A stretch of DNA of 64,000 nt from Candidatus Anderseniibacteriota bacterium (lineage in GTDB: Bacteria > Patescibacteriota > JAUYIX01). Below are positions 1 to 64,000 of the stretch, piece after piece. The stretch covers positions 10,491 through 74,490 of the forward strand of contig JAXLZM010000004.1 in the NCBI GenBank assembly GCA_046350855.1, given 5' to 3'. The translations under genes were made by a program, and so were the position numbers. A model generated the notes under the pieces. That model searched no databases, was not told the origin of the DNA, and saw only the letters and a program-made list of their open reading frames with translations. The number at the start of each line of letters is the position of its first letter. Within the stretch, counting starts at the first letter, position 1.

Positions 1-155
1 ACCATTTCTTCTCCGATGCCAAACACGAGCAGTTTTTCGCCTTTTTGTACCTTGAGCGCCTCGCGCGCCTCTTGCGGAATCACCAACTGGCCTTTTTCGC
101 CAATCGTGGTCGTGCCGTAAAACTTTTTATTGTGATGGCTAAAACGTCCATGCAT
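1..155 (-). CDS. AbrB/SpoVT/MazE-family swapped-hairpin DNA-binding protein. Its 3' end is truncated by the window edge.
   Basis: The minus-strand translation begins MHGRFSHHNKKFYGTTTIGEKGQLVIPQEAREALKVQKGEKLLVFGIGEEM. The G-x-T-x-I-x-x-KGQ-LVIP-x-E-x-R motif is typical of the AbrB/MazE looped-hinge fold. The ATG lies at 155..153. Confidence 0.55.
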   Translation of the reverse strand, partial: MHGRFSHHNKKFYGTTTIGEKGQLVIPQEAREALKVQKGEKLLVFGIGEEM

Positions 156-223
156 AGTACGCGCAGACTAGCATGGTTCATACAAATCCTACAAGTAGGA
201 TTTACACAGGATGCATACTTTTT

Positions 224-299
224 TGGTGGGGCGTGACAGAATCGAACTGTCGACCCTCTGCTTAAAAGGCAGGTGCTCTACCGACTGAGCTAACGCCCC
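224..299 (-). tRNA. tRNA-Lys (anticodon TTT)
   Basis: A 76-nt cloverleaf read on the minus strand: GGGGCGT acceptor stem, D-arm GCTCAGTCGGTAGAGC, anticodon loop CTTTTAA, T-arm GACAG-TTCGATT-CTGTC, and an encoded 3' ACGCCCC-A-CCA. Confidence 0.85.
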
Positions 300-355
300 A
301 AACTGCGAGAGCCTATCCTATTTGAGCTCTCGATGCAATCCTAGCGGCTAATCGG

Positions 356-904
356 CTACTCGTCGAGTTCTCGCGGGGTGCGCTGCCGTTTGGGGCTGCG
401 TCCAAAAATGATCATGGCGATGATGGGCGCGACCACCCAAAAAAAGCGGGCTACATCACCCACAAAAAACTTGCGGGTAAGCTGGGCGAGTTCGGCCGAG
501 AGCTCGATCGGCAAAAACGAGAGGGTCACCGAGATCAGCAAACCGATGTGCAAAAAACTAAAGACCAGGACCTGGATCAGTCCCCCGTCCTCGTTACCCT
601 TAGCGATGGTACGCATGAGGGCCGAGCGACCGAGCAAAAAGAACAGCCCCAAAAACGTAATGACAAAGGTCGAAATCTTGACCACAAAAATCTGATCCAG
701 CCCAATCGTACCCGAGAATTTGTCCAAAAAGGGCGCATAATTGACCACCGCCAAGGCCATGTAAATCGAGACCAGGATCACTACGATGCGGTCACGGCCC
801 AGCGACATACCATAGATAAAGGCCGCCGCCACAAAAAAGAGGATGATGAACAAGTCCCAGCTCGGGTTCGAGAGATCGAAGTCTTTAATAAAACTTAGGT
901 CCAT
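356..904 (-). CDS. Hypothetical integral membrane protein with four to five predicted TM helices.
   Basis: The ORF track gives 356..1078. The hydrophobic protein begins at the internal Met (MDLSFIKDFDLSNPSWDLFIILFFVAAAF...), whose ATG is at 904. The upstream 58 residues are not protein-like. Confidence 0.5.
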   Translation of the reverse strand: MDLSFIKDFDLSNPSWDLFIILFFVAAAFIYGMSLGRDRIVVILVSIYMALAVVNYAPFLDKFSGTIGLDQIFVVKISTFVITFLGLFFLLGRSALMRTIAKGNEDGGLIQVLVFSFLHIGLLISVTLSFLPIELSAELAQLTRKFFVGDVARFFWVVAPIIAMIIFGRSPKRQRTPRELDE

Positions 905-999
905 GGGAAGTAAATTCTTGTAGCCTTTAGTATGCAAGTAACTTGACCACCTGGCAAGTAGGAGGCTAGGGTAGGCAAAATCGAATCGGGAGGCGACAA

Positions 1000-1389
1000 A
1001 TGCTCCTTTGCAGGGATATAGCGATGCAGGTCCGCAACGTGCGGCCAGGAGACGGGACGTCTCGGCTGTTCCAGACAACTCTTGAAGTACCGGTTTTCCG
1101 CTCCCTTACCATCAATACCGGGTATGCCAAGTTCGTAATCGAGAGGGCGCACAAGGATGAACGGCGGAAACTGTCGGATGCCGAGTTCACCGAGTGGCTC
1201 GAGCAGCGAGACACTCTCCCGTTTTGGATACGGGTTACGGGTAGAGTTCTGGAAGTCTTTGGGCAGATACACACAAACCACCCAGAGGTGGTGGCCGAAC
1301 ACTCGTACAGGGCGCAGGACCTGCTCAGAAGCTGGGACTTTCGTTTCACCGTCCAAGAGGGGCCGGTCGTACTGCTTGGCCTCGAGTGA
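1000..1389 (+). CDS. Hypothetical protein (129 aa).
   Basis: An ATG at 1000 is preceded by GGGAGG 7 nt upstream. The TGA stop at 1387-1389 is followed directly by a stem-loop and T-run terminator. It competes with a minus-strand TTG-start ORF at 895..1392. Several AGG, ATA and AGA codons lower confidence. Confidence 0.35.
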   Translation: MLLCRDIAMQVRNVRPGDGTSRLFQTTLEVPVFRSLTINTGYAKFVIERAHKDERRKLSDAEFTEWLEQRDTLPFWIRVTGRVLEVFGQIHTNHPEVVAEHSYRAQDLLRSWDFRFTVQEGPVVLLGLE

Positions 1390-1397
1390 CAACCGCA

Positions 1398-1430
1398 GGG
1401 CAGTACAAGCTACTGCCCTTCTTTTTTATT
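1398..1430 (+). terminator. Rho-independent terminator
   Basis: GGGCAGTA-caagc-TACTGCCC is an 8-bp stem with a 5-nt loop, followed by TTCTTTTTTATTT. It sits immediately after the stop of the 1000..1389 ORF and overlaps the 3' end of convergent dnaJ. Confidence 0.6.
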
Positions 1431-2553
1431 TACTGAACAATCGGCGACGTTTGCGGCTGACTTTTTTGCCGCGCACGTTTGCCAGCTGCTCGAGGAGCGT
1501 GCGCTCCTCACGGCTCACTCGACGGGGTGTAACCTGACCGATTTCGACAAACAGATCACCCCGACCATTGCCGTTAAGGACAGGAATGCCCTCACCGCGC
1601 AAACGCAGCACACTACCCGGTTCGGTTCCGGCTGGGACGCTTAGTTGCAGTTCGCCCTGGAGTCCAGCGATTTCAACCTCGTCACCGAGCACCAATTGCG
1701 GATACTCAAGCTCCACGCGTGTACGCACATCCACACCGTCTCGCACAAACGTTTTAGAGGGCTTGATCCGGATAGTGAGGAGCAGATCACCCGCGGGTGT
1801 GCCACGTCGACCAACCTCTCCTTGCCCACTCAAGCGGATAATTTGTTGGTCATTGATACCGGCCGGAACCTCGACGGTCAGCCGCTCCGTGGCACGGCGT
1901 CGGCCCTGTCCACTACACTCCATACAGGGTGTACTTGGAACTTTACCATCGCCCTGACAGGTGGCACACAATTTTTCTTGGGCGATCGTGCCCAAAATCG
2001 TTTGTCGCACTTCGCGCACACGGCCCAAACCATTACAGGTCAAACATTTTTTGAGGGTTTTATTTTTGTCACCCGTACCTGCACAGGCTGCACAAGCAGT
2101 AAGGCGGGTAAGCTCGAGTTCTTTGGTTCCGCCAAAAGCGGCTTCGTTAAAGTCAAGCGTTAACCGCAGCTCGATATCCTCACCCCGTTGGCGCGTGCGC
2201 GCACGGGAGCGACGGCCAAAGCCAAAGAGGTCACCAAAAATATCACCGAGATCTTCGGCATTAAAATTGGCGCCGCCTTGGCCAAAGCCCGCCCCAAACG
2301 GAAAGCCGCCAAACCCAGCACCGGCTCCCCCACCTCCCGCACCCTCAAAGGTCTGACCAAACTGATCGTACTGCGCGCGCTTATCCTTATTAGACAAAAC
2401 CTGGTAGGCCTCATTGGCCTCTTTAAATTTTTGTTCGTCCCCGCCCTGCTTGTCCGGGTGATACTTGTGCGCCGCACGCCGAAAAGCGCGCTTGATCTCC
2501 TCGTCAGTCGCGCTTTTTTCAACCCCTAATGTCTGGTAGTAATCGGCGGCCAT
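1426..2553 (-). CDS. dnaJ: Molecular chaperone DnaJ (Hsp40)
   Basis: N-terminal J-domain (YYQTLGV...HPDK), a Gly/Phe-rich linker, and four CxxCxGxG zinc-finger repeats (CAACAGTG, CLTCNG, CATCQG, CMECSG). Confidence 0.95.
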   Translation of the reverse strand: MAADYYQTLGVEKSATDEEIKRAFRRAAHKYHPDKQGGDEQKFKEANEAYQVLSNKDKRAQYDQFGQTFEGAGGGGAGAGFGGFPFGAGFGQGGANFNAEDLGDIFGDLFGFGRRSRARTRQRGEDIELRLTLDFNEAAFGGTKELELTRLTACAACAGTGDKNKTLKKCLTCNGLGRVREVRQTILGTIAQEKLCATCQGDGKVPSTPCMECSGQGRRRATERLTVEVPAGINDQQIIRLSGQGEVGRRGTPAGDLLLTIRIKPSKTFVRDGVDVRTRVELEYPQLVLGDEVEIAGLQGELQLSVPAGTEPGSVLRLRGEGIPVLNGNGRGDLFVEIGQVTPRRVSREERTLLEQLANVRGKKVSRKRRRLFSK

Positions 2554-2594
2554 CGGTCCATTGGCTGGGTGAACCTACTGGTCCACCCACCAAC

Positions 2595-4502
2595 CTACTT
2601 TTTCTTAAAGTTTCCTTCTACCGTGTTACCTTTGGCAGAACCAGCGGATTGACCAGCGCCTGCGTTGGCTTTTGCATCTGCCTTAGGCTGTGCCGCTTGC
2701 GCCTTTTGGTACATGGCCGCTCCGACCTTTTGGATAGTGGTCTCGAGATCTTTCATGGCTGCATCAAGCTTGGCCTTGTCGTCGGTGTCTTTGACCTTTT
2801 TGAGTTCAGCCACTTTTGCCTCGACATCCTTTTTGGTCGCAGCGTCGATTTTGTCACCCGCATCTTTGAGGGTTTTCTCGGTCATGTTGATGAGAGAATC
2901 AGCCTTAATCTTGGTCTCGACCATCTCTTTGCGCGTCTTGTCCTCAGAGGCGTGTTTTTCGGCATCTTGCTGCATACGCGCAACCTCTTCTTTAGAGAGA
3001 CCCGAGCTGGCCGTGATCGTAATTTTTTGCTCCTTGCCGGTCGCCTTGTCTTTGGCGCTCACGTTGAGAATACCGTTGGCGTCGATGTCAAACTTAACCT
3101 CGATCTGCGGCACACCGCGTGGCGCTGGCGGCAGTCCATCCAGGATGAACTTCCCGAGCGTTTTACAGTCGGCGGCAAATTCACGTTCACCCTGCAGGAC
3201 ATGGATCTCAACTTGGGGCTGGTTATCAGCCGCGGTCGAAAACACTTGCGTCTTGCTAGTCGGAATGGTCGTGTTTTTGGTGATCAGCTTGGTTGCGATC
3301 CCGCCAAGCGTCTCGATACCGAGCGAGAGCGGCGTGACATCAAGCAGTAACACATCCTTAACGTCACCTTGCAGGATTCCCCCTTGGACAGCGGCACCCA
3401 CGGCAACGACCTCATCGGGGTTGATGCCTTTGTGTGGCTTTTTGCCAAAGTAATCCTCAACAAGCTTTTGCACGGCCGGCATACGGGTTTGGCCTCCGAC
3501 TAACACGACCTCGTCAATTTCTTTGGGCGAGAGTTTGGCGTCGGCAAGGGCTTGCTCAAGCGGACCCTTAGTGCGGTCGATCAAATCGGCAACTAACTTC
3601 TCAAGCGTCGCCCGGCTCATCTTGAGCGCTAAGTGCTTAGGACCGCTCGAGCCAGTCGTGATGTACGGCTGGTTGATCTCGGTCTCCAGTGAGCTCGACA
3701 ACTCGTGCTTGGCTTTTTCGGCACTCTCCTTGAGACGCTGAATCGCCAATTGGTCCTGCGACAAATCGATACCTTCTACCTTTTTAAACTCAGCCACGAT
3801 CCAATCGATGATGGCTTGGTCAAAATCATCACCACCTAAGTGCGTGTCACCGTTGGTGGCTTTAACCTCGACCGTGTCATCCCCTACCTCGAGCACCGAG
3901 ACGTCGAACGTCCCACCACCCAAGTCGTAGACCACGATTTTTTCGTTCTTCTTTTTGTTCAACCCATAGGCAAGCGCGGCCGCGGTTGGCTCGTTGATGA
4001 TGCGCTTTACATCCAAACCCGCGATCTTACCGGCATCTTTTGTCGCCTGGCGCTGCGAGTCGTCAAAATATGCCGGAACTGTAATAACCGCCTCGGTAAC
4101 CTGACCGCCCAGTTGTTCCTCCGCGTCATGCTTGAGTTTTTGCAAAACCATCGCGCTAATCTCCTGTGGCGAGTACTCTTTGCCACTCATCACGACCGCA
4201 ACTCCGCCGTTGGCCGCCTCTTTAATTTTGTACGGCAGCAATTTGGCATCTTTTTGCACTAACGGATCGCTAAAACGGCGTCCGATAAAACGTTTGACCG
4301 AGTAGATCGTGTTGACCGCGTTAGTGACGGCTTGGCGTTTGGCCAAAAGGCCTACCAGCCGCTCGCTATCGGATTTAGTCGCCACGACCGAAGGCGTGGT
4401 GCGATTACCTTCTTTGTTCTCGAGCACGCGCGGCTGGCCGCCTTCGATGATGGCCATCGCTGAGTTAGTCGTACCGAGATCTATTCCTAAAATTTTTGAC
4501 AT
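2595..4502 (-). CDS. dnaK: Molecular chaperone DnaK (Hsp70)
   Basis: [22 protein letters not shown]..., [13 protein letters not shown] and other Hsp70 signature motifs. 635 aa. Confidence 0.97.
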
Positions 4503-4529
4503 GGTTGTTGACTTAAGTGGTTGAACTAA

Positions 4530-5066
4530 TTAACGAGTTGGAGCTCCGTTACCGACGCTCACGCGTGAGGCTCTAAGCGTCACTTCCCCGAGCTTAAAAC
4601 CTCGCGCGTGTTCGGCGATGATTATATTTTTGGGACCAGGCACACTGGCGATTGCCTCATGTAAGGCCGGATCAAAGGCTGTACCAACCGACTCGATCTC
4701 ACTCACGCCGTGGCTAGCTAGGACCTCCAACAACTGCTTAGCAACCAGCTCGACACCAACATAGAGTTCCTTACTCTCTGCGTTTTTTTTGGCAGAACCG
4801 GCGTGCTTGAGCACTTGCTCCAGAGTATCGAGTACCGGCAAGATGCCCCGCACCACCTCTTGCACCGCGGCCAGCAAAATCTGACCACGTTGTTCTTGCG
4901 TGCGCTTACGCAAATTGTCGTAGTCGGCTTGGGCGCGCTTCCACCCGGCCAGATATTCCTCTGCCTGGGCTTGCATTTTTGCGATAGCGGGCGTCGGCTC
5001 AGCCATACGAGGAGCACTGGCGGGCTGGGAAGTCGCCGTTTGAGTTTTTAGGTTACGTTTGTTCAT
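4530..5066 (-). CDS. grpE: Nucleotide exchange factor GrpE
   Basis: The [23 protein letters not shown] coiled-coil and the C-terminal beta domain are typical of GrpE. It lies between hrcA and dnaK. Confidence 0.9.
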
Positions 5067-5902
5067 GCCAGTCCGTGTAATCCTTTAACGAGCAGCATAC
5101 TTGGTAGAACCAACGCTACCGCAACCGCCCAGTGATTTTTGGAGAGCAGTCGACTCATATAGGAGAGTAGGGCCACGTTGCGGTCGTAGGCCATGCGCTG
5201 GGGCCCGAGCACCACGAGGTGTCCGCGCTTGCCGTCGACTTCAAAACTCGAGACCAAAACCGAGAGGGGCACACGTCCTTGGGCCGTGTCGTGTCCGATA
5301 AAGACCCGCACGGGCGCACCACCTTGCACGGTCACCTCGGTAAATTTAGCTTTGTCATTTTTAGAGATCGACTGCAACACCGATTCCGGATTATCAAAGA
5401 TGCGGGCGACCGCTTGAGCTAGTTGTTCGTCTTTAAGCTCGGGCAGTTTGATCAAGTGGGACAAACCCGAGGGGGCGGGGTTTTCGGCATCGCCCGCAGC
5501 GTCCTCACTCATCGAACTAATCGCGGCTTGCTCGGTCATCTCAGCCAAGAGTCGCGCTGTCTCGCGGGCCATCGCCTCATAGTGATGCCGCATCCGGACC
5601 AACCGCCGCTGCACCTCGGCCCGATGCCGCTTAGGCGGGAGCAAACCAGCCGTGGGCACGCTCGCCAAGCTCTGCACATAGGTGCGATAGCCCAAATCGG
5701 TCGGCACGCGGCCGGCTGAGGTGTGGGGCTGTTGGAGCAAGCCGGCTTGCTCGAGCAAATTCATCTCGGAACGCACGGTCGCTGGTGAGACACCAAAGTC
5801 ATACTGCTCGGCGAGCTCTTTAGAGCCTACCGGTTCGGCCGAGCGGATATGCTCGGTAATGACGGCCTTGAGAATAGTGGTTTGGCGGTCGGATAGTTGC
5901 AT
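5063..5902 (-). CDS. hrcA: Heat-inducible transcription repressor HrcA
   Basis: N-terminal winged-helix region ([48 protein letters not shown]). It is the first gene of the operon and a CIRCE element lies directly upstream. Its stop overlaps the grpE start. Confidence 0.8.
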
Positions 5903-5905
5903 CTG

Positions 5906-5932
5906 CTAGCACTCTACTATGGTGAGTGCCAA
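5906..5932. promoter_or_regulatory. CIRCE operator, the HrcA-binding inverted repeat
   Basis: cTAGCACTC-tactatggt-GAGTGCcAA matches the consensus TTAGCACTC-N9-GAGTGCTAA with a 9-nt spacer. It is 4 nt upstream of the hrcA start codon. Confidence 0.85.
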
Positions 5933-5933
5933 T

Positions 5934-5963
5934 AGTCTAGCGGCCTAGCTCTCCCCTCGTCAA
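5934..5963 (-). promoter_or_regulatory. Candidate sigma-70-like promoter of the hrcA-grpE-dnaK-dnaJ operon
   Basis: On the minus strand, TTGACG, an 18-nt spacer, then TAGACT. CIRCE starts 2 nt downstream of the -10 hexamer, which is the usual arrangement. Confidence 0.4.
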
Positions 5964-6007
5964 GATGCTACCGTAGGTCTTACTTAATTATTTCACTTTT
6001 CAATTGT

Positions 6008-6562
6008 ATGCAGAACACTAAACGCATCGGCAGCCTCGTAGCGGTCGTTTTAGCGACTGGTACGTTGGCCGGATGCACCTTTGGCAATCGCGGCCTGTAC
6101 GGCATGCGCGATACCACCCCCAATGGCACCATCAACTACAACACCGAGAACGGCACGGGGTCGATTAATTTTAGCGAGAACGGACTCAACATTACCGGTG
6201 AGAACGGTAACTCAACCGTCAACTTTGGTAGCCAAAAACTGCCCGACAATTGGCCGTCAGATTTGCCAACCCCCAATGGCACGCTCGGTTTTTCGGGTTC
6301 GACCAAGGGCGAGGACGGTTCTACCAGCTTTAGCGCGGTTTACACCATCAGCGGCTCAGCCTCGGACGCGGTTAACGACATGAAGTCAAAATTCCAAGCC
6401 GCCGGCTGGACCGTCTCGGGTGAGTACAACGCCAACTATAATGGCGCGGCCAACGCCGGCTTTAGCGCTGAGAAAGGCCAAAACACCGCCACCGTTTTTA
6501 TCGGTGCGGATAGTACCAACGCAAGCCAAATCAGCGTCACGATCGCGGGCGAGTACAAGTAG
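6008..6562 (+). CDS. Hypothetical lipoprotein with internal Asn/Gly-rich repeats
   Basis: Signal peptide with a lipobox (LVAVVLATGTLAGC). Repeated ENGT..N(F/Y) motifs follow. Confidence 0.65.
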   Translation: MQNTKRIGSLVAVVLATGTLAGCTFGNRGLYGMRDTTPNGTINYNTENGTGSINFSENGLNITGENGNSTVNFGSQKLPDNWPSDLPTPNGTLGFSGSTKGEDGSTSFSAVYTISGSASDAVNDMKSKFQAAGWTVSGEYNANYNGAANAGFSAEKGQNTATVFIGADSTNASQISVTIAGEYK

Positions 6563-6591
6563 GGTTGAACCCACGGCGCAAGCCGTGAGCG

Positions 6592-6918
6592 TTAGCTCCG
6601 GAGGTTGACCTGGGGAAAAGCGGTTAAGATGAGTGCCAGCAGCACGACCGCAATCGCCCCTAAGACGATCCCAAAGAGTGAACCGAAAAGCACACCATAG
6701 CCGGTGTGCTTTTCACCTTTTTGGACCAGCCAAACACCGATCACACTGGCAAAGAGCACGAGCGTCGTCAGCAGGGCTTGGGTCTGCCAGTCAAACATAA
6801 AGCGCTTACCAAACAAGACATAGACCAGGGCAGCTACGATCATGGCTGCGGCACTAATCGAGAACGCCAGAATGAACCGTCGACTAGCCTCTTTGGGGCT
6901 GATCGTGGCGTGCGCCAT
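6592..6918 (-). CDS. Small integral membrane protein with three TM helices
   Basis: Hydrophobic 108-aa ORF lying immediately downstream of the FecR/PKD gene. Confidence 0.45.
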   Translation of the reverse strand: MAHATISPKEASRRFILAFSISAAAMIVAALVYVLFGKRFMFDWQTQALLTTLVLFASVIGVWLVQKGEKHTGYGVLFGSLFGIVLGAIAVVLLALILTAFPQVNLRS

Positions 6919-8513
6919 TAGGGCGTGACGGTCAGGCTGATGCTGGACGAAGCACTCGCTCCCCCGCGATCGGTCACCGTCACTTTGACGGTATAGGTTT
7001 TATTGCTGGAGGTGACCGAGTAGGTGTGGCTGACACTCTTACCGGTGGTCGAGATACCATCCCCAAACTCCCAGGTGTAGGTCAGAACGTCATCATCAGG
7101 GTCCTCACCTTGTGCCGCAAAGTTGACGGCTGTTCCGCCTTTGACACTAAACCCATCTGCAGGGCTTGAGATACTGACGGTCGGCGCTTGATTGGGGTCA
7201 CCTTTGACCGTCGCACTCTGATCTTGCGAACAGGCCTCCTGACCATCTTGGTCGACTACGCAGACGTTATAGGTGTAGGAGTCGCCAGCCGAGACGTTTT
7301 GGTCACGGTACTCGGTCGAACTTTTGTCACTAAAGCGCTTGAGAACTTGCTCATCGCGCTTGAGAACATACTCGGCAAAATCCTCAGCGTCACTCTCATC
7401 CCAACTGACTTTGACCACACCGGTCTCCTCAGTACTGAGTGAGACACCTACCGCGTCGGGCTTACCGGATTTACGGATGATCGTGAGAGTCTTAGTGGTC
7501 TCGTTGCCGGAGGGATCGGTAGCCACGACCGTAATTTTATTTTCGCCCTCGGTGAGATCAACTTTTTTGGAGAACTCACCTTTGTCCGTCTCAACCTCAT
7601 CATCATTAATTGTGACCGTAGCGGAGAGATCGGTGACACCCTTGACTTCGATTTGTTCGTTCTCGGTCTCGTCTTTATCACTGGGATCGGTGATGCGCAG
7701 AGTTGGTCCTTGCGCATCTTCACTCCCCTCCACCGAGGCGGTAAAGAGTTCGTCCTGCTCGCTGTTCCAGCGGTACCAGAGACTCTCTCTAAACGAATCT
7801 GGAATTTCTTTGGTCTCAAAGTCGTCCTCGGTCTCGGGCGGGGTACTGGCGTGAACGGTCGTTTGTTGATCTTCTTTAAGAAATAGTTTACCGGCGTCGC
7901 TCGACTCAGAACCATCGCTCGCCCCGCTCAGAGCCGTCACCACACTGGTGTCCTTGATGGCTGCGACGGTTGACTCGCGCTCGTCGGCACTGACATCAAA
8001 ACTAGTACTCTGGGCCTCGACTCGTGCAGCGGTCGTGATAATCCCGGTTGCAGGAGCACTGGATCCCACTACCGTAGCCCACGCCTCTCCGCCATTGAGC
8101 GTGGTCATAAATTTGTCAGGGCTGAGCTCGCTTACCTCGAGACGTGAGTCTTCGTTAAGCCGTACCACGCTGCCAGAGCTGAGTTCCAAACTGGCCAGAG
8201 TCTCGGAGTCGGTTCGGAGAGCTGTACCTTGCTCGATCGTCATGCCATTTGTGGCGTCGCTAAAATCCTGCTCACCACTCTTTTTAACCTGGATGTTGCC
8301 CTCCTCGATGGAGAGTTTGAGTTGGGGAGAACCACTAGCTTGCGGCGTAGCGCTGTTGCGTCCACCCAAAACAAAGAGCAACATGATCACAACCAGGAGC
8401 GCTGCCCCGGCGATGGAGCCCCACAGGAGCAGTCGTTTTTTACGGAGGGTGCGCTTGTCGCCGCTCACTAACGGCTCGCGGTTCACCCGGACACGATATT
8501 TTTGGTCTAACAT
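6918..8513 (-). CDS. Membrane-anchored surface protein with a FecR-like domain, Ig/Fn3-like domains and a C-terminal PKD domain
   Basis: N-terminal TM segment (LLLWGSIAGAALLVVIMLLFVLGG). The VRLNEDSRLEV...GEAW segment is FecR-like. The C-terminus reads ...TYTWEFGDGISTTGKSVSHTYS...YTVKVTVTD, a PKD motif. Confidence 0.6.
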   Translation of the reverse strand: MLDQKYRVRVNREPLVSGDKRTLRKKRLLLWGSIAGAALLVVIMLLFVLGGRNSATPQASGSPQLKLSIEEGNIQVKKSGEQDFSDATNGMTIEQGTALRTDSETLASLELSSGSVVRLNEDSRLEVSELSPDKFMTTLNGGEAWATVVGSSAPATGIITTAARVEAQSTSFDVSADERESTVAAIKDTSVVTALSGASDGSESSDAGKLFLKEDQQTTVHASTPPETEDDFETKEIPDSFRESLWYRWNSEQDELFTASVEGSEDAQGPTLRITDPSDKDETENEQIEVKGVTDLSATVTINDDEVETDKGEFSKKVDLTEGENKITVVATDPSGNETTKTLTIIRKSGKPDAVGVSLSTEETGVVKVSWDESDAEDFAEYVLKRDEQVLKRFSDKSSTEYRDQNVSAGDSYTYNVCVVDQDGQEACSQDQSATVKGDPNQAPTVSISSPADGFSVKGGTAVNFAAQGEDPDDDVLTYTWEFGDGISTTGKSVSHTYSVTSSNKTYTVKVTVTDRGGASASSSISLTVTP

Positions 8514-8534
8514 ATGGCGCTCAGTGTACCAAAC

Positions 8535-10472
8535 TTAACCCGCGCGCGATCCACCACCACCGCCGCCCCCACCCGAGAACCCACCAGAAAAACCCGAGCT
8601 CCCCGAGGAGAAGCCACCGCCGTGGCCACTCGAACCGGGGCGGCTGACGAGGGTTGAGGTCGTGGCGGTTGAGAGTCCACGCAGAGCGTCGGTCAGGGCA
8701 AAGGCGGTAAAGGTTTGGCCGGGGGTGACCCCGCGGTACCAATCCGGTTGCTGATCGTAAATCCGGACAAACTTTTGGGCCCACTGGCGTTCGACGCCAA
8801 ACACCATGGCGTAGGGCAAAAAGCGCTCAAACGTCTCGGGCGTCATTTTTTTAACCACGTAGCGCTCGGCCGTGTAGAGGTAGAGTTTAAAACCTTTGGC
8901 ATGCTCGTTAGCTAAGACTCCCTTTTGGGTTCGACGGGGCGCGGCACGACCAAAAATGCCCACGACGATACCGGTGATAAAGATCGGGACGCCGAGACCA
9001 TACCAAAAAAAGCCAAAGAAACCGATCACGGACAAAATCCCCGCCCAGCCCGAGTACTTAGCGCGGCGCTTATCGGGGCTCTCATCAAAGTATTCTCGTC
9101 GCATGACCTCCTCGTACATCTTGTCCTGAATCGGTTTAACGTACTGATAAAACTTGTAGCGCAGCGTATCAAGGGTGTTCTCTTCTTTGCCATCAAACAA
9201 TTTATCGAGGAGCTGTTTTTCGTACGGTAAGAGCGTACTGTCACTCGAGTAGTTCGACTTTTTAAGGATGAACTTATAGTTCTTAAGGTATTTGGATTGC
9301 CCGAGCTCTTGGATTACCAAATAGCCACGCACCGCGAGATCGATAATGGTCGCGCTCAAATCTTTGAGGTCAGCCTCCTCGTCAAAGAGTGTGCCTACCA
9401 CACCGGGGGTCAGGTCCTCGGGTGGGTCGTACTCAGCGATAATCGTGCCGCGGCCTTTGGGATCCCGGCCGGTTTTGCGCCAACGGAAGTACAAAATGAT
9501 CGCAACCCAGACCGGCATGAGCGCATAGGAGCTCACCGCTCCCACCACCGCCGCTACCAAAAACTTTTTGGCAAACGTATCAAAGACCGAGAGTTGCACG
9601 GCCTTGGTCTCACCCGGTTGCACGTCTACTAGGGTCGGCTCACTGGTAATGCCGTACTTTTGGATCTGGATGGCGTAGGGCCCGGGTCCGAGCAGCTCCT
9701 TGCCGCGACGCAAACCGGCCGGCACTTCCAAAAAACTGTCCTGCCCATCGACCAGAATATTGGCGTTGTCAGCCTTGGACTCCACCCGCACGATCCCCGG
9801 GTTCTTAACGATGCCGGTTGGCCAGCCCACCACGATCGTAAAGTTGGTACCGGGGGCCGCCCGACCAGTGGTAAAGCGTACGGTTCGGCCATCGATCACA
9901 TCCTGCGTGACAGTATCGACCCCGTCCTCGTAAAACGTGGTCTTGATTTGGGCGGGGTCGACCGCTTTGGGCAACTGCACGACCGTATCGATGGCGTCGA
10001 TCGGCACGTCGCGGTCCGAGGAGATTACATTCCAGTAGACCTCGTCATGATCCTCAAAAAAACCGACCCCGCCCTCGACCGTGTAGTAGATACTCCAGGT
10101 TTGGATCGCATTGGTGAGAGCAAAGTTGATCTCGACGTCAACCGCCGGCTGTCCTTCAAAGTATGTACTGGTCAAATCGTAGTCAGCCGGGGTGAGATCC
10201 TGCTTGGCGGTCTCGTCCACCACGCGAATGTCCGTAATGTCATCGACTCGTCCGAGCGGGATGGTTCTGCCAAAAAAACTAAACGACCCGTTAAACTGTA
10301 CGGTCTGGGTCTCCCGCACCTTGATGTCCCCGTTTTCTTGCACGGCCATGTTGCTCTCCCAGCGCAAAAACTTCCAGGACTTTTCTTGGGCCTGCGCCGG
10401 CTGAACAGAAAAAAGTGGGCCGCTCACAAAAGCGATCAGTCCAAGAGACAGCAGCCACGCACGAAGTTTCAT
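8535..10472 (-). CDS. DUF2207-family membrane protein with an extracellular domain, TM helices and a Gly-rich tail
   Basis: The track ORF (8535..10547) has been trimmed to the internal Met whose ATG is at 10472, where the signal peptide MKLRAWLLSLGLIAFVSG starts. The C-terminus is ...SSGHGGGFSSGSSGFSGGFSGGGGGGGGSRAG, as in DUF2207 proteins. Confidence 0.7.
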   Translation of the reverse strand: MKLRAWLLSLGLIAFVSGPLFSVQPAQAQEKSWKFLRWESNMAVQENGDIKVRETQTVQFNGSFSFFGRTIPLGRVDDITDIRVVDETAKQDLTPADYDLTSTYFEGQPAVDVEINFALTNAIQTWSIYYTVEGGVGFFEDHDEVYWNVISSDRDVPIDAIDTVVQLPKAVDPAQIKTTFYEDGVDTVTQDVIDGRTVRFTTGRAAPGTNFTIVVGWPTGIVKNPGIVRVESKADNANILVDGQDSFLEVPAGLRRGKELLGPGPYAIQIQKYGITSEPTLVDVQPGETKAVQLSVFDTFAKKFLVAAVVGAVSSYALMPVWVAIILYFRWRKTGRDPKGRGTIIAEYDPPEDLTPGVVGTLFDEEADLKDLSATIIDLAVRGYLVIQELGQSKYLKNYKFILKKSNYSSDSTLLPYEKQLLDKLFDGKEENTLDTLRYKFYQYVKPIQDKMYEEVMRREYFDESPDKRRAKYSGWAGILSVIGFFGFFWYGLGVPIFITGIVVGIFGRAAPRRTQKGVLANEHAKGFKLYLYTAERYVVKKMTPETFERFLPYAMVFGVERQWAQKFVRIYDQQPDWYRGVTPGQTFTAFALTDALRGLSTATTSTLVSRPGSSGHGGGFSSGSSGFSGGFSGGGGGGGGSRAG

Positions 10473-10504
10473 CGCTCGTAATGGTAGCACGGTCTCAAAA
10501 AAAT

Positions 10505-10533
10505 ATTGACAAAGAGGGTTTAGCGTGCTATTA
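10505..10533 (+). promoter_or_regulatory. Consensus-like sigma-70 promoter for the M23/CWB2 gene
   Basis: TTGACA (10505-10510), a 17-nt spacer, then TATTAT (10528-10533). It lies about 58 nt upstream of the GTG start at 10592. Confidence 0.5.
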
Positions 10534-10591
10534 TATAGCGTTATCACTTCACGATAATTTAGCGTAGTCTTTAGTATTACTTCCTACACAC

Positions 10592-12547
10592 GTGATACGC
10601 GCCAAAGGGGTACAACTTGCGCTTAGTCTGATCGCCGCCATCGGTGTCGTGCTCTTACCGAGTTCGACCCGGGCCGCCTTTGCCGGGGTCTGGCAAACAC
10701 CCCTGACTTTTTGGTTAGTAGATGGCTATGGTTTTGGAGAGTCGACCGGCTCCGGATACCACCTAGGTGAGGACGCGCACGGTGACGCCGGTACACCGGT
10801 GTACGCGGCGGCCAACGGCACGGTCAAGCTCGCCAAAGATATGAACAGCGGCGGCTGGGGTGGCATCATTTTGATACAAAACACCAACCAAGCTGGCGAT
10901 ACGGTCGTCTCCTTACACGGCCACCTCGACGCGGCGAGTTTTCAGGTGCAGGAGGGCCAAACGGTTACCCGCGGCCAACTGCTCGGCTACTTGGGCGATA
11001 GCGCCCACAACGGTGGGTGGTTCCCCCATCTCCACTTTGGCATACGTAATGGCCAATACGTTGACGCCTGGAACGGTGAACCTTGGGTCTATTACGGCTA
11101 CGGTGACTCCGACGATTTGGCGGATTGGTTTGCGCCGACCGATTACATCAAAGCGCACGAACATGTTATCGAGGTCGAGCGTGTCCCAGACAATAGCCCC
11201 AACCGCTACAGCACCGCGGTAGGTGTCTCGCAGCGCCGCTTTCCGCAGCAAGATACAGCCCCGCGCGTCTATCTCGCGAGTGGCCAGGCTTTTGCCGACG
11301 CCCTGGCCGCGGCACCGCTGACCAGCAAGAGCAGCGCGCCACTGCTCCTTACTGCCGCGGACAAGCTGCCAACGGAGACGGCCGCTGAGATCAATCGTGT
11401 ACTGCCCAAAGGATTGACGGTCTATTTGCTTGGTGGCGACAAGAGCATCAGCACAACGGTTGAACAATCCGTCAAAAACTTAGGCTACAAAACCTCACGT
11501 ATTGCCGGCACCAGCCGCGAGGGCACGGCCGCCACGATTGCCGCCAAATTTGCCAACTCTCCCGCGGTCTTTATCGTGCACCGCGACGCTTTTCCAGATG
11601 CGGTCTCAGCCGGCGGTCCGGCAAACGCATTGGGAATTCCCCTCTTGTTTACGGGGACGACCAGCCTCAACGACACCACGCAGCGCTACCTGCAGGACCA
11701 TCCTAGTATCCAAAATGCCTACATCATTGGCGGAACCAAAATTATTTCGAGCCACGTGGCGACCGAGCTTAAACAGATTAAAAGTCTCAAGACCGTGCTT
11801 CGTTTTGGTGGGGCCAACCGCTACGAATCCAACCTCTCGGTCGTCTCGGCCTTTACGGCCAAACCAGAGACGCTCGTCTTTGCTACAGGTGCCAACTATC
11901 CGGATGCTTTAACCGGCAGTGCTCTGATCGGCAGCGAGAAAGGCGCCCTGCTTTTGGCTAACCCGGCCGGTACCGGTCAATCCACACAAACTTTTATCAA
12001 TACGACCCGAGCGGCACTGGATGCCGCACTGGTGATCGGTGGGACGGCCGCGATCGGAGGCTCTTTTGATGGCGAGCTCGCCGCCCAGCTGAATGCTCCC
12101 CTTACCACCGCTAGCCTTATGTCCTCGGCCCAACCAGCGACGCTCAAGTCGGTCACGCTCAACTCGAGCAACCCGGTCGTCTTGGCGGGTGTCTCGGTAC
12201 CTTCGATCAAGGGGTTGTCTACGTTTGAACACGTGAGTAACGGTGCAGTCGTTTCTTCGCTGGCAGCCCGAGAGCTGAGCGACGAAGATCCCCCGGCGGT
12301 AACCGTTAGTCGCATTCCGTTAGACGGTCTCTCACCGACGGCCCGCTTGGCGGCTTGGTTCAACCTGCCGGAGTCGTATCTTAAGACGCATCAAACCAAA
12401 CAGGGTGAGACGATGGCGCTCAATGAGCTACCGACTTTTATTCCGGCCGAGATGCGCTATTCCGTGGATGGGTCTGAGCTTGTGTTGGTTGAGGTGCGCT
12501 TACCGGACGCTCCGGCCGAGCAAGTACTCTCGAGCATCACGTGGTAA
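10592..12547 (+). CDS. M23 (LytM-type) peptidoglycan endopeptidase fused to three CWB2 cell-wall-binding repeats
   Basis: GTG start. The M23 motifs YHLGEDAHGDAGTPVYAAANGTV and HLHFG are present. The C-terminal half has three ~100-aa CWB2-type repeats (YLASGQAFADALAAAPLTS...APLLLT... and so on). Confidence 0.8.
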   Translation: MIRAKGVQLALSLIAAIGVVLLPSSTRAAFAGVWQTPLTFWLVDGYGFGESTGSGYHLGEDAHGDAGTPVYAAANGTVKLAKDMNSGGWGGIILIQNTNQAGDTVVSLHGHLDAASFQVQEGQTVTRGQLLGYLGDSAHNGGWFPHLHFGIRNGQYVDAWNGEPWVYYGYGDSDDLADWFAPTDYIKAHEHVIEVERVPDNSPNRYSTAVGVSQRRFPQQDTAPRVYLASGQAFADALAAAPLTSKSSAPLLLTAADKLPTETAAEINRVLPKGLTVYLLGGDKSISTTVEQSVKNLGYKTSRIAGTSREGTAATIAAKFANSPAVFIVHRDAFPDAVSAGGPANALGIPLLFTGTTSLNDTTQRYLQDHPSIQNAYIIGGTKIISSHVATELKQIKSLKTVLRFGGANRYESNLSVVSAFTAKPETLVFATGANYPDALTGSALIGSEKGALLLANPAGTGQSTQTFINTTRAALDAALVIGGTAAIGGSFDGELAAQLNAPLTTASLMSSAQPATLKSVTLNSSNPVVLAGVSVPSIKGLSTFEHVSNGAVVSSLAARELSDEDPPAVTVSRIPLDGLSPTARLAAWFNLPESYLKTHQTKQGETMALNELPTFIPAEMRYSVDGSELVLVEVRLPDAPAEQVLSSITW

Positions 12548-12556
12548 ACTGCGCCC

Positions 12557-12886
12557 GTGAGTAAACAAAAAACTCCCACTGCACAACCCACACAACAGGG
12601 CACTACGGGTGACCTGCGGGTGGTAGTTTTGCACTCTCGTTGTATCGGAGCCGCTATATGTGTCAAAGAAGCGGCAGGCTCCTTTGTCCTCAACGACAAA
12701 AACAAAGCGCTTGTCAGCGATCTCACCAAAAATCGTGGCGAGGTAATCCTAAATGCCGCACGCAACTGCCCAACCCAAGCGATTTACCTGTATCGGGGCA
12801 GCAAACAAATTTGGCCGCCCACAGACAAGGCGGGGGTGAACAAACAGCCCGGGCGGGAGATCAAAATGAGTTTTGAACCCGACTAG
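12557..12886 (+). CDS. Small ferredoxin-like protein, a candidate single [3Fe-4S]/[4Fe-4S] cluster ferredoxin
   Basis: GTG start. C-I-G-A-A-I-C...C-P-x-x-A-I: the CxxAxxC...CP pattern is that of single-cluster ferredoxins in which the middle Cys is replaced. Confidence 0.5.
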   Translation: MSKQKTPTAQPTQQGTTGDLRVVVLHSRCIGAAICVKEAAGSFVLNDKNKALVSDLTKNRGEVILNAARNCPTQAIYLYRGSKQIWPPTDKAGVNKQPGREIKMSFEPD

Positions 12887-13458
12887 TCGTACCGTAAGCG
12901 CGGATCGAGTTCTTTTTCGAGAATCTCGGCGCGGTTGGTTTGGTAGGCGTAACGAATCAAACAGAGTGCGGCAAAGTCGTTTTCGATCGAGCCCTCGAGT
13001 GCCATCTGGACCGCCTCAAATACTTTAACCGATTTAGTCTCAAGCTGGTCCTGCGGTTCGACCTTTTTTTTGGCTTTTTTGGCGATAAAGCAGCGCAGAT
13101 CCCAAATGGTACGGGACTGCGGGGTGCGTTTAGCAAAAAAAGTCAGATCACCCACTAGACCGGTCTCCTCAAGTAGCTCGCGCGCCGCGGCTTTCTCGGG
13201 AGACTCTTTGGTGTCGACGCGACCGCCGGGCAGAGCCCAGAGTTCGGGTTCACCCCGACGCACGATGCGCCGCTCGCGCACCAGTGTCACAAACTCATCC
13301 TTGTCGATGGCGATCACCAAAACACCTGTCGGTTTTTGGACGTACTCGTAGACCGACTCGCGGCCATCAGCGTGGCGGACGGGTTGCTGCAGGATACGAT
13401 AGACCAGGCCTTTGTAGACTTCGCGTGGTTCTCCGACCGGTTGCACACCAGACTGCAT
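12883..13458 (-). CDS. NUDIX hydrolase
   Basis: Nudix box GGRVDTKESPEKAAARELLEETGL (GX5EX7REUXEEXGU). Confidence 0.8.
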   Translation of the reverse strand: MQSGVQPVGEPREVYKGLVYRILQQPVRHADGRESVYEYVQKPTGVLVIAIDKDEFVTLVRERRIVRRGEPELWALPGGRVDTKESPEKAAARELLEETGLVGDLTFFAKRTPQSRTIWDLRCFIAKKAKKKVEPQDQLETKSVKVFEAVQMALEGSIENDFAALCLIRYAYQTNRAEILEKELDPRLRYD

Positions 13459-13485
13459 AGTGTTTTGTAGTAGTGGTTAGTTAGA

Positions 13486-14403
13486 TTATTCGGCTTCGTC
13501 GGGATGGGTTCGGCCTTGTAGTTGCTCGAGGAGCGGTGTCACATCGACCGAGCGGATGTCATGCTGCACGAGGGTATGTTTGAGCCCGGCTTGTACCTGA
13601 GCGTCAAAGGTGGGTGCTGCGTGTTGGTACAGAATCCCGATTGGAAGTTTTGAGGCTTGCTCGGCCAGGGCTAGGGCGGCGGCTTTGTTGCGTGAGTTAT
13701 GCTCGGGGCCGATCCGGTAGACCTGCGTATCCCAGGACTGCCAGGTCTGCACACTATTCCAAATTACGCAGGGCTGCAAGATGTCGATGACCGCAAAGCC
13801 CTGGTGCTTGACCGCGGCGGTCAAAATCGTTTGGAACTGCTCCTGGTCGCCGACAAAGGCGCGCGCGACAAAGGTTGCGCCCGAGGCGATGGCGATCTGG
13901 AGCGGGTTGAGGGCGGGCTCGAGACTACCCTCGGGGGTGCTTTTGGTTTTAGTACCGCGCTCGCTGGTGGGCGAAGCTTGACCGGTCGTGAGCGCGTAGG
14001 TGGCATTGTCGTGGACGAGGTACGTGAGGTTGACGTTGCGCCGACAGGCGTGCACAAAGTGGGCCATGCCCTCGCCATACGCTCCCCCATCACCCGCGAC
14101 GGCCAACACCTCGAGGGCCGGGTTTGCCACTTTGACCCCTTGCGCAAACGGCAAGGCTCGCCCGTGCAACCCATGAAAGCCATAGACGTTGAGCCACATG
14201 GGCAGTTTGCCGGCCTGGCCGATATCCGACACGACCACCACTTGACTCGGATCCATTTGTTGATCGACCAGCATAAACTTGAGCGTGTTGAGCACCCCAA
14301 AGTTGCCGCAGCCGGGACACCACTGAAAACCGTACTTGGGCGTGAGGTGGTCAAAGGTGGCAGCCAGTTTAGCGCGATCGGTTTTTGAGAGCGTGGGTCG
14401 CAT
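13486..14403 (-). CDS. korB: 2-oxoacid:ferredoxin oxidoreductase beta subunit, TPP-binding
   Basis: CPGCGNFG and the TPP motif GDGG.YGEG are typical of OFOR beta subunits (KorB/PorB). Confidence 0.85.
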   Translation of the reverse strand: MRPTLSKTDRAKLAATFDHLTPKYGFQWCPGCGNFGVLNTLKFMLVDQQMDPSQVVVVSDIGQAGKLPMWLNVYGFHGLHGRALPFAQGVKVANPALEVLAVAGDGGAYGEGMAHFVHACRRNVNLTYLVHDNATYALTTGQASPTSERGTKTKSTPEGSLEPALNPLQIAIASGATFVARAFVGDQEQFQTILTAAVKHQGFAVIDILQPCVIWNSVQTWQSWDTQVYRIGPEHNSRNKAAALALAEQASKLPIGILYQHAAPTFDAQVQAGLKHTLVQHDIRSVDVTPLLEQLQGRTHPDEAE

Positions 14404-14407
14404 AGTT

Positions 14408-16201
14408 TTATTTGCTTACACTACTCCGGATGAACCGCTCAACGACCGGCTGCGTCAGTGGCCGACCATCATAAAAGCGTAAACGTTTGTTGGTTCGCAC
14501 ACCTAGGTGTTGACGCAGGAGACCCTCGAGCAATCCCGTGTCGTTGCCTTCTACCACCAGCACTTTTTTGACACCACGCAGCGCACTGTGCATTTCTTGT
14601 ACGGGGAACGGCATGAGGCAGCGCAGCATGACCAACTTGACCGCGGCCGTTTTGGGGCCGGCCTCTATTGCATCCAGTAGAACACCCTTGTTAGAACCAA
14701 AACTAACTACAGTCGTGGTCGCTTTTGTATGTCCGTAGATCCGCACCGGGCTAAGCTTGGCGATGGTACCCGTGTAGGCCGTTTGCACTTTGCGACGACG
14801 CTTCTCCATCATGGCGATCCGATTGCGGCGGTCCTCGGTAATAAAGCCATACTCGTCGTGTTCGTCCCCGGAGACCCGCCAAATCGATCCTACCCCTGGC
14901 GTACCTGGCAAAACCCGCGGCGAGACGCCATCAGCCGTGACGGCAAAGCGGGCATACTCTTTGAGCCGTGCGGCTTGCGCTGGGGTGACCAACTTGCCGC
15001 GATCAACACGCAATCGCTCGGGCGCAAGTGGCGTGTGCGTCCAAAACCCCTCTTGCAAATACTTGTCACCCAGTACGATCACGATCAATTGGTATTTTTC
15101 GGCGATATTAAAAGCGGCAAAAGTGAGTTCAAACGCTTCTTGAGGATCGCCCGGGGCAAGCACCACACGGGGCGGTTCATCCTGGCCAGCATGGAGTGCA
15201 AAGCGCAGATCGCCCTGACCGGTCCGAGTGGGCAACCCCGTGGCGGGACCCGGGCGTTGGCCGAGCAGAACCACCAGCGGCGTCTCGGTCATGGCCGCAA
15301 TACCGAGCGACTCGACCATCAAGGAGAACCCACCACCACTGCTCCCGGTCATGGCCCGCGCCCCGGCATACCAGGCTCCCAACGCAAACTGAATCGCCGA
15401 GATCTCATCCTCCGGCTGGTAGGCAAACAGATTGTACCGCGTTTTGAGAGCGGCGGTGGCGTGTAGCAGCGAGCTGGTCGGGGTCATAGGGTAGCCCGCA
15501 TAGCAGGTCATGCCGCCGCGGAGGGCCCCGAGCAAAATACCCTCGTTACCCTCAAGCAGTAAGCGGGGCTCGCCAGTGAGCCGCGGCTGGCACACAAATT
15601 GCTCTTTGTAGTACTTGGTCACGTAGGTATACCCCGCCATGGCAGCGGCCAGGTTGGCTTTAACCACCGCAAGGCCTTTGCGGCCAAAAACTTCTTCGAG
15701 TCCCTCATCAAGCAAGGTCAAGTCGTAGCAGACCATGCCGCAGATGGCACCAAGCATAACGGTGTTGAGCATGAGGCGTGGGAGCTTGTGTTTGGCCAGT
15801 AACGTGTAGAGTGGCACATCAAAGAGCTGCACCCCCCGCTTTTTAAACGCAGCCAACTCACGCGGACTGAGGGGATCGATCGCGGCGGCATGCGCGGCGT
15901 CATACAAAACCAAACCACCCCGTACCACCTCGCTCCCCCACATCCGGACGGTGCGGGTATCAAGTGCGGCCAAGAGATTGACTTGGCCGGCGAGTGAGTG
16001 CACCGGCCGGGGCGAGATGCGGACCTCGAGCGTGTTGTTTCCCCCGCGTACGATCGAGGGGTACTCCACGTTGGCATGCACAAAATACCCGCCTTTAACA
16101 AAAGCTTTAGCTAAAATGAGCGCGGAATTTTTGATGCCCGTGCCCGCCTCCCCTCCCATCTTCCAGGTAAAGGACGCGTTTTTTACCAGCGTCTTTGTCA
16201 C
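14408..16201 (-). CDS. korA: 2-oxoacid:ferredoxin oxidoreductase alpha subunit, a gamma-alpha fusion
   Basis: N-terminal gamma-like domain (GEAGTGIKNSALILAKAF) followed by an alpha domain. It sits directly upstream of the beta subunit. Confidence 0.85.
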   Translation of the reverse strand: MTKTLVKNASFTWKMGGEAGTGIKNSALILAKAFVKGGYFVHANVEYPSIVRGGNNTLEVRISPRPVHSLAGQVNLLAALDTRTVRMWGSEVVRGGLVLYDAAHAAAIDPLSPRELAAFKKRGVQLFDVPLYTLLAKHKLPRLMLNTVMLGAICGMVCYDLTLLDEGLEEVFGRKGLAVVKANLAAAMAGYTYVTKYYKEQFVCQPRLTGEPRLLLEGNEGILLGALRGGMTCYAGYPMTPTSSLLHATAALKTRYNLFAYQPEDEISAIQFALGAWYAGARAMTGSSGGGFSLMVESLGIAAMTETPLVVLLGQRPGPATGLPTRTGQGDLRFALHAGQDEPPRVVLAPGDPQEAFELTFAAFNIAEKYQLIVIVLGDKYLQEGFWTHTPLAPERLRVDRGKLVTPAQAARLKEYARFAVTADGVSPRVLPGTPGVGSIWRVSGDEHDEYGFITEDRRNRIAMMEKRRRKVQTAYTGTIAKLSPVRIYGHTKATTTVVSFGSNKGVLLDAIEAGPKTAAVKLVMLRCLMPFPVQEMHSALRGVKKVLVVEGNDTGLLEGLLRQHLGVRTNKRLRFYDGRPLTQPVVERFIRSSVSK

Positions 16202-16236
16202 GCTTCTAGTATAGCAGCCCGTAGTACTCGTGAGTG

Positions 16237-16659
16237 TTAGCGGCCGGAGCTGCCAAAGCCGCGACTTCCTCGGGCAGAACCAACGAGTTCCCGGGCCTCA
16301 CTGATCTGGGCCAAAGCCACCGGCAAGAGCAAGACCTGCGCGATCCGATCACCCGCCTTAATCACATAGGGGGTGCGGGCGAGATTATGCAGCAAAATTT
16401 TCCACTCGCCGCGGTAGCCAGCATCGATCACACCGCCCAGCACGTGGATGCCGCAGGTACCCATACTGGAGCGGTCACGTACCAGTGCAACATAGCCAGC
16501 CGCAAACTCTGCTGCAAAACCGGTACTAAAGGCGTGGCTCTGGCCAGGCTCGAGTACCACTGATTCGCAGGTATAGAGATCGATCCCGGCATCCTGATCG
16601 GTGTGACGTGTCGGCAGAACCGCCTCAGGGCGGAGACGCTTGAGCTTAAGTTCAACCAT
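16237..16659 (-). CDS. dut: dUTP diphosphatase
   Basis: AGIDL, GVIDAGYRGE, GDRIAQ and RGSRGFGSSG are the dUTPase motifs. The track ORF has been trimmed to the Met at MVELKLKRL. Confidence 0.9.
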   Translation of the reverse strand: MVELKLKRLRPEAVLPTRHTDQDAGIDLYTCESVVLEPGQSHAFSTGFAAEFAAGYVALVRDRSSMGTCGIHVLGGVIDAGYRGEWKILLHNLARTPYVIKAGDRIAQVLLLPVALAQISEARELVGSARGSRGFGSSGR

Positions 16660-16763
16660 AGGCAAAACAATAGCATCACAAGCTATCGCATAAAAAGAAA
16701 AACTCTCCACCGGTGATCTAGCGATCATCCCGATGGAGAGTTGTGAGTCGACACACGGTCGAC

Positions 16764-18086
16764 TTAGTACTGGTGCATGGCGCCCTCGACGATGGAGCCA
16801 CCCCCGTTGAGGTACTTGGTCCAGACCACCACGGGCTTGTTAACCTTGTTGAGGGTCACGGCCGGGTAGGTCTCGGTCAAGTTGTTGTTGGTCACGACCG
16901 AGAAGGCCGTCCCTGGATAGCCCACGCGACCCCAGGCTTTGCCGGGTTGCTTTTCGGCACAGCGGATCTCGTTGGCCTTGTCGGGGTCCGGATCCGTCGT
17001 GTCAAAGTAGACCAACTCGACCTTGCCGTTTTGCGTAGTGGCGAGGGATGGAAACACCGCATCCAGCGAATCCAGAGCAGCCGCGCTCCAGGTCCCGCCT
17101 GCGGCCATCGATCCAAACCAGACGTACTGTCCGGCCTGCGCATCAACCGATTGCCCGGTGGCCATCAAAAAGCCACTCGAAAAATCGGCGTTGATCCAGC
17201 CGGTGCAGCTTGCTGGTATGTCCGAGCCCCACAACCAGCCCGTTCCGTTTTTGTAGTACGGGTGCCGGACCAGTCGGGGCGAACCCGGTGCAGTCTCACC
17301 AGCGATCAGGATGTGCGGATCGTGCATGCCAGCATCGGGCATGGGATCGTATGCCAGTGCCACGCCGAGCAACTGGTAGTACTCACCGCTCGCGTCGTAG
17401 AGCTTGCTGGTTGCACCGGTTGCGAGTGTGTTGATCTGTCCATTGGCCCAGTAGGCAAAGTGCACCTCACGCGGCCCCCCAATGTACTGGAAGACCCACA
17501 CAAACCCTGGATCACCGGTCTCGGGGTTGAGCTCCATGTCAAAGGAGCTGACGGTCTGGGTCCAACCAACGGTAACGCGGGTCGGATAGGTACCGGTTCC
17601 GGCCAGGTCACGCCAGCCGTAGAGGGTGGCCTGCATGGCGTACACCACCCAAAAGCTCCCCTCTTGCTGCAGCCACGAGACAACCACGTGGTCGTTGCGC
17701 GCCCTGATCCGCACGTCCTTGGCATCATTGATGAGTGACGAGAAGATCGTGTCGGGCAGGGTCGCGTTGTAGACGCCCCGCAACTTGGTCCCGTCGAAGT
17801 AGCTCACCATCACCGCCGAGGCGTTGGAGTCGTTATCTCGCGAGGCCCAGGCCTGAATCGGTCGCTGCTTGACCTTGTTGCCGATCCAGACCGGCGAGAG
17901 CAGTGCGACCGCGTCGTTGCTCGTCTCGTTGTCGACATAGGCCGACCCGAGCGAGATCCACTCCACGCCACCCCCACCCCCGTACTTGTAAAAGCCGGGC
18001 GGCGGAAAAGGCCCTGCCACGAGCGGCAGCGCCACGATGAGCACCACGCACACCTTGCATAGCAACACCTGACGAACCTTGGTCAT
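16764..18086 (-). CDS. Secreted hypothetical protein (440 aa) with an N-terminal signal peptide and a Gly run
   Basis: Signal peptide MTKVRQVLLCKVCVVLIVALPLVAG. Chosen over the overlapping plus-strand ORF 16743..17738 because it is longer and has a signal peptide. Confidence 0.55.
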   Translation of the reverse strand: MTKVRQVLLCKVCVVLIVALPLVAGPFPPPGFYKYGGGGGVEWISLGSAYVDNETSNDAVALLSPVWIGNKVKQRPIQAWASRDNDSNASAVMVSYFDGTKLRGVYNATLPDTIFSSLINDAKDVRIRARNDHVVVSWLQQEGSFWVVYAMQATLYGWRDLAGTGTYPTRVTVGWTQTVSSFDMELNPETGDPGFVWVFQYIGGPREVHFAYWANGQINTLATGATSKLYDASGEYYQLLGVALAYDPMPDAGMHDPHILIAGETAPGSPRLVRHPYYKNGTGWLWGSDIPASCTGWINADFSSGFLMATGQSVDAQAGQYVWFGSMAAGGTWSAAALDSLDAVFPSLATTQNGKVELVYFDTTDPDPDKANEIRCAEKQPGKAWGRVGYPGTAFSVVTNNNLTETYPAVTLNKVNKPVVVWTKYLNGGGSIVEGAMHQY

Positions 18087-18236
18087 GTCCGTTCTCCTTC
18101 TTCTTCCTTCTCCTGTTTTTGCCGCTGTTTTTTAAAAAACTGGCGTTCTTCCAGTCTCTGTACCACTCTGGCAGAACAGGCCACACTAGACCACCTTTGA
18201 GGCTCTAGTCAAGGCTGCATACGGTATACTTTTTGC

Positions 18237-19118
18237 ATGCTCCGTCGTCTACTCTTTTTTGCAGGTGCAGCCCTCGTCTTTATTCTCGGCTCGGGCATCG
18301 CCATTTGGCGCGCGATCAGTAGCCCCTATCCCTACTCCTTTATCTTTTTTGGAGACGCCGGTGAGCCTAACCAACACTGGAACGCGATTGCGACGAGCAT
18401 CGTCAAACAGGTGCAGACCGACCCTATCGATGGGCTGTTTATGCTGGGTGACAACATCTACGACAGCGGGGCCACGAGCGCCACAGATCCACGATTTGCC
18501 GAACTCTACGAAAAACCCTTTGCGCCAATTAGTGCTTCTAGCAAAATCGATGTGGTTTTGGGCAATCATGACGTCATCACCGACAATGGCCAGGGCGAAC
18601 TCGACTACGCGGCGATGCATGCTTACTGGCATTTACCGAGCCAGTATTATGCGGACACCTACGGGCCGATCGAGGTAATCGGACTCGACTCCAATCAGGC
18701 CGCGGTCGACCAAGTTCAATTAGACTTTTTGCGAGAGGAACTTACCAACGACCACGCTCAGTTACATATTGTGTTGGCCCACCATCCGATCTACTCATCG
18801 GGGCTACATGGACGTGCCAACGATCAACCCTGGATGCACACACTCGTGCAGCCGGTGTTACAGGCGGGCAACGCAGATTTCTTTTTAGCGGGCCATGACC
18901 ATGACTTTGAGGCAATCAAATCGGACGGGTCGGGGGTTAACTACATTGTATGCGGTGGTGCAGCACGCCCCCGACCAATCACGGCAAGTGCGCTGAGCGA
19001 ACAGGTTCTGGAAGGATACACGTTTTGCCGACTCGACGTGTCAAAGCAACAAGCGGTGTTACGCGTGTACGGAGAAACCGGCGAACAACTCTGGCAAAAA
19101 GAGTATGTGCTTCGGTAA
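18237..19118 (+). CDS. Calcineurin-like metallophosphoesterase, purple acid phosphatase-like
   Basis: Metallophosphatase motifs GDAGE...GDNIYDSG...GNHD...GHDHDFE follow an N-terminal TM segment. Confidence 0.8.
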   Translation: MLRRLLFFAGAALVFILGSGIAIWRAISSPYPYSFIFFGDAGEPNQHWNAIATSIVKQVQTDPIDGLFMLGDNIYDSGATSATDPRFAELYEKPFAPISASSKIDVVLGNHDVITDNGQGELDYAAMHAYWHLPSQYYADTYGPIEVIGLDSNQAAVDQVQLDFLREELTNDHAQLHIVLAHHPIYSSGLHGRANDQPWMHTLVQPVLQAGNADFFLAGHDHDFEAIKSDGSGVNYIVCGGAARPRPITASALSEQVLEGYTFCRLDVSKQQAVLRVYGETGEQLWQKEYVLR

Positions 19119-19167
19119 AGCACATGATACTGACGTATCAAAGAGACAGGATCAGCCAATAAGAAAA

Positions 19168-19191
19168 GCCGCACTCGAGTGTGAGTGCGGC
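19168..19191. terminator. Stem-loop between convergent genes, a candidate bidirectional terminator
   Basis: GCCGCACTC-gagtgt-GAGTGCGGC is a 9-bp perfect stem. It lies between the stop at 19118 (+) and the stop at 19216 (-). There is no strong U-run. Confidence 0.35.
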
Positions 19192-19215
19192 TGGACTGGT
19201 GAGGCGCGGCGGGGA

Positions 19216-19458
19216 TTAGAGGTCGGGATTCATGATCAGCTGATCAACCGACGAAGACGACACCCCTGTCGCTACGATCTTTTCGCGTAGCTGATCGTAG
19301 AGGCCAGCGTACTTACGTCGCTCCTTAGCGAACTCATTGAGTTCACCAAAAGCGCGGTAGGCATCCTCGGCCGGCTGCAAGTCGTTGCAGATAGACTTGG
19401 CCGAACGGGCGCGGGTGATGAGGTTGCGTTGTTCTCGGGTCAGCTCCAGCGTTGTCAT
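19216..19458 (-). CDS. Hypothetical small protein (81 aa)
   Basis: ORF trimmed to the Met at MTTLELTREQRNLITRARS.... No recognisable domain. Confidence 0.35.
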   Translation of the reverse strand: MTTLELTREQRNLITRARSAKSICNDLQPAEDAYRAFGELNEFAKERRKYAGLYDQLREKIVATGVSSSSVDQLIMNPDL

Positions 19459-19578
19459 GACGCACCCCCAGGGAAGAAAGGTCTGCTCTAAGCCTGAGCC
19501 GGCCAGAGCCACCCGTCAACGGGGTTTTCAACAGCCAAAAAACCGCGGCAGGAACCATGGTGCATTGTCGTATTTGTC

Positions 19579-19654
19579 TGGTGACCCCACCGGGAATCGA
19601 ACCCGGGTTTCAAGGATGAGAACCTTGTGTCCTAGGCCACTAGACGATAGGGCC
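19579..19654 (-). tRNA. tRNA-Glu (anticodon CTC)
   Basis: A 76-nt cloverleaf: GGCCCTA acceptor stem (two G-U pairs), D-arm TCGTCTAGTGGCCTAGGAC, anticodon arm CAAGG-TTCTCAT-CCTTG, T-arm CCGGG-TTCGATT-CCCGG, 3' TGGGGTC-A-CCA. Confidence 0.8.
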
Positions 19655-19700
19655 GCGCTAGGTAGCCGCTATCCTGCCAGGGATTTTAACTTTGCTCAAG

Positions 19701-21044
19701 CTAGCGGTTCTCCCAGAGTCCGGTTTGGCGCACGAGCAATTGATCGGCGCGCTCGGGCTCGGCCATGAGTGATTTGACCACACGCTCCATGCGCATCACT
19801 TGGCTACCTTTGACCAGCAACACATCCCCCGCGCGCATGACCGTCTGCAAGACGGCCTCGACTTGGCTGGCATCGTTGACGTGCGTCTGCCGTTGGTCGA
19901 TCAAGCCCACTTGCTCGGCGGCGAGGGCCGCAAACTTCATTTTTGGGCCGACAAAAATCGCAAAGTCACAGGCAGTGGCGGCGCGTTTACCGACCGCTTG
20001 GTGTCCAGACTCGGTCGCGGCGCCTAGTTCGGCCATGTCACCTAAGATCGCGATGCGACGACCCTGCGGTTTGAGCTCAGCTAAGACGTCCAACGCTGCA
20101 CTGGTCGAGGCGGGAGAAGCGTTGTAGGTATCGTCAATAATGAGGGAATCTTTGAGACCCGGAATGAGGTTCATCCGACCAAGCGGTGGGACAAACTCCA
20201 GCAAGGCCTGGCTGATCTCGACCAAGTTGCGCCCGCGCGCTAGCCCCACTGCCGCCGCCGCCAAAGCCGAGTACACCTGCTGGGTCCCAAGGACACGCGG
20301 CAAACGCACCGGGACGGTCTGGCCCTTATAGCTGATCTTAAAGGCCGTCCCGAGCGGCACCCCGAGACCCTGCAGCCGTTGCAAAGTGTGATCCTGCAGC
20401 GCTTTGTCCGGTAATTGATCCGTGGCAGTGAGACCAATACCCCGTACGTCCGCTTCGTTGTGGATCCCAAAGGTCATCACGGTACCATCGTGTGGTCGCA
20501 TTTTACTGACCCGTGGATCGTCGGCGTTGACGATGGCGATTCCGCTCGCGGGGAGCGCCTCAATAATCGTGGCTTTTTCTTTAGCGATTGCCTCGAGACT
20601 CGTAAAAAACTCCAAGTGCGACTCACCCACGTTAGTCACGACACTGATCGAGGGCTGCGCAATCGCGACCAACTGAGCCAAATCCCCCGGATGATCCATG
20701 GCCATCTCAAGCACCAAAACGGCGGGGTAGTGTTCAGCCGTAGATCGGGCCGAACCGCGCGCGAGTGTGCGGGCCCGACGCAGTAATCGCCACCAACCTA
20801 AGAGGCTGCGGCCTGGCGAGGGTTCTCCCAAAATGGTGAGTGGCAAACCGAGCTCGTTGTTGTAGTTACCTTGGCTCGCCCGAACGGTCTCGTGTGTCCC
20901 AAGTACCGCGGCAATCGCGTCTTTAGTACTGGTCTTGCCGACACTGCCCGTCACCGCTACGACAACCGGCTTGTAACGCGCCAACACCGCGCGCGCTGCC
21001 TCGGCCAACTGCTGCTCTAGTTTTACCTGAAACTGTCGTTGCAT
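19701..21044 (-). CDS. murF: UDP-N-acetylmuramoyl-tripeptide--D-alanyl-D-alanine ligase
   Basis: Mur ligase P-loop VVAVTGSVGKTSTKD. It is about 447 aa and sits in a dcw-cluster context. Confidence 0.9.
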   Translation of the reverse strand: MQRQFQVKLEQQLAEAARAVLARYKPVVVAVTGSVGKTSTKDAIAAVLGTHETVRASQGNYNNELGLPLTILGEPSPGRSLLGWWRLLRRARTLARGSARSTAEHYPAVLVLEMAMDHPGDLAQLVAIAQPSISVVTNVGESHLEFFTSLEAIAKEKATIIEALPASGIAIVNADDPRVSKMRPHDGTVMTFGIHNEADVRGIGLTATDQLPDKALQDHTLQRLQGLGVPLGTAFKISYKGQTVPVRLPRVLGTQQVYSALAAAAVGLARGRNLVEISQALLEFVPPLGRMNLIPGLKDSLIIDDTYNASPASTSAALDVLAELKPQGRRIAILGDMAELGAATESGHQAVGKRAATACDFAIFVGPKMKFAALAAEQVGLIDQRQTHVNDASQVEAVLQTVMRAGDVLLVKGSQVMRMERVVKSLMAEPERADQLLVRQTGLWENR

Positions 21045-21058
21045 AGAGTATCTAGGGC

Positions 21059-22900
21059 TTAGTTCTTCTTATTCTCACGATTCTCGGGGATCCGCAAGTA
21101 GTGCAGGATCTGCGGCACCAACTCTTTAAACATGGGAGCGGCAGTGTTAGCTCCGTGGATCGAGGTGGCTGGGTCAAACAACCGGATCAGTACCATGATC
21201 TGTCGGTCGCCCGGCACCGGCCCGTAGCCTTCAAAGGAGGCGATCCAGGTGCTGCTATCGTAGACTCCTTTGTCGTTGGCCACCTGCGCGGTACCGGTCT
21301 TACCGGCCATGACATAGTTGTCGATGCGGGCCTGGTTGGCCACACCGTTCTCAACCGCTGAGACGAGCATGGCGGTAGTCTTGAGTGCGGTTGAGGGTTT
21401 GAGCGGTTCACTCACCACTTTTGGCGTAACCTCCGTCACCGTCCCATCCGGCGCTCTAAACTCACGCACGATATGGGGTTGCATGATACGTCCCTCGTTG
21501 GCCAGCGAACTCAAAGCCGTAATGAGGTGCAACGGCGTGGTAGCAATACCCTGTCCAAAACCGGTGGTAGCAAGCTGTGACTCGGACCAGGTGTCAGGGT
21601 CGGCCACGTGCACCTCAGCCTCTGAGTCTAACTCGATGCCGGTTAGCGCATTGAGACCGTACTTAACCAAATAGTCGTAGAGATCATCGCTCCCAATTTT
21701 TTGTGAGATCTGCGACATGGCCACGTTAGAGGAGCGCTCGAGTGCACCGGTTGTGGTGATCAACCCTGGTCCTTTTTGGTCAAAGTTACAGATGTTAAAG
21801 ACGTCCACCTTACGGCAGCCATTGTCGACGTAGGTGGTGTTCTCGTCGATCAAGCCCAGGTCAACCCCCGCCGCAACCACCAGAGGCTTAAAGGTAGAAC
21901 CCGGTTCGTAGCTATCAAAGATGGCCGAATTTTTAAAGACCGAGAGATCTTTGACCTCATCGTATGTATTGGGATCAAAATCGGGATAGGCCGCCATGCC
22001 CAGAATCTCGCCGTTGTGCGGGTTGAGCACGATAATGTCGCCATACTTAGCTTGATACCGCTTGACCCCCGCCTCTAACTCCTGCTGCGCCAGGTATTGA
22101 ATAGTCCGATCAAGCGTCAAAACGACATCCGTACCGTTTTGAGCGGGAGCCACCTGGTTGTCAGCTGCCACGATGCGCCGCCCACTCGAGTCGCTCTCAG
22201 ATTGGAGAGTACCGGCTTTACCGGCGAGTTCATCATTGTAGTACCCCTCGATACCGTACTGTCCGATCAGCGTCTCATCCGTAAACCCGACATAGCCCAC
22301 CACCTGCGCGGCCAAACTCCCCTCGGGGTAGGTCCGCCAGTCCTCGGCGTTAGCGGCGATACCCGCTAAGTCTTTACCATCTAACGTCTCCCACGTTTTT
22401 TTATCGACCTTGCGCTTGATGGGTTCGTAGAGATCTTCCTTATCCTGCAAACGTGCAATGAGGTCTTTTTGTTGGTCCTTGCTCAGCTTGAGAACCTCCG
22501 CGACTTGTGAGACGGTCGCCTCGATATCCTCGACGTCACGCGGCACGGCGTAGACAAACATGAGCTCTTGATTGGTGGCGAGCGGAAACTCCTCGCCCGA
22601 GTTGACATCCCGCGCATAAATCGTCCCGCGCGAAGGGTTGAGCTGCTTGATCAGCGCCCGCTGACCCTCGGCCACCGCTGAGTAGTACCGCCCTTGTGCC
22701 ACCTGTAAAAAAAACAGGCGCGAGACGATCGCCAGCGCAAACAGCAAAATAAAGAGTGACAAAAAAGGCACACGCTCCCGCTCCGGCTTACTCAGACTGA
22801 ACAACGAACGCCGGGTCCCACGCTTAGGAGGTCGCAAATCCCCCGCGGAGCGTGCTCGGTCGGTGCGGTTACCGCTTGGCTTAAAAAAACTCGCCATCAC
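21059..22900 (-). CDS. ftsI: Peptidoglycan D,D-transpeptidase (class B PBP, FtsI/PBP2-like)
   Basis: N-terminal TM segment. Transpeptidase motifs STFK (GSTFKPLVVAAG), SSN and KTGTA. Confidence 0.88.
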   Translation of the reverse strand: MMASFFKPSGNRTDRARSAGDLRPPKRGTRRSLFSLSKPERERVPFLSLFILLFALAIVSRLFFLQVAQGRYYSAVAEGQRALIKQLNPSRGTIYARDVNSGEEFPLATNQELMFVYAVPRDVEDIEATVSQVAEVLKLSKDQQKDLIARLQDKEDLYEPIKRKVDKKTWETLDGKDLAGIAANAEDWRTYPEGSLAAQVVGYVGFTDETLIGQYGIEGYYNDELAGKAGTLQSESDSSGRRIVAADNQVAPAQNGTDVVLTLDRTIQYLAQQELEAGVKRYQAKYGDIIVLNPHNGEILGMAAYPDFDPNTYDEVKDLSVFKNSAIFDSYEPGSTFKPLVVAAGVDLGLIDENTTYVDNGCRKVDVFNICNFDQKGPGLITTTGALERSSNVAMSQISQKIGSDDLYDYLVKYGLNALTGIELDSEAEVHVADPDTWSESQLATTGFGQGIATTPLHLITALSSLANEGRIMQPHIVREFRAPDGTVTEVTPKVVSEPLKPSTALKTTAMLVSAVENGVANQARIDNYVMAGKTGTAQVANDKGVYDSSTWIASFEGYGPVPGDRQIMVLIRLFDPATSIHGANTAAPMFKELVPQILHYLRIPENRENKKN

Positions 22901-22941
22901 TGGTTAGTGTATACCACTCCAAAAGCCGCAACGGTCGAGGC

Positions 22942-23337
22942 TTACTGATTGCTCGCCGCTTTAGCCAAGGTCTCGTCGCTCAAGCGAATCGTGCTCACTT
23001 TGGTGACGGGTACAAAATTGAGCTGGCTGTCCTTGAGAGAATTCTCTAAACGATCGATCGAGCGCAATTTGGAGAGGTCGACTTCGAGCTGTTCGTTTTG
23101 CTCACGTAACTGGTCGGCCTGTTGCTCTTTGGTATGCAGGTCAAAACCTTCGGCTGAGGTGGTGCTAGTCGACATAATAAAGAAAAGCGCCAGGATCCCG
23201 ACCAGACCGACCGTGACGATGGTCAGGGTAACGGGCCCGAGTTTAACCGGAAAACGCAAGGCTCGCGTGCGACCAGCACGTGCTCCAAGCCCAGATCCCG
23301 TTGCTCCCGAACGTGTAATGGAGAGTAGGCGCGCCAT
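22942..23337 (-). CDS. ftsL: Cell division protein FtsL-like, a septum-formation initiator
   Basis: Single TM segment followed by a coiled-coil (QQADQLREQNEQLEVDLSKLRS). It lies between mraZ and ftsI. Confidence 0.55.
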   Translation of the reverse strand: MARLLSITRSGATGSGLGARAGRTRALRFPVKLGPVTLTIVTVGLVGILALFFIMSTSTTSAEGFDLHTKEQQADQLREQNEQLEVDLSKLRSIDRLENSLKDSQLNFVPVTKVSTIRLSDETLAKAASNQ

Positions 23338-23341
23338 CGGC

Positions 23342-23773
23342 TTAGACCCCTAGGTCAGTTAGTTGTTCAGCGATATCACCACTCTTTTTCTCGGTAGCAG
23401 CGGTGTACCGTTGCCAGGCGGCTTTATCCCAGAGTTCGATGCGGTTGTAGAGACCGGCTAAGATCACCTGCTTGGCAATTTTGGCGTAGTGACGCAGATA
23501 CTCCGGCAGAACCACTCGCCCTTGTCGGTCGAGCTGCACATCCATCGCACCCGCCAGCATCAAGCGCGCAAAGGCTCGGGTGTTGGATTTGGCGATAGAA
23601 AGCTTAGAGAGACGGTCGGCCAGGGACTTCCACTCCTCGAGCGGGTACAAAAATAAGCTGCCGTCTAAACCACGGGTTACTACGGCTCCTTTAGAGAGGC
23701 GCGCCCTAAATTTAACCGGCACCGCGAGGCGGCCTTTGTCATCGATATTGTGCTGGTACTCCCCTATAAACAC
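23342..23773 (-). CDS. mraZ: Transcriptional regulator MraZ
   Basis: MFIGEYQHNIDDKGRLAVPVKFR..., two DXXXR/SpoVT-AbrB half-domains. Confidence 0.9.
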   Translation of the reverse strand: MFIGEYQHNIDDKGRLAVPVKFRARLSKGAVVTRGLDGSLFLYPLEEWKSLADRLSKLSIAKSNTRAFARLMLAGAMDVQLDRQGRVVLPEYLRHYAKIAKQVILAGLYNRIELWDKAAWQRYTAATEKKSGDIAEQLTDLGV

Positions 23774-24015
23774 TGGTTTGGGCGGTTTTAAGCGGTTTTT
23801 AGTTGGATTTCACGACTGGTGGAACACGTAGAGCAGCCCCGCCGGAGAGTAACGCCTGATCCAGGGCGATCAGACAGCTACTCTCCGCTAGGCCGTGTCT
23901 TGCAGGGACTTGTCCACCTTTCGGCTTCCTTATCCCCACAATTATCCACTTTTCACCTCTCTGAATCCATTTTATTCCACCTGACTTCCCCTTGCAACCC
24001 CCATCCACTACAAAA

Positions 24016-24037
24016 AAGTGGCCAAATTTGGCCACTT
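24016..24037. promoter_or_regulatory. 22-bp perfect palindrome AAGTGGCCAAA|TTTGGCCACTT upstream of mraZ, a candidate operator
   Basis: Perfect inverted repeat with no loop. Each arm contains AAGTGG, which resembles the MraZ box (AAAGTGG/GTGGG). Further GTGG(G/A) repeats on the minus strand at about 23915-23985 are spaced roughly 10 nt apart. Confidence 0.45.
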
Positions 24038-24086
24038 ATACACAGATTTGTCGAGCGAGCGTCGCGTTACGGCTTATAGACGCACG

Positions 24087-24602
24087 TTACTGCCAGGTAA
24101 ACGAGCGTGCCAGGGTCTCAAACGCTTCGAGGGTGGTGACCGAGGGGTGTTCTACCAAAAAAATGAGCCTGGTTTTACCGCGCTCAAAGCCAAGCGCGGT
24201 TGTAGTGGGCCCCTGTGCCCGCAGGCCTGACTCACGTTGCACATAGGGCCGCACGGCTTGCGCTTTGGTCAGCTCGCGCAAGGTTTGCGCAAGATCCGCG
24301 CTATCGGTTGCGATGCGGAGATGAATCTCGCCGTCCTTGGTGTGCAAGCTGTGGAGCGTGTCGGATTTTGGTTCATCCGTGACGCCGGCGGCAAGCTGTA
24401 TCGTAGCGGCACCATCAAGCAAGACCAATGTTTGGCTGGTTTTAGTAGCGTCACTAGGAAAGTACTTATTAAAAGCGACGGCCGCGTTGCTCCCGGTCTG
24501 ATGGGTCTCGAGCAGCTGCGCCTCTAGATGCTGGCCATACTGCGGGACGACGTGTGCGAGCAGGCCGAGTGTGGTGATCAACCCGAGCGTAAGCAGCCCC
24601 AT
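24087..24602 (-). CDS. Hypothetical membrane-anchored protein
   Basis: ORF trimmed to the Met at MGLLTLGLITTLGLLAHV... (TM segment). No recognisable domain. Confidence 0.45.
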   Translation of the reverse strand: MGLLTLGLITTLGLLAHVVPQYGQHLEAQLLETHQTGSNAAVAFNKYFPSDATKTSQTLVLLDGAATIQLAAGVTDEPKSDTLHSLHTKDGEIHLRIATDSADLAQTLRELTKAQAVRPYVQRESGLRAQGPTTTALGFERGKTRLIFLVEHPSVTTLEAFETLARSFTWQ

Positions 24603-24668
24603 CGTGAGGTAGGGCCAGATTCCTGACCGGTGTGTACGACTCCCCTTGTGGGTTACCTGCGGCATGCC

Positions 24669-25274
24669 TTAGGCAAACAGCGTGTTGAACTTTTTGCGGA
24701 CGTTATCGGAGAGCTCGTTGACGACGATGAGATGTTCGTGATCAAAAATGTCCTTGAGAAACCGATCGGTCATGTTTTGGCGATACTCAAACTCATCCTC
24801 GGACATGCAGGTGTAATTGATCTCCTCGCTGATATCATCCTCAAGAGAGGAAATGAGGCGCTCGAGCCGTTTTTTATCGACACTGTTGCCCACCACCAAC
24901 AGATCGGTGCGCGGGCTGGGATGCTTGGTAAAGACACCGGTCAGGACGGCCAGTCGAATGTTGCCGACCGATTCAACCTGCTTAATGAGGCGTTGCTCGG
25001 GAGTAACACCAACTTTGAGGATCAAAGCACGCAGTTCTGGAAAAAACGGACAGGATTTACGGATCATGTAGTAGCGGCGGCGGTTTTTATCGATGCTCTC
25101 AACCAAGCCGATTTTTTCGAGGATCGACAACTCGCGGCGCACCGAGTTAATAGTGTCCGAGAGACGACGCGTAATCTCACGCACAAAGTAGGATTTATCC
25201 GGGTCGGTCAAAAGTAAGGTCAGCACTTTGACCCGTGTTTTTGAGCCGAACAATTTAGAGAGGGTGTTTGGCAT
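24669..25274 (-). CDS. Putative winged-helix transcriptional regulator
   Basis: An N-terminal wHTH-like segment (VKVLTLLLTDPDKSYFVREITRRLSDTINSVRRELSILEKIGLVE) and its position divergent from the 25401 gene. Confidence 0.5.
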   Translation of the reverse strand: MPNTLSKLFGSKTRVKVLTLLLTDPDKSYFVREITRRLSDTINSVRRELSILEKIGLVESIDKNRRRYYMIRKSCPFFPELRALILKVGVTPEQRLIKQVESVGNIRLAVLTGVFTKHPSPRTDLLVVGNSVDKKRLERLISSLEDDISEEINYTCMSEDEFEYRQNMTDRFLKDIFDHEHLIVVNELSDNVRKKFNTLFA

Positions 25275-25312
25275 GTACGAGCAGAGCCTAGGTTGAGTAC
25301 GAATTTAGTTCA

Positions 25313-25329
25313 AGTGGAACGGTTCCACT
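25313..25329. promoter_or_regulatory. 17-bp palindrome AGTGGAAC-g-GTTCCACT in the divergent intergenic region, a candidate operator
   Basis: Perfect 8-bp arms around a single central nucleotide. It lies 39 nt upstream of the wHTH regulator start and 72 nt upstream of the divergent membrane-protein gene. Confidence 0.4.
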
Positions 25330-25400
25330 CTACGCTCACGTCTGTTGGTACGCAAGCGGTGCTTGGCCAGTCGGGGTTGGCTTGCCAACTACCCGCCTGA

Positions 25401-27575
25401 ATGGTACGTTTTGGCACCATGACGGAACGTGCAGCGGCCGCCACTCCGTCGGCATTGCGGCTCGCAAACTTCAATACGTTCAACCCAAAAACGAGCCTGC
25501 ATTTTGCAGAGACCTACGTTTTTAGACCCAAGCAGCTTGCCTCTTTTGGCGAACTCTTTGTCGTGCTGCAAATCGATCACGCCACCAAGTCCAGCCCGCA
25601 AGTAGGTGATGCGGTCGCCACGATTTTGAACCACGAGTACTTTAGGGGCAACCCCACCAACGTCGTCCAAAACTTGGAGGATGCGCTCCACAAAACCAAT
25701 GAGATTTTGTCGGACTTAGCGGCACGGGGTGAGATCCACTGGATCGGCAAACTGCACGCCGTGATTGGTGTGTTTCAAAAGGACACCATTCACCTGAGCG
25801 CCAGTGGTCGCGGCAAGGCTTTTTTGGTGCGAGATGGTGAGATCGCCGAGGTGACGGCCGGACTGTATGACAGCAGCCGCGCCGCAAGCCCCATGAAGAC
25901 CTTTGAGAACCTCGCCTCGGGGGAACTACGCGAGGGTGACACCCTGATCCTCACGACACCGGGCGTAACCGATTACGTTACCCCAGAGGCTCTGCGCACG
26001 ATTCTAGAAAATAAGGAGCCGGTTGAGGCAGTTAAAACGATTCAAACCCGCGTGAGCCACGATGCTGCGGCGGCTAATGCCTCGGTAGTCTTTCGGTATA
26101 GTAAGCAGCAGCTCTCCCCCGCGGTTGGGATCGGCGTGAGTGCAGCGCCGCACGTGCATACGTACGAGAGTGAACCACCCGCCAAGGAGCACAAAGAGCA
26201 ACTCGCAACGGTTGCACCAACCTCTGGTCGCAGTGCTGCGGCACCCCAAAAGAAAAAGAGCGTGCTCGCTGGAGTGACCGGTTTTTTTAGTGCACTCACC
26301 AAGCGCATTAGTGGACTGGTAGCGCGCCGCGGTCGCTCGCGGAGCGTCTCAAAGGACAAGCCGGTCAGCGCCGCCAGAGAGTCGATCAAGACTCCTCAGA
26401 TGGATGCAACTGCGTCCAGTAATAGACAAAAAACGAGCGTGGGGTCGCTCTGGACCCGTCTCAAAAAAGCAATCATCCGCATGCCAGCCCGGGTCAAAGT
26501 CTTTGGAGCATTGGCCTTACTGCTGGTAGTGATTTTTGTGGTGAGCTTAGTCATTTTTACCAGTGTCCGCGGTTCTCGCCAAAACCAAGCCTCGATCACT
26601 AGCCAATTTAGTGAAGCTAAAAAGCTCGAAGAAGACGCGGCCGCGGCAATTATTTTTCATGATCTGACGCAAGCCCAAAATCTTCTCAAGCAGGCCGAAG
26701 AAAAACTAAAAGGGCTGCCCGACAACAATGCCGCCATCGGCAGTGACCTTGAGACGCTTAAAGGCAAAATCGCAGCCGACTACGAAAAACTCTCCGGCAG
26801 TGTGCGTATCAATGAGCCAACTAAGCTGGCAAGTTTATCCGGTAACCCCTTGGGCGTAACCCTACTCAATGGAGAACTGGTTAGCTGGCTCTCCAACGGC
26901 AAAATTTCCGTTGTGGCGATTAAAGATGGCGACACGGCCACGGCCGCCACCCTCAGTAAAGAGCTGGGACAGCCCCTAGTTGGTGCCGTGGACGAGTCGC
27001 AACTGGTGCTTTTGACCGACGAAGATAGCGCGGTGGGTTTTGAGGATGGCAAATTAAAAGAACTCGAGATGGGCGGAACCTTTGCTCCCAAGCAAGCCGT
27101 GGCGGTTGAGACCTATGGTAACCGTCTTTATGTGTTGGATGCCGGCAAAAAAGAGATTACGCGGCATCAGCGCACGATTGCCGGCTACGGACAGGGTTCG
27201 AGCTGGATCTTAGACGGCACCTCGATCGAGGGGGCGGTCGACTTGGCTATCGATGGCAACGTGTGGGTCCTCAAATCGGATGGTTCGATCATTAAGTTTT
27301 TGCAAGGCAGCAAAGAGGACTTTACTCTCGGACCCGTGGTTGATCCGCTGGAATCCCCCACCCGCATCGTGACCTCCGAGGATTCTAAGTATCTCTACAT
27401 TTTAGAACCAAAGAAAAAGCGCCTACTACAGTTTGACAAAGAAAAAGGCGACTTTATTAAACAGTTTGTCTCGGACGCCTTTACCGACCTACGCGACATG
27501 GCCATCATTGACAAGGGTGCCAAGGCCTATCTGCTCAACGGTGATTCGGTCTTTGAAATCGACCTCAATAAGTAG
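25401..27575 (+). CDS. Large membrane protein with an N-terminal degenerate PP2C-like domain, a TM segment, and an extracellular repeat/beta-rich C-terminal domain
   Basis: SASGRGKAFLVRDGEIAEVTAG and GDTLILTTPGVTDYVTPEALRTIL resemble PP2C/SpoIIE motifs, but no DGxGG metal-binding motif is seen. TM segment VFGALALLLVVIFVVSLVIF. The start could be the Met at 25419. Confidence 0.55.
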   Translation: MVRFGTMTERAAAATPSALRLANFNTFNPKTSLHFAETYVFRPKQLASFGELFVVLQIDHATKSSPQVGDAVATILNHEYFRGNPTNVVQNLEDALHKTNEILSDLAARGEIHWIGKLHAVIGVFQKDTIHLSASGRGKAFLVRDGEIAEVTAGLYDSSRAASPMKTFENLASGELREGDTLILTTPGVTDYVTPEALRTILENKEPVEAVKTIQTRVSHDAAAANASVVFRYSKQQLSPAVGIGVSAAPHVHTYESEPPAKEHKEQLATVAPTSGRSAAAPQKKKSVLAGVTGFFSALTKRISGLVARRGRSRSVSKDKPVSAARESIKTPQMDATASSNRQKTSVGSLWTRLKKAIIRMPARVKVFGALALLLVVIFVVSLVIFTSVRGSRQNQASITSQFSEAKKLEEDAAAAIIFHDLTQAQNLLKQAEEKLKGLPDNNAAIGSDLETLKGKIAADYEKLSGSVRINEPTKLASLSGNPLGVTLLNGELVSWLSNGKISVVAIKDGDTATAATLSKELGQPLVGAVDESQLVLLTDEDSAVGFEDGKLKELEMGGTFAPKQAVAVETYGNRLYVLDAGKKEITRHQRTIAGYGQGSSWILDGTSIEGAVDLAIDGNVWVLKSDGSIIKFLQGSKEDFTLGPVVDPLESPTRIVTSEDSKYLYILEPKKKRLLQFDKEKGDFIKQFVSDAFTDLRDMAIIDKGAKAYLLNGDSVFEIDLNK

Positions 27576-28161
27576 CGGGTTCTGCCAAAACAACTAGACG
27601 GCGGAGGCTGGTCCCGGTCGGCCAACAGGTGATCAGGACGAGCTCTGCGTTATCCTGGGGCTCAAGTATGGAGCGATCACGTGGGTCGATTTTTTTGGTT
27701 TGGCTGACCCGGTAGGTGTAGTGCCGGTCCTGGTAGTCGAGTGCGATAGTGTCGCCGGGTTGGAGTTTTTCGAGCAAGGCAAAAACGCTTTTGTAGTCTC
27801 CCGCCTCCCAGGGACTTTGCGAGGAGTGCCCGGTTAGCACCACGCTGCCGGCAGAACCAGGTAGCGCACTGTCAGCGTAGTGTACGATCCCCTTTTGGAG
27901 GGCCAGCAGCATGCTCTGCTCGTCATTCCTGTCAGGAAAAACGAGCGGAGCAGTAACCCCGATCTTAGCAATAGTTAGTTGATCACGGATGATCGGTCCG
28001 GGCATGGGTACGACAGCCGTTTGGTCGGCCCTGGGCCCGTCTATCCAATACCGGACTTTGAGCGCCAAAGCTGACCAGTTAGCAATCACAAACAGGAGGA
28101 GGCCACATAGGACGAACAGTACGCCAAAGGCCACGATACTATGTAAAAGTTTTTTGAACAT
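27565..28161 (-). CDS. Sortase, a transpeptidase with an N-terminal membrane anchor
   Basis: Catalytic His in VVLTGHS, Cys in LVLITCWP, and a conserved Arg near the C-terminus. N-terminal TM segment. Confidence 0.85.
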   Translation of the reverse strand: MFKKLLHSIVAFGVLFVLCGLLLFVIANWSALALKVRYWIDGPRADQTAVVPMPGPIIRDQLTIAKIGVTAPLVFPDRNDEQSMLLALQKGIVHYADSALPGSAGSVVLTGHSSQSPWEAGDYKSVFALLEKLQPGDTIALDYQDRHYTYRVSQTKKIDPRDRSILEPQDNAELVLITCWPTGTSLRRLVVLAEPATY

Positions 28162-28216
28162 ACCTGCTTACTAGCAGGTAGACCTTAAGAAAAGATTAAA
28201 TAAAGGTCCTTTACCA

Positions 28217-28246
28217 AAAAGCGCGGGGCGTATGCCCCGCGCTTTT
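28217..28246 (-). terminator. Rho-independent terminator downstream of rplL
   Basis: AAAAGCGCGGGGC-gtat-GCCCCGCGCTTTT is a 9-bp GC-rich stem with A/T runs on both sides, so it could act in either direction. It lies 17 nt past the rplL stop. Confidence 0.7.
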
Positions 28247-28262
28247 GTTCAGACTGGTCGTC

Positions 28263-28700
28263 TTATTTGAGGACGACTTTTGCGCCTGCGGCCTCGAGCT
28301 TTTTCTTCATCTCTTCGGCCTCTTCTTTTTTGACGTTCTCCTTGAGCACTTTTGGTGCGCCGTCTACGAGATCCTTAGCGTCCTTGAGTCCTTTACCAGT
28401 AATTTCGCGGACCGCTTTGATCACTTGAATCTTTTGAGCACCGGCTTCTTTGAGCTCAATAGTGAACTCGCTCTTCTCTTCGGCTGCGGCTGCTCCTGCA
28501 CCTGCGCCACCTGCGGCGGCAACGGCGACTGGAGCGGCGGCGGAGACGCCGAACTTCTCTTCGAGCACCGTAACGAGTTCAGAGAGATCGAGCACGCTCA
28601 TCTTCTCGATGGTCTCGACCACGCTCTTAAACTTAGCGGGTACTTCGACGGGCTTTTTTTCTTCCGCTTTTGGGGCGGCTGCTGGGGCTGTATCTGCCAT
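28263..28700 (-). CDS. rplL: 50S ribosomal protein L7/L12 with an N-terminal extension
   Basis: The C-terminal domain [68 protein letters not shown] and the oligomerisation helix [18 protein letters not shown] are typical. The start codon is preceded by AGGA 7 nt upstream. The gene is about 25 aa longer at the N-terminus than typical L12. Confidence 0.85.
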
Positions 28701-28719
28701 GATTTGTCCTGTGATTAGT

Positions 28720-29244
28720 TTAGTTAGACTTAGATTTGGCCAAAGCTGATAAGGCGTAGACGAGGGCGCGGGGCGTGCCGGCGAGAACTCGTACAAAGCA
28801 ACTGACCGGAGCAGCGATCGTACCAACCACGATGCCAAGCATATCTTGGCGGGTCGGCAGGGCTGCGAGCGACGTGAGCTGATCGACACCCACCGCTTTG
28901 TGGTCGATGACGCCAGCTACCAGTTCCAGCTTTTTGTGCGCTTTAGCAAAGTCGACCAGTGCTTTTGCCGGGAGAACTTCATCATCACCCACGACTAATG
29001 CGAGTGGTTTTTTGAAGGTCTTAGGCTCGAGGCCCTCGATTTTTGCTTCTTGCAGCACGCGTTGCAGTAAGGTGTTTTTGATCACCATAAAGCTGACGTT
29101 GGCCTTGCGCAGGACGCCGCGCAGTTCCTCAAGCTCTTTGACGGTGAGCCCTTGGTAACCGACGAGCACCTGCTCTTTTTTGGCGCTAACCTCTTTGACG
29201 AGATCGGCGACCAGTTCCTTTTTGGCCTGTTTGCTGATTGGCAT
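28720..29244 (-). CDS. rplJ: 50S ribosomal protein L10
   Basis: [19 protein letters not shown]...VKELEELRG... are L10 family features. It is immediately upstream of rplL. Confidence 0.9.
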
Positions 29245-29447
29245 ACGCGAGTAATAACGGATTGGCGGGCACTAAAAAACGGCCCATAACGGCCGCAAAG
29301 AGACGCACTATGACGTCAGGAGATTCCTCGCCGGGAGATTAAGGCTGAACGCGGCACTGTAGGGCCGTGGGTTCTGCCACCCGGGGTCTTTGGAAACCGT
29401 GCCGACAGACTACGTAACCTAGCCGAACCTGTCAACCGGGCGTATCG
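29245..29447 (-). promoter_or_regulatory. Candidate rplJ (L10) leader / autoregulatory 5' UTR
   Basis: A ~200-nt GC-rich non-coding region lies between mltG and rplJ on the coding strand. In many bacteria the L10 leader occupies this position. Its structure was not verified. Confidence 0.3.
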
Positions 29448-30512
29448 CTACTCGTCGAGGCCAGCTTTTTGGATGTTGGCCTGGTGTTCTTCCAGGGTCT
29501 TAGCGTAGAGGGTCTCCCCCGTCTTGAGATTGCTCACAAAATACAGATAGCCACTCCCGGTTGGTGCCAAGGCGGCCTGGATCGCACTGAGACCCGGAGA
29601 GTTAATCGGACCCGGTGGTAAGCCTGTATGGAGGTACGTATTGTACGGATCCTCGGTCTGCGTGTCCGCAGTACTAAACTCGGTCTTGTCGTCCTGCTTA
29701 AGGACGTAGGCCAGCGTAATGTCAGACTGCAGCGGCATACCCGCCTCGAGCCGATTGGTAAAGACTCCGGCGACCAACTTACGGTCCGTGTCACCAGGCA
29801 CCTCTTTTTCTACGATCGAGGCCAGAGTGAGGATCTGATAGAGGGACTGCTTGGAGGCCTCGAGCTGGGGCAAGAGGTCGGCAATTTTTGACTCAAAGTT
29901 TTTGAGCATAGCCGTGACGACCTCCTCAGGCGTAACATCTGGAGCAAAATGGTAGGTATCTGGGAACAAAAAACCCTCAAGGTCTGCTGCACCCGGTTTA
30001 CTCTGTAAAAAAGAAAAGGAATATTCTTGTCGCGTGGCTCGCAAAAAGTCATCGTGCGAGACAACATGGTTTTGTTGTAATACATCCGCTACCTGATCGA
30101 GACGCAACCCCTCGGGAATGGTGACGCGTAGCTCTTTGGTTTTACCGTCACGGAGTAGTTCTGCCATTTGACGAGCCGACTGAGCGGCAGAGAGTTCGTA
30201 GGTCCCGGCCTGGAGTTTACCGCGCGCACCCTCGAGTACGACCGCGGCACTAAAAGCGTTTTTACTGACCAACAAACCCTCTTCAAAGAGCTTTTGGCCT
30301 ATCTCGGGTGTACCGAGTCCAGCCTCGATCGTGATGGTTTTGGGAGTAGCCTTGGGATCCTTAATCTTGTTGGCGCTACGCATCACCAAACTGAGCACCA
30401 CGATCCCAGTCAGTACCAGGGCGCCAAAAAAAAGCAGCGCGGTCCAGCGGCCGGTATGTCGGCGACCTCGATAGGCTTCTATAGCTCGTGCATGAGAGAG
30501 TTGCCGGCGCAT
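29448..30512 (-). CDS. mltG: Endolytic murein transglycosylase MltG (YceG family)
   Basis: N-terminal TM segment and a YceG-like domain with the C-terminal ...LYFVSNLKTGETLYAKTLEEHQANIQKAGL. Confidence 0.85.
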   Translation of the reverse strand: MRRQLSHARAIEAYRGRRHTGRWTALLFFGALVLTGIVVLSLVMRSANKIKDPKATPKTITIEAGLGTPEIGQKLFEEGLLVSKNAFSAAVVLEGARGKLQAGTYELSAAQSARQMAELLRDGKTKELRVTIPEGLRLDQVADVLQQNHVVSHDDFLRATRQEYSFSFLQSKPGAADLEGFLFPDTYHFAPDVTPEEVVTAMLKNFESKIADLLPQLEASKQSLYQILTLASIVEKEVPGDTDRKLVAGVFTNRLEAGMPLQSDITLAYVLKQDDKTEFSTADTQTEDPYNTYLHTGLPPGPINSPGLSAIQAALAPTGSGYLYFVSNLKTGETLYAKTLEEHQANIQKAGLDE

Positions 30513-30550
30513 TTTGTGGCGTGGTAGTGTTCTCTACTCTACTGGCATCT

Positions 30551-30817
30551 ATGGATCCTGCAACACCCGTTCGTAACTTAATTGAGGAACCAACTGTGGA
30601 AACTGGGATCCTAGCTTTGCCCGGTTTGCATTTTCCGGGCATCACTCGGCCCAACCTCACCGTCTCAACCTGGTTGGTGACGCTCGTGCTGCTGCTCGTG
30701 TTAGTTGGATCGAGCCTGGTGTACTACTGCGGTTGGCCCTGGCACCGTAAAAAGGCTAGCGAGCTGACGCTGATTGACGCGATCGATCAAGATCCCAAGC
30801 TACGACCGCGCAGTTAG
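30551..30817 (+). CDS. Hypothetical small membrane protein
   Basis: ORF trimmed to MDPATPVRNL.... One TM segment (LVTLVLLLVLVGSSLVYY). Confidence 0.3.
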   Translation: MDPATPVRNLIEEPTVETGILALPGLHFPGITRPNLTVSTWLVTLVLLLVLVGSSLVYYCGWPWHRKKASELTLIDAIDQDPKLRPRS

Positions 30818-30843
30818 CGAGGCTTACCTCGTCTTAGAGCGAC

Positions 30844-31608
30844 TTATTTGCCAAAGCGTCGGCTGCGCGACTGGTACTCTTTTACGGCGTCTTCAAAATC
30901 GGCTTCGCTAAACTCCGGCCAAAAGCGCTTAGTAAAGTAGAGTTCGCTGTAGCTGCCCTGCCAGAGCAAAAAGTTGGAGAGGCGTTGTTCACCCCCGGTG
31001 CGGATGATCAGGTCGGGGTCATTTTGGCCGGCCGTGTCGAGATTGGCCGTGATGGCCTCCTCGGTAATGTTGACGGCGGCTACGCCCTTGTCAAGCAGAC
31101 GGCGCACGGCCCGCACGATCTCCGAGCGACCACCATAGTCGAGCGCAATGTTGAGGATGAACTTATTATTACGCTCGGACACCCGCATCAACTCCTCGAT
31201 AGCACGACGCAGGTTGTCGGGTAAGCGTTTGAGGTCTCCAATTGTGCGGAACCGAATATTATTTTTGAGGATCGAGAAGCGCTCCGTAACGACAAACTTA
31301 AGCACGAGTTTAAACAGGTTACTCAGTTCTTCGCGTGTGCGTTTCCAGTTCTCGGTCGAGAGGGCGTAAATCGTGAGATTGGTGACGCCCATGGCTTGGG
31401 CTTTTTTCATAATACGGCGAATATTGTCGGCGCCGGCTTCATGTCCCTTGAGTGGGGACAGTCCGCGCTGTTTGGCCCAGCGGCGGTTGCCATCGATAAT
31501 AATGCCGACGTGACGCGGCACTGCAGGACTCGTAGCGGCTGGTTCCGCCTTGGTCAAAGGCTGTAATTGCATGGCGGCCATCCTAGTCTTATCGACCCAA
31601 CGAGTCAA
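30844..31608 (-). CDS. uppS: Isoprenyl transferase (undecaprenyl diphosphate synthase)
   Basis: HVGIIIDGNRRWAKQRGL and the rest of the UppS fold are present. The start may be one of the internal Mets at 31581 or 31572. Confidence 0.85.
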   Translation of the reverse strand: MTRWVDKTRMAAMQLQPLTKAEPAATSPAVPRHVGIIIDGNRRWAKQRGLSPLKGHEAGADNIRRIMKKAQAMGVTNLTIYALSTENWKRTREELSNLFKLVLKFVVTERFSILKNNIRFRTIGDLKRLPDNLRRAIEELMRVSERNNKFILNIALDYGGRSEIVRAVRRLLDKGVAAVNITEEAITANLDTAGQNDPDLIIRTGGEQRLSNFLLWQGSYSELYFTKRFWPEFSEADFEDAVKEYQSRSRRFGK

Positions 31609-31613
31609 TTTGA

Positions 31614-33143
31614 CTATTGCACAAACGCTTGCCCCACCATCAAATCATACCAACTCTCTACCAGAGGCCGATCATCGGTTGCAGGAGCAAGTCCTGGCTC
31701 AGGTAGAACCGGTGTCGCCAAGGTCGCAATACTCTCAACCGCAGAGCGCAATTCTATCGGAGCCTGGGTGGGGTCTGGTTTTACTAGCGGTGCCGAGCTC
31801 GCATACAAGACCACGTTGTAACTACTGGGCACTGGTAGCGCGAGTACATTTGGGAAAACACTGGCGATGGTAGTAGCGAGCGTTTGTTGCACATGCGAGT
31901 TTTCTCCAACAACGTTTAGGTTAACGGCGAGTATCCCGTCAGCTGCAAGTTTACTTTTAGCCAGCTCAAAAAACTCCTGAGTCGAGAGATGGGGCGGGAT
32001 GTACAACTGCCGAAAAGCATCGACGACCAGTACATCAAACGGTCCTGATTGGGCGTTGAGCCAGACACGACCATCTGCAGGGGTGCTGGTGAGTGTCTGC
32101 AGCTCGCCTAAACCAAAGTACTGGCGCGCGAGGTCGAGGGTGGCTGGGTCAAGTTCTGCGCCGGCTTGCGTGAGTTGGTGCGGTTTTACACTCTTGGGTC
32201 CATACAAGGCCTCGACCTCGCGCGCGACCGTTCCCCCGGCTAAACCAACGATCCCAACGGAAAGATCCGTACGGGCACGGGCGGTCGTCGGTCGTAACTC
32301 GGGAGATGCAGCCAACCAATCAAACACTAGCCCGGTCGTGATCACATGTGGGTCATAGACAGAGTGGATACCCAACCCCTCGTCTTGTTCCAAGTGCACT
32401 TGTTGGTCGTGGTCGCGTACGACCCGGAGATACTCCAGGCGACTCTCCCGCTCGGCCACCACCTCGTCCGCCCCCCTACTGAGCGTCGGAGAGACCAGGA
32501 GACCCGCTCCTGCAAGCACTAGAGCAACAAGACCAGGGCCAAGCACACGCTTTGCGCCAGAGCGTGCCAAACCGACAACACTCAACAGCGCCAATAGCGC
32601 CGCAAACGACAAAATCGTTTTTTTGGTTCCAATCAGTGGCACTAACAAGAGTGTCGGCAAAAACGTCCCGAGCAAGCTCCCGATCGTCGACCAGGCGTAG
32701 ATCCGGCCGGCCGCTTTGCCGCGGTGTTGGTGCTGGTCGGTACCCAGATGCACCAGCCACGGGCTGACCATCCCGAGTAGCACAAAGGGAATAAAGAACA
32801 GTACAAAGCAACCCAACAAACTAAAAACGATCAAGCGCCAATCTACCGTCGAGATGTGATCGCGCAAAAAGCTGAGCAGACTGGGTGCCACAAACGGGAT
32901 CAACGCACAAACACAGGCGGTCAAAAGCATTAGCAAAAACAAGGGTCGCGCGGCCCGTAGTTTGTCAGCCAGCCAACCACCCGACCAGTAGCCCACTGCC
33001 AATCCCGCCAAGATCACACCCAAAATATTAGACGTCACAAAAATCGAGTTACCAAAATAGGGTGCCACGATTCTAAACGATGTAATCTCGATGCCGAGCA
33101 CCACCAGGCCGCTTGTAAAGGCAACCAGTCTGATAAAACGCAT
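31614..33143 (-). CDS. Membrane protein with a C-terminal spermidine-synthase-like (class I methyltransferase fold) domain
   Basis: About 6 N-terminal TM helices. The C-terminal part has VGIVGLAGGTVAREV...DVLVVDAF, the spermine/spermidine synthase family fold. Confidence 0.6.
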   Translation of the reverse strand: MRFIRLVAFTSGLVVLGIEITSFRIVAPYFGNSIFVTSNILGVILAGLAVGYWSGGWLADKLRAARPLFLLMLLTACVCALIPFVAPSLLSFLRDHISTVDWRLIVFSLLGCFVLFFIPFVLLGMVSPWLVHLGTDQHQHRGKAAGRIYAWSTIGSLLGTFLPTLLLVPLIGTKKTILSFAALLALLSVVGLARSGAKRVLGPGLVALVLAGAGLLVSPTLSRGADEVVAERESRLEYLRVVRDHDQQVHLEQDEGLGIHSVYDPHVITTGLVFDWLAASPELRPTTARARTDLSVGIVGLAGGTVAREVEALYGPKSVKPHQLTQAGAELDPATLDLARQYFGLGELQTLTSTPADGRVWLNAQSGPFDVLVVDAFRQLYIPPHLSTQEFFELAKSKLAADGILAVNLNVVGENSHVQQTLATTIASVFPNVLALPVPSSYNVVLYASSAPLVKPDPTQAPIELRSAVESIATLATPVLPEPGLAPATDDRPLVESWYDLMVGQAFVQ

Positions 33144-36100
33144 TAGAGCGAGGACTCGAGGTCGGTCTCTACCCCAGCGGAGATGGCGCTGGTTCCACCA
33201 AACAACACGCCCCCCATCACTTGTGCCCCGTATGCGGCCAAATAGTCGGCTACCGCCTCCGGCACCGCATCTGGTTGAACCAAAAGCAGCGGAGCTTGCA
33301 GCTGCTGTGAGCCAACTAAGGGGCCGGCCACGAGACTGTCCGGAAAGTTAGTCCCGGTCGAAAAGCTAACCGTGTCGGCACTCGGGTAAAAGGTCTGGGC
33401 CAGTTGCACGGCGGTCTCGTACCGGTTGCTGCCGGCGGTTCTGTCGACCGTCCCGTACGGATCAGCCGCGTCAAAGACGTCGTCGCTCACCACGGCGCTG
33501 CCGCCCACGATGTGGATACTAGTAGCGGGCGTTTTTTTAAGAAAATCCTCGGTCACCTGGGGCAGCGCGTCTTTAGTAGTAAGCACGATGGCGGCGCGAT
33601 CCCGGGCCGCAATGGAGGAGGCTGCGAGCGCATCCGGAAAGCTCGTGCCACTGGCCAAAAAGACTTGTGTGAGATGCTCGAGCTGCTCGGCCACTTGGAC
33701 CGCGGTCTCGTAGCGATTGGCTCCCGCTAGTCGTGTGACCGCAAACCCCGCTGCGCTGAGTGCATCCGCGACCGCCGCCGAGATGGCACTCTCCCCTCCC
33801 AAAAGCCAGACCTTGCCACCCTCGGGCAAAACTCGCTCGATCTCAGCCAGAACCTCCGGCTGCAACGTAGCCGTCGAGGTCAGCAAAATGGGCGCGTTTT
33901 CTTGCGCGGCCAGAGGGGCACCCGCCAGTCCATCTGCAAACTGATCCCCCCGAGCCAAAAAGACCGCGCCAGCACTCTTGTCCTGGCTAAATTGGTTTTG
34001 GCTAATGGCAATGGCGGTCTCGTACCGATTGGCCCCTTCCAGTCGATCGAGCGTGATAAAGCTATAGGCCCCGCGGTCAAACGCTCCCAGCTGCGAGCGA
34101 GAGCGCCCATCAAAATCACGGTCATACCCGTGAGAACTGCCCGAGCGGATCGCCGGCGACCCGGCACGCACTTTGTAGTTTTCGGTACCGGCCAGACGTG
34201 ACAAGACTAGCGCTGCATCCGACATCATTTGGTAGACCACCCCCGTCACGCTGCTGTAGGAGTTATTAGCGTAGGCCTCGTAGACCAGCTTAGCCACGTC
34301 GGTATTGCCCGGTAGCTCGGCCCAGCTATGAAAATAATAAATCCGCGAGGCGACCGAGGCAGAGAGGGTGCCATCCAAATACCAGTTGATGCTGCCCGTA
34401 CTGGGTTTCCACAATTGCGAGCTAAAGGTTCGGCCAAAAAGGGCCAAATCAGAGTCGGTAAAGGTAATCCCGGCCTCGCGTGCTGCCTCAACAAACTTAA
34501 TCACGACCCCGCCGTGGTTGACGTCCTCTGAGATAACATCCTGCCAGGCATCGGTGCTCAGTGCTGGATAGTAGTAACGCCAGTAAAAAAATGATTGACC
34601 GTCGGTGGCGGTGCGCACCTCGAGCTTAGATTTAAACCAGTCTGCCACTTGCTTGGCGCGCGTTTTGTACTTGGTATCACCAGTGGCCTGGTACATACGC
34701 ACCCAGAGTTGCGCTAAGTCCGCGCTCTGGTTGACCGGCAAGGTGTTGCCCGGGATGGCGTACTGTTCGTCCGTGGGCCAGCGATAGACCCCGCCTGGAC
34801 CGCCCGCCCAGATGGACGAACCACTCGTCTTAAAGTATGGCTCCCACTTGGGGTAAATCTCCGTATCGACTTTAGTGATGTAGTCCTGCGCTTTGGCCAA
34901 GTAGGTCGAACCCGCCACAGGCAAACCCTGGAGAGTGGGGTCACCCAGCACCTCGACCGCAAACTCGATCAGAGGGGCCAGGAGGCCGCCCTCAATGTTC
35001 TCGTACTCGAGCTGCTTTTTAGCTTTGGTCTCGATTTTGTAGACATCACCACCGACCGGGTACTCGTTTTGCGATTGGTTGCAGCAAAAGTAGACTTTGA
35101 CATCGTAGTTGACCGCGCTCTCGATGGTGGGATCGTCCAGGGTTTGTGGAGTAAGGCCCGCACCGGCGTACGTCACATTGGTCGCAAGCGCGACCGGGGT
35201 ACCGGTCACGTCCCATACGTCGTATTTGCTCGGGCTCGTAAAGCGTAGTTCAAGTTTTTTGCTGAGTAACCCGTCCGCATTGCCAGGGCCGTAGATGCCG
35301 AGGTCGCCATTGACGGGCGTGCCGGCGGAGTCCAGTACCTTAAACGTCACGCCGTTGCCGGATGTCCCAACGCTCGGTTTAACCATAGCGCGCGCGTAGC
35401 GACTGGTGGTCCAGCCGCAGTACCCATCATCAGTGCTACCCGGTGTGGCGGGGTTGTCAGTACAGTTGGCCCAGACGTTGTCGGCCTGGTCCACGATTTT
35501 AGCTAGCCAGCGCGTGTCTTTAGTGGCGCGATACATGTCCAGATATGATTCAAACATAAAGCCTTGATCCCAGCGTAGGTTGGCCGCGTTGGTGTTGTTG
35601 GACCAAGCCTCCCCACCAAAGAGGGCTGCGTCTAAATCCCGGACGGTATTATGCAAAAAGTTGGTTTTGTCGGACTCGCGCGTGCTCGTACTGCGGTATC
35701 GAGGATCGGCCTCATTGGAGCCACTCTCTCCTCCCGCAGCCGCTCCCAAGCTCCCCACCGTGTATTTGGCCGAACCACCCACCGCGCCCAGAGCACCACT
35801 CGGGTTCCAATAGCTGTTGTTACGGGTGGTCAAGCCACTTTTAGAGGGAGTATCGATACGAACCGGATCCTCTAAGGCTGAACCATACAAATTGTTTTGC
35901 AAAAGCGCGTTGGTCGAGCTCTCCAGATCGATGCCCACGTTGCTGTGATGAAAACTCCCGTTATAGACATCAAAGCTGGTCGAGTTGACCGCCCGCACCG
36001 CTGCACCATAGATCTCACTCCCAATGATGTTGAGTGCCGAATCATTGGGCGAGTTTTTAACCAAGACGCCAGCGTCGTTACTGCCCCGATCCCCGATATC

Positions 36101-36814
36101 CGAGGCCCAAATCGACCGTGCCGAAGAGCTCCCAGCATTATCAAAGGTGATCCCGGTACCGGCGTAGTGCTTAAAGAGCAAGCCTTCAACCAACACATTG
36201 GGCACATTGACCACTTTGAGTCCGTTGGACCCGGTCGTGAGCGTAACGGGTCGTGTGTTGGGGTCGGCGTAGTCGAGCAAGCGCACCACCACGTTGCCGC
36301 CCGAGTAGGTCCACACATTACGCTGCCGCTTAACATCGTTGACGCTCGCGACGTGCTTGAGTCGCTCTAATCCGTCGGTGACAAACTTGGGTTGGTTAGA
36401 GGGTGCCGTGTAGACGTCGTTGGTTCCACTCAGGCGGAACCAGGTCGTGGGTGCCGCCCCACCGATAAAGAGCGGTTTTTGTGTCGCGGCGTTTTTGATC
36501 GTGATGACCGCTCCGGCCGGGCCATTGTTTTTGCCGGTCAGGGTCGACTCGCTTAGGTAGGTGCCTGGTGCAACCAAAATTGTGTAGTTTTGCGTAGGGG
36601 TAGCCGGAATCGCATTGATGGCCGCTTGCAAGGTAGCGTAGGTCTGCCCCGCGCCTACCGTGAGCTCGACCGTGGCGAGACTGGCTTTAAGAGTGGGCAC
36701 GACCTCACTGCCTGGATCGGCCTTGCTAGCCGCCTGGACAGACTGGGGTGCAACACTCGCAAAAAGACTTACGGTTACAAGGAGAGTCAGTGTTAGTTTG
36801 GAAGTCAAGCGCAT
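33143..36814 (-). CDS. Large secreted protein with a right-handed beta-helix (pectate-lyase-like) domain, a central glycosidase-like region, and three C-terminal CWB2 cell-wall-binding repeats
   Basis: Signal peptide, then parallel beta-helix repeats (NSTSFDVYNGSFHHSNVGIDLESSTNALLQNNLYGS...). The C-terminus has three ANRYETA...ADGLAG...PLLL... repeats, the CWB2 type. Confidence 0.7.
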   Translation of the reverse strand: MRLTSKLTLTLLVTVSLFASVAPQSVQAASKADPGSEVVPTLKASLATVELTVGAGQTYATLQAAINAIPATPTQNYTILVAPGTYLSESTLTGKNNGPAGAVITIKNAATQKPLFIGGAAPTTWFRLSGTNDVYTAPSNQPKFVTDGLERLKHVASVNDVKRQRNVWTYSGGNVVVRLLDYADPNTRPVTLTTGSNGLKVVNVPNVLVEGLLFKHYAGTGITFDNAGSSSARSIWASDIGDRGSNDAGVLVKNSPNDSALNIIGSEIYGAAVRAVNSTSFDVYNGSFHHSNVGIDLESSTNALLQNNLYGSALEDPVRIDTPSKSGLTTRNNSYWNPSGALGAVGGSAKYTVGSLGAAAGGESGSNEADPRYRSTSTRESDKTNFLHNTVRDLDAALFGGEAWSNNTNAANLRWDQGFMFESYLDMYRATKDTRWLAKIVDQADNVWANCTDNPATPGSTDDGYCGWTTSRYARAMVKPSVGTSGNGVTFKVLDSAGTPVNGDLGIYGPGNADGLLSKKLELRFTSPSKYDVWDVTGTPVALATNVTYAGAGLTPQTLDDPTIESAVNYDVKVYFCCNQSQNEYPVGGDVYKIETKAKKQLEYENIEGGLLAPLIEFAVEVLGDPTLQGLPVAGSTYLAKAQDYITKVDTEIYPKWEPYFKTSGSSIWAGGPGGVYRWPTDEQYAIPGNTLPVNQSADLAQLWVRMYQATGDTKYKTRAKQVADWFKSKLEVRTATDGQSFFYWRYYYPALSTDAWQDVISEDVNHGGVVIKFVEAAREAGITFTDSDLALFGRTFSSQLWKPSTGSINWYLDGTLSASVASRIYYFHSWAELPGNTDVAKLVYEAYANNSYSSVTGVVYQMMSDAALVLSRLAGTENYKVRAGSPAIRSGSSHGYDRDFDGRSRSQLGAFDRGAYSFITLDRLEGANRYETAIAISQNQFSQDKSAGAVFLARGDQFADGLAGAPLAAQENAPILLTSTATLQPEVLAEIERVLPEGGKVWLLGGESAISAAVADALSAAGFAVTRLAGANRYETAVQVAEQLEHLTQVFLASGTSFPDALAASSIAARDRAAIVLTTKDALPQVTEDFLKKTPATSIHIVGGSAVVSDDVFDAADPYGTVDRTAGSNRYETAVQLAQTFYPSADTVSFSTGTNFPDSLVAGPLVGSQQLQAPLLLVQPDAVPEAVADYLAAYGAQVMGGVLFGGTSAISAGVETDLESSL

Positions 36815-36837
36815 CGCTTTTGTACTCTACGTAAAAC

Positions 36838-37059
36838 TCAAAAAAATTCAATCACCGGAAAGCGCCGGTCCAGCTCGGCCGGATCAAGGATCTGGCCGTT
36901 TTGTTGCGCCTGACCGACTGCCGCGTCGCGACGCACCCTTTGGACAAAGTTCACCACTAGGCCACATCCAAGCAGCGCCGCAACGAGGAGGCCGATACAG
37001 GCCAAGCTCACGAGCAGAGCGGTTTTTTTAGGTTGCGTGACGAGGAGGGACTTGTTCAT
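36838..37059 (-). CDS. Hypothetical small membrane protein (73 aa)
   Basis: Single TM segment (ALLVSLACIGLLVAALLGCGLVV). It lies just upstream of the large CWB2 gene. Confidence 0.35.
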   Translation of the reverse strand: MNKSLLVTQPKKTALLVSLACIGLLVAALLGCGLVVNFVQRVRRDAAVGQAQQNGQILDPAELDRRFPVIEFF

Positions 37060-37090
37060 CCGGGCGGTACGGTATAGTGCTTAGCATACT

Positions 37091-37846
37091 ATGCCGGCTG
37101 CACGACCGTATTTGAGCGTGATTATTCCGATGTACAACGAGGAGCAGCGCCTGGCGGCGACCGTGCGGGCCGTGGTGGCGTACCTAGAGGAGCACCGCCC
37201 CTCGTTTGAGGTGCTCCTGGTGGACGATGGTTCGACCGATGGGAGTGTGGCACTGGCTCACTCTCTGGCGGCCGAACTCCCCAACCTGGCGGTCATCACG
37301 CATCCCCGTAACTTGGGCAAGGGGGCCAGCGTCCAAGATGGATTGCGTGAGGCGCAGGGTGAGTACCTCCTGTATATGGATGCAGATCACTCCACCAACA
37401 TTGCTGAACTTCGCCAGCTCCCACGTTTGATCGCGCGTGGAGCAGACGTCATGGTTAGCTCACGCTATGTGCCAGGTAGCCGCATTACCAGTAAGCAACC
37501 CTGGCAGCGGGTGGTCGTGAGTCGGGTTGCCAATTTTGTTATTCGTCTTTTTGCAGTACCCGGGATCCATGACACACAAAACGGCTTTAAGATTTTGCGC
37601 GGGACGGCGGCGCGCGACATTTTGCCGCACTTGCTGCTGCGACGCTGGGCCTTTGACGTGGAGTTACTATATGTCGCGCGCCGCCTGGGCTATCGGGTGG
37701 TGGAATTTCCGGTCACCTGGCACCACACCCCTGGATCCAAACTCAACATCGGTCGCGATTTACGCAACACGGTGGGAGAATTTTGGAAGTTCATCTGGAA
37801 TCGTCTCAGGGGTCGCTATCCCAAGCGCCTCAGAGCGAGAGATTAG
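37091..37846 (+). CDS. Family 2 glycosyltransferase, polyprenyl-phosphate sugar synthase-like
   Basis: SVIIPMYNEE...LVDDGSTDGS...YMDADHS are the GT2 / DPM1-like motifs. Confidence 0.85.
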   Translation: MPAARPYLSVIIPMYNEEQRLAATVRAVVAYLEEHRPSFEVLLVDDGSTDGSVALAHSLAAELPNLAVITHPRNLGKGASVQDGLREAQGEYLLYMDADHSTNIAELRQLPRLIARGADVMVSSRYVPGSRITSKQPWQRVVVSRVANFVIRLFAVPGIHDTQNGFKILRGTAARDILPHLLLRRWAFDVELLYVARRLGYRVVEFPVTWHHTPGSKLNIGRDLRNTVGEFWKFIWNRLRGRYPKRLRARD

Positions 37847-37847
37847 C

Positions 37848-38321
37848 TTACTTTTGTAGGGCTGCCAGATCGGCCAGGACCTCGGCCGGATGTTCTACCG
37901 GCTTAACTTTGGGGTAGAATTTAGCGATTGTACCGGCTGGATCGATCAAAAATGACATGCGGCGGATACCCATATACTCGCGGCCCATAAACTTTTTGAG
38001 ACCCCAGACACCATAGGCTTTGATAGTAGTTTTGTCGGGATCAGAGAGGAGTGTAAACGGCAGCCCAAACTTTTTGGCGAACTTGGCGTGGCTCTCGACC
38101 GAGTCGGCGCTCACACCTAGAACGACCAATTTACTTTTTTTAAAACGCGGCAAACTATCCCTAAAACCACAGGCCTCTTTAGTGCAGCCCGGAGTATCGT
38201 CCTTGGGATAAAAGTAGAGTAGGACCCACTTGCCTTTGTAGGTTTTGAGGGTATGCGTTTTTTTGCTTTGGTCCTGGAGACTAAAATCGATCGCTCTTGC
38301 TCCAACGGCTAATTTTGGCAT
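37848..38321 (-). CDS. bcp: Peroxiredoxin, Bcp-type thiol peroxidase
   Basis: FYPKDDTPGCTKEAC is the AhpC/TSA active-site motif. Confidence 0.9.
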   Translation of the reverse strand: MPKLAVGARAIDFSLQDQSKKTHTLKTYKGKWVLLYFYPKDDTPGCTKEACGFRDSLPRFKKSKLVVLGVSADSVESHAKFAKKFGLPFTLLSDPDKTTIKAYGVWGLKKFMGREYMGIRRMSFLIDPAGTIAKFYPKVKPVEHPAEVLADLAALQK

Positions 38322-38341
38322 AGACCTAGTGTAGCAAAGCG

Positions 38342-39076
38342 CTAAGCCGGCTGCTTTTGTGTGAGATAGCGTTTACGAGTGGCCGCTGGAAACTTTTCTA
38401 TGGCGTAGCGCAACATGGTACGCGGCATATGGGCAGCGTGTGCCCGCAAAAAGCGCTCTTCGATGGCGCGCTCACGCTCCCCCACCTCGCGCAGCATCCA
38501 GCCCACCGCTTTGTGAATGAGATCGTGCCGGTCTGTAAGCAGTACGGTTGCGATGGACAGGGTGTCAGCAAACTCTCCTGCTCGGATAAAGGCTTGGGTC
38601 GCCAAGATGCTAATGCGCCGATCCCAAAGCACTCTAGAGCGAGCTAGCCTACGTAAGACCGCAAGACGCTGACTGTGAGAGGCGGTGGCGAGCAGATGCC
38701 GGCCCACGATGTGCGGGGCACTCGAGTCGATGATGTCCCAACTATTGATACAGCGCGTGTTGGCTAAGTAGGTCTCGTAGATTTTTTGGCGTTGCCCAGC
38801 GGTACCACGCTTGTAGAGCTCATTGAGGATGAGTACAGCGGCCAAACGATCCTCGTGGACCCGACTGCGTAGCAGCGTACGTGTCTGCACAAGCGGTAGC
38901 TCGCGGAACCGCTTAACCACGGCGCGTATGTGCGGGACGGCCGCCCCGATAAAGACGTCCCCCTCGCCATACTCGCCCGTACCGGTCTTAAAAAAGCCGG
39001 CCATGACGTGGGCTCGTTTGCTGTTGCGGAACCGTCGTAAGCTCCGCTGCACCTCCGTTGCTTTGAGTGTGGCCAT
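38342..39076 (-). CDS. DNA alkylation repair protein, AlkD-like HEAT-repeat glycosylase family
   Basis: The HEAT-like repeat protein ...WDIIDSSAPHIVG...HDLIHKAVGWMLREVG... The track ORF has been trimmed to the Met at MATLKATEVQ, which abuts the upstream gene's stop. Confidence 0.7.
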   Translation of the reverse strand: MATLKATEVQRSLRRFRNSKRAHVMAGFFKTGTGEYGEGDVFIGAAVPHIRAVVKRFRELPLVQTRTLLRSRVHEDRLAAVLILNELYKRGTAGQRQKIYETYLANTRCINSWDIIDSSAPHIVGRHLLATASHSQRLAVLRRLARSRVLWDRRISILATQAFIRAGEFADTLSIATVLLTDRHDLIHKAVGWMLREVGERERAIEERFLRAHAAHMPRTMLRYAIEKFPAATRKRYLTQKQPA

Positions 39077-39077
39077 T

Positions 39078-39857
39078 TTAGTCTCTAAAACGGTACTTAA
39101 AAATCGTCCAAAGTGCTTTGACACCGTCGCGCCAACCAATCTTTTTACCTTCGGCGTAGTCGCGGCCATCGTAGGAGATGGGCACTTCGTAGACGCGACA
39201 GTGTTTTTTGGCGACCTTGGCGGTAATTTCTGGTTCAAAATCAAAACGATCTGATTTAATCGTGATGCCCCGTAAAATCTCACTCCTAAAAACTTTGTAG
39301 CAAACCTCCATGTCGGTCAGGTTGAGGTTGGTCATCATGTTGGAGAGAGTCGTGAGCATTTTGTTAGCCACCATGTGCCAAAAGAGGTGCACACGACGCG
39401 CCCCGCCACCCCCAAAGCGGGTGCCAAAAACGACATCGGCCTTACCCTCTAAAATTGGTGCCAACAAATGTGCATACTCGCGTGGATCGTACTCGAGATC
39501 CGCGTCCTGGATAATTGCAAAGTCGCCCGTGATGTGTTGGATCGCGGTCCGCACCGCAGCACCCTTACCTTGATTGCGTTGATGCATGACCACCTTGACC
39601 TCAGGATAGCGCCCCTCGATCTTACTCGTCAGAATCTCCCGGGTGCCGTCCCGCGACCCGTCATCCACCAAAATAATTTCTTTTTGATAGGGCGTGGCTC
39701 GCACCCGGCGCACGATTTCTTCGATGGTCTTTGCCTCATTGTAGACCGGCACCAGCACGGACAAAACAAAATCCGTCGAGACGGGCTGTGGCGCCAGGCT
39801 CGTTAGTGTTGGGAGCGTGTTGGGTCTTGCGGTAGGTACGGTAGTCGTGGTGTTCAT
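39078..39857 (-). CDS. Family 2 glycosyltransferase, DPM1/GtrB-like
   Basis: [18 protein letters not shown]...[11 protein letters not shown]...[10 protein letters not shown]. The ORF has been trimmed to the Met at MNTTTTVP. Its ATG overlaps the TGA of the upstream membrane-protein gene (ATGA). Confidence 0.8.
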
Positions 39858-41332
39858 ACGGTTGAACCTGATCGTGGGGAGTATACCGGTTTTGTTTGGG
39901 TAAGCAACACGATTAAGCACGTCACCGTCAGATACAAAGTGGGTACCAGGTGCAGCATAAGTCGATCGAGCGAAGTCGTAATATGCCAGGTCAAATCGTG
40001 CGGACTGGTCACGTACACCACACCATAGGTCGCGAGTTGCGCTCCGAGGAGCCCCAGTGGGGCGAGCCACACTAGTGGCCGGCGCTGAGTGCGCCACCAC
40101 GCCACGACCACTGGTACAAGCAAGGTCATCGGCAAAATCGCCCACCCCCAGTGGTCCACCCGTGGCCACTCACTCAAAAACCAGTGCGTCACCTCGATCA
40201 CCTGGTTCAGATAAAATTGCACGGTCCGATTGAGCCCGGGCAAGAGCAAATCAACCCGGTAGCCCTGCCTCACTTTGATCCCATGCCATAGTACGACCGG
40301 CAGAACCAACGTTGCCAGGACCGGTAGCGCAGCGGTCGCCCACCAGATCAATGGCGTCGAGCGCTCGTGGGTCTCGACTGATACCACACGCCGCCGCGTC
40401 AACCAAACTGCCGAGAGTCCCACCACCAGATAGAGCAAGGCAAAGGCACTCCCCTCATTTTTGATCGAAAGTGCGGCCAGGGCCGGCGAGAGTCCCAACA
40501 AAAACCAAAGCCAAGGCGTTTGGCGGTTGGTGATGCGACTAGTTGCAAGACCCAGCAGCGCAACCGTCGCGGCCAAAAACAGACTAGCAAGGGGCACGTC
40601 TGCTAAGCCAAGGCCCGCAAAGAGCATGGGGTCCCCGGCCAGTAAAATCAAAAAGAGTGCTGCTCCGAGTCCAAAGATCGCAAAGCGTAAGCGTCGCTCG
40701 GGGTTCAAGACACGCTCCAGTGCACCACCGGTCAAGACAAGCAAGAGCCAAAAAAAGGTCACGTACGTAAGGGCGACGGGTTGCTCGCTCACCCCACCAA
40801 ACCATTGGTAGTGCGCCGCCACCAAGGCCGGGAACCCCAATGGATAATCTTTGTGGGCCGAGCTAAACAGGTCGCTCTCATAGAGTGTGTTAGGGACGTG
40901 CTGTTGGACATAGATGGCCTTAGCCTTGAGAACCCAAATCATTTTGGCGTCCCAGGAGGTCAAGGGGTAGAGCACTGCGTTAACCGCGATGGGTGCGACC
41001 AAAATGAGCGAGAGGAGGAGTAACCCAAGTTGTGAGCGGTTGGGTACGAGCAGGCGGACGAGGGTCCAGCGCCCGCGCGCCAACGCAAGCAAAAGGCTTA
41101 CCAATCCGACCACCCCAAAGCCCCAGGCTACGACTGGACTGGCAGAAAAATGAGCGTTGAGAAGCAGTGCCGTAACAAACGCCGCGTACACCCCCAGCCC
41201 CACTACCAGAGAAAACCCAATCGTAAGCAGGAGATTGAGCCGCAAACGCAGCACAAACCAAATTACGATCCCCAGGCCACCGAGACCCAGCAGCACCAAG
41301 AGTAAGGCTGTCTTAAGCAAGAGAATCGTCAT
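39854..41332 (-). CDS. Multi-pass membrane protein, a candidate GT-C-fold glycosyltransferase (PMT/ArnT/DUF2029-like)
   Basis: About 12 TM helices and 492 aa. It is translationally coupled to the GT2 gene downstream of it. Assignment rests on topology and context only. Confidence 0.5.
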
Positions 41333-41802
41333 TGCCGTACGTAGATAAAACAGCCCTCACCGATCGTTTTTGTATACTGCCGAGACGGCAGCGTTAATTC
41401 GGTCTCGGAGATAAAGGCTGTGCCCGGTTGGGCCTGAGTAAGTTCGGCCTGCAACTCGGTTGAACCCACCGCCACTTTTTTTGGCAGAACCGGATAGAGC
41501 TCGTAGTAGACCTCAAGGTCAAAACGCGAGGGTGGATCAACCTGCTCCCCTACGAGGACGATCGTGTCCGCCTGCTGTGCGACTTTTGTATGTTGGCGCA
41601 AAAAGCGTCGGACGGTGTAGTAAGGATCGTTTTGGTTAAAGATTTGTTCGGCCGAGTACTGACCGGTTTTAGAGAGCGTGGTCGGATAGGCGGTGCGCTG
41701 TACCCAATACAAAAAGAGCAGGCCATTGACCGTGGCAATCACGGCTAGGATCGTGATCGCTAGCTGTACTACTGGCTGTTTTGTCGCGTGTACCGAGGTC
41801 AT
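41329..41802 (-). CDS. Hypothetical membrane-anchored protein (157 aa)
   Basis: Single N-terminal TM segment. Its stop overlaps the start of the GT-C gene. Confidence 0.5.
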   Translation of the reverse strand: MTSVHATKQPVVQLAITILAVIATVNGLLFLYWVQRTAYPTTLSKTGQYSAEQIFNQNDPYYTVRRFLRQHTKVAQQADTIVLVGEQVDPPSRFDLEVYYELYPVLPKKVAVGSTELQAELTQAQPGTAFISETELTLPSRQYTKTIGEGCFIYVRQ

Positions 41803-41899
41803 GCGTGACGAGCTTAGCGCAGATCAAGTAACGGTCAACCCAAAAAGGCGCCCGCATTCGCGGGCGCCTCCAGAACAAACGCTCTTCTTAGACGAGACG

Positions 41900-42469
41900 T
41901 TACTGAGTCGCGTTGTTAGTGGCGTTGCTGGTGTTATTGGTCTCGTTGGTGGCGTTTGACGTGTTAGCCGGTGTGGTATTAGCGGCGTTACCCGTGCTGT
42001 TTGTCGCGTTCTTGGTGTCAGGGTTCAAGACGACGGGTGCCACGTTGATGATGCGGTTCTCCGAGGTACGGAAGATAATGGCCTCTGTGCTGTAGAGCAA
42101 CAAGGTGTCACCGTTACGAGCATTTTTGTAGAACGACTCGTTAGCCGCACGTAGCTTGTCGACATCCGTAATCGTAGCGACGGTTGGCTTATCCTCAGGC
42201 ACCAAGATCAACTTAGAAACACTATTGATCACGTTTTGGCTAGCTTCCTCAGCCAATTTAGTCTGGGCCTCAGGCTTCTTGAGGGACATGTTTTGCCAGT
42301 ACATATAGGCAAGTCCACCAGCGAGAGCGAGAACGAGGACCCAAAGAATAATGGTCATCGCGCCAAAGCGGCGACGAGAAGTTTTTTTTGCGGGAATTGG
42401 ATCTGGCACGGGGGTGAGAGGTGAATAATTAGTCCCCGTATCATAACGAGAGGGACCCTGGTACGTCAA
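41900..42469 (-). CDS. Hypothetical membrane-anchored protein with an Asn/Thr-rich C-terminal tail
   Basis: TM segment (MTIILWVLVLALAGGLAYMYW). The tail reads NATNSTGNAANTTPANTSNATNETNNTSNATNNATQ. Confidence 0.5.
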   Translation of the reverse strand: MTYQGPSRYDTGTNYSPLTPVPDPIPAKKTSRRRFGAMTIILWVLVLALAGGLAYMYWQNMSLKKPEAQTKLAEEASQNVINSVSKLILVPEDKPTVATITDVDKLRAANESFYKNARNGDTLLLYSTEAIIFRTSENRIINVAPVVLNPDTKNATNSTGNAANTTPANTSNATNETNNTSNATNNATQ

Positions 42470-42531
42470 CCAAACAGGTGCACAGAGCCATCAGAGTGGC
42501 AAGAATACATCGCAGCCGCTAGGATAAACAC

Positions 42532-43008
42532 ATGCGTAAAGCCTGGATTGTTCCGCTCCTGCTTATCATTGGACTGGTAGCCACCGTCGGCTGGATCATA
42601 CGCGCGCCGCGTCAGCAGTCATTTTTGCCGGCAGAACTGGCGGGTAAAATTACTTTTACGGTCTACGCCCCAAAAACAATGCCGACGGGGTTCAGCCTCA
42701 AAACGGACTCACTACGGTATCAGGAGGGTGTGCTGCTGTTGGATATTACGTCCCCCATCGCAGATGAACCCCTGGTCGTAAGCGAGCAAGCTCGACCGCA
42801 GGATTTTAAATTTGAAGATTTCTATAAAGATTTTTTTGGCAGCACTAAGACCACTAATGAATTGGGTGAGCTCGTAGTCGGGACTGTGCGCAATCAGACG
42901 ATCGCTAGTTTGCTAACGGACACAACGTGGGTCTTGATTACCGGTTCAAAAAACATCGAGTTTGCGACCGTCAGTGAACTGGCCAAATCTCTCGCACCGG
43001 TTAACTAA
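42532..43008 (+). CDS. Hypothetical membrane-anchored protein (158 aa)
   Basis: N-terminal TM segment (IVPLLLIIGLVATVGWII). It converges on the giant gene with a 16-nt gap. Confidence 0.55.
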   Translation: MRKAWIVPLLLIIGLVATVGWIIRAPRQQSFLPAELAGKITFTVYAPKTMPTGFSLKTDSLRYQEGVLLLDITSPIADEPLVVSEQARPQDFKFEDFYKDFFGSTKTTNELGELVVGTVRNQTIASLLTDTTWVLITGSKNIEFATVSELAKSLAPVN

Positions 43009-43024
43009 ACCGAGGTTCGTTGGG

Positions 43025-46000
43025 TTATTTCTTGCTGACCGTACAAAACGAGCCACGTTTTACTGTAACGGCTGAGGTTGCAACCTCGCTACGATAGCGG
43101 ACGGCGAGGGTACCGTTGGCAGATGGAATAATCGAGCCGGTAAGATGCACACCTAAGCGAGTAGCACCGCCACCTGTGGCAGGGTTGGTATTAGTATCGT
43201 AAGCCGTCTGGGCGGCATTATGCACAGCGGTTGCCGTCGTATCAGTCAATACTTCGTAATCAAGAGCGGTTGTCGTCGGACCGTTGAGGGAGAGTTGCAA
43301 TGCAGTAGTAGAAACAGCGGTCGTATAAGTCATGTCACATGAAAACACATAGGTGAACCCGCTCGTCACGGCTGTGGTCAAGCCTGTCACATCGGCAAAC
43401 GTAGTCGTACTTTGCGATACATCAGATGACACGTATAAGACCGTGGTCAGACAATCACCCCAAGCACCGTTTTCGTAGCAGCGCATCTTGTTAGCGTTAG
43501 AGTTATAGTACATCGCCCCGTTGGTACCAGTTGGATCACCGGAGCCTGTTTTGGTATCCAAGACAACAAGCGTACCAGTGGTATCGGAGGTACCGACGGT
43601 GACGTTACCGGAGCCGTTTGGAGAAAAGTTGAGGTCTTCGTTAGAGATGGTGGTGATGTCGTTGGTAACGCTGGAGAAGGTCAATTGACCGGTGGAGGAA
43701 ACATCAAAGTTGGTAAAGTCAATTACCGCGGTAGAACCAGAGATCGTGTTGCCACCCAAATCAAGGGCGTTAGTGATGTTAGTAGCGGAGGCATCGATGG
43801 CAGTGGTCATACTCGTACTGCTTGCTGCAACAAAGCGAAGTCCCGTTTTGTCGGTACTCGATTGGTTATCCAGTTGGAACAAAAAGTTTGAGTCCGTTCC
43901 TGAGGCGGAGGGGTTTTGGATGGCGATTGAGTCGTCCGCCGTGGTGAGTGGGATGGTGACGTTACTGCCGTCCACGTCGTTATCGTAGGCACTCGGGAGC
44001 GTGAGTGTACCGGCACTCGTGTCACAGTCTTTCCAGGCGCCGTTTTCAAAGCAGCGGAACTTAGCCCGTGCACCGCTATAGTAGACTGCCCCGTCAAAGC
44101 CGGTTGGATCGGTCACACCACCTCCAACACTTTTAACATCTACTCCCAACAAGTCTGGCGTTGTGGAACCGCTACCACCCGCACCGATCTGGACGTTGGC
44201 CGTGGTACCCGAGCCCGCGGGCTGGAAGCTCACGTTACCGCTCGAGGTGTTGAGGTTGAGGCCTGAGTTACCGTTGACCGTCAGTGCCCCTGCAGCGGTC
44301 GACCAGGTCGCGGCCGCGGCTGAGGTAAGCGTCAAGGCACCACTCGAGGTAGACCAGGTCGAGGCCGCTCCAGCCGTAAAGGTCAAAGCCCCGCTCGAGG
44401 TAAATTGCGAAGCCGCGGTGGGGGTCAGGTTGACGCTACCCGCACCCGAGGCGTTAAAGTTGCCTGAGGTCAATGTAAAGGCGATGTTGGTCGAACCAGC
44501 GGTCGTGATGGTAGCACCTCCGTTATACGCACCTTGCAAGGTAGTCACACCAACATCCGCACCACAGGCCCAGACGTCGGATGTTTCATTCCATTTAAGA
44601 ATTTCTGTATCAGCACAACCCTGGAGGAGCGCAACACCCGAGGCAAGAATCTCCATGCCGGAACCAGACGAAGTGGTTGAGGATAAGCCGTTGGCAGAGG
44701 GTGCGACGGTCAGGGCGATATCTCCGGCGTTGACCACGATGCCGCCGTTGGCCGAGACCACATCGATGGTTGGGGTGGAGCCTTCGCCCGAGGCATTGCC
44801 GGTCAAACCCGCACCCGCGGTAAAGCTGGCAACATAGTTGCCAGTGGTATCGGTTGTAAGTGCAACGGAGTCTGCACCCACCGTAAGACCACCGCTGAAT
44901 GAGCCCGTGATATCCCCCGCTGCAGGTGATTCACCCACGTTGACATACACTGAGTCGAGCGTACTGGTGTAGTTGGCGTCGGTGAGCACTGTACCGGTGC
45001 TACCACTGAGGGTATAGGTAGCGTTAGCCGACAAGTCACCGACGTCTACGGTACCAAAGAAGGTCGCACCAGCCGATTCAAGAATTTTGAGCTCGGAGGA
45101 AGCGTTGTTGAGACTGATATCAAAGGCACCGGTTTGGTTCCAGTCCGCCGTCAGAGGACCGAGCGCGATGTCATCCGCATTGACGGTGATTCCACTTCCT
45201 GCACCCACAGCCACGGTCGGGGTTGAGCCTTCGCTACTGACGGTACCAGTCAATCCTCCACCGGCAGTGAGTGTTGCGACATAGTTACCCGTGGTATCTG
45301 TGGTGAGCGCAACTGAGTCGGCGCCAACGGTCAGGCCACCAGAAAAACTACCGGTTATATCAGCTGCCGCTGGTGACTCACCCACGTTAACGTACACCGA
45401 GTCTAATGTGCCGGTGTAGTTGGCATCGGTCAGGACTGTGCCTGTGCTGCCACTGAATGTGTACGTGGCGTTAGCCGCCAAGTCGCCGACATCCAGTGTG
45501 CCAAAGAAGGTGGCGCCTGCGGATTCCAGAATCTTGAGCTCGGAGGAGGCATTGTTGAGGGAGATATCAAAGGCCCCGGTCTGGTTCCAGTCCGCCGTCA
45601 GAGGACCGAGCGCGATGTCGTTAGCGTTGACGGTGATGCCGCTGTTAGCGCCAATGTCGAGGGCGCTACCGTTGGCCGCCAAACCCGCACCGGCCAAGGT
45701 CGACTCGGAGATATCAAAGGTGGCGGTTTCTGGGTTATCGGCGCCGGTAATGGTTAAGTTCGTCCCCGTGACCAGCAATTGTAGGGTGTCGGTGGCCGTG
45801 TCCGCGACCGGATCGGTTCCTGAGGGAGTATCGATCGTGGCAAAGCTATTTGTGCTAGTGCCAGCAGTTCCACAGGCCCAGACGTCACTCGCCTCATTCC
45901 ACTTGAGCACCTCGGTGTCGGCGCACCCCTGGAGAAGCGCCACGCCTGAGGCAAGAATTTCCATCCCTGAGCCCGAGGAGGTCGTGGAGGACAAGCCGTT

Positions 46001-49000
46001 GGCCGACGGGGCGACGGTTAGAGCAATGTCACCGGCGTTGACCACGATGCCGCCGTTGGCCGAGACCACATCGATCGTTGGGGTGGAGCCTTCGCCCGAG
46101 GCGTTACCCGTAAGACCCGCTCCGGCCGTAAAGCTCGCGACATAGCTACCGGTTGTGTCCGTTGTGAGCGCGACGGAGTCGGCCCCGACGGTAAGACCAC
46201 CCGAAAAGCTCCCAGTTATGTCAGCTGCAGCCGGTGACTCGCCAACGTTGACGTAGACCGAGTCCAGGGTCCCCGTGTAGTTAGCGTCGGTTAAGATCGT
46301 GCCAGTTGAACCACTGAGCGTGTAGGTAGCGTTGGCTGCGAGATCGCCAACATCTAACGTCCCAAAGAAGGTCGCTCCAGCTGACTCTAAGATCTTAAGC
46401 TCGGACGACGCGTTGTTAAGAGAAATATCGAATGCACCCGTTTGGTTCCAGTCCGCGGTGAGCGGACCAAGTGCGATGTCGTCGGCATTAACGGTTATAC
46501 CGCTCCCAGCACCCACGGCAACCGTAGGAGTGGAACCCTCACTACTGACTGTGCCCGTGAGCCCGCCACCTGCGGTAAGGGTGGCGACGTAGTTACCCGT
46601 GGTATCCGTTGTGAGCGCTACAGCATCTGCGCCGACGTTCAGCCCGCCGGAGAACGAGCCCGTAATATCACCCGCAGCTGGAGACTCTCCGACATTTACG
46701 TAGACCGAGTCTAATGTGCCCGTGTAGTTAGCGTCGGTTAAGATCGTGCCAGTTGAGCCGCTCAATGTATATGTCGCGTTTGCAGAAAGATCACCCACGT
46801 CTAACGTCCCAAAGAACGTAGCCCCTGCAGACTCCAAAATCTTGAGTTCAGAGCTGGCATTGTTGAGAGAAATATCAAACGCACCGGTTTGATTCCAGTC
46901 TGCCGTCAAAGGACCCAGTGCGATGTCGTCAGCATTGACCGTGATGCCGCTACCAGCTCCGACCGCCACGGTTGGTGTGGAGCCCTCACTGCTCACGGTC
47001 CCAGTTAAACCTCCGCCTGCGGTAAGGGTGGCGACGTAATTGCCAGTTGTGTCCGTTGTAAGAGCCACAGCGTCGGCACCAACATTCAAACCACCCGAGA
47101 AGCTTCCCGTAATATCTCCGGCCGCAGGTGATTCACCCACGTTGACGTAGACCGCATCAAGCGTGCCAGTATAGTTAGCGTCCGTCAGGATAGTGCCGGT
47201 AGAACCGCTGAGCGTGTAGGTGGCGTTGGCTGCGAGGTCACCGACATCAAGGGTGCCAAAGAAAGTGGCTCCGGCTGACTCCAGAATCTTGAGTTCGGAA
47301 CTGGCATTGTTGAGAGAAATATCGAAAGCACCGGTTTGGTTCCAGTCAGCCGTTAAAGGACCAAGTGCGATGTCATTGGCGTTGACGGTGATGCCACTGC
47401 CGGCTCCAATGTCCAAAGCGCTTCCGTTAGCAGCAAGGCCGGCGCCCGCTAGCGTGCTCTCTGAGATATCAAACGTAATCGTCTCTGGGTTGTCCGCACC
47501 GGTGATCGTCAGATTGGTGCCAGTCGCCAAGAGTTGCACGGTGTCGGTCGCGCTGTCAGCAACCGGATCGGTACCAGCTGGGGTATCGATCGTGGCAAAA
47601 CTGTTGGTACCGGTGCTGCTATCTGCGCTACAGGCCCACACGTCGGAAGCCTCATTCCATTTGAGGATCTCTGTGTCTGCACAACCTTGCAAGAGAGCCA
47701 CACCGGAGGCCAGGATTTCCATGCCAGAGCCAGAGGATGTGGTTGAAGAAAGGCCGTTTGCAGACGGAGCAACGGTCAGTGCGATATCGCCCGCATTAAC
47801 GACGATACCCCCATTTGCAGACACAACATCGATGGTTGGGGTCGAGCCCTCACCGCTGGCGTTACCAGTTAGTCCAGCTCCTGCTGTAAAACTCGCGACA
47901 TAGCTACCGGTTGTATCCGTCGTTAGCGCAACCGCGTCTGCCCCAACGTTGAGCCCACCCGAGAAGCTTCCCGTAATATCACCGGCTGCCGGCGACTCAC
48001 CTACGTTGACGTAGACCGAGTCCAGAGTGCCGGTATAGTTGGCGTCCGTCAGGATCGTTCCGGTAGAACCACTGAGGGTATACGTTGCATTTGCAGCGAG
48101 ATCGCCTACGTCCAGCGTGCCAAAGAATGTCGCTCCTGCCGACTCTAAAATTTTGAGCTCGGAGCTTGCATTATTGAGTGAAATATCAAAAGCACCCGTC
48201 TGGTTCCAGTCAGCCGTCAGGGGTCCAAGTGCAATGTCATCGGCATTGACGGTGATGCCACTGCCGGCACCCACAGCCACGGTCGGGGTTGAGCCCTCGC
48301 TGCTAACCGTGCCGGTCAAGCCGCCACCGGCGGTCAATGTTGCCACGTAGTTACCGGTGGTGTCGGTCGTAAGAGCAACGGCATCCGCGCCGACGTTCAG
48401 CCCGCCGGAGAAAGAACCAGTGATGTCCCCTGCAGCCGGCGACTCACCTACGTTGACATACACTGCATCGAGGGTACCCGTGTAGTTTGCATCGGTAAGA
48501 ACCGTACCGGAACTACCACTGAGGGTGTAGGTGGCATTGGCCGCTAAGTCACCCACATCGAGTGTGCCAAAGAACGTTGCTCCAGCAGATTCCAGGATTT
48601 TAAGCTCGGATGATGCATTGTTGAGACTAATGTCAAAAGCACCCGTTTGGTTCCAATCTGCCGTCAGAGGGCCTAGTGCAATATCGTTAGCGTTAACCGT
48701 GATACCGCTGCCGGCGCCAATGTCGAGGGCGCTACCGTTAGCAGCAAGGCCTGCGCCCGCTAAGGTTGACTCTGAAATATCAAACGTGATCGTCTCGGGA
48801 TTATCAGCGCCCGTTATCGTCAGGTTGGTGCCGGTCGCCAAGAGCTGTAGTGTATCGCTCGCACTATCCGCAACCGGATCGGTACCCGCCGGTGTATCGA
48901 TCGTGGCAAAGCTGTTAGTGCCCGTGCTGCTATCGGCACTACACGCCCAAACATCTGAGGCTTCGTTCCACTTGAGTATCTCGGTGTCAGCACAGCCTTG

Positions 49001-52000
49001 GAGTAGGGCTACACCAGATGCCAAAATCTCCATGCCCGATCCAGAAGACGTCGTCGAGGAGAGACCGTTAGCAGAGGGTGCGACGGTGAGCGCGATGTCT
49101 CCGGCGTTGACCACGATACCGCCGTTAGCTGAGACCACATCAATGGTTGGGGTGGAGCCTTCGCCCGAGGCGTTACCCGTAAGACCCGCTCCGGCCGTAA
49201 AGCTCGCGACGTAGTTACCCGTTGTGTCGGTTGTGAGGGCAACGGCGTCCGCTCCGACCGTAAGGCCACCCGAGAAGCTTCCCGTAATATCTCCAGCCGC
49301 CGGTGATTCACCTACATTGACGTAGACCGAGTCCAGAGTGCCGGTATAGTTGGCGTCGGTCAAAATGGTGCCGGTAGAACCACTGAGCGTGTAGGTGGCG
49401 TTGGCTGCCAAGTCACCGACGTCGAGAGTGCCAAAGAAGGTGGCGCCAGCCGACTCAAGGATTTTGAGTTCCGACGATGCATTGTTGAGAGAAATATCGA
49501 AAGCACCGGTTTGATTCCAGTCAGCCGTTAAAGGACCAAGTGCGATGTCGTCCGCGTTAACCGTAATACCGCTCCCCGCGCCCACTGCGACCGTTGGTGT
49601 CGAGCCTTCGCTGCTGACGGTACCAGTGAGACCGCCGCCCGCGGTCAGTGTCGCGACGTAGTTACCCGTTGTGTCGGTGCTGAGGGCCACCGCATCCGCG
49701 CCGACGTTCAGCCCGCCAGAAAAAGAACCCGTAATATCCCCTGCCGCTGGTGACTCGCCGACATTTACATACACCGCATCGAGCGTTCCAGTGTAATTGG
49801 CGTCAGTTAGGATGGTTCCGGTGGAGCCGCTCAGGGTGTAGGTCGCGTTTGCAGCCAAGTCACCGACGTCGAGCGTGCCAAAGAAGGTGGCGCCTGCGGA
49901 TTCCAGAATCTTGAGCTCGGAGGAGGCATTGTTGAGGGAGATATCAAAGGCACCGGTCTGGTTCCAATCCGCCGTCAGCGGACCGAGGGCGATGTTGTCC
50001 GCGTTAACCGTAATGCCACTACCCGTGCCGATGTCGAGAGCTTCACCGTTGAGCGCAAGACCTGCTCCAGCCAAAGCACTCTCAACCAGATCAAACGTGA
50101 CCGTCTCAGGGTTGTCCGCGCCTGTGATCGTAAGGGTGGTGCCGGTTGCTAGCAACTGCACCGTGTCGGTTGGACTGTCCGCCGCTGGATCGGTTCCGGC
50201 CGGGGTGTCGATCGTGGCAAAACTATTGGTGACCGTGTTGCTGTCTGCGGCACAGGCCCAAACGTCGTTTGTCTCATCCCACTTAAGTATTTGTGTGTCG
50301 GCACAACCCTGCAACAACGTCACGCCGGTCCCAAGGATTTCAAGACCAGAGCCAGATGAGGTAGTTGATGAGAGACCATTAGCCGAGGGCGCAACCGTGA
50401 GTGCAATGTCTCCTGCGTTGACGACGATACCGCCATTGGCGGAGACTACATCAATCGTTGGCGTGGAACCCTCACCACTGGCGTTACCAGTCAGTCCGGC
50501 CCCTGCCGTCAAGCTCGCCACGTAGTTACCGGTCGTATCCGTTCCCAGCGCAACAGCATCTGCGCCTACGTTGAGACCACCGCTAAACGAGCCGGTGATG
50601 TCGCCCGCCGCCGGTGATTCACCTACATTGACATACACAGCATCGAGCGTCCCCGTGTAATTTGCGTCGGTTAGGATCGTACCGGTAGAACCACTCAACG
50701 TATAGGTGGCGTTAGCCGCAAGATCGCCTACGTCCAGCGTCCCAAAGAAGGTTGCTCCGGCTGACTCTAAAATCTTGAGCTCGGATGACGCATTATTGAG
50801 GCTCACATCAAAGGCCCCGGTCTGGTTCCAGTCGGCAGTGAGTGGCCCGAGGGCAATGTCGTCGGCATTGACGGTAATGCCACTTCCCGCTCCAATGTCG
50901 AGCGCGCTACCGCTGGCCGCAAGCCCGGCCCCCGCTAATACGCTTTCGACCACATCAAACGTAATCGTCTCGGGGTTGTCGGCACCAGTGATTGTGAGGC
51001 TGGTGCCGGTCGCGAGCAGCTGGAGCGTATCCGAGGTAGAGTCCGCAACTGGATCCGTGCCTGCCGGCGTGTCGATCGTAGTAAAGCTGTTCGAGGGTGT
51101 ATTTGAGTCTGAACTACAGGCCCACACATCGCTGGTCTCGTTCCATTTGAGAATTTCGGTATCGGCACAGCCTTGCAACAGCGCAACGCCAGAGGCAAGA
51201 ATCTCGAGACCCGAGCCTGAGGACGTTGTCGACGACAAGCCATTGGCCGACGCGGCGGTGGTCAGGGCGATGTCACCGGCGTTGACCACGATACCGCCGT
51301 TGGCAGAGACCACATCGATCGTCGGAGTTGAACCTTCGCCAGTTGCATTGCCCGTCAAACCGGCACCCGCGGTAAAACTCGCCACGTAGTCATTGGTTGT
51401 GTCGGTACCGAGTGCGACTGAGTTGGCGTTGACCGTCAAGCCGCCACTAAAGCTGCCGCTGATGTCACCTGCCGCGGGAGACTCACCGACGTTGACGTAG
51501 ATCGGATCCAAGGTTCCCGAGTAATTTGCATCGGTGAGCAGTGTTCCGGACGAACCGCTTAAGGTGTACGTCGCGTTAGCCGCGAGGTCGCCCACGTCGA
51601 GTGTGCCAAAGAAGGTTGCTCCAGCGGACTCTAAGATCTTTAGTTCTGACGAGGCATTGTTGAGTGAGATATCAAACGCGCCGGTTTGATTCCAATCGGC
51701 GGTCAGCGGACCCAAGGTGATGTCGTTGGCATTGACGGTAACCCCACTTCCACTGCCGATATCAAGTGCCTCACCGTTGAGTACCAGACCGGCACCGGCC
51801 AGTACACTTTCCACCAGATCAAACGTAATCGTCTCTGGGTTGTCCGCACCCGTGACGGTCAGGGTTGTACCGGTGGCAATCAGCTGAACGGTATCCGTCG
51901 GGCTATCAGCGACCGGGTCGGTCCCGCTCGGCGTGTCGATCGTGACAAAACTATTGCTCGAGGAGCCGCCCCCGTCAGCGCTACAGGTCCACACATCGCT

Positions 52001-54427
52001 GGCTTCGTTCCACTTAAGAATCTCGGTGTCAGCACAGCCTTGCAGCAAGGCAACTCCGGAGGCGAGGATTTCGAGGCCAGAACCCGATGAGGTCGTCGCC
52101 GAGAGACCATTTGCAGAGGGGGCCGCCGTTAAAGCGATATCCCCGGCGTTGACCACGATTCCCCCATTGGCCGAGACCACATCAATCGTTGGGGTTGAAC
52201 CTTCGCCCGTGGCATTACCCGTGAGTCCCGCCCCAGCCGTAAAGCTCGCCACGTAGTCATTGATCGTATCGGTCCCGAGTGCGACGGCATTTGGGCCAAC
52301 GGTCAAACCTGCTGTGAAACTCCCCGTGATGTCCCCCGCCGCCGGCGACTCACCTACGTTGACATAGATCGGATCCAACGTACCCGAGTAATTAGCGTCG
52401 GTTAGAATTGTTCCGGTAGAACCACTGAGGGTATACGTCGCATTTGCGGCGAGGTCACCGACGTCAAGTGTGCCAAAGAAGGTCGCACCGGCGGACTCGA
52501 GTAGTTTGAGCTCAGAGCTGGCATTGTTGAGTGAGATATCAAAAGCACCGGTCTGGTTCCAGTCAGCGGTCAGCGGACCGAGCGCAATATTGTCAGCATT
52601 AACGGTAATACCACTCCCTGTACCGATATCGATAATTGGATCAGCGGCCGTACCCGAGTTGACCAATCCGGCACCGGCCGTGACGCTCGTAACGGTTCCG
52701 CCAGAATTATTGTCTGCTGCACAGGCCCAAACCGCTCCGGTCCACTTGAGAATCTCATTGGCACCACAAGAAGTAAGCAGTGAGAGCGCCGCCGCTCCCG
52801 AAGCCGTCCCACCCTCGAGCCCGGTGCCAGCCGCGGTCGTGACCGAGGTAATATCCGCACCTTGGATTTGGGCGAGAGCAGACTCTACGTCGTTAGTTGT
52901 GTAAAAATTTCCTGCGTCCGCAATGGGGAGGTCCGCTGCACTGACCTGTCCAGCGCCAGTTCCAAAATTGATGTTGGTATCCCCGATCGTGCCTACCGCG
53001 ACACCGCCCGCTCCCACCGTGATGGTTGCGTCAGCCGCGACCGCAACGACGCTGTTACCCGAGAGTCCCAGACCGTTACCGGTTGCGACCGTGAGTGTGT
53101 CACCCGAGATGGTCAACCCATTGGTGGCGTTGTCATTGATCAGCAAAACATCCGCCGAGATAGAGAGACCGTTGGTGCCTGAGTCGTTGATATCCAAAAT
53201 CGGATCTTGGGCCGTGCCGGAGTTGCCGAGTCCTGAGCCCGCGGTGACAGAGGTGACGGTTCCACCAGAGTTGGCATCAGATGAACACAACCAGGCTGCT
53301 CCCGACCACTTGAGAATCTCCGTAGCGGCACAGCTGGTGAGGAGCGACAAGTTGGCAACGCCACTGGTAACGCCCCCCTCTAATCCGGAACTCGCCCCCG
53401 TCGTAACGGAAGTAATGTCCGCACCTTGGATTTGGGCTAAGGCTGACTCCACGTCGTTGGTCGTATAAAAACCACCCACATCGGCGATCGGGAGATCAGC
53501 GCCCGAGACGGTTCCAACCCCTACGCCAAAAGCGATGTTAGAATCGCCAATAACGCCCACCGCAATACCGCCAGCCCCGACGGAGATGGTTGCATCCGCC
53601 GCGACGGCAACAACCGAGTTTCCCGAGAGACCCAAGCCGTTGCCAGTTGCCACGGTCAGCACGTCCCCTACTAGCGAGAGACCGTTGGTACCGTTATCGT
53701 TAATCGTCAAAATATCCGCGCTGATCGCGAGACCATTAGTAGCCGAGTCGTTGATGTCGATCACCGGATCAGTGGCGGTTCCTGAGTCGGATAGACCCGA
53801 GCCAGCCGTGACACTCGTGACCGTACCCGCCCCGGGCGGTCCCGGGGGCCCTGCTGGACCGGTAGCGCCAGTCGCACCCGTGGCTCCATCTGCTCCGTCG
53901 GCCCCGGTCGCACCATCTGCACCGGCTGGCCCCTGTGGTCCCATGGCGCCCACCACCCCCGGCACACCCTGCGGTCCAATCGAGCCGCTCGCCCCCGCGG
54001 GTCCAGCCGGACCATCGGCACCCGGTGCGCCATCTTTACCGGTTGCACCTCCCGTGCCACCGCTCCCGGCGCCTATAAAGCCACCCAACTGGTCGGGCTC
54101 CAAAATTTGCAACTCGGACCCAGTCCCATCAATACTCGAGCCAAAATTGCTTCCGGCATCACCTTCTTTGAGCAACTTAAACGGCCCGAGAGCTGAACCA
54201 GTCAAATCCAGCGCAGAGAGTGAAATATGTTTAAAGGCAAAAAACGACCAAAAGATCGTCGCTCCAAGCAACAGAATGATCAAAAACAAATACAAAACCG
54301 TGCGCTTTGAGATACCGTCAAGTACCTCAACGACCCCCATGTCTTGCTCGTCCAGTTGCGGTGGAGAAACATAGGGTTTAACACGCTCAAGCGGAGCCCT
54401 GGGAGAAGGAAATTTAGGCGATTCCAA
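43025..54427 (-). CDS. Giant (3,800-aa) membrane-anchored, collagen-like, highly repetitive surface protein
   Basis: A single 11.4-kb ORF with a TTG start; an in-frame ATG lies 29 codons downstream. It has an N-terminal TM segment (LYLFLIILLLGATIFWSFFAF) and about 25 Gly-X-Y triplets (GAPGADGPAGPAGASGSIGPQGVPG...). Tandem 149-aa and 288-aa Thr/Ser/Gly/Ala-rich modules recur about 9 times. The unique C-terminal domain carries two YY(S/N)..RC(F/Y)ENGAW.DC motifs. Confidence 0.8.
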   Translation of the reverse strand: MESPKFPSPRAPLERVKPYVSPPQLDEQDMGVVEVLDGISKRTVLYLFLIILLLGATIFWSFFAFKHISLSALDLTGSALGPFKLLKEGDAGSNFGSSIDGTGSELQILEPDQLGGFIGAGSGGTGGATGKDGAPGADGPAGPAGASGSIGPQGVPGVVGAMGPQGPAGADGATGADGADGATGATGATGPAGPPGPPGAGTVTSVTAGSGLSDSGTATDPVIDINDSATNGLAISADILTINDNGTNGLSLVGDVLTVATGNGLGLSGNSVVAVAADATISVGAGGIAVGVIGDSNIAFGVGVGTVSGADLPIADVGGFYTTNDVESALAQIQGADITSVTTGASSGLEGGVTSGVANLSLLTSCAATEILKWSGAAWLCSSDANSGGTVTSVTAGSGLGNSGTAQDPILDINDSGTNGLSISADVLLINDNATNGLTISGDTLTVATGNGLGLSGNSVVAVAADATITVGAGGVAVGTIGDTNINFGTGAGQVSAADLPIADAGNFYTTNDVESALAQIQGADITSVTTAAGTGLEGGTASGAAALSLLTSCGANEILKWTGAVWACAADNNSGGTVTSVTAGAGLVNSGTAADPIIDIGTGSGITVNADNIALGPLTADWNQTGAFDISLNNASSELKLLESAGATFFGTLDVGDLAANATYTLSGSTGTILTDANYSGTLDPIYVNVGESPAAGDITGSFTAGLTVGPNAVALGTDTINDYVASFTAGAGLTGNATGEGSTPTIDVVSANGGIVVNAGDIALTAAPSANGLSATTSSGSGLEILASGVALLQGCADTEILKWNEASDVWTCSADGGGSSSNSFVTIDTPSGTDPVADSPTDTVQLIATGTTLTVTGADNPETITFDLVESVLAGAGLVLNGEALDIGSGSGVTVNANDITLGPLTADWNQTGAFDISLNNASSELKILESAGATFFGTLDVGDLAANATYTLSGSSGTLLTDANYSGTLDPIYVNVGESPAAGDISGSFSGGLTVNANSVALGTDTTNDYVASFTAGAGLTGNATGEGSTPTIDVVSANGGIVVNAGDIALTTAASANGLSSTTSSGSGLEILASGVALLQGCADTEILKWNETSDVWACSSDSNTPSNSFTTIDTPAGTDPVADSTSDTLQLLATGTSLTITGADNPETITFDVVESVLAGAGLAASGSALDIGAGSGITVNADDIALGPLTADWNQTGAFDVSLNNASSELKILESAGATFFGTLDVGDLAANATYTLSGSTGTILTDANYTGTLDAVYVNVGESPAAGDITGSFSGGLNVGADAVALGTDTTGNYVASLTAGAGLTGNASGEGSTPTIDVVSANGGIVVNAGDIALTVAPSANGLSSTTSSGSGLEILGTGVTLLQGCADTQILKWDETNDVWACAADSNTVTNSFATIDTPAGTDPAADSPTDTVQLLATGTTLTITGADNPETVTFDLVESALAGAGLALNGEALDIGTGSGITVNADNIALGPLTADWNQTGAFDISLNNASSELKILESAGATFFGTLDVGDLAANATYTLSGSTGTILTDANYTGTLDAVYVNVGESPAAGDITGSFSGGLNVGADAVALSTDTTGNYVATLTAGGGLTGTVSSEGSTPTVAVGAGSGITVNADDIALGPLTADWNQTGAFDISLNNASSELKILESAGATFFGTLDVGDLAANATYTLSGSTGTILTDANYTGTLDSVYVNVGESPAAGDITGSFSGGLTVGADAVALTTDTTGNYVASFTAGAGLTGNASGEGSTPTIDVVSANGGIVVNAGDIALTVAPSANGLSSTTSSGSGMEILASGVALLQGCADTEILKWNEASDVWACSADSSTGTNSFATIDTPAGTDPVADSASDTLQLLATGTNLTITGADNPETITFDISESTLAGAGLAANGSALDIGAGSGITVNANDIALGPLTADWNQTGAFDISLNNASSELKILESAGATFFGTLDVGDLAANATYTLSGSSGTVLTDANYTGTLDAVYVNVGESPAAGDITGSFSGGLNVGADAVALTTDTTGNYVATLTAGGGLTGTVSSEGSTPTVAVGAGSGITVNADDIALGPLTADWNQTGAFDISLNNASSELKILESAGATFFGTLDVGDLAANATYTLSGSTGTILTDANYTGTLDSVYVNVGESPAAGDITGSFSGGLNVGADAVALTTDTTGSYVASFTAGAGLTGNASGEGSTPTIDVVSANGGIVVNAGDIALTVAPSANGLSSTTSSGSGMEILASGVALLQGCADTEILKWNEASDVWACSADSSTGTNSFATIDTPAGTDPVADSATDTVQLLATGTNLTITGADNPETITFDISESTLAGAGLAANGSALDIGAGSGITVNANDIALGPLTADWNQTGAFDISLNNASSELKILESAGATFFGTLDVGDLAANATYTLSGSTGTILTDANYTGTLDAVYVNVGESPAAGDITGSFSGGLNVGADAVALTTDTTGNYVATLTAGGGLTGTVSSEGSTPTVAVGAGSGITVNADDIALGPLTADWNQTGAFDISLNNASSELKILESAGATFFGTLDVGDLSANATYTLSGSTGTILTDANYTGTLDSVYVNVGESPAAGDITGSFSGGLNVGADAVALTTDTTGNYVATLTAGGGLTGTVSSEGSTPTVAVGAGSGITVNADDIALGPLTADWNQTGAFDISLNNASSELKILESAGATFFGTLDVGDLAANATYTLSGSTGTILTDANYTGTLDSVYVNVGESPAAADITGSFSGGLTVGADSVALTTDTTGSYVASFTAGAGLTGNASGEGSTPTIDVVSANGGIVVNAGDIALTVAPSANGLSSTTSSGSGMEILASGVALLQGCADTEVLKWNEASDVWACGTAGTSTNSFATIDTPSGTDPVADTATDTLQLLVTGTNLTITGADNPETATFDISESTLAGAGLAANGSALDIGANSGITVNANDIALGPLTADWNQTGAFDISLNNASSELKILESAGATFFGTLDVGDLAANATYTFSGSTGTVLTDANYTGTLDSVYVNVGESPAAADITGSFSGGLTVGADSVALTTDTTGNYVATLTAGGGLTGTVSSEGSTPTVAVGAGSGITVNADDIALGPLTADWNQTGAFDISLNNASSELKILESAGATFFGTVDVGDLSANATYTLSGSTGTVLTDANYTSTLDSVYVNVGESPAAGDITGSFSGGLTVGADSVALTTDTTGNYVASFTAGAGLTGNASGEGSTPTIDVVSANGGIVVNAGDIALTVAPSANGLSSTTSSGSGMEILASGVALLQGCADTEILKWNETSDVWACGADVGVTTLQGAYNGGATITTAGSTNIAFTLTSGNFNASGAGSVNLTPTAASQFTSSGALTFTAGAASTWSTSSGALTLTSAAAATWSTAAGALTVNGNSGLNLNTSSGNVSFQPAGSGTTANVQIGAGGSGSTTPDLLGVDVKSVGGGVTDPTGFDGAVYYSGARAKFRCFENGAWKDCDTSAGTLTLPSAYDNDVDGSNVTIPLTTADDSIAIQNPSASGTDSNFLFQLDNQSSTDKTGLRFVAASSTSMTTAIDASATNITNALDLGGNTISGSTAVIDFTNFDVSSTGQLTFSSVTNDITTISNEDLNFSPNGSGNVTVGTSDTTGTLVVLDTKTGSGDPTGTNGAMYYNSNANKMRCYENGAWGDCLTTVLYVSSDVSQSTTTFADVTGLTTAVTSGFTYVFSCDMTYTTAVSTTALQLSLNGPTTTALDYEVLTDTTATAVHNAAQTAYDTNTNPATGGGATRLGVHLTGSIIPSANGTLAVRYRSEVATSAVTVKRGSFCTVSKK
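44000..52300. repeat. Intragenic tandem repeat array with a ~1311-bp composite period (447-bp and 864-bp modules)
   Basis: Identical or near-identical amino-acid strings recur in the main frame and in shadow frames. Shadow-ORF ends (...KLAT, ...(S/R/N)VAT) fall at intervals of 447, 861/864/867 and 1311 bp. Confidence 0.75.
53825..54049 (-). repeat. Collagen-like Gly-X-Y triplet-repeat coding segment within the giant gene
   Basis: Residues about 127-201 of the giant protein form a roughly continuous G-X-Y pattern rich in Pro, Ala and Asp. Confidence 0.7.
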
Positions 54428-54571
54428 GTCGCGGGAAGTGAAAAATTAGACCGAATCTGACTCTAAGAGTCAAGTTCAGTATACGAAAAAATGCGCGGTC
54501 AAGCCACCCCTGATTGAGCCGTTTTCTGGGGACAAACTACCCTGTGGATAACTCGGCACGAGGGCGTTTTC

Positions 54572-55567
54572 TTAGCTTGGCATCGAGAACATAGCTCGCA
54601 CGAGATGTTCTGCCACCGGGAACGGCCGTCCGCGGTAGGGCTGCTCGTGAATATCAAAGCCCGGCGTCTCGTTGATTTCGATCACTGCGTAGTTGCTGAA
54701 CTTGCTGATATCTCTGGCGATCAGATCGATGCCACAAAAACGTAGGCCAAAAATTCGGGCCAGACGCACCGCCATCTTTTTGTACTCGGGATGCACTTTG
54801 TCAGCACACTCAAATGAGCGACCACCGGTACTGACATTGGCATTTTTACGCAGGACAATACGCTTACCCTTGGGTGGGACGAGCTTCTCGGTTAGGTGCT
54901 GCTCGTGCAGGTGCCGTTGCAACTCCAAGTCACGCACGATCGGGCAGAGCGGTTGGTATTTGCCAACTTCCGGCTGCTGATTGTACTGATCAATTAAGCG
55001 GCCGATGCTCAAGACCCCGTCACCAATTACGTAGGCGGGTTTGCGCATCACCACGGTCAAGACCTTTCCATCCAGGACGAGCAGGCGGTAGTCATCGCCT
55101 GGAACAAATTCTTCAACGATAAAAGAGTTGGATTTACCCTTGGTGCGACGGTTGTATTTAAAAACCTCCTCGATGGCGGTCGCCAACCACTTAGTATCCG
55201 TCACGCCCACAAACACGGCACTCCCCTGCGAGCCTTCTACCGGCTTAACCACCAAGGGGAACTTCAAGATACCGTGCCCAACTAGCTCCAGAGCCCGTGT
55301 CACTCTCGTTTCTTTGATACCTGGCGGAACACTAACGCCGTGCTGACGTAAGACACGCTTAACCAAGGCTTTATCGCGCACCAAACGTGCCGAGACCAAA
55401 CGATTGAGGTTGGGCACATCATCGAGTACCAGAATTTTTTTGCTGTTTTTTTGGAATTCGACAACATGGCGCTCCTCATCGAGCACATTTATTGTGACGC
55501 CAAATTTTTGTGCGGCCCTAAACAGGAATCCGACACTTGCCCAGTGACGGGATGATGGTTGCTTCAT
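54572..55567 (-). CDS. ATP-grasp enzyme (RimK / glutathione-synthetase / cyanophycin-synthetase-like ligase)
   Basis: ATP-grasp fold motifs (...FPLVVKPVEGSQGSAV..., EFVPGDDYRLLVLDGKV, NVSTGG). It lies immediately upstream of the giant gene on the same strand. Confidence 0.75.
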   Translation of the reverse strand: MKQPSSRHWASVGFLFRAAQKFGVTINVLDEERHVVEFQKNSKKILVLDDVPNLNRLVSARLVRDKALVKRVLRQHGVSVPPGIKETRVTRALELVGHGILKFPLVVKPVEGSQGSAVFVGVTDTKWLATAIEEVFKYNRRTKGKSNSFIVEEFVPGDDYRLLVLDGKVLTVVMRKPAYVIGDGVLSIGRLIDQYNQQPEVGKYQPLCPIVRDLELQRHLHEQHLTEKLVPPKGKRIVLRKNANVSTGGRSFECADKVHPEYKKMAVRLARIFGLRFCGIDLIARDISKFSNYAVIEINETPGFDIHEQPYRGRPFPVAEHLVRAMFSMPS

Positions 55568-55735
55568 GCAGTTGCGGCTGACGCCTTACGGCGACCACTT
55601 AGCAGTACAACACTTTTTTGCACTTGTCAAGTTGCCAGAGCGTAAAGTCCAATGCGTGCGCACAGTAATTGGATTAAAAACAACAGCTCCGGACCGCATG
55701 GTCCGGAGCTGTATTGCTACTAGAAGAGTACTTAC

Positions 55736-57736
55736 TTACTGGAAGTAGACGGCTTCGACCGCTTGCTTGATGCTGTCAGGCACGACAACCGTTCCACCGT
55801 AGACGTTACCCTCTGCAATAGGGGCTGCGTTGACGGTCAAGTAGTCAGAGGTTGGTGTGGGCAGACTGGTTGGAGTAACCAGCAATAACGGTCGGTTGTT
55901 GAGACCAGAATGACGACCACCGGTCAGGGCATCGGCAAAACCAAGGCCGTTGGCGATACCAATCGTACGCGGTGTATTGGCGCCGCTAAAGAAGGCATCT
56001 GCAATGGCAACCGCGGTTTCAAAACGGTTATTGCCGGCATAGCGATTGACGGTATCGACGTCCATATCCGCTGCCACCATAACCGCATCAGACAACACTA
56101 CCGTTCCACCAACTAAGTCGACCGTATCGAGCGTCCCCGCAACCGAGTCAAAGTAGGAGGAGACCCCGGCATCCAAAGCTTTACTGTCGCTCAACAAGAT
56201 CGGCATAAAGTCTGGGTTGACGGTCTCGGCACTTGCGGCTGCACTGGCGGCTAACGCATCTGGGAAGTTACGCGCATTAGCCAGGATCGCCTCGGACGGA
56301 CCGTTTCCGCGAATCGTGTCCATCTCTGCCGCAACTTTGATCGCAGTTTCGATACGATTATTACCGCCGATACGCTTGATATCAAGGTCTGGGTCAAGCG
56401 CCGCAATTGCGGTCTCAACGTCACTGCTCAAAGCGCTGGTTCCACCAATCAGGTACAAATCTGTTACAGAGTGTGTGTCGTCGACACTATCAAAGACGCG
56501 CGTGATCTCGGCCGCAACGGAAGAATCGAGACTATCTTTGGGGTTAATCAAGAGTGGCGCATCCAGCAAGCCTGCGAGCGGGCCAGCTCCCAGTCCATCC
56601 GGAAAGTCTGCACTGGTCGCAACGACGATGGCATCGGCCGAGTTAGCGGTCGGAAAAGCGTCCTGATCGATCGCGATCGAGGTAGCAACGCGGTTAGCGC
56701 CAGACAAACGGACAAGATCCGTATCGAGCACCGCGTGGAGGCGATAATCAGGCGACGAGAACGTAATGTTATCGACGTTGATCTCTACACCCCCTGAGAC
56801 TTCCTGGGCATTAAACGGAACCGTACTAATCGTACTACCTGTCTCGGTGCGGACCACGCTCAAGCTCGAAGTGTCGATTTCATCCGGCAACAGCCCAAAG
56901 AATCCAGCTACCACTGCGGTTGGCAAAAAGGCCTGCATGCTGCCGACGTTGGGTGTCGTACCATCTGCCAAAAAGTGCGGTGCGCCCAGTGAGGCGACCA
57001 GGTCGGTCGGTCCCTCAGGCGTTTGTTCTGGGGTCACAAAGCCGCCCATGGCGCTCACTAACGCAAAGTACGAACCCGCCACATCCTCACCGTAGCCATC
57101 TTGGTCAAAAAGCATATAGAGACTACCACTCAAAACGTCCATATCGGATTTGGTCGCGTTGCAATGGGGTGGCGTAGCGGTACAAAAATCAAAATCTGAG
57201 CCGGTTCCAAGGGGCGTACGAGCGGGGGTAAGCGTTACATCTACCGAGGCCGCATCGGTACCAAGACCGGCCGTTGCCCAATCTAAGACGACACCGTGGA
57301 TCAGTGAGAAGGTATAGAACTCGTCCAGTTCACCCATATCGGTAAGTACAAGGTGAAACTGAGTCTCATCCGTAATAGGGGTGACACCATCCGGTGCCAT
57401 AGCTCCGGTCAGATCCTGGTGATCGTCATTGAGCCCATCGTGGCGATAGAGCGTGACACCGACAAAACGTCCCTCATCTTGCGCAGCACACACGACCGCA
57501 CCAACCTCACCAACATCGGGGTTGGTTGGATCGGGCACGACTTGGCCATCCACGGTCATGGAGGCAATTACCGGCCGGTCTAATCCAAGATCGTTCCAGG
57601 TAAAGTCGGGTGAACCACTATCACACTGACTCTGGTCGGGCATTGAATCGCCCGCTGCATGTGCCAGATGGGGCACAAAAAATACCGCGGCCACCAAAAC
57701 GGCCAACAGCGCTGTAACACTTTTATATGACTTCAT
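55736..57736 (-). CDS. Secreted surface protein with three C-terminal CWB2 cell-wall-binding repeats
   Basis: Signal peptide (ALLAVLVAAVFFVPHLAHA). The C-terminal half has three repeats of the ANRYETA/ANRVATS...ADALA(A/G)...PLLL type. Confidence 0.7.
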   Translation of the reverse strand: MKSYKSVTALLAVLVAAVFFVPHLAHAAGDSMPDQSQCDSGSPDFTWNDLGLDRPVIASMTVDGQVVPDPTNPDVGEVGAVVCAAQDEGRFVGVTLYRHDGLNDDHQDLTGAMAPDGVTPITDETQFHLVLTDMGELDEFYTFSLIHGVVLDWATAGLGTDAASVDVTLTPARTPLGTGSDFDFCTATPPHCNATKSDMDVLSGSLYMLFDQDGYGEDVAGSYFALVSAMGGFVTPEQTPEGPTDLVASLGAPHFLADGTTPNVGSMQAFLPTAVVAGFFGLLPDEIDTSSLSVVRTETGSTISTVPFNAQEVSGGVEINVDNITFSSPDYRLHAVLDTDLVRLSGANRVATSIAIDQDAFPTANSADAIVVATSADFPDGLGAGPLAGLLDAPLLINPKDSLDSSVAAEITRVFDSVDDTHSVTDLYLIGGTSALSSDVETAIAALDPDLDIKRIGGNNRIETAIKVAAEMDTIRGNGPSEAILANARNFPDALAASAAASAETVNPDFMPILLSDSKALDAGVSSYFDSVAGTLDTVDLVGGTVVLSDAVMVAADMDVDTVNRYAGNNRFETAVAIADAFFSGANTPRTIGIANGLGFADALTGGRHSGLNNRPLLLVTPTSLPTPTSDYLTVNAAPIAEGNVYGGTVVVPDSIKQAVEAVYFQ

Positions 57737-57782
57737 GATGCGTATCCTTTAGTGGGTAGTCCTCCAAGGATACCACACCACT

Positions 57783-58184
57783 TTAGTGGCAGCCGAGCGA
57801 CTCGTAGCCGCGGTCAACACGACACAATTTGGGTCGGCCATTGGCAAACCAAGTATCCCAGTTTTTGGTCTGACACTCCTCGTAGGTAGCATCAATCGTG
57901 ATATCCGGCGGAGTACCTTTTTCGTGACAGCGCCCGGTTCGAGCATCGAGTTCGTTTCCATTGGGCTGAACATACTTGTACCAATGCTGATTTTTTTTAC
58001 AGTCACCGCGTGTCATGAGGGGCACAGTCCCGGTCGCCAAATAGCAGGAGCCCGCCTCTTTACTGGTCAGGTTAAAATTGACAAAGGTTCCGCCCAGACC
58101 AGAAAACCCAAGTACGAGCCAGGTCCCAGCTCCGAGCACAAGGACTACCGCGATCACTAACAAAATTTTAGTGGAAGTTTTCAT
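57783..58184 (-). CDS. Small secreted Cys-rich protein (133 aa, 6 Cys after the signal peptide)
   Basis: ORF trimmed to MKTSTKILLVIAVVLVLGAGTW.... Six cysteines sit in the mature part. Confidence 0.5.
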   Translation of the reverse strand: MKTSTKILLVIAVVLVLGAGTWLVLGFSGLGGTFVNFNLTSKEAGSCYLATGTVPLMTRGDCKKNQHWYKYVQPNGNELDARTGRCHEKGTPPDITIDATYEECQTKNWDTWFANGRPKLCRVDRGYESLGCH

Positions 58185-58306
58185 ACAACTAGGGTAGCAC
58201 ATGGTCCCTAGACAGCCGCCTCCCCTCGTGTAGTATCCGAGCCAGCCAGTGCATGGTTTCGATCGTGCACCCTGTCCATTACTAGTGTGTAAAGGAGACA
58301 AAAGTC

Positions 58307-59023
58307 ATGACTTCGGACACGACTTCGGCTTCGGCAGAACAAAACAACCTTGACTACGTCCTCGGCAATAAGCTGGTGCGGCTCGGTGGGTTGCATCCGA
58401 CGGAGTTCGACCAGCTGATGCGCAAAACGCTCGGAGCGGTACGGCCGCGCGATTTACGCGGTTTTGAGCCCCTCCGTAGCCTACTCAGTACTCCCGCTGA
58501 CTCCGATCCCTATTTGGTGGTCGATAAAACCACCCAGCTACTCTGGTCAGGTGCGGATGATAAGTTCACCCTGGACTCGCAGATAGCCTCTCTGGGCAGG
58601 GGGCTTGTGGGCCAAGAGCTTGAGTATCGCCGACACGAGACCAACGAGACAACGTGGGTACGAGTAATAGCAGAACAATGGGGCAAGTCCGCCTATCTCC
58701 TAGGAGGAAAGCGTGTACAACTCCTCCTGAGACGTACTCCAGATCACCGCAGGGCCGACGAGAACTTGATCGTTGCAACGTACGCGTTTAACAAAGTACT
58801 GCACCAAAAGCGGTATGTGATCCATGAGATCGAGGTTTGTCCGCTACCGCTTGAGAAATTTAGATCGCACTTTGGTTGCGACTACCCGCGATTGGCGTAC
58901 GACTTGCTGTCAGAACTGCGCCTGCTCTACCACAGAACGCTCGATGGTCTGGAGTCCGACGCCAGAGTGATCCGCCGCGATGCCGAAAAGCTCGAGCGAC
59001 TCACAAGCTCGATCTCGGACTAG
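58307..59023 (+). CDS. Hypothetical protein (238 aa)
   Basis: No recognisable domain. An intrinsic terminator follows the stop. Confidence 0.5.
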   Translation: MTSDTTSASAEQNNLDYVLGNKLVRLGGLHPTEFDQLMRKTLGAVRPRDLRGFEPLRSLLSTPADSDPYLVVDKTTQLLWSGADDKFTLDSQIASLGRGLVGQELEYRRHETNETTWVRVIAEQWGKSAYLLGGKRVQLLLRRTPDHRRADENLIVATYAFNKVLHQKRYVIHEIEVCPLPLEKFRSHFGCDYPRLAYDLLSELRLLYHRTLDGLESDARVIRRDAEKLERLTSSISD

Positions 59024-59044
59024 TCCTATTAGGTAACGTAGAAG

Positions 59045-59079
59045 CCCTCTCGGTTTTTTATCGGGAGGGTTTTTTCTTA
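59045..59079 (+). terminator. Rho-independent terminator after the 58307..59023 gene
   Basis: CCCTCtCG-gttttttat-CGgGAGGG stem-loop followed by TTTTTTCTT. Confidence 0.6.
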
Positions 59080-59159
59080 GCTCGGCATCGAGAACATAGA
59101 CCGCACGAGGTGTTTTTGGACTTGTCACGTTTGTAGACTGCCCTACAGAGCCAAAAATA

Positions 59160-59191
59160 AATCGGGGGATGTTTTTTAGCATCCCCCGATT
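59160..59191 (-). terminator. Rho-independent terminator after the RHH gene
   Basis: AATCGGGGGATG-ttttttag-CATCCCCCGATT is a 12-bp perfect stem. In the minus orientation it is followed by TTATTTTTGG. It lies 6 nt past the stop at 59197. Confidence 0.7.
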
Positions 59192-59196
59192 GACGA

Positions 59197-59448
59197 CTAC
59201 TTGGTGACCGGAATGGTCGTAACGACCTTGAGTGTCTCGCCTTGGGCGAGCTTGGCCAAGACGTAGTCGTAGAGACGCAAGGCGTTGCGTAGAACCTCAC
59301 CCTTGTTCTTGAGACCAGCCTTCTTTTGCATGTACTCGATGCGCCGGTACACCGAATCAGGGATTTCTAGCACAACTTGCTGACGCTTCTCTTTCTTAGT
59401 TCTTTTCTTCAAGACGATGCCCTTTCTGTAGCTTGTGGAACCGATCAA
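59197..59448 (-). CDS. Ribbon-helix-helix (CopG/Arc/MetJ-like) DNA-binding protein
   Basis: A beta-strand QVVLEIPDSVYRRIE is followed by helices YMQKKAGL and KGEVLRNALRLYDYV. The TTG start overlaps the TGA of the upstream gene (TTGA). Confidence 0.5.
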   Translation of the reverse strand: MIGSTSYRKGIVLKKRTKKEKRQQVVLEIPDSVYRRIEYMQKKAGLKNKGEVLRNALRLYDYVLAKLAQGETLKVVTTIPVTK

Positions 59449-59699
59449 GTTGACCTGAGAGAGTCTTTTGAGAACAGACAGCCAACGATATGGATGTGTA
59501 GGGAGGCACCCAGAGTCGTTAGGCCATGGCGGGACACGCGACCGATAGCATCGTGACCGACTCTCGGCTGAATATCGTGCAAGCCCTCGAGTGCTGACAC
59601 AACCAGCTCTCTTTTTTCAGCTGCATCCGGCCGTGTTGACTTGGCCAAGTTCGGCCTACTAAAGGGAAGCAACTTACCTAGTTCTTCTTTGTGTGCCAT
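59445..59699 (-). CDS. Hypothetical protein (84 aa) of unknown function, co-transcribed with the RHH gene
   Basis: An ATG at 59699 has a strong SD (AGGAGAGG) 5 nt upstream. No TM segment and no recognisable family. Confidence 0.45.
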   Translation of the reverse strand: MAHKEELGKLLPFSRPNLAKSTRPDAAEKRELVVSALEGLHDIQPRVGHDAIGRVSRHGLTTLGASLHIHIVGCLFSKDSLRST

Positions 59700-59760
59700 T
59701 TGCCTCTCCTGATAAAGAACCACCGCACCAAACTACTTCTTGAGAAATAATTTTGTGCCG

Positions 59761-59834
59761 TGGCAGGCGAGGAGGGAATCGAACCCCCGACGACGGTTTT
59801 GGAGACCGACGTGATACCACTTCACCACTCGCCC
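59761..59834 (-). tRNA. tRNA-Trp (anticodon CCA)
   Basis: A 74-nt cloverleaf: GGGCGAG acceptor stem (G1-U72), D-arm GTGA-AGTGGTA-TCAC, anticodon loop CTCCAAA, T-arm GGGGG-TTCGATT-CCCTC, 3' CTCGCCT-G-CCA. Confidence 0.75.
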
Positions 59835-59937
59835 GTGCCCTCGACTGTACGTAAGAGCGGGCCATGCGTCAATTAAAAATCCGGGTGAACGATCAGACCG
59901 ACCGTTCACCCGTGTACTCGTAGTAAGCATTCCCCTA

Positions 59938-60057
59938 CTAGCCGAGCGCGTAGGGATCACCCCGCACCGCCGAGATCGCGACGATCGCCAGCATGGCGAT
60001 AAAGAAACAGACCACAAAGACAACCCCTCCGATCCCGAGCCAAAACAACCACGACAT
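59938..60057 (-). CDS. Candidate small membrane peptide (39 aa), below the ORF-track length cutoff
   Basis: An ATG with a strong SD (AGGAGGTGG, 5-nt spacer). The product is MSWLFWLGIGGVVFVVCFFIAMLAIVAISAVRGDPYALG, a single TM helix. Confidence 0.35.
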   Translation of the reverse strand: MSWLFWLGIGGVVFVVCFFIAMLAIVAISAVRGDPYALG

Positions 60058-60109
60058 AGGCCACCTCCTAAGCGAACCCTACGGAGTTGGTGTCAATTTG
60101 GCAAGTAGC

Positions 60110-61027
60110 CTACTCGAGCGAGAAGATCACTAAGCCGTAGTCATTGTTGAACTCATCCAGCAAGACCGAGTCGATCTCGCAGTTTTCTGCCGCTTTAGAA
60201 GGCGGATTTATGTCTTCGAGTTGGCCGGGCTGGCAGGTTTCGGCTGGCTTTGACGTTCCCTCCGGTTGTAATTTTGCGATACCAATCTCGTTAGATCCGT
60301 TAGGAGTGTCGTTGGTGTAATCAGAGCGCCGGTAAAAAGAAATCACCACATCGCCGTTGGTCATAACGATCTGGAGCTCCATTAAGAGCGCGGGGTCATC
60401 CGGCAAAGCACTCTGAGTAGAAAAACTATAGTAGTACATACCCCTAAAGGATCCATCAGCCGACTCGATGTAGGTCGGATTGGTTGCTGCCGCTACCCCT
60501 GCATTAACCGGCGGAACCACAAGGATCTCTTTACCTACTGCACGATTTTTATATACGTCCAATAGTTTGGTGGCGTCTGGTACGCGACTATCTTGTTGAT
60601 CGGTGGCGGCAAGAATGTCTTCTATCTTTGCAATGCGCACTGACCTAAACGCATTGGAGCCCTCTGGCAGGTTAAAATCAAACGTGAGGCCCTCTTCGGC
60701 AAATCCGTAGAGCGAGTTGCCTACACCGGTGGTACTGTCCACTTTGGGAGAACCCCACTCCGGTGGGTAGCTAAAACTCAGATCGTAGTCTTTGCCGTTA
60801 TAGGTTTTCCAGTCGCTCGGGACCGTGTCGCTGGATTCTTTATCGGTGTTGGTTGGCACAACCTCCGTACTGTTGGCTGTATCCTCCTGCGCAGACCGCG
60901 CACTATCGTCCGTGGGTTCGGCCTGGCCCATCAAAAAGTACCAGCCAAAAAAGATGCCGGCACCAAGCAGAATCCCGCCCAGCAGACTGAGTGAGATCGC
61001 GAGACCTAATTTGGAAGTGTGTGACAT
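60110..61027 (-). CDS. Hypothetical membrane-anchored extracytoplasmic protein (305 aa)
   Basis: Trimmed to the Met at MSHTSKLGLAISLSLLGGILLGAGIFFGWYF (TM segment). The upstream part of the track ORF would overlap the convergent DsbB-like gene. Confidence 0.5.
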   Translation of the reverse strand: MSHTSKLGLAISLSLLGGILLGAGIFFGWYFLMGQAEPTDDSARSAQEDTANSTEVVPTNTDKESSDTVPSDWKTYNGKDYDLSFSYPPEWGSPKVDSTTGVGNSLYGFAEEGLTFDFNLPEGSNAFRSVRIAKIEDILAATDQQDSRVPDATKLLDVYKNRAVGKEILVVPPVNAGVAAATNPTYIESADGSFRGMYYYSFSTQSALPDDPALLMELQIVMTNGDVVISFYRRSDYTNDTPNGSNEIGIAKLQPEGTSKPAETCQPGQLEDINPPSKAAENCEIDSVLLDEFNNDYGLVIFSLE

Positions 61028-61060
61028 GCAGCGAGTATACCAGAGTGGTACACTGCCGGC

Positions 61061-61504
61061 ATGCTTCAAAAACGCACAGCCGTACTCTATTTTGCTTGGG
61101 CCGTTTCGCTGGCGGGCTTGCTGGGTAGCTTGTACTACAGCGAAATCCGCCACCTCGTGCCCTGCGTTTTGTGCTGGTACCAGCGCATCTGCCTGTATCC
61201 GCTCGCAGTCATTTTTGCGGTGGGCCTTCTCAAAAAAGACAAGTACCTCCCCTACTATGTCTTGCCGCTCTCGTTGATCGGTGGGGGCATCGCACTCTTC
61301 CACTACCTCTTACAGCTCGGAATTATTCCGGACTCGTTAGCGCCCTGCACACAAGGCATCTCCTGCGCCTCGGTGTACGTCGAGTATTTTGGGTTCATCA
61401 CGATCCCCTTTATGTCACTGGTCGCCTTTACAATCATCTCGATCTGCATGTGGCTTACCCTCCGATGGAACAAAGCAGCTTCAGCCACTAATACACTCGC
61501 ATGA
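61061..61504 (+). CDS. Disulfide bond formation protein B (DsbB/BdbC family)
   Basis: Four TM helices with CVLCWYQR (a CxxC pair in the first loop) and a second Cys pair (APCTQGISC). Confidence 0.8.
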   Translation: MLQKRTAVLYFAWAVSLAGLLGSLYYSEIRHLVPCVLCWYQRICLYPLAVIFAVGLLKKDKYLPYYVLPLSLIGGGIALFHYLLQLGIIPDSLAPCTQGISCASVYVEYFGFITIPFMSLVAFTIISICMWLTLRWNKAASATNTLA

Positions 61505-62169
61505 ACGTCAAAGTAATCATTGGTATCGTCGTCGGTACCGCCCTCTTGATTGGGGGGCTCGTATTTTGGGGTAACAAAACCATCCCAACTAAACTCGGCA
61601 CCAAAACGGATGGGGCGGCGCAATTAGTGCGTGAGTATAGTCCGGCGATCGGTGCGACCACGGAAGTTGCTAAAGTAACGCTGGTTGAATTTGGTGACTT
61701 TGAATGCCCGGCTTGTGCCGGCGCAGCTCCAATTTTACGAGAGCTGGTCAAGCAAACAAAAGACCTGCGCTTAGTTTTTAGGCATTTTCCGCTCGACCAG
61801 CACCTCAACGCTGAGACGGTTGCTAAGGCGGCCGAGGCGGCCAACGCCCAGGGCAAGTTTTGGGAGCTCTACGACCTCGCCTATGCCCGGCAGAGTGAGT
61901 GGAACAGCCTCTCGATCAAGGACGCCGAGGCCAAGTTTGAGTCATACGCGGCTGAACTCGGACTCGATCTGGAGCGTTTTAAACAAGACCGCACTAAGGC
62001 AGCACTCCTCGATCATATTCGACTCGACAAAGGTGAAGGGTTGGCACTCGGCGTGACCGCGACCCCTACGCTCTATTTAAACGGCACCAAGTACGAGGGT
62101 GACCGCGACCTCGAGTCGCTCAAAAAAGCGGTGGCTGCGGCTCGCACGAGTCCCGCGCCGGCTGACTAA
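61501..62169 (+). CDS. DsbA-like thiol:disulfide oxidoreductase (thioredoxin fold)
   Basis: N-terminal TM segment/signal and a CPAC active site (FGDFECPACAG). Its start overlaps the dsbB-like gene's stop. Confidence 0.8.
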   Translation: MNVKVIIGIVVGTALLIGGLVFWGNKTIPTKLGTKTDGAAQLVREYSPAIGATTEVAKVTLVEFGDFECPACAGAAPILRELVKQTKDLRLVFRHFPLDQHLNAETVAKAAEAANAQGKFWELYDLAYARQSEWNSLSIKDAEAKFESYAAELGLDLERFKQDRTKAALLDHIRLDKGEGLALGVTATPTLYLNGTKYEGDRDLESLKKAVAAARTSPAPAD

Positions 62170-63542
62170 GCCGTTCCCCTGCCCTTGATAATCAGCTTGA
62201 CCGTGCGGATCACGATCGCGATGTCCAGGGCGAGCGAACGGTTTTTTAAGTAGTAGAGGTCGTACTGGATTTTTTCGAGCGTGTCACGCTCGGAGGCACT
62301 GGTCAGCACGTTACGCACCTGGGCCCAACCGGTCATGCCCGGCTTGATCATGTGCCGCTCGTGGTAGAACGGAATTTTTTGCTCCAGGCGCTGGACGTTC
62401 TCTAGGTACTCGGCGCGCGGGCCAATAAAGTTCATGTCACCCGCGACGATGTTGAGGAGTTGCGGCAGTTCATCCAGATGGGTCTTGCGGAGGATGCGAC
62501 CAACCGAGGTGACCCGTGGATCGTTGGTGCCCGTGATCAAGCCGCTGCCGACCTGCGCTGCATTAGGGACCATGGTACGGAACTTATAAAACCTAAACGG
62601 TCGACCCCAGAGGCCGACTCGCTCGGTTTTTTCGACAAAAATGGGCCCGCGGCTGGTGAGCTGCTGGGCGATGATAATAATCGGCCAGAGCGGTGCGGAG
62701 ATGAGGAGAAAAAACAACCCCAGCCCACGATTAACAAATTCTTCGCCGTAGCGTCTAAACTCGCTGCGCTGTCCGAGGTTGGCAAAGAGCATGTTGAGCT
62801 GTCCCACGTGTTGGACGGGGGTCATACCGGTGAGCTCCTCGTAGAGATCGGTCAACTCGCGCACGTGGATGCCACGACGTTTAAGGGTCACGACGGCACG
62901 GACCAGTCGATCATCGGCCGAACCCTGTGTGCCCAATACGATCGTGTCGACTTTGCCGGCGCGGACCAAGGCGGGCAGCTCAGCTAGGGTGACCAACGGG
63001 AGGGTACCGGACAGGGCGCGTGGTCGTGGCGCCAAAATACCCGCCACGTGGTAGGGCGAGTGAGCACGCTCGGCCAAAAGAGTGACGACTTCGAGTGCAC
63101 TGGGGTCGGTGCCCACCACGAGCAAATTCTCCTTAAGAGAACGCGAAACGAGCGCCCGACCGTAGACGATGCGCGCCAACCAAAGCAGCAGCACGATCAA
63201 GAGAGCCGCCACCACCAACGCACGGGCCGAAAACTCCGGTGCACCAGGCAGAACAAAAAACAAAAAGCCTGTCGCCACGCCCCCGGCGCCCGCCGCGAGC
63301 ACCATTGCACTCAGACCCTTCCAAGGAGTTACGATCTCCTCCAAGTGGTAGCCCTGCACAAAATAGACCGCCAACAAAAAGACGATCACCGGCAAGACAA
63401 AGTACCAGGTGTCGCCAAATACGAGTTCATCAAAATAGCCTGGACGAGTCGCCACCCGCAGGGCCACGAGCAAGGCACCCGTAATCAACAAAGCGTCGAC
63501 TACCAGGAGTAGCACCTTTCGCGTAAGCGTCTTGGAGGCCAT
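62166..63542 (-). CDS. Polyprenyl-phosphate glycosyl-1-phosphate transferase (bacterial sugar transferase, WbaP/EpsB family)
   Basis: N-terminal TM helices and the C-terminal Bac_transf domain (...[36 protein letters not shown]...). Confidence 0.88.
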
Positions 63543-63554
63543 TGGCCTAGTCCC

Positions 63555-63725
63555 CTATTTCTTTTTTGATTTGAGCTTAGTCTCCTTGTGCGGTGTGTGC
63601 TTTTTGCAGTGTTTGCAGTACTTATTGGAGAGCAGTTTTTCCTTAACCAAGCGCGATTTGTGCGTGTGGTAGTTGATTCGTTTACAGGCAGAACAGCTCA
63701 AGCCCAAAAGGCGTTCTTGTGACAT
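63555..63725 (-). CDS. rpmG: 50S ribosomal protein L33
   Basis: MSQERLLGLSCSACKRINYHTHKSRLVKEKLLSNKYCKHCKKHTPHKETK is the L33 zinc-ribbon (C-x2-C...C-x2-C). Trimmed to the internal Met. Confidence 0.8.
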   Translation of the reverse strand: MSQERLLGLSCSACKRINYHTHKSRLVKEKLLSNKYCKHCKKHTPHKETKLKSKKK

Positions 63726-63781
63726 AGGTGCACAGTAAACCGCATCCCGCCCCAGATTGCAAGGCCGCATGTCGCAAAGAC

Positions 63782-63855
63782 TGGAGCCCTCGCGCAGAAT
63801 CGGACTGCGGTATCGCCCTTACCATGGGCGCGCTCTACCACTGAGCTACGAGGGC
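63782..63855 (-). tRNA. tRNA-Thr (anticodon GGT)
   Basis: A 74-nt cloverleaf: GCCCTCG/CGAGGGC acceptor, D-arm GCTC-AGTGGTA-GAGC, anticodon arm CGCCC-ATGGTAA-GGGCG, T-arm CGCAG-TCCGATT-CTGCG, encoded CCA. The T-loop has C at position 55. Confidence 0.7.
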
Positions 63856-63914
63856 ACGCGCGTCATTCTTACCTACCCGTGAGGCATTGTCTACTTTTCT
63901 AAATAATTTTTCAC

Positions 63915-63989
63915 TGGAGCCGGCGGTCGGATTTGAACCGACGACCTACTGTTTACAAAACAGTTGCTCTACCACTGAGCTACGCCGGC
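63915..63989 (-). tRNA. tRNA-Thr (anticodon TGT)
   Basis: A 75-nt cloverleaf: GCCGGCG/CGCCGGC acceptor, anticodon arm ACTGT-TTTGTAA-ACAGT, T-arm GTCGG-TTCAAAT-CCGAC, encoded CCA. Confidence 0.8.
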
Positions 63990-64000
63990 GTCGTTGACAT

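Follow-up and report, generated by a model that had tools for sequence, protein, structure and literature searches.

A giant Candidatus Andersenbacteria gene for a putative adhesive surface fibre with a conserved modular stalk and a TNF/C1q-like tip

The giant gene and the architecture of its product

The window analysed here, a 64,000-nt stretch of contig JAXLZM010000004.1 (assembly GCA_046350855.1), comes from a metagenome-assembled genome (MAG) labelled Candidatus Andersenbacteria at NCBI. Its minus strand carries a single 11.4-kb ORF (Table 1), which was confirmed as intact and in the extent first annotated. The ORF runs uninterrupted for 3,800 codons counted from a TTG; the first ATG (codon 30, 54338-54340) would give a product of 3,771 aa, and either start codon may be the one used. 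A sigma-70-like promoter may lie upstream, a weak inference from the DNA letters; it was missed by the promoter scanner because the scanner demands that the second base of the -10 hexamer be A, and it is overlapped by a 13-nt palindrome (GACTCTTAGAGTC, 54459-54471). Housekeeping and envelope genes surround the giant gene, among them those for an ATP-grasp protein, AhpC, glycosyltransferases, DnaK and three proteins with CWB2 domains.

Table 1. Features of the giant gene and its upstream region (window coordinates; residues numbered from the TTG start)
Feature	Position	Strand	Details
Giant fibre ORF	43025..54427	(-)	3,800 aa from TTG at 54427; stop codon 43025-43027
Possible sigma-70-like promoter	54445..54473	(-)	TTGACT, 17-nt spacer, TCTAAT; read by eye
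Single N-terminal transmembrane anchor	54230..54301	(-)	aa 43-66, TVLYLFLIILLLGATIFWSFFAF; by hydropathy
Collagen-like segment	53825..54067	(-)	aa 121-201; 27 uninterrupted Gly-X-Y triplets
Two A repeats	52700..53824	(-)	aa 202-388 and 389-576; ~188 aa each
Stalk array	44543..52630	(-)	12 B modules with 8 C extensions; arrangement BC BC BC B BC B BC B B BC B BC'
Pre-tip region	43607..44542	(-)	aa 3296-3607; short Thr/Ser/Ala-rich sub-repeats and first neck motif
First neck motif	44018-44176	(-)	aa 3418-3470; Cys 3459/3468
Second neck motif	43445..43606	(-)	aa 3608-3661, LVVLDTKTGSGDPTGTNGAMYYNSNANKMRCYENGAWGDC; Cys 3650/3659
C-terminal tip head	43028..43444	(-)	aa 3662-3800; modelled as TNF/C1q-like jelly roll; Cys pair 3697/3795

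From N- to C-terminus the protein comprises a transmembrane (TM) helix, a Gly-X-Y run, two A repeats, an array of B and C modules, and a neck and tip region. The N-terminal TM anchor proposed in the initial annotation was recovered by hydropathy as the only strongly hydrophobic segment, its Kyte-Doolittle 19-mer score of 2.49 being the maximum of the whole protein, and a matching N-terminal segment is present in the ortholog (P0174). An N-in, C-out topology is predicted, since K and R directly precede the segment. The protein is matched by Pfam Collagen (E 3.6e-7), and its Gly-X-Y run scores 30.8 bits against the Scl-type collagen-like NCBIfam model NF038329 (cutoff 325); the collagen-like run was correctly recognised at the outset, with a count of about 25 triplets that is corrected here to 27. 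All 24 cysteines fall into 12 closely spaced or domain-internal pairs, and a DsbA-like thioredoxin gene within the window supplies a disulfide context for them.

The A repeats (aa 202-576), absent from the earlier description, are each closed by a Cys-loop element (C..EILKW....W.C); the final 80 aa of A share 41% identity with the initial 74 aa of C and are homologous to its Cys-loop part. In the array that follows, B cores of 149 aa (n = 12, starting at aa 600, 889, 1177, 1465, 1614, 1902, 2051, 2339, 2488, 2637, 2924 and 3073) each carry LTADWNQTGAFD. Eight of the 12 are followed by a C extension, which in seven cases is 138-140 aa long, with the pattern IDVVSANGG...LLQGCADTEILKWNE...ITGADNPETITFD, and in one is truncated to 74 aa (C'). 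The two module sizes first reported, ~149 and ~288 aa, were correct and represent B alone and BC, and the tandem modules, then put at nine or more, include 12 copies of B. The duplicated YY..RC(F/Y)ENGAW.DC motif noted at the same time is present in the two neck motifs, with one Cys pair in each.

Families and evolution of the stalk and the tip

No match to the stalk modules was found in Pfam, NCBIfam, PHROG or PDB, and nothing meaningful came from PDB sequences when they were searched with the BC module, the last 527 aa of the protein or the profiles A1 and A2. An AF2 monomer model of the BC unit was poor (pLDDT 66, pTM 0.32) and without a globular fold, a result compatible with a module that would fold only as an obligate oligomer; Foldseek searches with this model gave noise only (E>5), with no PDB fold match at E<=0.001. 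The alternative that the modules are ordinary Ig or Big domains finds no support, there being no Pfam Big/Ig match and no Ig-like sandwich in the AF2 monomer. Several family matches obtained with the whole giant protein were rejected as spurious, noise summed over the repeats, as no single stretch rose above threshold: HTH_20, Kelch_2, Caudo_bapla_RBP_neck, CagC and others in Pfam, two methyltransferase models and HmcD in NCBIfam, and phrog_23039 (function unknown) and a glycosyltransferase in PHROG. The Omnitrophota 'giant gene' families (bioRxiv 10.1101/2023.11.21.568195) have other domain content and are unrelated.

A stalk profile retrieved 2,038 representative protein clusters, mostly from genomes of the CPR. 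Relatives of the B module also occur in MAGs labelled Bdellovibrionales (labels unverified), and the B/C stalks of other genomes end in other C-terminal domains. The Aenigmatarchaeota label of one locus was neither confirmed nor contradicted by its neighbour genes. The closest stalk relative in GTDB (74% identity) was set aside as a non-syntenic locus cut at a contig end.

The last 140 aa were modelled at pLDDT 87 as a TNF/C1q-like jelly roll, with fold matches to a bacterial TNF-like lectin, BclA, the tips of Bdellovibrio MAT (mosaic adhesive trimer) fibres and collagen-bearing phage tail fibres; the likeness to lectins is by fold only, at 7-15% identity. The initial annotation could name no family beyond the collagen-like segment, which still holds for sequence families, whereas for the tip a name is now available at the level of fold. 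A tip query retrieved 267 proteins, and where the match was long (47 homologs) the end of the domain lies, in nearly every case, within a few residues of the C-terminus. The most conserved element across homologs is the second neck motif (56-77% identical in the eight tested, including the ortholog), for which the model gives a small beta-hairpin unit holding a single Cys pair. The same tip is also borne by beta-helix stalks, and the neck motif also occurs in proteins with H-lectin, discoidin, SO2946-like or Gly-rich domains. Widespread A, B and C modules and a neck-plus-head tip thus lie in an annotation gap, outside the coverage of Pfam, NCBIfam and PDB.

Within the gene the B modules are 90.6% identical in amino acid sequence, with pS 0.73 and pN 0.076. 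Their synonymous sites are saturated, and their ω of ~0.03 (DnaK of this lineage: 0.025) shows strong purifying selection on the stalk, a constraint unusually strong for a surface protein. At the DNA level the modules differ by 25% and the longest exact run in common is 77 nt; presumably the gene assembles at all because its repeat copies share almost no long identical DNA. Near-identical protein modules with scrambled synonymous sites make this a striking natural long repeat array, and three explanations of the pattern were considered and rejected. Codon diversification selected as a guard against recombination is unnecessary, the same codon being used at identical residues with a frequency of 0.41, above the random expectation of 0.35. 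Synthetic or back-translated origin is contradicted by Ser TCN/AGY class switches at 0.22 (0.47 if codons were random), by residual exact runs of 41-77 nt that exceed the simulated maximum, and by an independent environmental contig that matches the sequence. Recent repeat expansion is at odds with a dS of ~1 even for the closest module pairs.

Stalk and tip have discordant histories. In the syntenic ortholog the B modules are 80% identical and the tip is only 39% identical; other proteins of the same genome pair are 67.5% (AhpC), 54% (a CWB2 protein), and 62% and 40% (two small proteins) identical. The closest match to the tip head of the giant protein (74% identity) is the tip of an unrelated protein of only 350 aa, in which Pfam recognises a 'Phage tail repeat like' domain. 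Higher tip identity to unrelated short proteins than to an ortholog that shares the stalk indicates, at the level of sequence comparison, that tips have been swapped.

A putative host-recognition fibre and its alternatives

The gene probably encodes a very long homotrimeric adhesive fibre of the cell surface, in which the stalk is conserved and the tip, which would most plausibly bind glycans, is exchangeable. A giant surface fibre or adhesin with anchor, collagen, modular stalk and tip had been proposed at the outset, and every point of that proposal that could be tested in silico fits. In this model the chain would be held in the cytoplasmic membrane by its one N-terminal TM helix, and the remainder would be extracellular, so placed that disulfides could form in its 12 Cys pairs. 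Three chains would associate through the C-terminal head and the collagen helix, both read as trimer-forming because the TNF/C1q-like jelly roll is known from trimeric proteins and the Gly-X-Y run extends over 27 triplets. The A/B/C stalk of ~3,100 aa would then be a stiff, probably intertwined trimeric shaft that carries the head well past the cell's own wall and S-layer. The head may bind to another cell, the likeliest ligand being a glycan on the surface of a host or partner microbe, as suggested by analogy with phage tail-fibre tips, the Bdellovibrio MAT fibre Bd2439 and TNF-like lectins, and the neck motif could serve as a conserved adaptor for the exchange of different heads. The epibiotic lifestyle of Andersenbacteria is assumed by analogy with other CPR lineages.

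The same architecture might instead form a protective or spacing coat, a nap of collagen-stalked fibres with C1q-like heads resembling BclA on the exosporium, which would shape surface properties, hydration, or the avoidance of phages and predators rather than act as a specific adhesin. This is considered rather unlikely: the swapping of tips and the sharing of one tip by many unrelated stalks fit a specificity determinant better, the shaft of ~3,400 aa from collagen to head far exceeds that of BclA-type nap proteins, and the nearby CWB2 proteins are better candidates for a coat or S-layer. An S-layer or cell-wall matrix protein, an option entertained in the initial annotation, would accord with a very large, acidic, repetitive and secreted product encoded in an envelope-gene-rich region. 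It is unsupported and very improbable, as the giant protein is itself devoid of wall-binding domains, CWB2 and SLH included, and its collagen, shaft and trimeric head, placed end to end, point to a fibre and not to a two-dimensional lattice.

A domesticated or remnant tail-fibre gene, whose product would serve a prophage, a tailocin-like particle or a contractile injection system instead of the cell's own surface, is brought to mind by the tip fold and the collagen-plus-tip design, both common in Caudovirales tail fibres, by the phage tail repeat domain on the protein with the closest tip, and by four viral loci in IMG/VR that carry the neck motif alone. The gene is nevertheless a cellular one and not part of a prophage, given its housekeeping and envelope neighbours, the lack of any PHROG match among 10 neighbouring ORFs of unknown function, the synteny kept in a second genome and its native codon usage. 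In addition, the N-terminus holds a TM anchor in place of a baseplate-attachment domain, the tip found no match by tblastn against 50,697 phage genomes, and typical single tail-fibre proteins are several times shorter than 3,771 aa, so that a phage origin of this kind appears highly improbable. Least credible of all is an assembly chimera or pseudogene from which no such protein is made: although the sequence is metagenome-assembled, the gene is broken in short-k assemblies and the exact 3,771-aa product was not found in a 15-billion-protein collection, the frame is free of stops over 3,800 codons and under selection as judged from ω between modules, repeat collapse or mis-joining is unlikely because the B modules differ so much in DNA, window positions 52148-56782, including the first 2.3 kb of the gene, recur at 99.89% and gap-free in an independent assembly (Logan, SRR26348421), and a 1.22-Mb contig carries the syntenic ortholog, intact and identical in architecture, so that these data give no sign of the chimeric or interrupted ORF against which the initial annotation had cautioned.

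The surface fibre with an exchangeable tip is accordingly retained as the preferred reading, and makes the giant protein a plausible candidate for the means by which ultrasmall, uncultured CPR/Patescibacteria recognise the cells they live on. Hosts are known for hardly any of these bacteria, and little has been described of their partner-recognition molecules beyond type IV pili; 'multiple adhesins' is all that a Saccharibacteria genetic screen notes (PMC10633639, PMC11665869). A conserved stalk with a swappable lectin-like tip offers concrete candidates for host specificity that can be expressed and tested, and the tip families can be traced across metagenomes. The conservation of the stalk appears to exceed the needs of a passive spacer and may reflect a function beyond the fibre model. 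As the modules evolve as slowly as DnaK and are more conserved than AhpC between genomes, each may make a specific conserved contact, be it with a partner repeated along the shaft, with the envelope of the cell itself or with a host polymer. It is conceivable, and put forward only tentatively, that A/B/C-stalk fibres with exchangeable tips are a general host-recognition system of the CPR in which the stalk is also more than a spacer, perhaps shared with other tiny lineages of epibiotic or predatory habit in whose MAGs the modules occur; if so, the tip would set host range.

Comparison with known fibres and adhesins

Two families of very long or collagen-bearing bacterial adhesins are built in the opposite direction. 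Streptococcal Scl1 and Scl2 are surface proteins whose collagen-like triple helix, of the bacterial kind, has its predicted counterpart here, but their variable head is N-terminal and their LPXTG anchor C-terminal, and no LPXTG-like motif was found in the giant protein. Trimeric autotransporter adhesins (YadA, BadA) are likewise very long, repetitive 'lollipops' with a modular stalk, and homotrimeric as the giant protein is predicted to be; they have an N-terminal head and a C-terminal outer-membrane beta-barrel anchor, in contrast to the N-terminal TM anchor and C-terminal head seen here, and none of their domains was detected in the giant protein by Pfam. BclA, F-BclA and ExsJ-type proteins (Bacillus exosporium, tips of Ena fibres) share the collagen Gly-X-Y run and, as far as the model of the tip can be relied on, the C-terminal C1q/TNF-like head. 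In BclA nothing intervenes between collagen and head, and the N-terminus directs the protein to the basal layer of the exosporium, whereas the giant protein has ~3,400 aa of unrelated stalk and pre-tip in between and a membrane anchor.

The same neck-plus-head fold is found in Caudovirales tail fibres (BFVD, E 1e-10 to 1e-7, TM ~0.6), including those of uncultured phages, of Gordonia, Streptomyces and Microbacterium phages, and of cyanophages A4 and A-1(L). These fibres have collagen repeats in the same proteins and a mosaic, modular evolution, as does the giant fibre, which like the receptor-binding proteins appears from its model to end in a head of tail-fibre fold and to be a trimer. It differs in having no phage context and no phage attachment domain, in giving no tblastn match at the sequence level among cultured phage genomes, in its predicted membrane anchor and in being far longer.

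The MAT fibres of Bdellovibrio bacteriovorus, of which Bd2439 and Bd2734 are examples (Caulton et al. 2024, PMC10769870), are trimers exposed at the cell surface; they have TNF-like tips, and one such tip binds glycans that contain GlcNAc. Their shafts are intertwined homotrimers of beta-prism or beta-helix form, to which the stalk of the giant protein may correspond. They too are long cellular fibres, the modelled C-terminal head of the giant protein agrees with their TNF-like head, and tips appear to have been swapped in both. B. bacteriovorus lives on other bacteria, a way of life to which that of the present bacterium may by analogy be compared. Lectin function has been shown for Bd2439; for the giant fibre glycan binding is proposed. 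No MAT entry was matched at E<=10 by phmmer or by stalk and tip profiles against PDB chains. MAT proteins of ~600-1,100 aa, from a diderm, have a common globular N-terminal domain that fixes the fibre to the surface of the predator and that, compared by its description in that paper (PMC10769870), is unlike the N-terminus of the giant protein; the latter, at 3,771 aa and from a CPR bacterium with a Gram-positive-like envelope, has an N-terminal TM helix, a linker and collagen, followed by A, B and C modules of its own. The giant fibre is best read as a variant of the tail-fibre-like/MAT design.

Integrity and anatomy of the fibre gene

The fibre ORF comprises 3,800 sense codons counted from a TTG (the residue numbering used here), and its first ATG, at codon 30 (window position 54340), would give a 3,771-aa product. 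Either codon may be the start, since the ATG has just a weak GGACGAG ahead of it and the TTG lacks a preceding Shine-Dalgarno sequence. The initial annotation, which described a 3,800-codon ORF with a TM segment, a collagen run and modules, was right in substance. Its collagen-like triplets number 27 rather than ~25, and its modular array of two kinds (~149 and ~288 aa), put at "nine or more" modules, contains 12 B modules; two A repeats had been overlooked. The array order is BC BC BC B BC B BC B B BC B BC' (BC, B module plus C extension; C', truncated C). The Cys-loop part of C has a homologue in the last 80 aa of the A repeat, which brings the C..ILKW....W.C elements to ten overall. The 24 cysteines are all paired (12 pairs). 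Gly, Thr, Ala and Ser make up 52% of the protein, which is very acidic (D+E 9.8% vs K+R 1.1%) and contains neither an LPXTG motif nor a CWB2 domain.

Features of the fibre protein (residues, aa) and of the window (nucleotide positions)
Feature	Position	Strand	Description
TM helix	aa 43-66		sole strongly hydrophobic segment
Collagen-like run	aa 121-201		uninterrupted Gly-X-Y triplets
A repeats	aa 202-576		~188 aa each
B/C array	aa 600-3295		B, 149 aa; C extensions, 7 of 138-140 aa and 1 truncated (74 aa)
Pre-tip region	aa 3296-3607		first neck motif, short beta-like sub-repeats
Second neck motif	aa 3608-3661		LVVLDTK..GDPTG..GAMYYN...RCYENGAWGDC
Tip head	aa 3662-3800		final 139 aa
Fibre gene	43025-54427	-	
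Antisense ORFs in fibre gene	44163-53468	+	e.g. 47220-47903, 48531-49214, 50706-51389
Two envelope proteins	6918-8513, 8535-10547		
Three triple-CWB2 proteins	10592-12547, 33143-36814, 55736-57736		
Family-2 glycosyltransferase	37091-37846	+	downstream of fibre gene
Family-2 glycosyltransferase	39078-40169	-	downstream of fibre gene
492-aa polytopic membrane protein	39854-41332	-	adjoins the glycosyltransferases; no family match
189-aa predicted membrane-anchored protein	41900-42469	-	downstream of fibre gene; no family match
158-aa predicted membrane-anchored protein	42532-43008	+	convergent, directly downstream of fibre gene; no family match
RimK-like ATP-grasp gene	54572-55567	-	144 bp upstream of fibre gene
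DsbA-like thioredoxin gene	61501-62169		

We think that the ORF is not an artefact, for four reasons. The B modules are a mere 75% identical in DNA and share no exact run longer than 77 nt, which makes repeat collapse or mis-joining unlikely; a Logan contig (run SRR26348421) spanning the gene's first 2.3 kb has an ungapped match of 99.89% to window 52148-56782; the syntenic ortholog in a second genome (protein P0174, locus L079) is intact at 2,862 aa on a 1.22-Mb JGI contig; and the modules carry a codon-level signature of selection, described below, which can arise only in a translated frame. Antisense ORFs of 100-280 aa recur inside the gene at the repeat period and look like by-products of repetitive, stop-poor sequence, not genes.

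Conservation of the stalk and probable exchange of the tip

The stalk is under strong purifying selection. B modules within the gene have a mean amino-acid identity of 90.6% (maximum 99%) and a third-position identity of just 41%, and identical residues use the same codon in 41% of cases against 35% expected from random synonymous choice. By the Nei-Gojobori method, mean pS is 0.73 (median 0.74), which is saturation, and pN is 0.076, hence ω of ~0.03; two C modules gave pN 0.017 at pS 0.75, and the calibrator, DnaK set against a relative of 96% identity, gave dS 0.98 and ω 0.025. The observed module DNA identity of 0.750 is scarcely higher than that of fully randomised codons (0.716). A synthetic origin of the codon pattern was ruled out by the memory of Ser codon class (switches among modules 0.22 vs 0.47 if random) and by the few exact runs of 41-77 nt that survive between modules. 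The ortholog follows the same pattern, its own B modules being 85% identical at pS 0.755. The repeats of four remoter relatives look more ordinary: their modules resemble one another less in amino-acid sequence, and codons are shared above the random synonymous expectation.

Between the two genomes the B modules are 80% identical, and the flanking orthologs are far less conserved (AhpC, 67.5%; the 189-aa protein, 62%; a 1,223-aa CWB2 protein, 54%; the 158-aa protein, 40%). The two genes are unequal in copy number: the window gene counts 2 A, 12 B and 8 C modules, the ortholog 1 A and eight BC units, the last truncated. The array of the ortholog gene (L079 10001-18589) is strictly regular: a single A is present, seven BC units of ~289 aa are complete, and C is truncated in the eighth. 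The window gene differs by a second A and by five additional C-less B modules, which form a separate sequence subtype (...ATLTAGGGLTGTVSSEGSTPTV). The regularity of the one array and the distinctness of these extra modules suggest that a 437-aa B-B-C super-repeat expanded in the lineage of the window gene.

The B and C modules had no match in Pfam, NCBIfam, PHROG or the PDB. An AF2 monomer model of the BC unit (36-row alignment) was poor (pLDDT 66, pTM 0.32), with a four-stranded meander in the Cys-loop region alone (pLDDT ~80), and matched no PDB fold; such a model would be expected of a shaft whose folding depends on oligomerisation. The possibility raised in the initial annotation, that the modules are Ig/Big domains of a known adhesin family, is excluded by this lack of family, PDB and fold matches.

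Searching GTDB species genomes by tblastn gave 108 stalk relatives, many within ORFs of 2,000-5,400 aa, in Saccharibacteria, Moranbacteria, Woesebacteria and other CPR bacteria and in MAGs deposited as Bdellovibrionales, Gammaproteobacteria and one Aenigmatarchaeota. With a cutoff of E<=1e-3, a stalk profile matched 2,038 of 1.84 billion representative proteins, of which 199 also passed E<=1e-30; the matches are up to 7,185 aa in length. The relatives have an N-terminal signal or anchor, and their N- and C-terminal domains differ from those of the fibre. Either the stalk modules in the MAGs with these three labels have moved between lineages of tiny epibiotic or predatory organisms, or the MAG labels are unreliable. 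N-terminal domains of some Bdellovibrionales- or Gammaproteobacteria-labelled proteins are very similar to those of Moranbacteria loci. A 786-kb contig whose deposited label is Candidatus Aenigmatarchaeota, a DPANN archaeon (L057, JACPJU010000001.1), carries a 930-aa ORF (8765-11557) in which B-module stretches reach 70% identity to those of the window gene; the genes adjoining this ORF decide neither for transfer nor for label error.

The tip has a different distribution. The C-terminal 527 aa retrieved 267 homologs, those named being mostly Saccharibacteria and other CPR bacteria, and in nearly all of the 47 long-match homologs the last ~190 aa of the query aligned to the homolog's extreme end. 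The head shares 74% identity with the tip of a 350-aa protein that has a Pfam "Phage tail repeat like" domain and 58-70% with those of nine further, much shorter proteins (350-915 aa), none with a B module and just one with C-module-like stretches. With the head of its own ortholog it shares only 39%. Proteins with H-lectin, discoidin, SO2946-like or Gly-rich domains contain the neck motif too, and the fibre-type tip is also mounted on beta-helix stalks. Because the tip is nearer to those of unrelated short proteins than to that of the ortholog, and neck and tip occur on other architectures, sequence comparison indicates that stalk and tip have separate histories and that tips are swapped.

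Gene neighbourhood

The other window genes are chromosomal (DnaK, DnaJ, Mur ligase, PBP, UppS, YceG, POR, glycosyltransferases, AhpC, a DsbA-like thioredoxin and three CWB2 wall-binding proteins), with five scattered tRNAs, besides which an Rfam scan of the window found nothing. DnaK and one CWB2 neighbour have exact matches on an 84-kb contig of an NCBI MAG labelled Candidatus Andersenbacteria, which belongs to the CPR/Patescibacteria. The 158-aa and 189-aa proteins are both kept beside the ortholog and could be fibre partners or assembly factors. The DsbA-like thioredoxin fits extracytoplasmic disulfide formation, which is relevant to the paired cysteines of the fibre. A functional link with the RimK-like ATP-grasp gene is doubtful, since it is absent from the corresponding position at L079. 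It is pure speculation that the glycosyltransferases and the 492-aa protein, to which none of the genes compared at L079 corresponds, constitute a lipid-linked sugar pathway glycosylating extracellular Thr/Ser-rich proteins such as the fibre. One triple-CWB2 protein also carries an M23 peptidase domain; a second, of 1,223 aa, has weak beta-helix and glycosyl-hydrolase-like matches and is syntenic with the fibre gene in the second genome. Of the two further envelope proteins, one is secreted, with FecR, glucodextranase-B and PKD domains, and the other is a DUF2207 membrane protein.

Tip fold, proposed function and known systems

The tip, modelled by AF2 from a 31-sequence alignment (A1), gave a confident model (pLDDT 87, pTM 0.76) in which a small beta-hairpin neck leads into a beta-sandwich. 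Structural comparison scores were 10.9 for the Photorhabdus TNF-like lectin 9ib6, 9.1 for the chlamydial Pgp3 C-terminal domain, 8.7 for the Caprin-2 C1q domain, 8.0 for F-BclA, 7.9 for BclA, 7.9 and 6.5 for the Bdellovibrio mosaic adhesive trimer (MAT) tips Bd2734 and Bd2439, and 7.9-8.3 for cyanophage tail fibres.

We infer that the protein is probably a membrane-anchored homotrimeric fibre whose head binds a surface ligand, its trimeric state, topology, exposure and binding included. Two elements that form trimers, the TNF/C1q-like head and the collagen segment, would join three identical membrane-anchored chains. The head would be carried past the cell's own wall and S-layer on the conserved A/B/C shaft, and the neck would serve as a conserved adaptor carrying the head, which would bind a ligand, probably a glycan, on another cell.

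A protective nap like that of BclA, with which the fibre shares the idea of collagen plus C1q head, is an unlikely alternative. A domesticated phage fibre would fit the 125 Foldseek matches of the tip to viral models at E<=1e-3. The top ones are Caudovirales proteins that bear the annotation "Collagen triple helix repeat", and phage tail fibres (Gordonia, Streptomyces, Microbacterium) are also among the matches. By sequence the tip matched neither the PDB nor 50,697 phage genomes, and only four IMG/VR loci matched it, sharing just the neck motif. Against this origin, which we consider very improbable, stand the TM anchor, the non-phage neighbourhood, the conserved synteny and the native codon usage. 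Equally improbable is an S-layer protein, given that the fibre protein has no wall-binding domain; the three CWB2 proteins are better S-layer or wall-protein candidates. An artefact or pseudogene is scarcely credible.

A membrane-anchored adhesive fibre would be a candidate host-recognition system in a group with unknown hosts, built from stalk and tip modules that belong to large families without annotation; the unusual conservation of the stalk is part of its interest. Such fibres were not found described in the literature on CPR bacteria, that on Saccharibacteria naming only type IV pili and unspecified adhesins. The giant proteins of Omnitrophota were considered as relatives and are unrelated.

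The fibre protein is filed as a member of neither the phage tail fibre, the MAT nor the BclA family, because it lacks sequence homology to the solved MAT parts, has a different N-terminus, is encoded outside any phage module, carries its head apart from the collagen region and has no LPXTG motif. Its likeness to phage tail fibres and MAT fibres is one of fold and logic. The nearest worked-out example is the Bdellovibrio MAT family, whose surface-exposed trimeric fibres combine a conserved proximal end with swappable tips, TNF-like lectin heads among them (PMC10769870).

Follow-up and report, generated by a model that had tools for sequence, protein, structure and literature searches.

Positions 59065-59131 of the window (the whole stretch of DNA that was analysed, 64,000 nt in length) are very probably the relic of a second ATP-grasp gene unit, left after an internal deletion of about 1.0 kb. 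At this site, called locus B below, a short remnant (stub) of the sequence upstream of the ATP-grasp gene is joined without a gap to an orphan copy of the gene's tail, and this arrangement strongly supports the deletion of a paralogue, one of the origins that had been proposed in the initial annotation for the duplicated gene end.

The duplicated end of the ATP-grasp gene

The duplication involves the following features:

54560-54609, minus strand: copy A of the repeat (HLVRAMFSMPS tail, stop and 12 nt of 3' flank), from repeat search and sequence
54572-55567, minus strand: intact ATP-grasp gene, 331 aa, from the ORF list, Pfam (RimK/ATP-grasp), NCBIfam, PDB and alignment
59065-59112, minus strand: 3' part of the relic, the orphan tail HLVRSMFSMPS with its stop (59077-59079) and 12 nt of 3' flank

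The 331-aa product is a stand-alone ligase, similar to the ATP-grasp (G) domain found in cyanophycin synthetase. It gave a partial match to the NCBIfam model of cyanophycin synthetase (1.6e-70, far below the family cut-off) and a match to PDB entry 7wac (E = 1.3e-40), and it aligns over its full length with 23 homologues.

The direct repeats 54560-54609 (copy A) and 59065-59114 (copy B) are identical at 44/50 positions (88%) and lie in the same orientation at an offset of 4505 nt. The initial annotation was therefore right in reporting a displaced direct duplicate of the ATP-grasp 3' end, although its coordinates for copy B were 1-3 nt off and its identity of about 85% was slightly low. Copy A holds the last 11 codons of the gene and the stop codon (54572-54574), as had been described, followed by 12 nt of 3' flank. 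Positions 54608-54609, the second and third bases of the GAA codon before these eleven, are microhomology. On the minus strand copy B reads ...T*QVQK HLVRSMFSMPS* (asterisks denote stops), with stop codons just upstream in frame, in agreement with the earlier reading that the tail is still encoded while the frame dissolves upstream of it. Within the 11 shared codons the copies differ at four positions, three of which are synonymous third-position changes (CAT/CAC, CGA/CGG, CCA/CCG), the fourth being an Ala to Ser replacement. Both copies carry a lineage-specific C-terminal extension, SMPS plus stop, which was found in 0 of the 49 homologues among the matches listed; copy B therefore derives from a very close copy of the gene.

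The 50-nt repeat occurs only twice in the window. Its 28-nt core has exactly two sites at 3 or fewer mismatches, where shuffled sequences lead one to expect none, and in a self-BLAST of the window the pair ranks first among the repeats once the giant repetitive gene is set aside (E = 3e-9). Further ATP-grasp fragments besides the two copies were not found in the 64 kb. The longest perfect identity between them is 16 nt. The homology possibly extends through the hairpin to the left of copy B, where the same CCCT...GAGGG spacing is seen (14/25 matches). In the Logan assembly of SRR26348421, which is independent, copy B and its surroundings (56841-59790) are reproduced with one mismatch, outside the repeat, and the region of copy A (52148-56782) is reproduced as well. 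An assembly artefact is ruled out by these agreeing contigs, by the divergence of the copies (88% identity) and by the shortness of the longest exact run.

A stub of the upstream region abuts the orphan tail

Two features upstream of the coding part, one at each locus, are essential to the interpretation:

55614-55633, minus strand: upstream element AACTTGACAAGTGCAAAAAA of the intact gene, with a TTGACA (-35-like) hexamer, 47-66 nt 5' of the ATG
59113-59131, minus strand: 5' part of the relic, the upstream-element stub AACGTGACAAGTCCAAAAA, from the repeat family, a 17/20 match and collinear alignment

The element is also kept upstream of the nearest orthologue of the ATP-grasp gene (78% identical, locus L002), and the nucleotide homology between the window and that locus begins in BLASTN at 55635, i.e. 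at the element. Because of this conservation we consider the element to belong to the ATP-grasp gene. The intact unit, from the upstream element through 12 nt past the stop, measures 1074 nt.

The initial annotation had missed the stub, a segment of 19-20 nt that borders directly on the orphan tail, towards the upstream side of the gene. It matches the element at 17/20 positions (59131->59112 versus 55633->55614) or at 17/19 (59131->59113 versus 55633->55615). At 19-20 nt the stub is short, and it is rich in A; its score of 17/20 was reached by 0 of 20000 shuffles and by 0 of 18150 genomic 20-mers. A common promoter motif was considered and rejected, since the motif has merely two sites in the 64 kb window at 3 or fewer mismatches. 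The tail proper, 59112->59065 versus 54607->54560, matches at 42/48 positions. Stub and tail are contiguous and have the same order and orientation as in the intact unit, and a synthetic version of copy A carrying the deletion aligns collinearly with copy B across the junction. Altogether the relic comprises 67 nt (59065-59131), namely 19 nt from the region upstream of the gene, the last 11 codons with their stop, and 12 nt of 3' flank.

The deletion junction falls in the A-run 59113-59117, where copy B reads CCAAAAA|CAC. The apparent Glu to Lys replacement at the edge of the repeat is due to the junction, since its AAA belongs to the A-run of the promoter. The two endpoints in the intact copy share the microhomology GCA(A/G)AA, with GCAAAAAA at 55621->55614 and GCAGAA at 54613->54608; judged from the sequence, an endpoint homology this short (2-6 nt) would on its own be weak evidence for a deletion. 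The relic has lost its coding capacity, with no start codon and no ORF of at least 40 aa, and it is not likely to have a function.

Gene neighbourhood and relatives

The genes between the copies and the terminators around the relic are:

55736-57736, minus strand: CWB2 (S-layer-like) surface protein gene (Pfam CW_binding_2, 5e-44)
57783-58301, minus strand: gene for a small membrane-anchored or secreted Cys-containing protein
58307-59023, plus strand: 238-aa gene, function not assigned, convergent with the relic
59040-59076, plus strand: hairpin and T-run that form the terminator of the convergent 238-aa gene (stem of 15 pairs in the RNA fold, z = -2.2)
59152-59191, minus strand: intrinsic terminator of the RHH gene, directly 5' of the relic in minus-strand reading (terminator scan; fold z = -4.1)

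The 3' arm of the terminator of the 238-aa gene (GAGGG and T-run) overlaps the left end of copy B. The description of copy B as an orphan 3' fragment of the ATP-grasp gene between convergent terminators was borne out. The terminator scan also placed a terminator of the CWB2 gene at 55683-55712. The true start of the Cys-containing protein is likely an internal ATG giving MKTSTKILLV..., and the product called for this gene in the Logan assembly has 139 aa. The 238-aa protein gave just weak partial matches in the homologue search, and a 397-aa ORF gave no match at all. That the CWB2, Cys-rich and 238-aa genes are bracketed results from the positions of the two gene copies and is not evidence for a mobile unit.

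Relatives of the locus are distant. No protein 80-99% identical to the ATP-grasp protein was found among 5.8 billion clusters, and a degenerate, wobble-tolerant pattern of the tail had 0 matches in the GTDB representative genomes or the JGI metagenomes. The nearest orthologue has a different gene context: it lies about 6 kb downstream of a homologue of the giant gene, and not upstream as in the window. At 11 GTDB loci with ATP-grasp homologues 0 neighbours were in common with the window. In the closest relative of the giant protein (L004) the giant gene begins 215 nt from the contig end. Among the genome and metagenome contigs searched, none had an intact second copy or an "empty" arrangement, and exact-protein look-ups returned only the same Logan contigs (SRR26348421), with no variant arrangement. 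In these comparisons the gene order around this locus is fluid between relatives.

Origin of the relic

We infer that a full second copy was once present and was lost in a single deletion. Two directly oriented ATP-grasp units of about 1.07 kb, each beginning a little 5' of the TTGACA upstream element and ending 12 nt beyond the stop codon, would once have lain 4.5 kb apart. The copy on the side of the RHH gene would then have lost about 1.0 kb in one internal deletion (approximately 54608-55613 in terms of the intact copy), with one end in the A-run that follows the -35-like hexamer and the other at the codon preceding His-321. The homology of the endpoints would fit slippage or microhomology-mediated end joining, and the relic, overlapped at its 3' end by one of two convergent terminators, would have survived as a spacer between them. 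Microhomology at deletion sites and the rapid erosion of bacterial pseudogenes are documented (PMC6054270). The relic resembles bacterial pseudogene remnants produced by internal deletion, through deletional erosion of redundant copies: it is a non-coding fragment in which both ends of an intact homologue are represented collinearly, its reading frame is gone, its junction shows a short homology and it sits in an intergenic spacer. It differs from them in that about 1.0 of 1.07 kb has gone in apparently one event, leaving 67 nt, and in that the host is a CPR/Patescibacteria (Candidatus Andersenbacteria) genome. Several points speak against a deleted second copy: the contigs searched showed neither an intact second copy nor an "empty" arrangement, the nearest orthologue is just 78% identical and lies in another context, the stub is short and A-rich, and the microhomology spans 2-6 nt. 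The divergence of about 12% between the copies is a further point, since it would require that non-functional DNA has persisted for long in a streamlined CPR genome or that the copies had already diverged before they were joined.

The two copies could have arisen either by an intragenomic dispersed duplication or by a Campbell-type insertion of the 3.4-kb block. The insertion is a variant of the preferred reading that differs from it only in how the two copies arose, and we regard it as rather improbable. A circular DNA from a related strain, carrying an allele of the ATP-grasp gene together with the 238-aa, Cys-rich and CWB2 genes, would have entered by a single homologous crossover in the resident ATP-grasp unit; this would create two hybrid direct copies around a 3.4-kb insert, and the redundant upstream copy would then have been deleted. 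The topology, with directly oriented copies of a homologous unit that have sharp ends and flank an insert, is that of a single-crossover outcome, and the stub (89%) and the tail (88%) both differ from copy A, as hybrids of donor and recipient would. The fluid gene order among relatives would fit such an insertion too. That three of the four coding differences are synonymous suggests divergence while both copies were still coding, yet the bias, although suggestive, is not significant (3/4 at third positions, p of about 0.11), and the argument was dropped as insufficient. The block shows no deviation in GC, GC3, codon usage or tetranucleotides, but a close donor would show none either. As in Campbell-type duplicates, two direct homologous copies flank the putative insert and have diverged like alleles, whereas here one copy is almost wholly gone, and no donor or empty site was identified.

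Duplications of a gene 3' end, known as attL and attR, flank integrative elements that target tRNA, tmRNA or protein genes. The initial annotation accordingly listed site-specific integration among the possible origins, and a site-specific island of about 4.5 kb that inserted in the ATP-grasp 3' end and brought a replacement gene end would explain direct repeats of terminal codons and 3' flank that lie 4.5 kb apart and bracket accessory surface-protein genes, with a tRNA-Trp 650 nt away. We nevertheless judge this origin highly improbable. Scans of all ORFs between 33 and 64 kb with Pfam, NCBIfam and PHROGs revealed no integrase or recombinase, in line with the earlier remark that no integrase is visible, and no integrase, recombinase or transposase lies in the block and the approximately 20 kb around it. 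The orphan tail (59065-59112) is on the wrong side: it lies upstream (5') of the intact gene (55567->54572), whereas the displaced end of the target is expected downstream, at the far end of the element. Nor would integration be expected to join part of the gene's upstream region to the orphan tail. No GC or codon-usage shift was seen (GC 0.52-0.56 in the block versus 0.558 in the window; the tetranucleotide correlation of 0.877 and the codon-usage distance both lie within the window range). The block had no BLASTN match to phages or plasmids, and the self-BLAST of the window gave no partial duplicate of the tRNA-Trp.

Hardly any weight can be given to the view that copy B belongs to a dispersed intergenic repeat family or is a generic terminator hairpin whose coding-frame match is coincidental. 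The left 5-11 nt of copy B (GAGGG and T-run) do form the 3' arm and tail of a hairpin, but most of the shared sequence, about 39 of 50 nt (the 11 codons with their stop, and some of the flank), falls outside it, and the region of copy A has no significant fold (z = 0.15 to 0.29). A REP- or MITE-like repeat is contradicted by the presence of only two copies in the 64 kb and of none in the GTDB representative genomes or JGI metagenomes, by the absence of terminal inverted repeats and inverted-repeat partners, and by the lack of an Rfam match. A functional element, acting by antisense pairing with the 3' end of the ATP-grasp mRNA or by repeat-driven reversible loss of the surface-protein block, is scarcely credible as well. 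The relic does persist in a compact genome despite its divergence of about 12%, and plus-strand read-through past the terminator of the 238-aa gene would be antisense to the ATP-grasp tail; copy B, however, lies beyond a strong terminator on each strand, the stub has lost what follows the -35-like hexamer, and promoter prediction gave nothing at this site. Perfect identity over 16 nt makes a poor substrate for RecA recombination, and no variant arrangement was seen in the assemblies examined.

Implications

Locus B is a deletion scar of an ordinary kind and does not mark the edge of a mobile element. The result removes a candidate genomic island from consideration and has little import beyond this locus. 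Repeats of a gene end that bracket a block can arise from duplication followed by internal deletion, and looking for the gene's upstream region next to the orphan tail is a quick way to recognise this.

It is conceivable, though unlikely, that the ATP-grasp unit acted as a landing pad for homologous DNA, by which a circular DNA of a related CPR bacterium inserted a three-gene surface-protein cassette beside the giant surface-protein gene before the redundant copy was deleted. If true, the locus would retain a trace of a recombination-driven exchange of surface cassettes in Patescibacteria that needs no dedicated integrase. Duplicated genes are uncommon in CPR/Patescibacteria genomes. With the deletion of a second copy as the preferred reading, the locus would provide one clear case of duplication and deletional erosion, in a region of fluid gene order near surface-protein genes, in the streamlined genome of a CPR bacterium (Andersenbacteria).

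A probable relic of a second ATP-grasp gene copy

The initial annotation had reported a direct repeat of the ATP-grasp 3' end, which was recovered here at an offset of 4505 nt: 54560-54609 and 59065-59114 are identical at 44 of 50 positions, ungapped and in direct orientation. When the window is compared with itself by BLAST, no repeat scores higher (E = 3e-9) apart from those inside the giant gene, which is internally repetitive. Its 28-nt core matches exactly two sites in the window at <=3 mismatches, with no matches after shuffling. Both repeat regions were found in two independent Logan contigs (SRR26348421), without a mismatch inside either repeat. The exact ATP-grasp protein is also on record at NCBI, on an 84-kb contig of a MAG that bears the name Candidatus Andersenbacteria (Patescibacteria/CPR).

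Features around the two copies, in minus-strand order
59834-59761, minus: tRNA-Trp, followed by a 92-aa ORF
59448-59197, minus: ribbon-helix-helix (RHH) protein, between the 92-aa ORF and the relic; strong terminator at 59191-59160
59065-59131, minus: putative relic (locus B), between the RHH terminator and the convergent 238-aa gene
58307-59023, plus: 238-aa gene, convergent with the relic; own terminator hairpin at 59040-59076
Minus: small Cys-containing membrane or secreted protein, between the 238-aa and CWB2 genes
57736-55736, minus: CWB2 S-layer-like protein, terminator at 55712-55683; adjoins the intact ATP-grasp gene
54572..55567, minus: intact ATP-grasp gene, a stand-alone ligase like the ATP-grasp domain of cyanophycin synthetase (PDB 7wac, E = 1.3e-40; NCBIfam)
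54560-54609, minus: copy A, the last 11 codons (HLVRAMFSMPS), stop (54572-54574) and 12 nt of 3' flank of that gene
54427-43025, minus: 3800-aa repetitive surface protein (giant gene), directly after the ATP-grasp gene

For the orphan copy B, the site and the peptide HLVRSMFSMPS followed by a stop had been given correctly, with positions 1-3 nt off; in-frame stop codons just 5' bear out the claimed loss of the reading frame. The C-terminal extension SMPS before the stop is common to A and B and absent from all 49 homologues listed, most of which end in ...AMFK, and therefore B derives from a very close copy of the same gene. Three of the four coding differences between the copies are synonymous, which hints that both were still coding while they diverged, a bias that is not significant (p about 0.11). 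TBLASTN detected no further ATP-grasp fragments in the window. A wider "VQK/VAE" similarity of the B tail in TBLASTN was rejected as coincidental, since the apparent Glu->Lys change at the tail's edge is the promoter A-run.

The repeat search of the window gave a second short direct repeat, in which 59113-59131 matches 55615-55633. On the gene's strand, locus B (59131->59110) reads AACGTGACAAGTCCAAAAA followed immediately by CAC..., and the upstream region of the intact gene (55633->55614), 47-66 nt 5' of the ATG, reads AACTTGACAAGTGCAAAAAA. This stub directly abuts the orphan tail, with 0 bases between, in the same orientation and the correct order. The 20 nt adjoining the tail match the 168-nt intergenic region 5' of the ATP-grasp gene at 17/20 positions, a score reached by 0/20000 shuffles and 0/18150 genomic 20-mers; at <=3 mismatches the 20-mer occurs in 64 kb at two sites (stub and upstream element), with 0 expected. 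The upstream element belongs to the ATP-grasp gene, because nucleotide homology to L002, the locus with a 78%-identical orthologue, begins exactly there (window 55635 / L002 9941), and in a three-way alignment (A/G)ACTTGACAAGT...CAAAAA...TGTTGTA is kept 5' of both orthologues.

Locus B (67 nt) is very probably an ATP-grasp gene unit with a missing middle, comprising the stub, the 11 last codons, the stop and the 12-nt flank. A synthetic join of A upstream (to 55614) and A tail (from 54609) is collinear with locus B across the junction, and the deleted-paralogue origin, one of those initially suggested, is supported by this collinearity and the abutting stub. Against the 1074 nt of the intact counterpart (54560-55633), B lacks about 1.0 kb. 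In the intact copy, the deletion endpoints are GCAAAAAA (55621->55614) and GCAGAA (54613->54608), and the B junction is CCAAAAA. Such short endpoint homology fits a slipped-strand or microhomology-mediated deletion, by which the second copy may have lost its middle; microhomology at deletion endpoints is a reported signature of bacterial pseudogene deletions (PMC6054270).

Alternative explanations

An integration scar, also proposed initially, is not supported. Attachment-site (att) duplication is expected to leave the displaced 3' end of the target gene at the element's far end, downstream of the gene that was reconstituted, whereas here it lies upstream of the intact gene; nor would an att site carry an upstream stub, as locus B does. 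No integrase, recombinase or transposase was detected in the block between the copies (3.4 kb) and about 20 kb of flanks (Pfam, NCBIfam, PHROGs), the anticipated compositional shift was absent (GC, GC3, codon usage and tetranucleotide profile being unremarkable), BLASTN of the block gave no similarity to phages or plasmids, and self-BLAST no partial tRNA-Trp duplicate in the window. A generic terminator or dispersed repeat finds no support either: the neighbouring hairpin extends over no more than the leftmost 5-11 nt of copy B, no significant RNA fold was obtained for copy A, Rfam gave no match, and the repeat occurs twice in the window and was absent from GTDB representative genomes and JGI metagenomes.

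The two copies may have arisen in either of two ways. The 1.07-kb unit may have undergone dispersed duplication within the genome, in which case B is perhaps the ancestral site: the B flank still forms the working terminator of the convergent gene, and its counterpart at A is degenerate. Alternatively, a Campbell-type single crossover may have introduced the 3.4-kb block together with a divergent ATP-grasp allele. Both routes take two events and yield an identical topology.

Upstream regions and genomic context

The conserved ATP-grasp upstream region (55568-55635, minus strand; L002 9941-10000) includes TTGACAAGT...CAAAAA...TGTTGTA and, immediately 5' of the start codon, a small CGCC-GNNN-GGCG hairpin; it lacks an evident canonical -10 hexamer. 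Six distant homologue loci (L005 2765-2843, L007 9925-10003, L008 40-118, L009 9925-10003, L011 9922-10000 and L013 9925-10003) have a terminator-like hairpin, AAAAG(A/G)C...GTCTTTTT, ~25-35 nt 5' of the start codon. It apparently follows TTGACA/TATAAT-like boxes and shows almost no covariation. The window lacks this hairpin, which could be a leader attenuator or merely the terminator of the upstream gene.

In L002, the nearest orthologue, some 6 kb separate the ATP-grasp gene from the giant-gene homologue upstream of it; eleven other homologue loci have no neighbours in common with the window, and homologues of the flanking ORFs are few or lacking. Synteny (42017-43008 vs L002 3826-4896 and L004 4238-4693, the latter the best giant-protein relative) is limited to the giant gene and 1-2 small downstream genes, all else, ATP-grasp position included, being rearranged. 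The giant ORF contains long internal tandem repeats (units about 0.43-1.3 kb, 73-85% nucleotide identity) and N-terminal collagen-like 27-nt repeats (53874-54044); the number of repeats is very different in its homologues, which are 2432 aa long in L002 and 1300 aa in L004.

CWB2 domains, familiar mainly from S-layer proteins of Firmicutes, are present here in a Patescibacteria MAG, with Pfam-confirmed repeats in two large proteins of the window (33143-36814 and 55736-57736); a third ORF, 10592-12547, matches the same CWB2-like stretch of L010, on TBLASTN evidence alone. Five SNPs within 32 nt of the CWB2 gene (56314-56345) distinguish the MAG contig from Logan contig L001, the other 4.6 kb being identical, which looks like a local strain-variable patch. 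Directly downstream of tRNA-Trp (59197-59723, minus strand), the 92-aa ORF shares 4 nt with the gene of an 83-aa protein whose ribbon-helix-helix match is weak and below threshold. This arrangement is like that of a toxin-antitoxin pair, but Pfam, NCBIfam and PHROGs give no family for the 92-aa ORF. A 397-aa ORF (60110-61303, minus strand), annotated at NCBI as 305 aa (U0517_03695), has no homologue besides itself among 5.8 billion protein clusters.

The relic is non-functional and an object of a well-known kind, of low general interest except as a clean case of duplication and deletion in a CPR genome.
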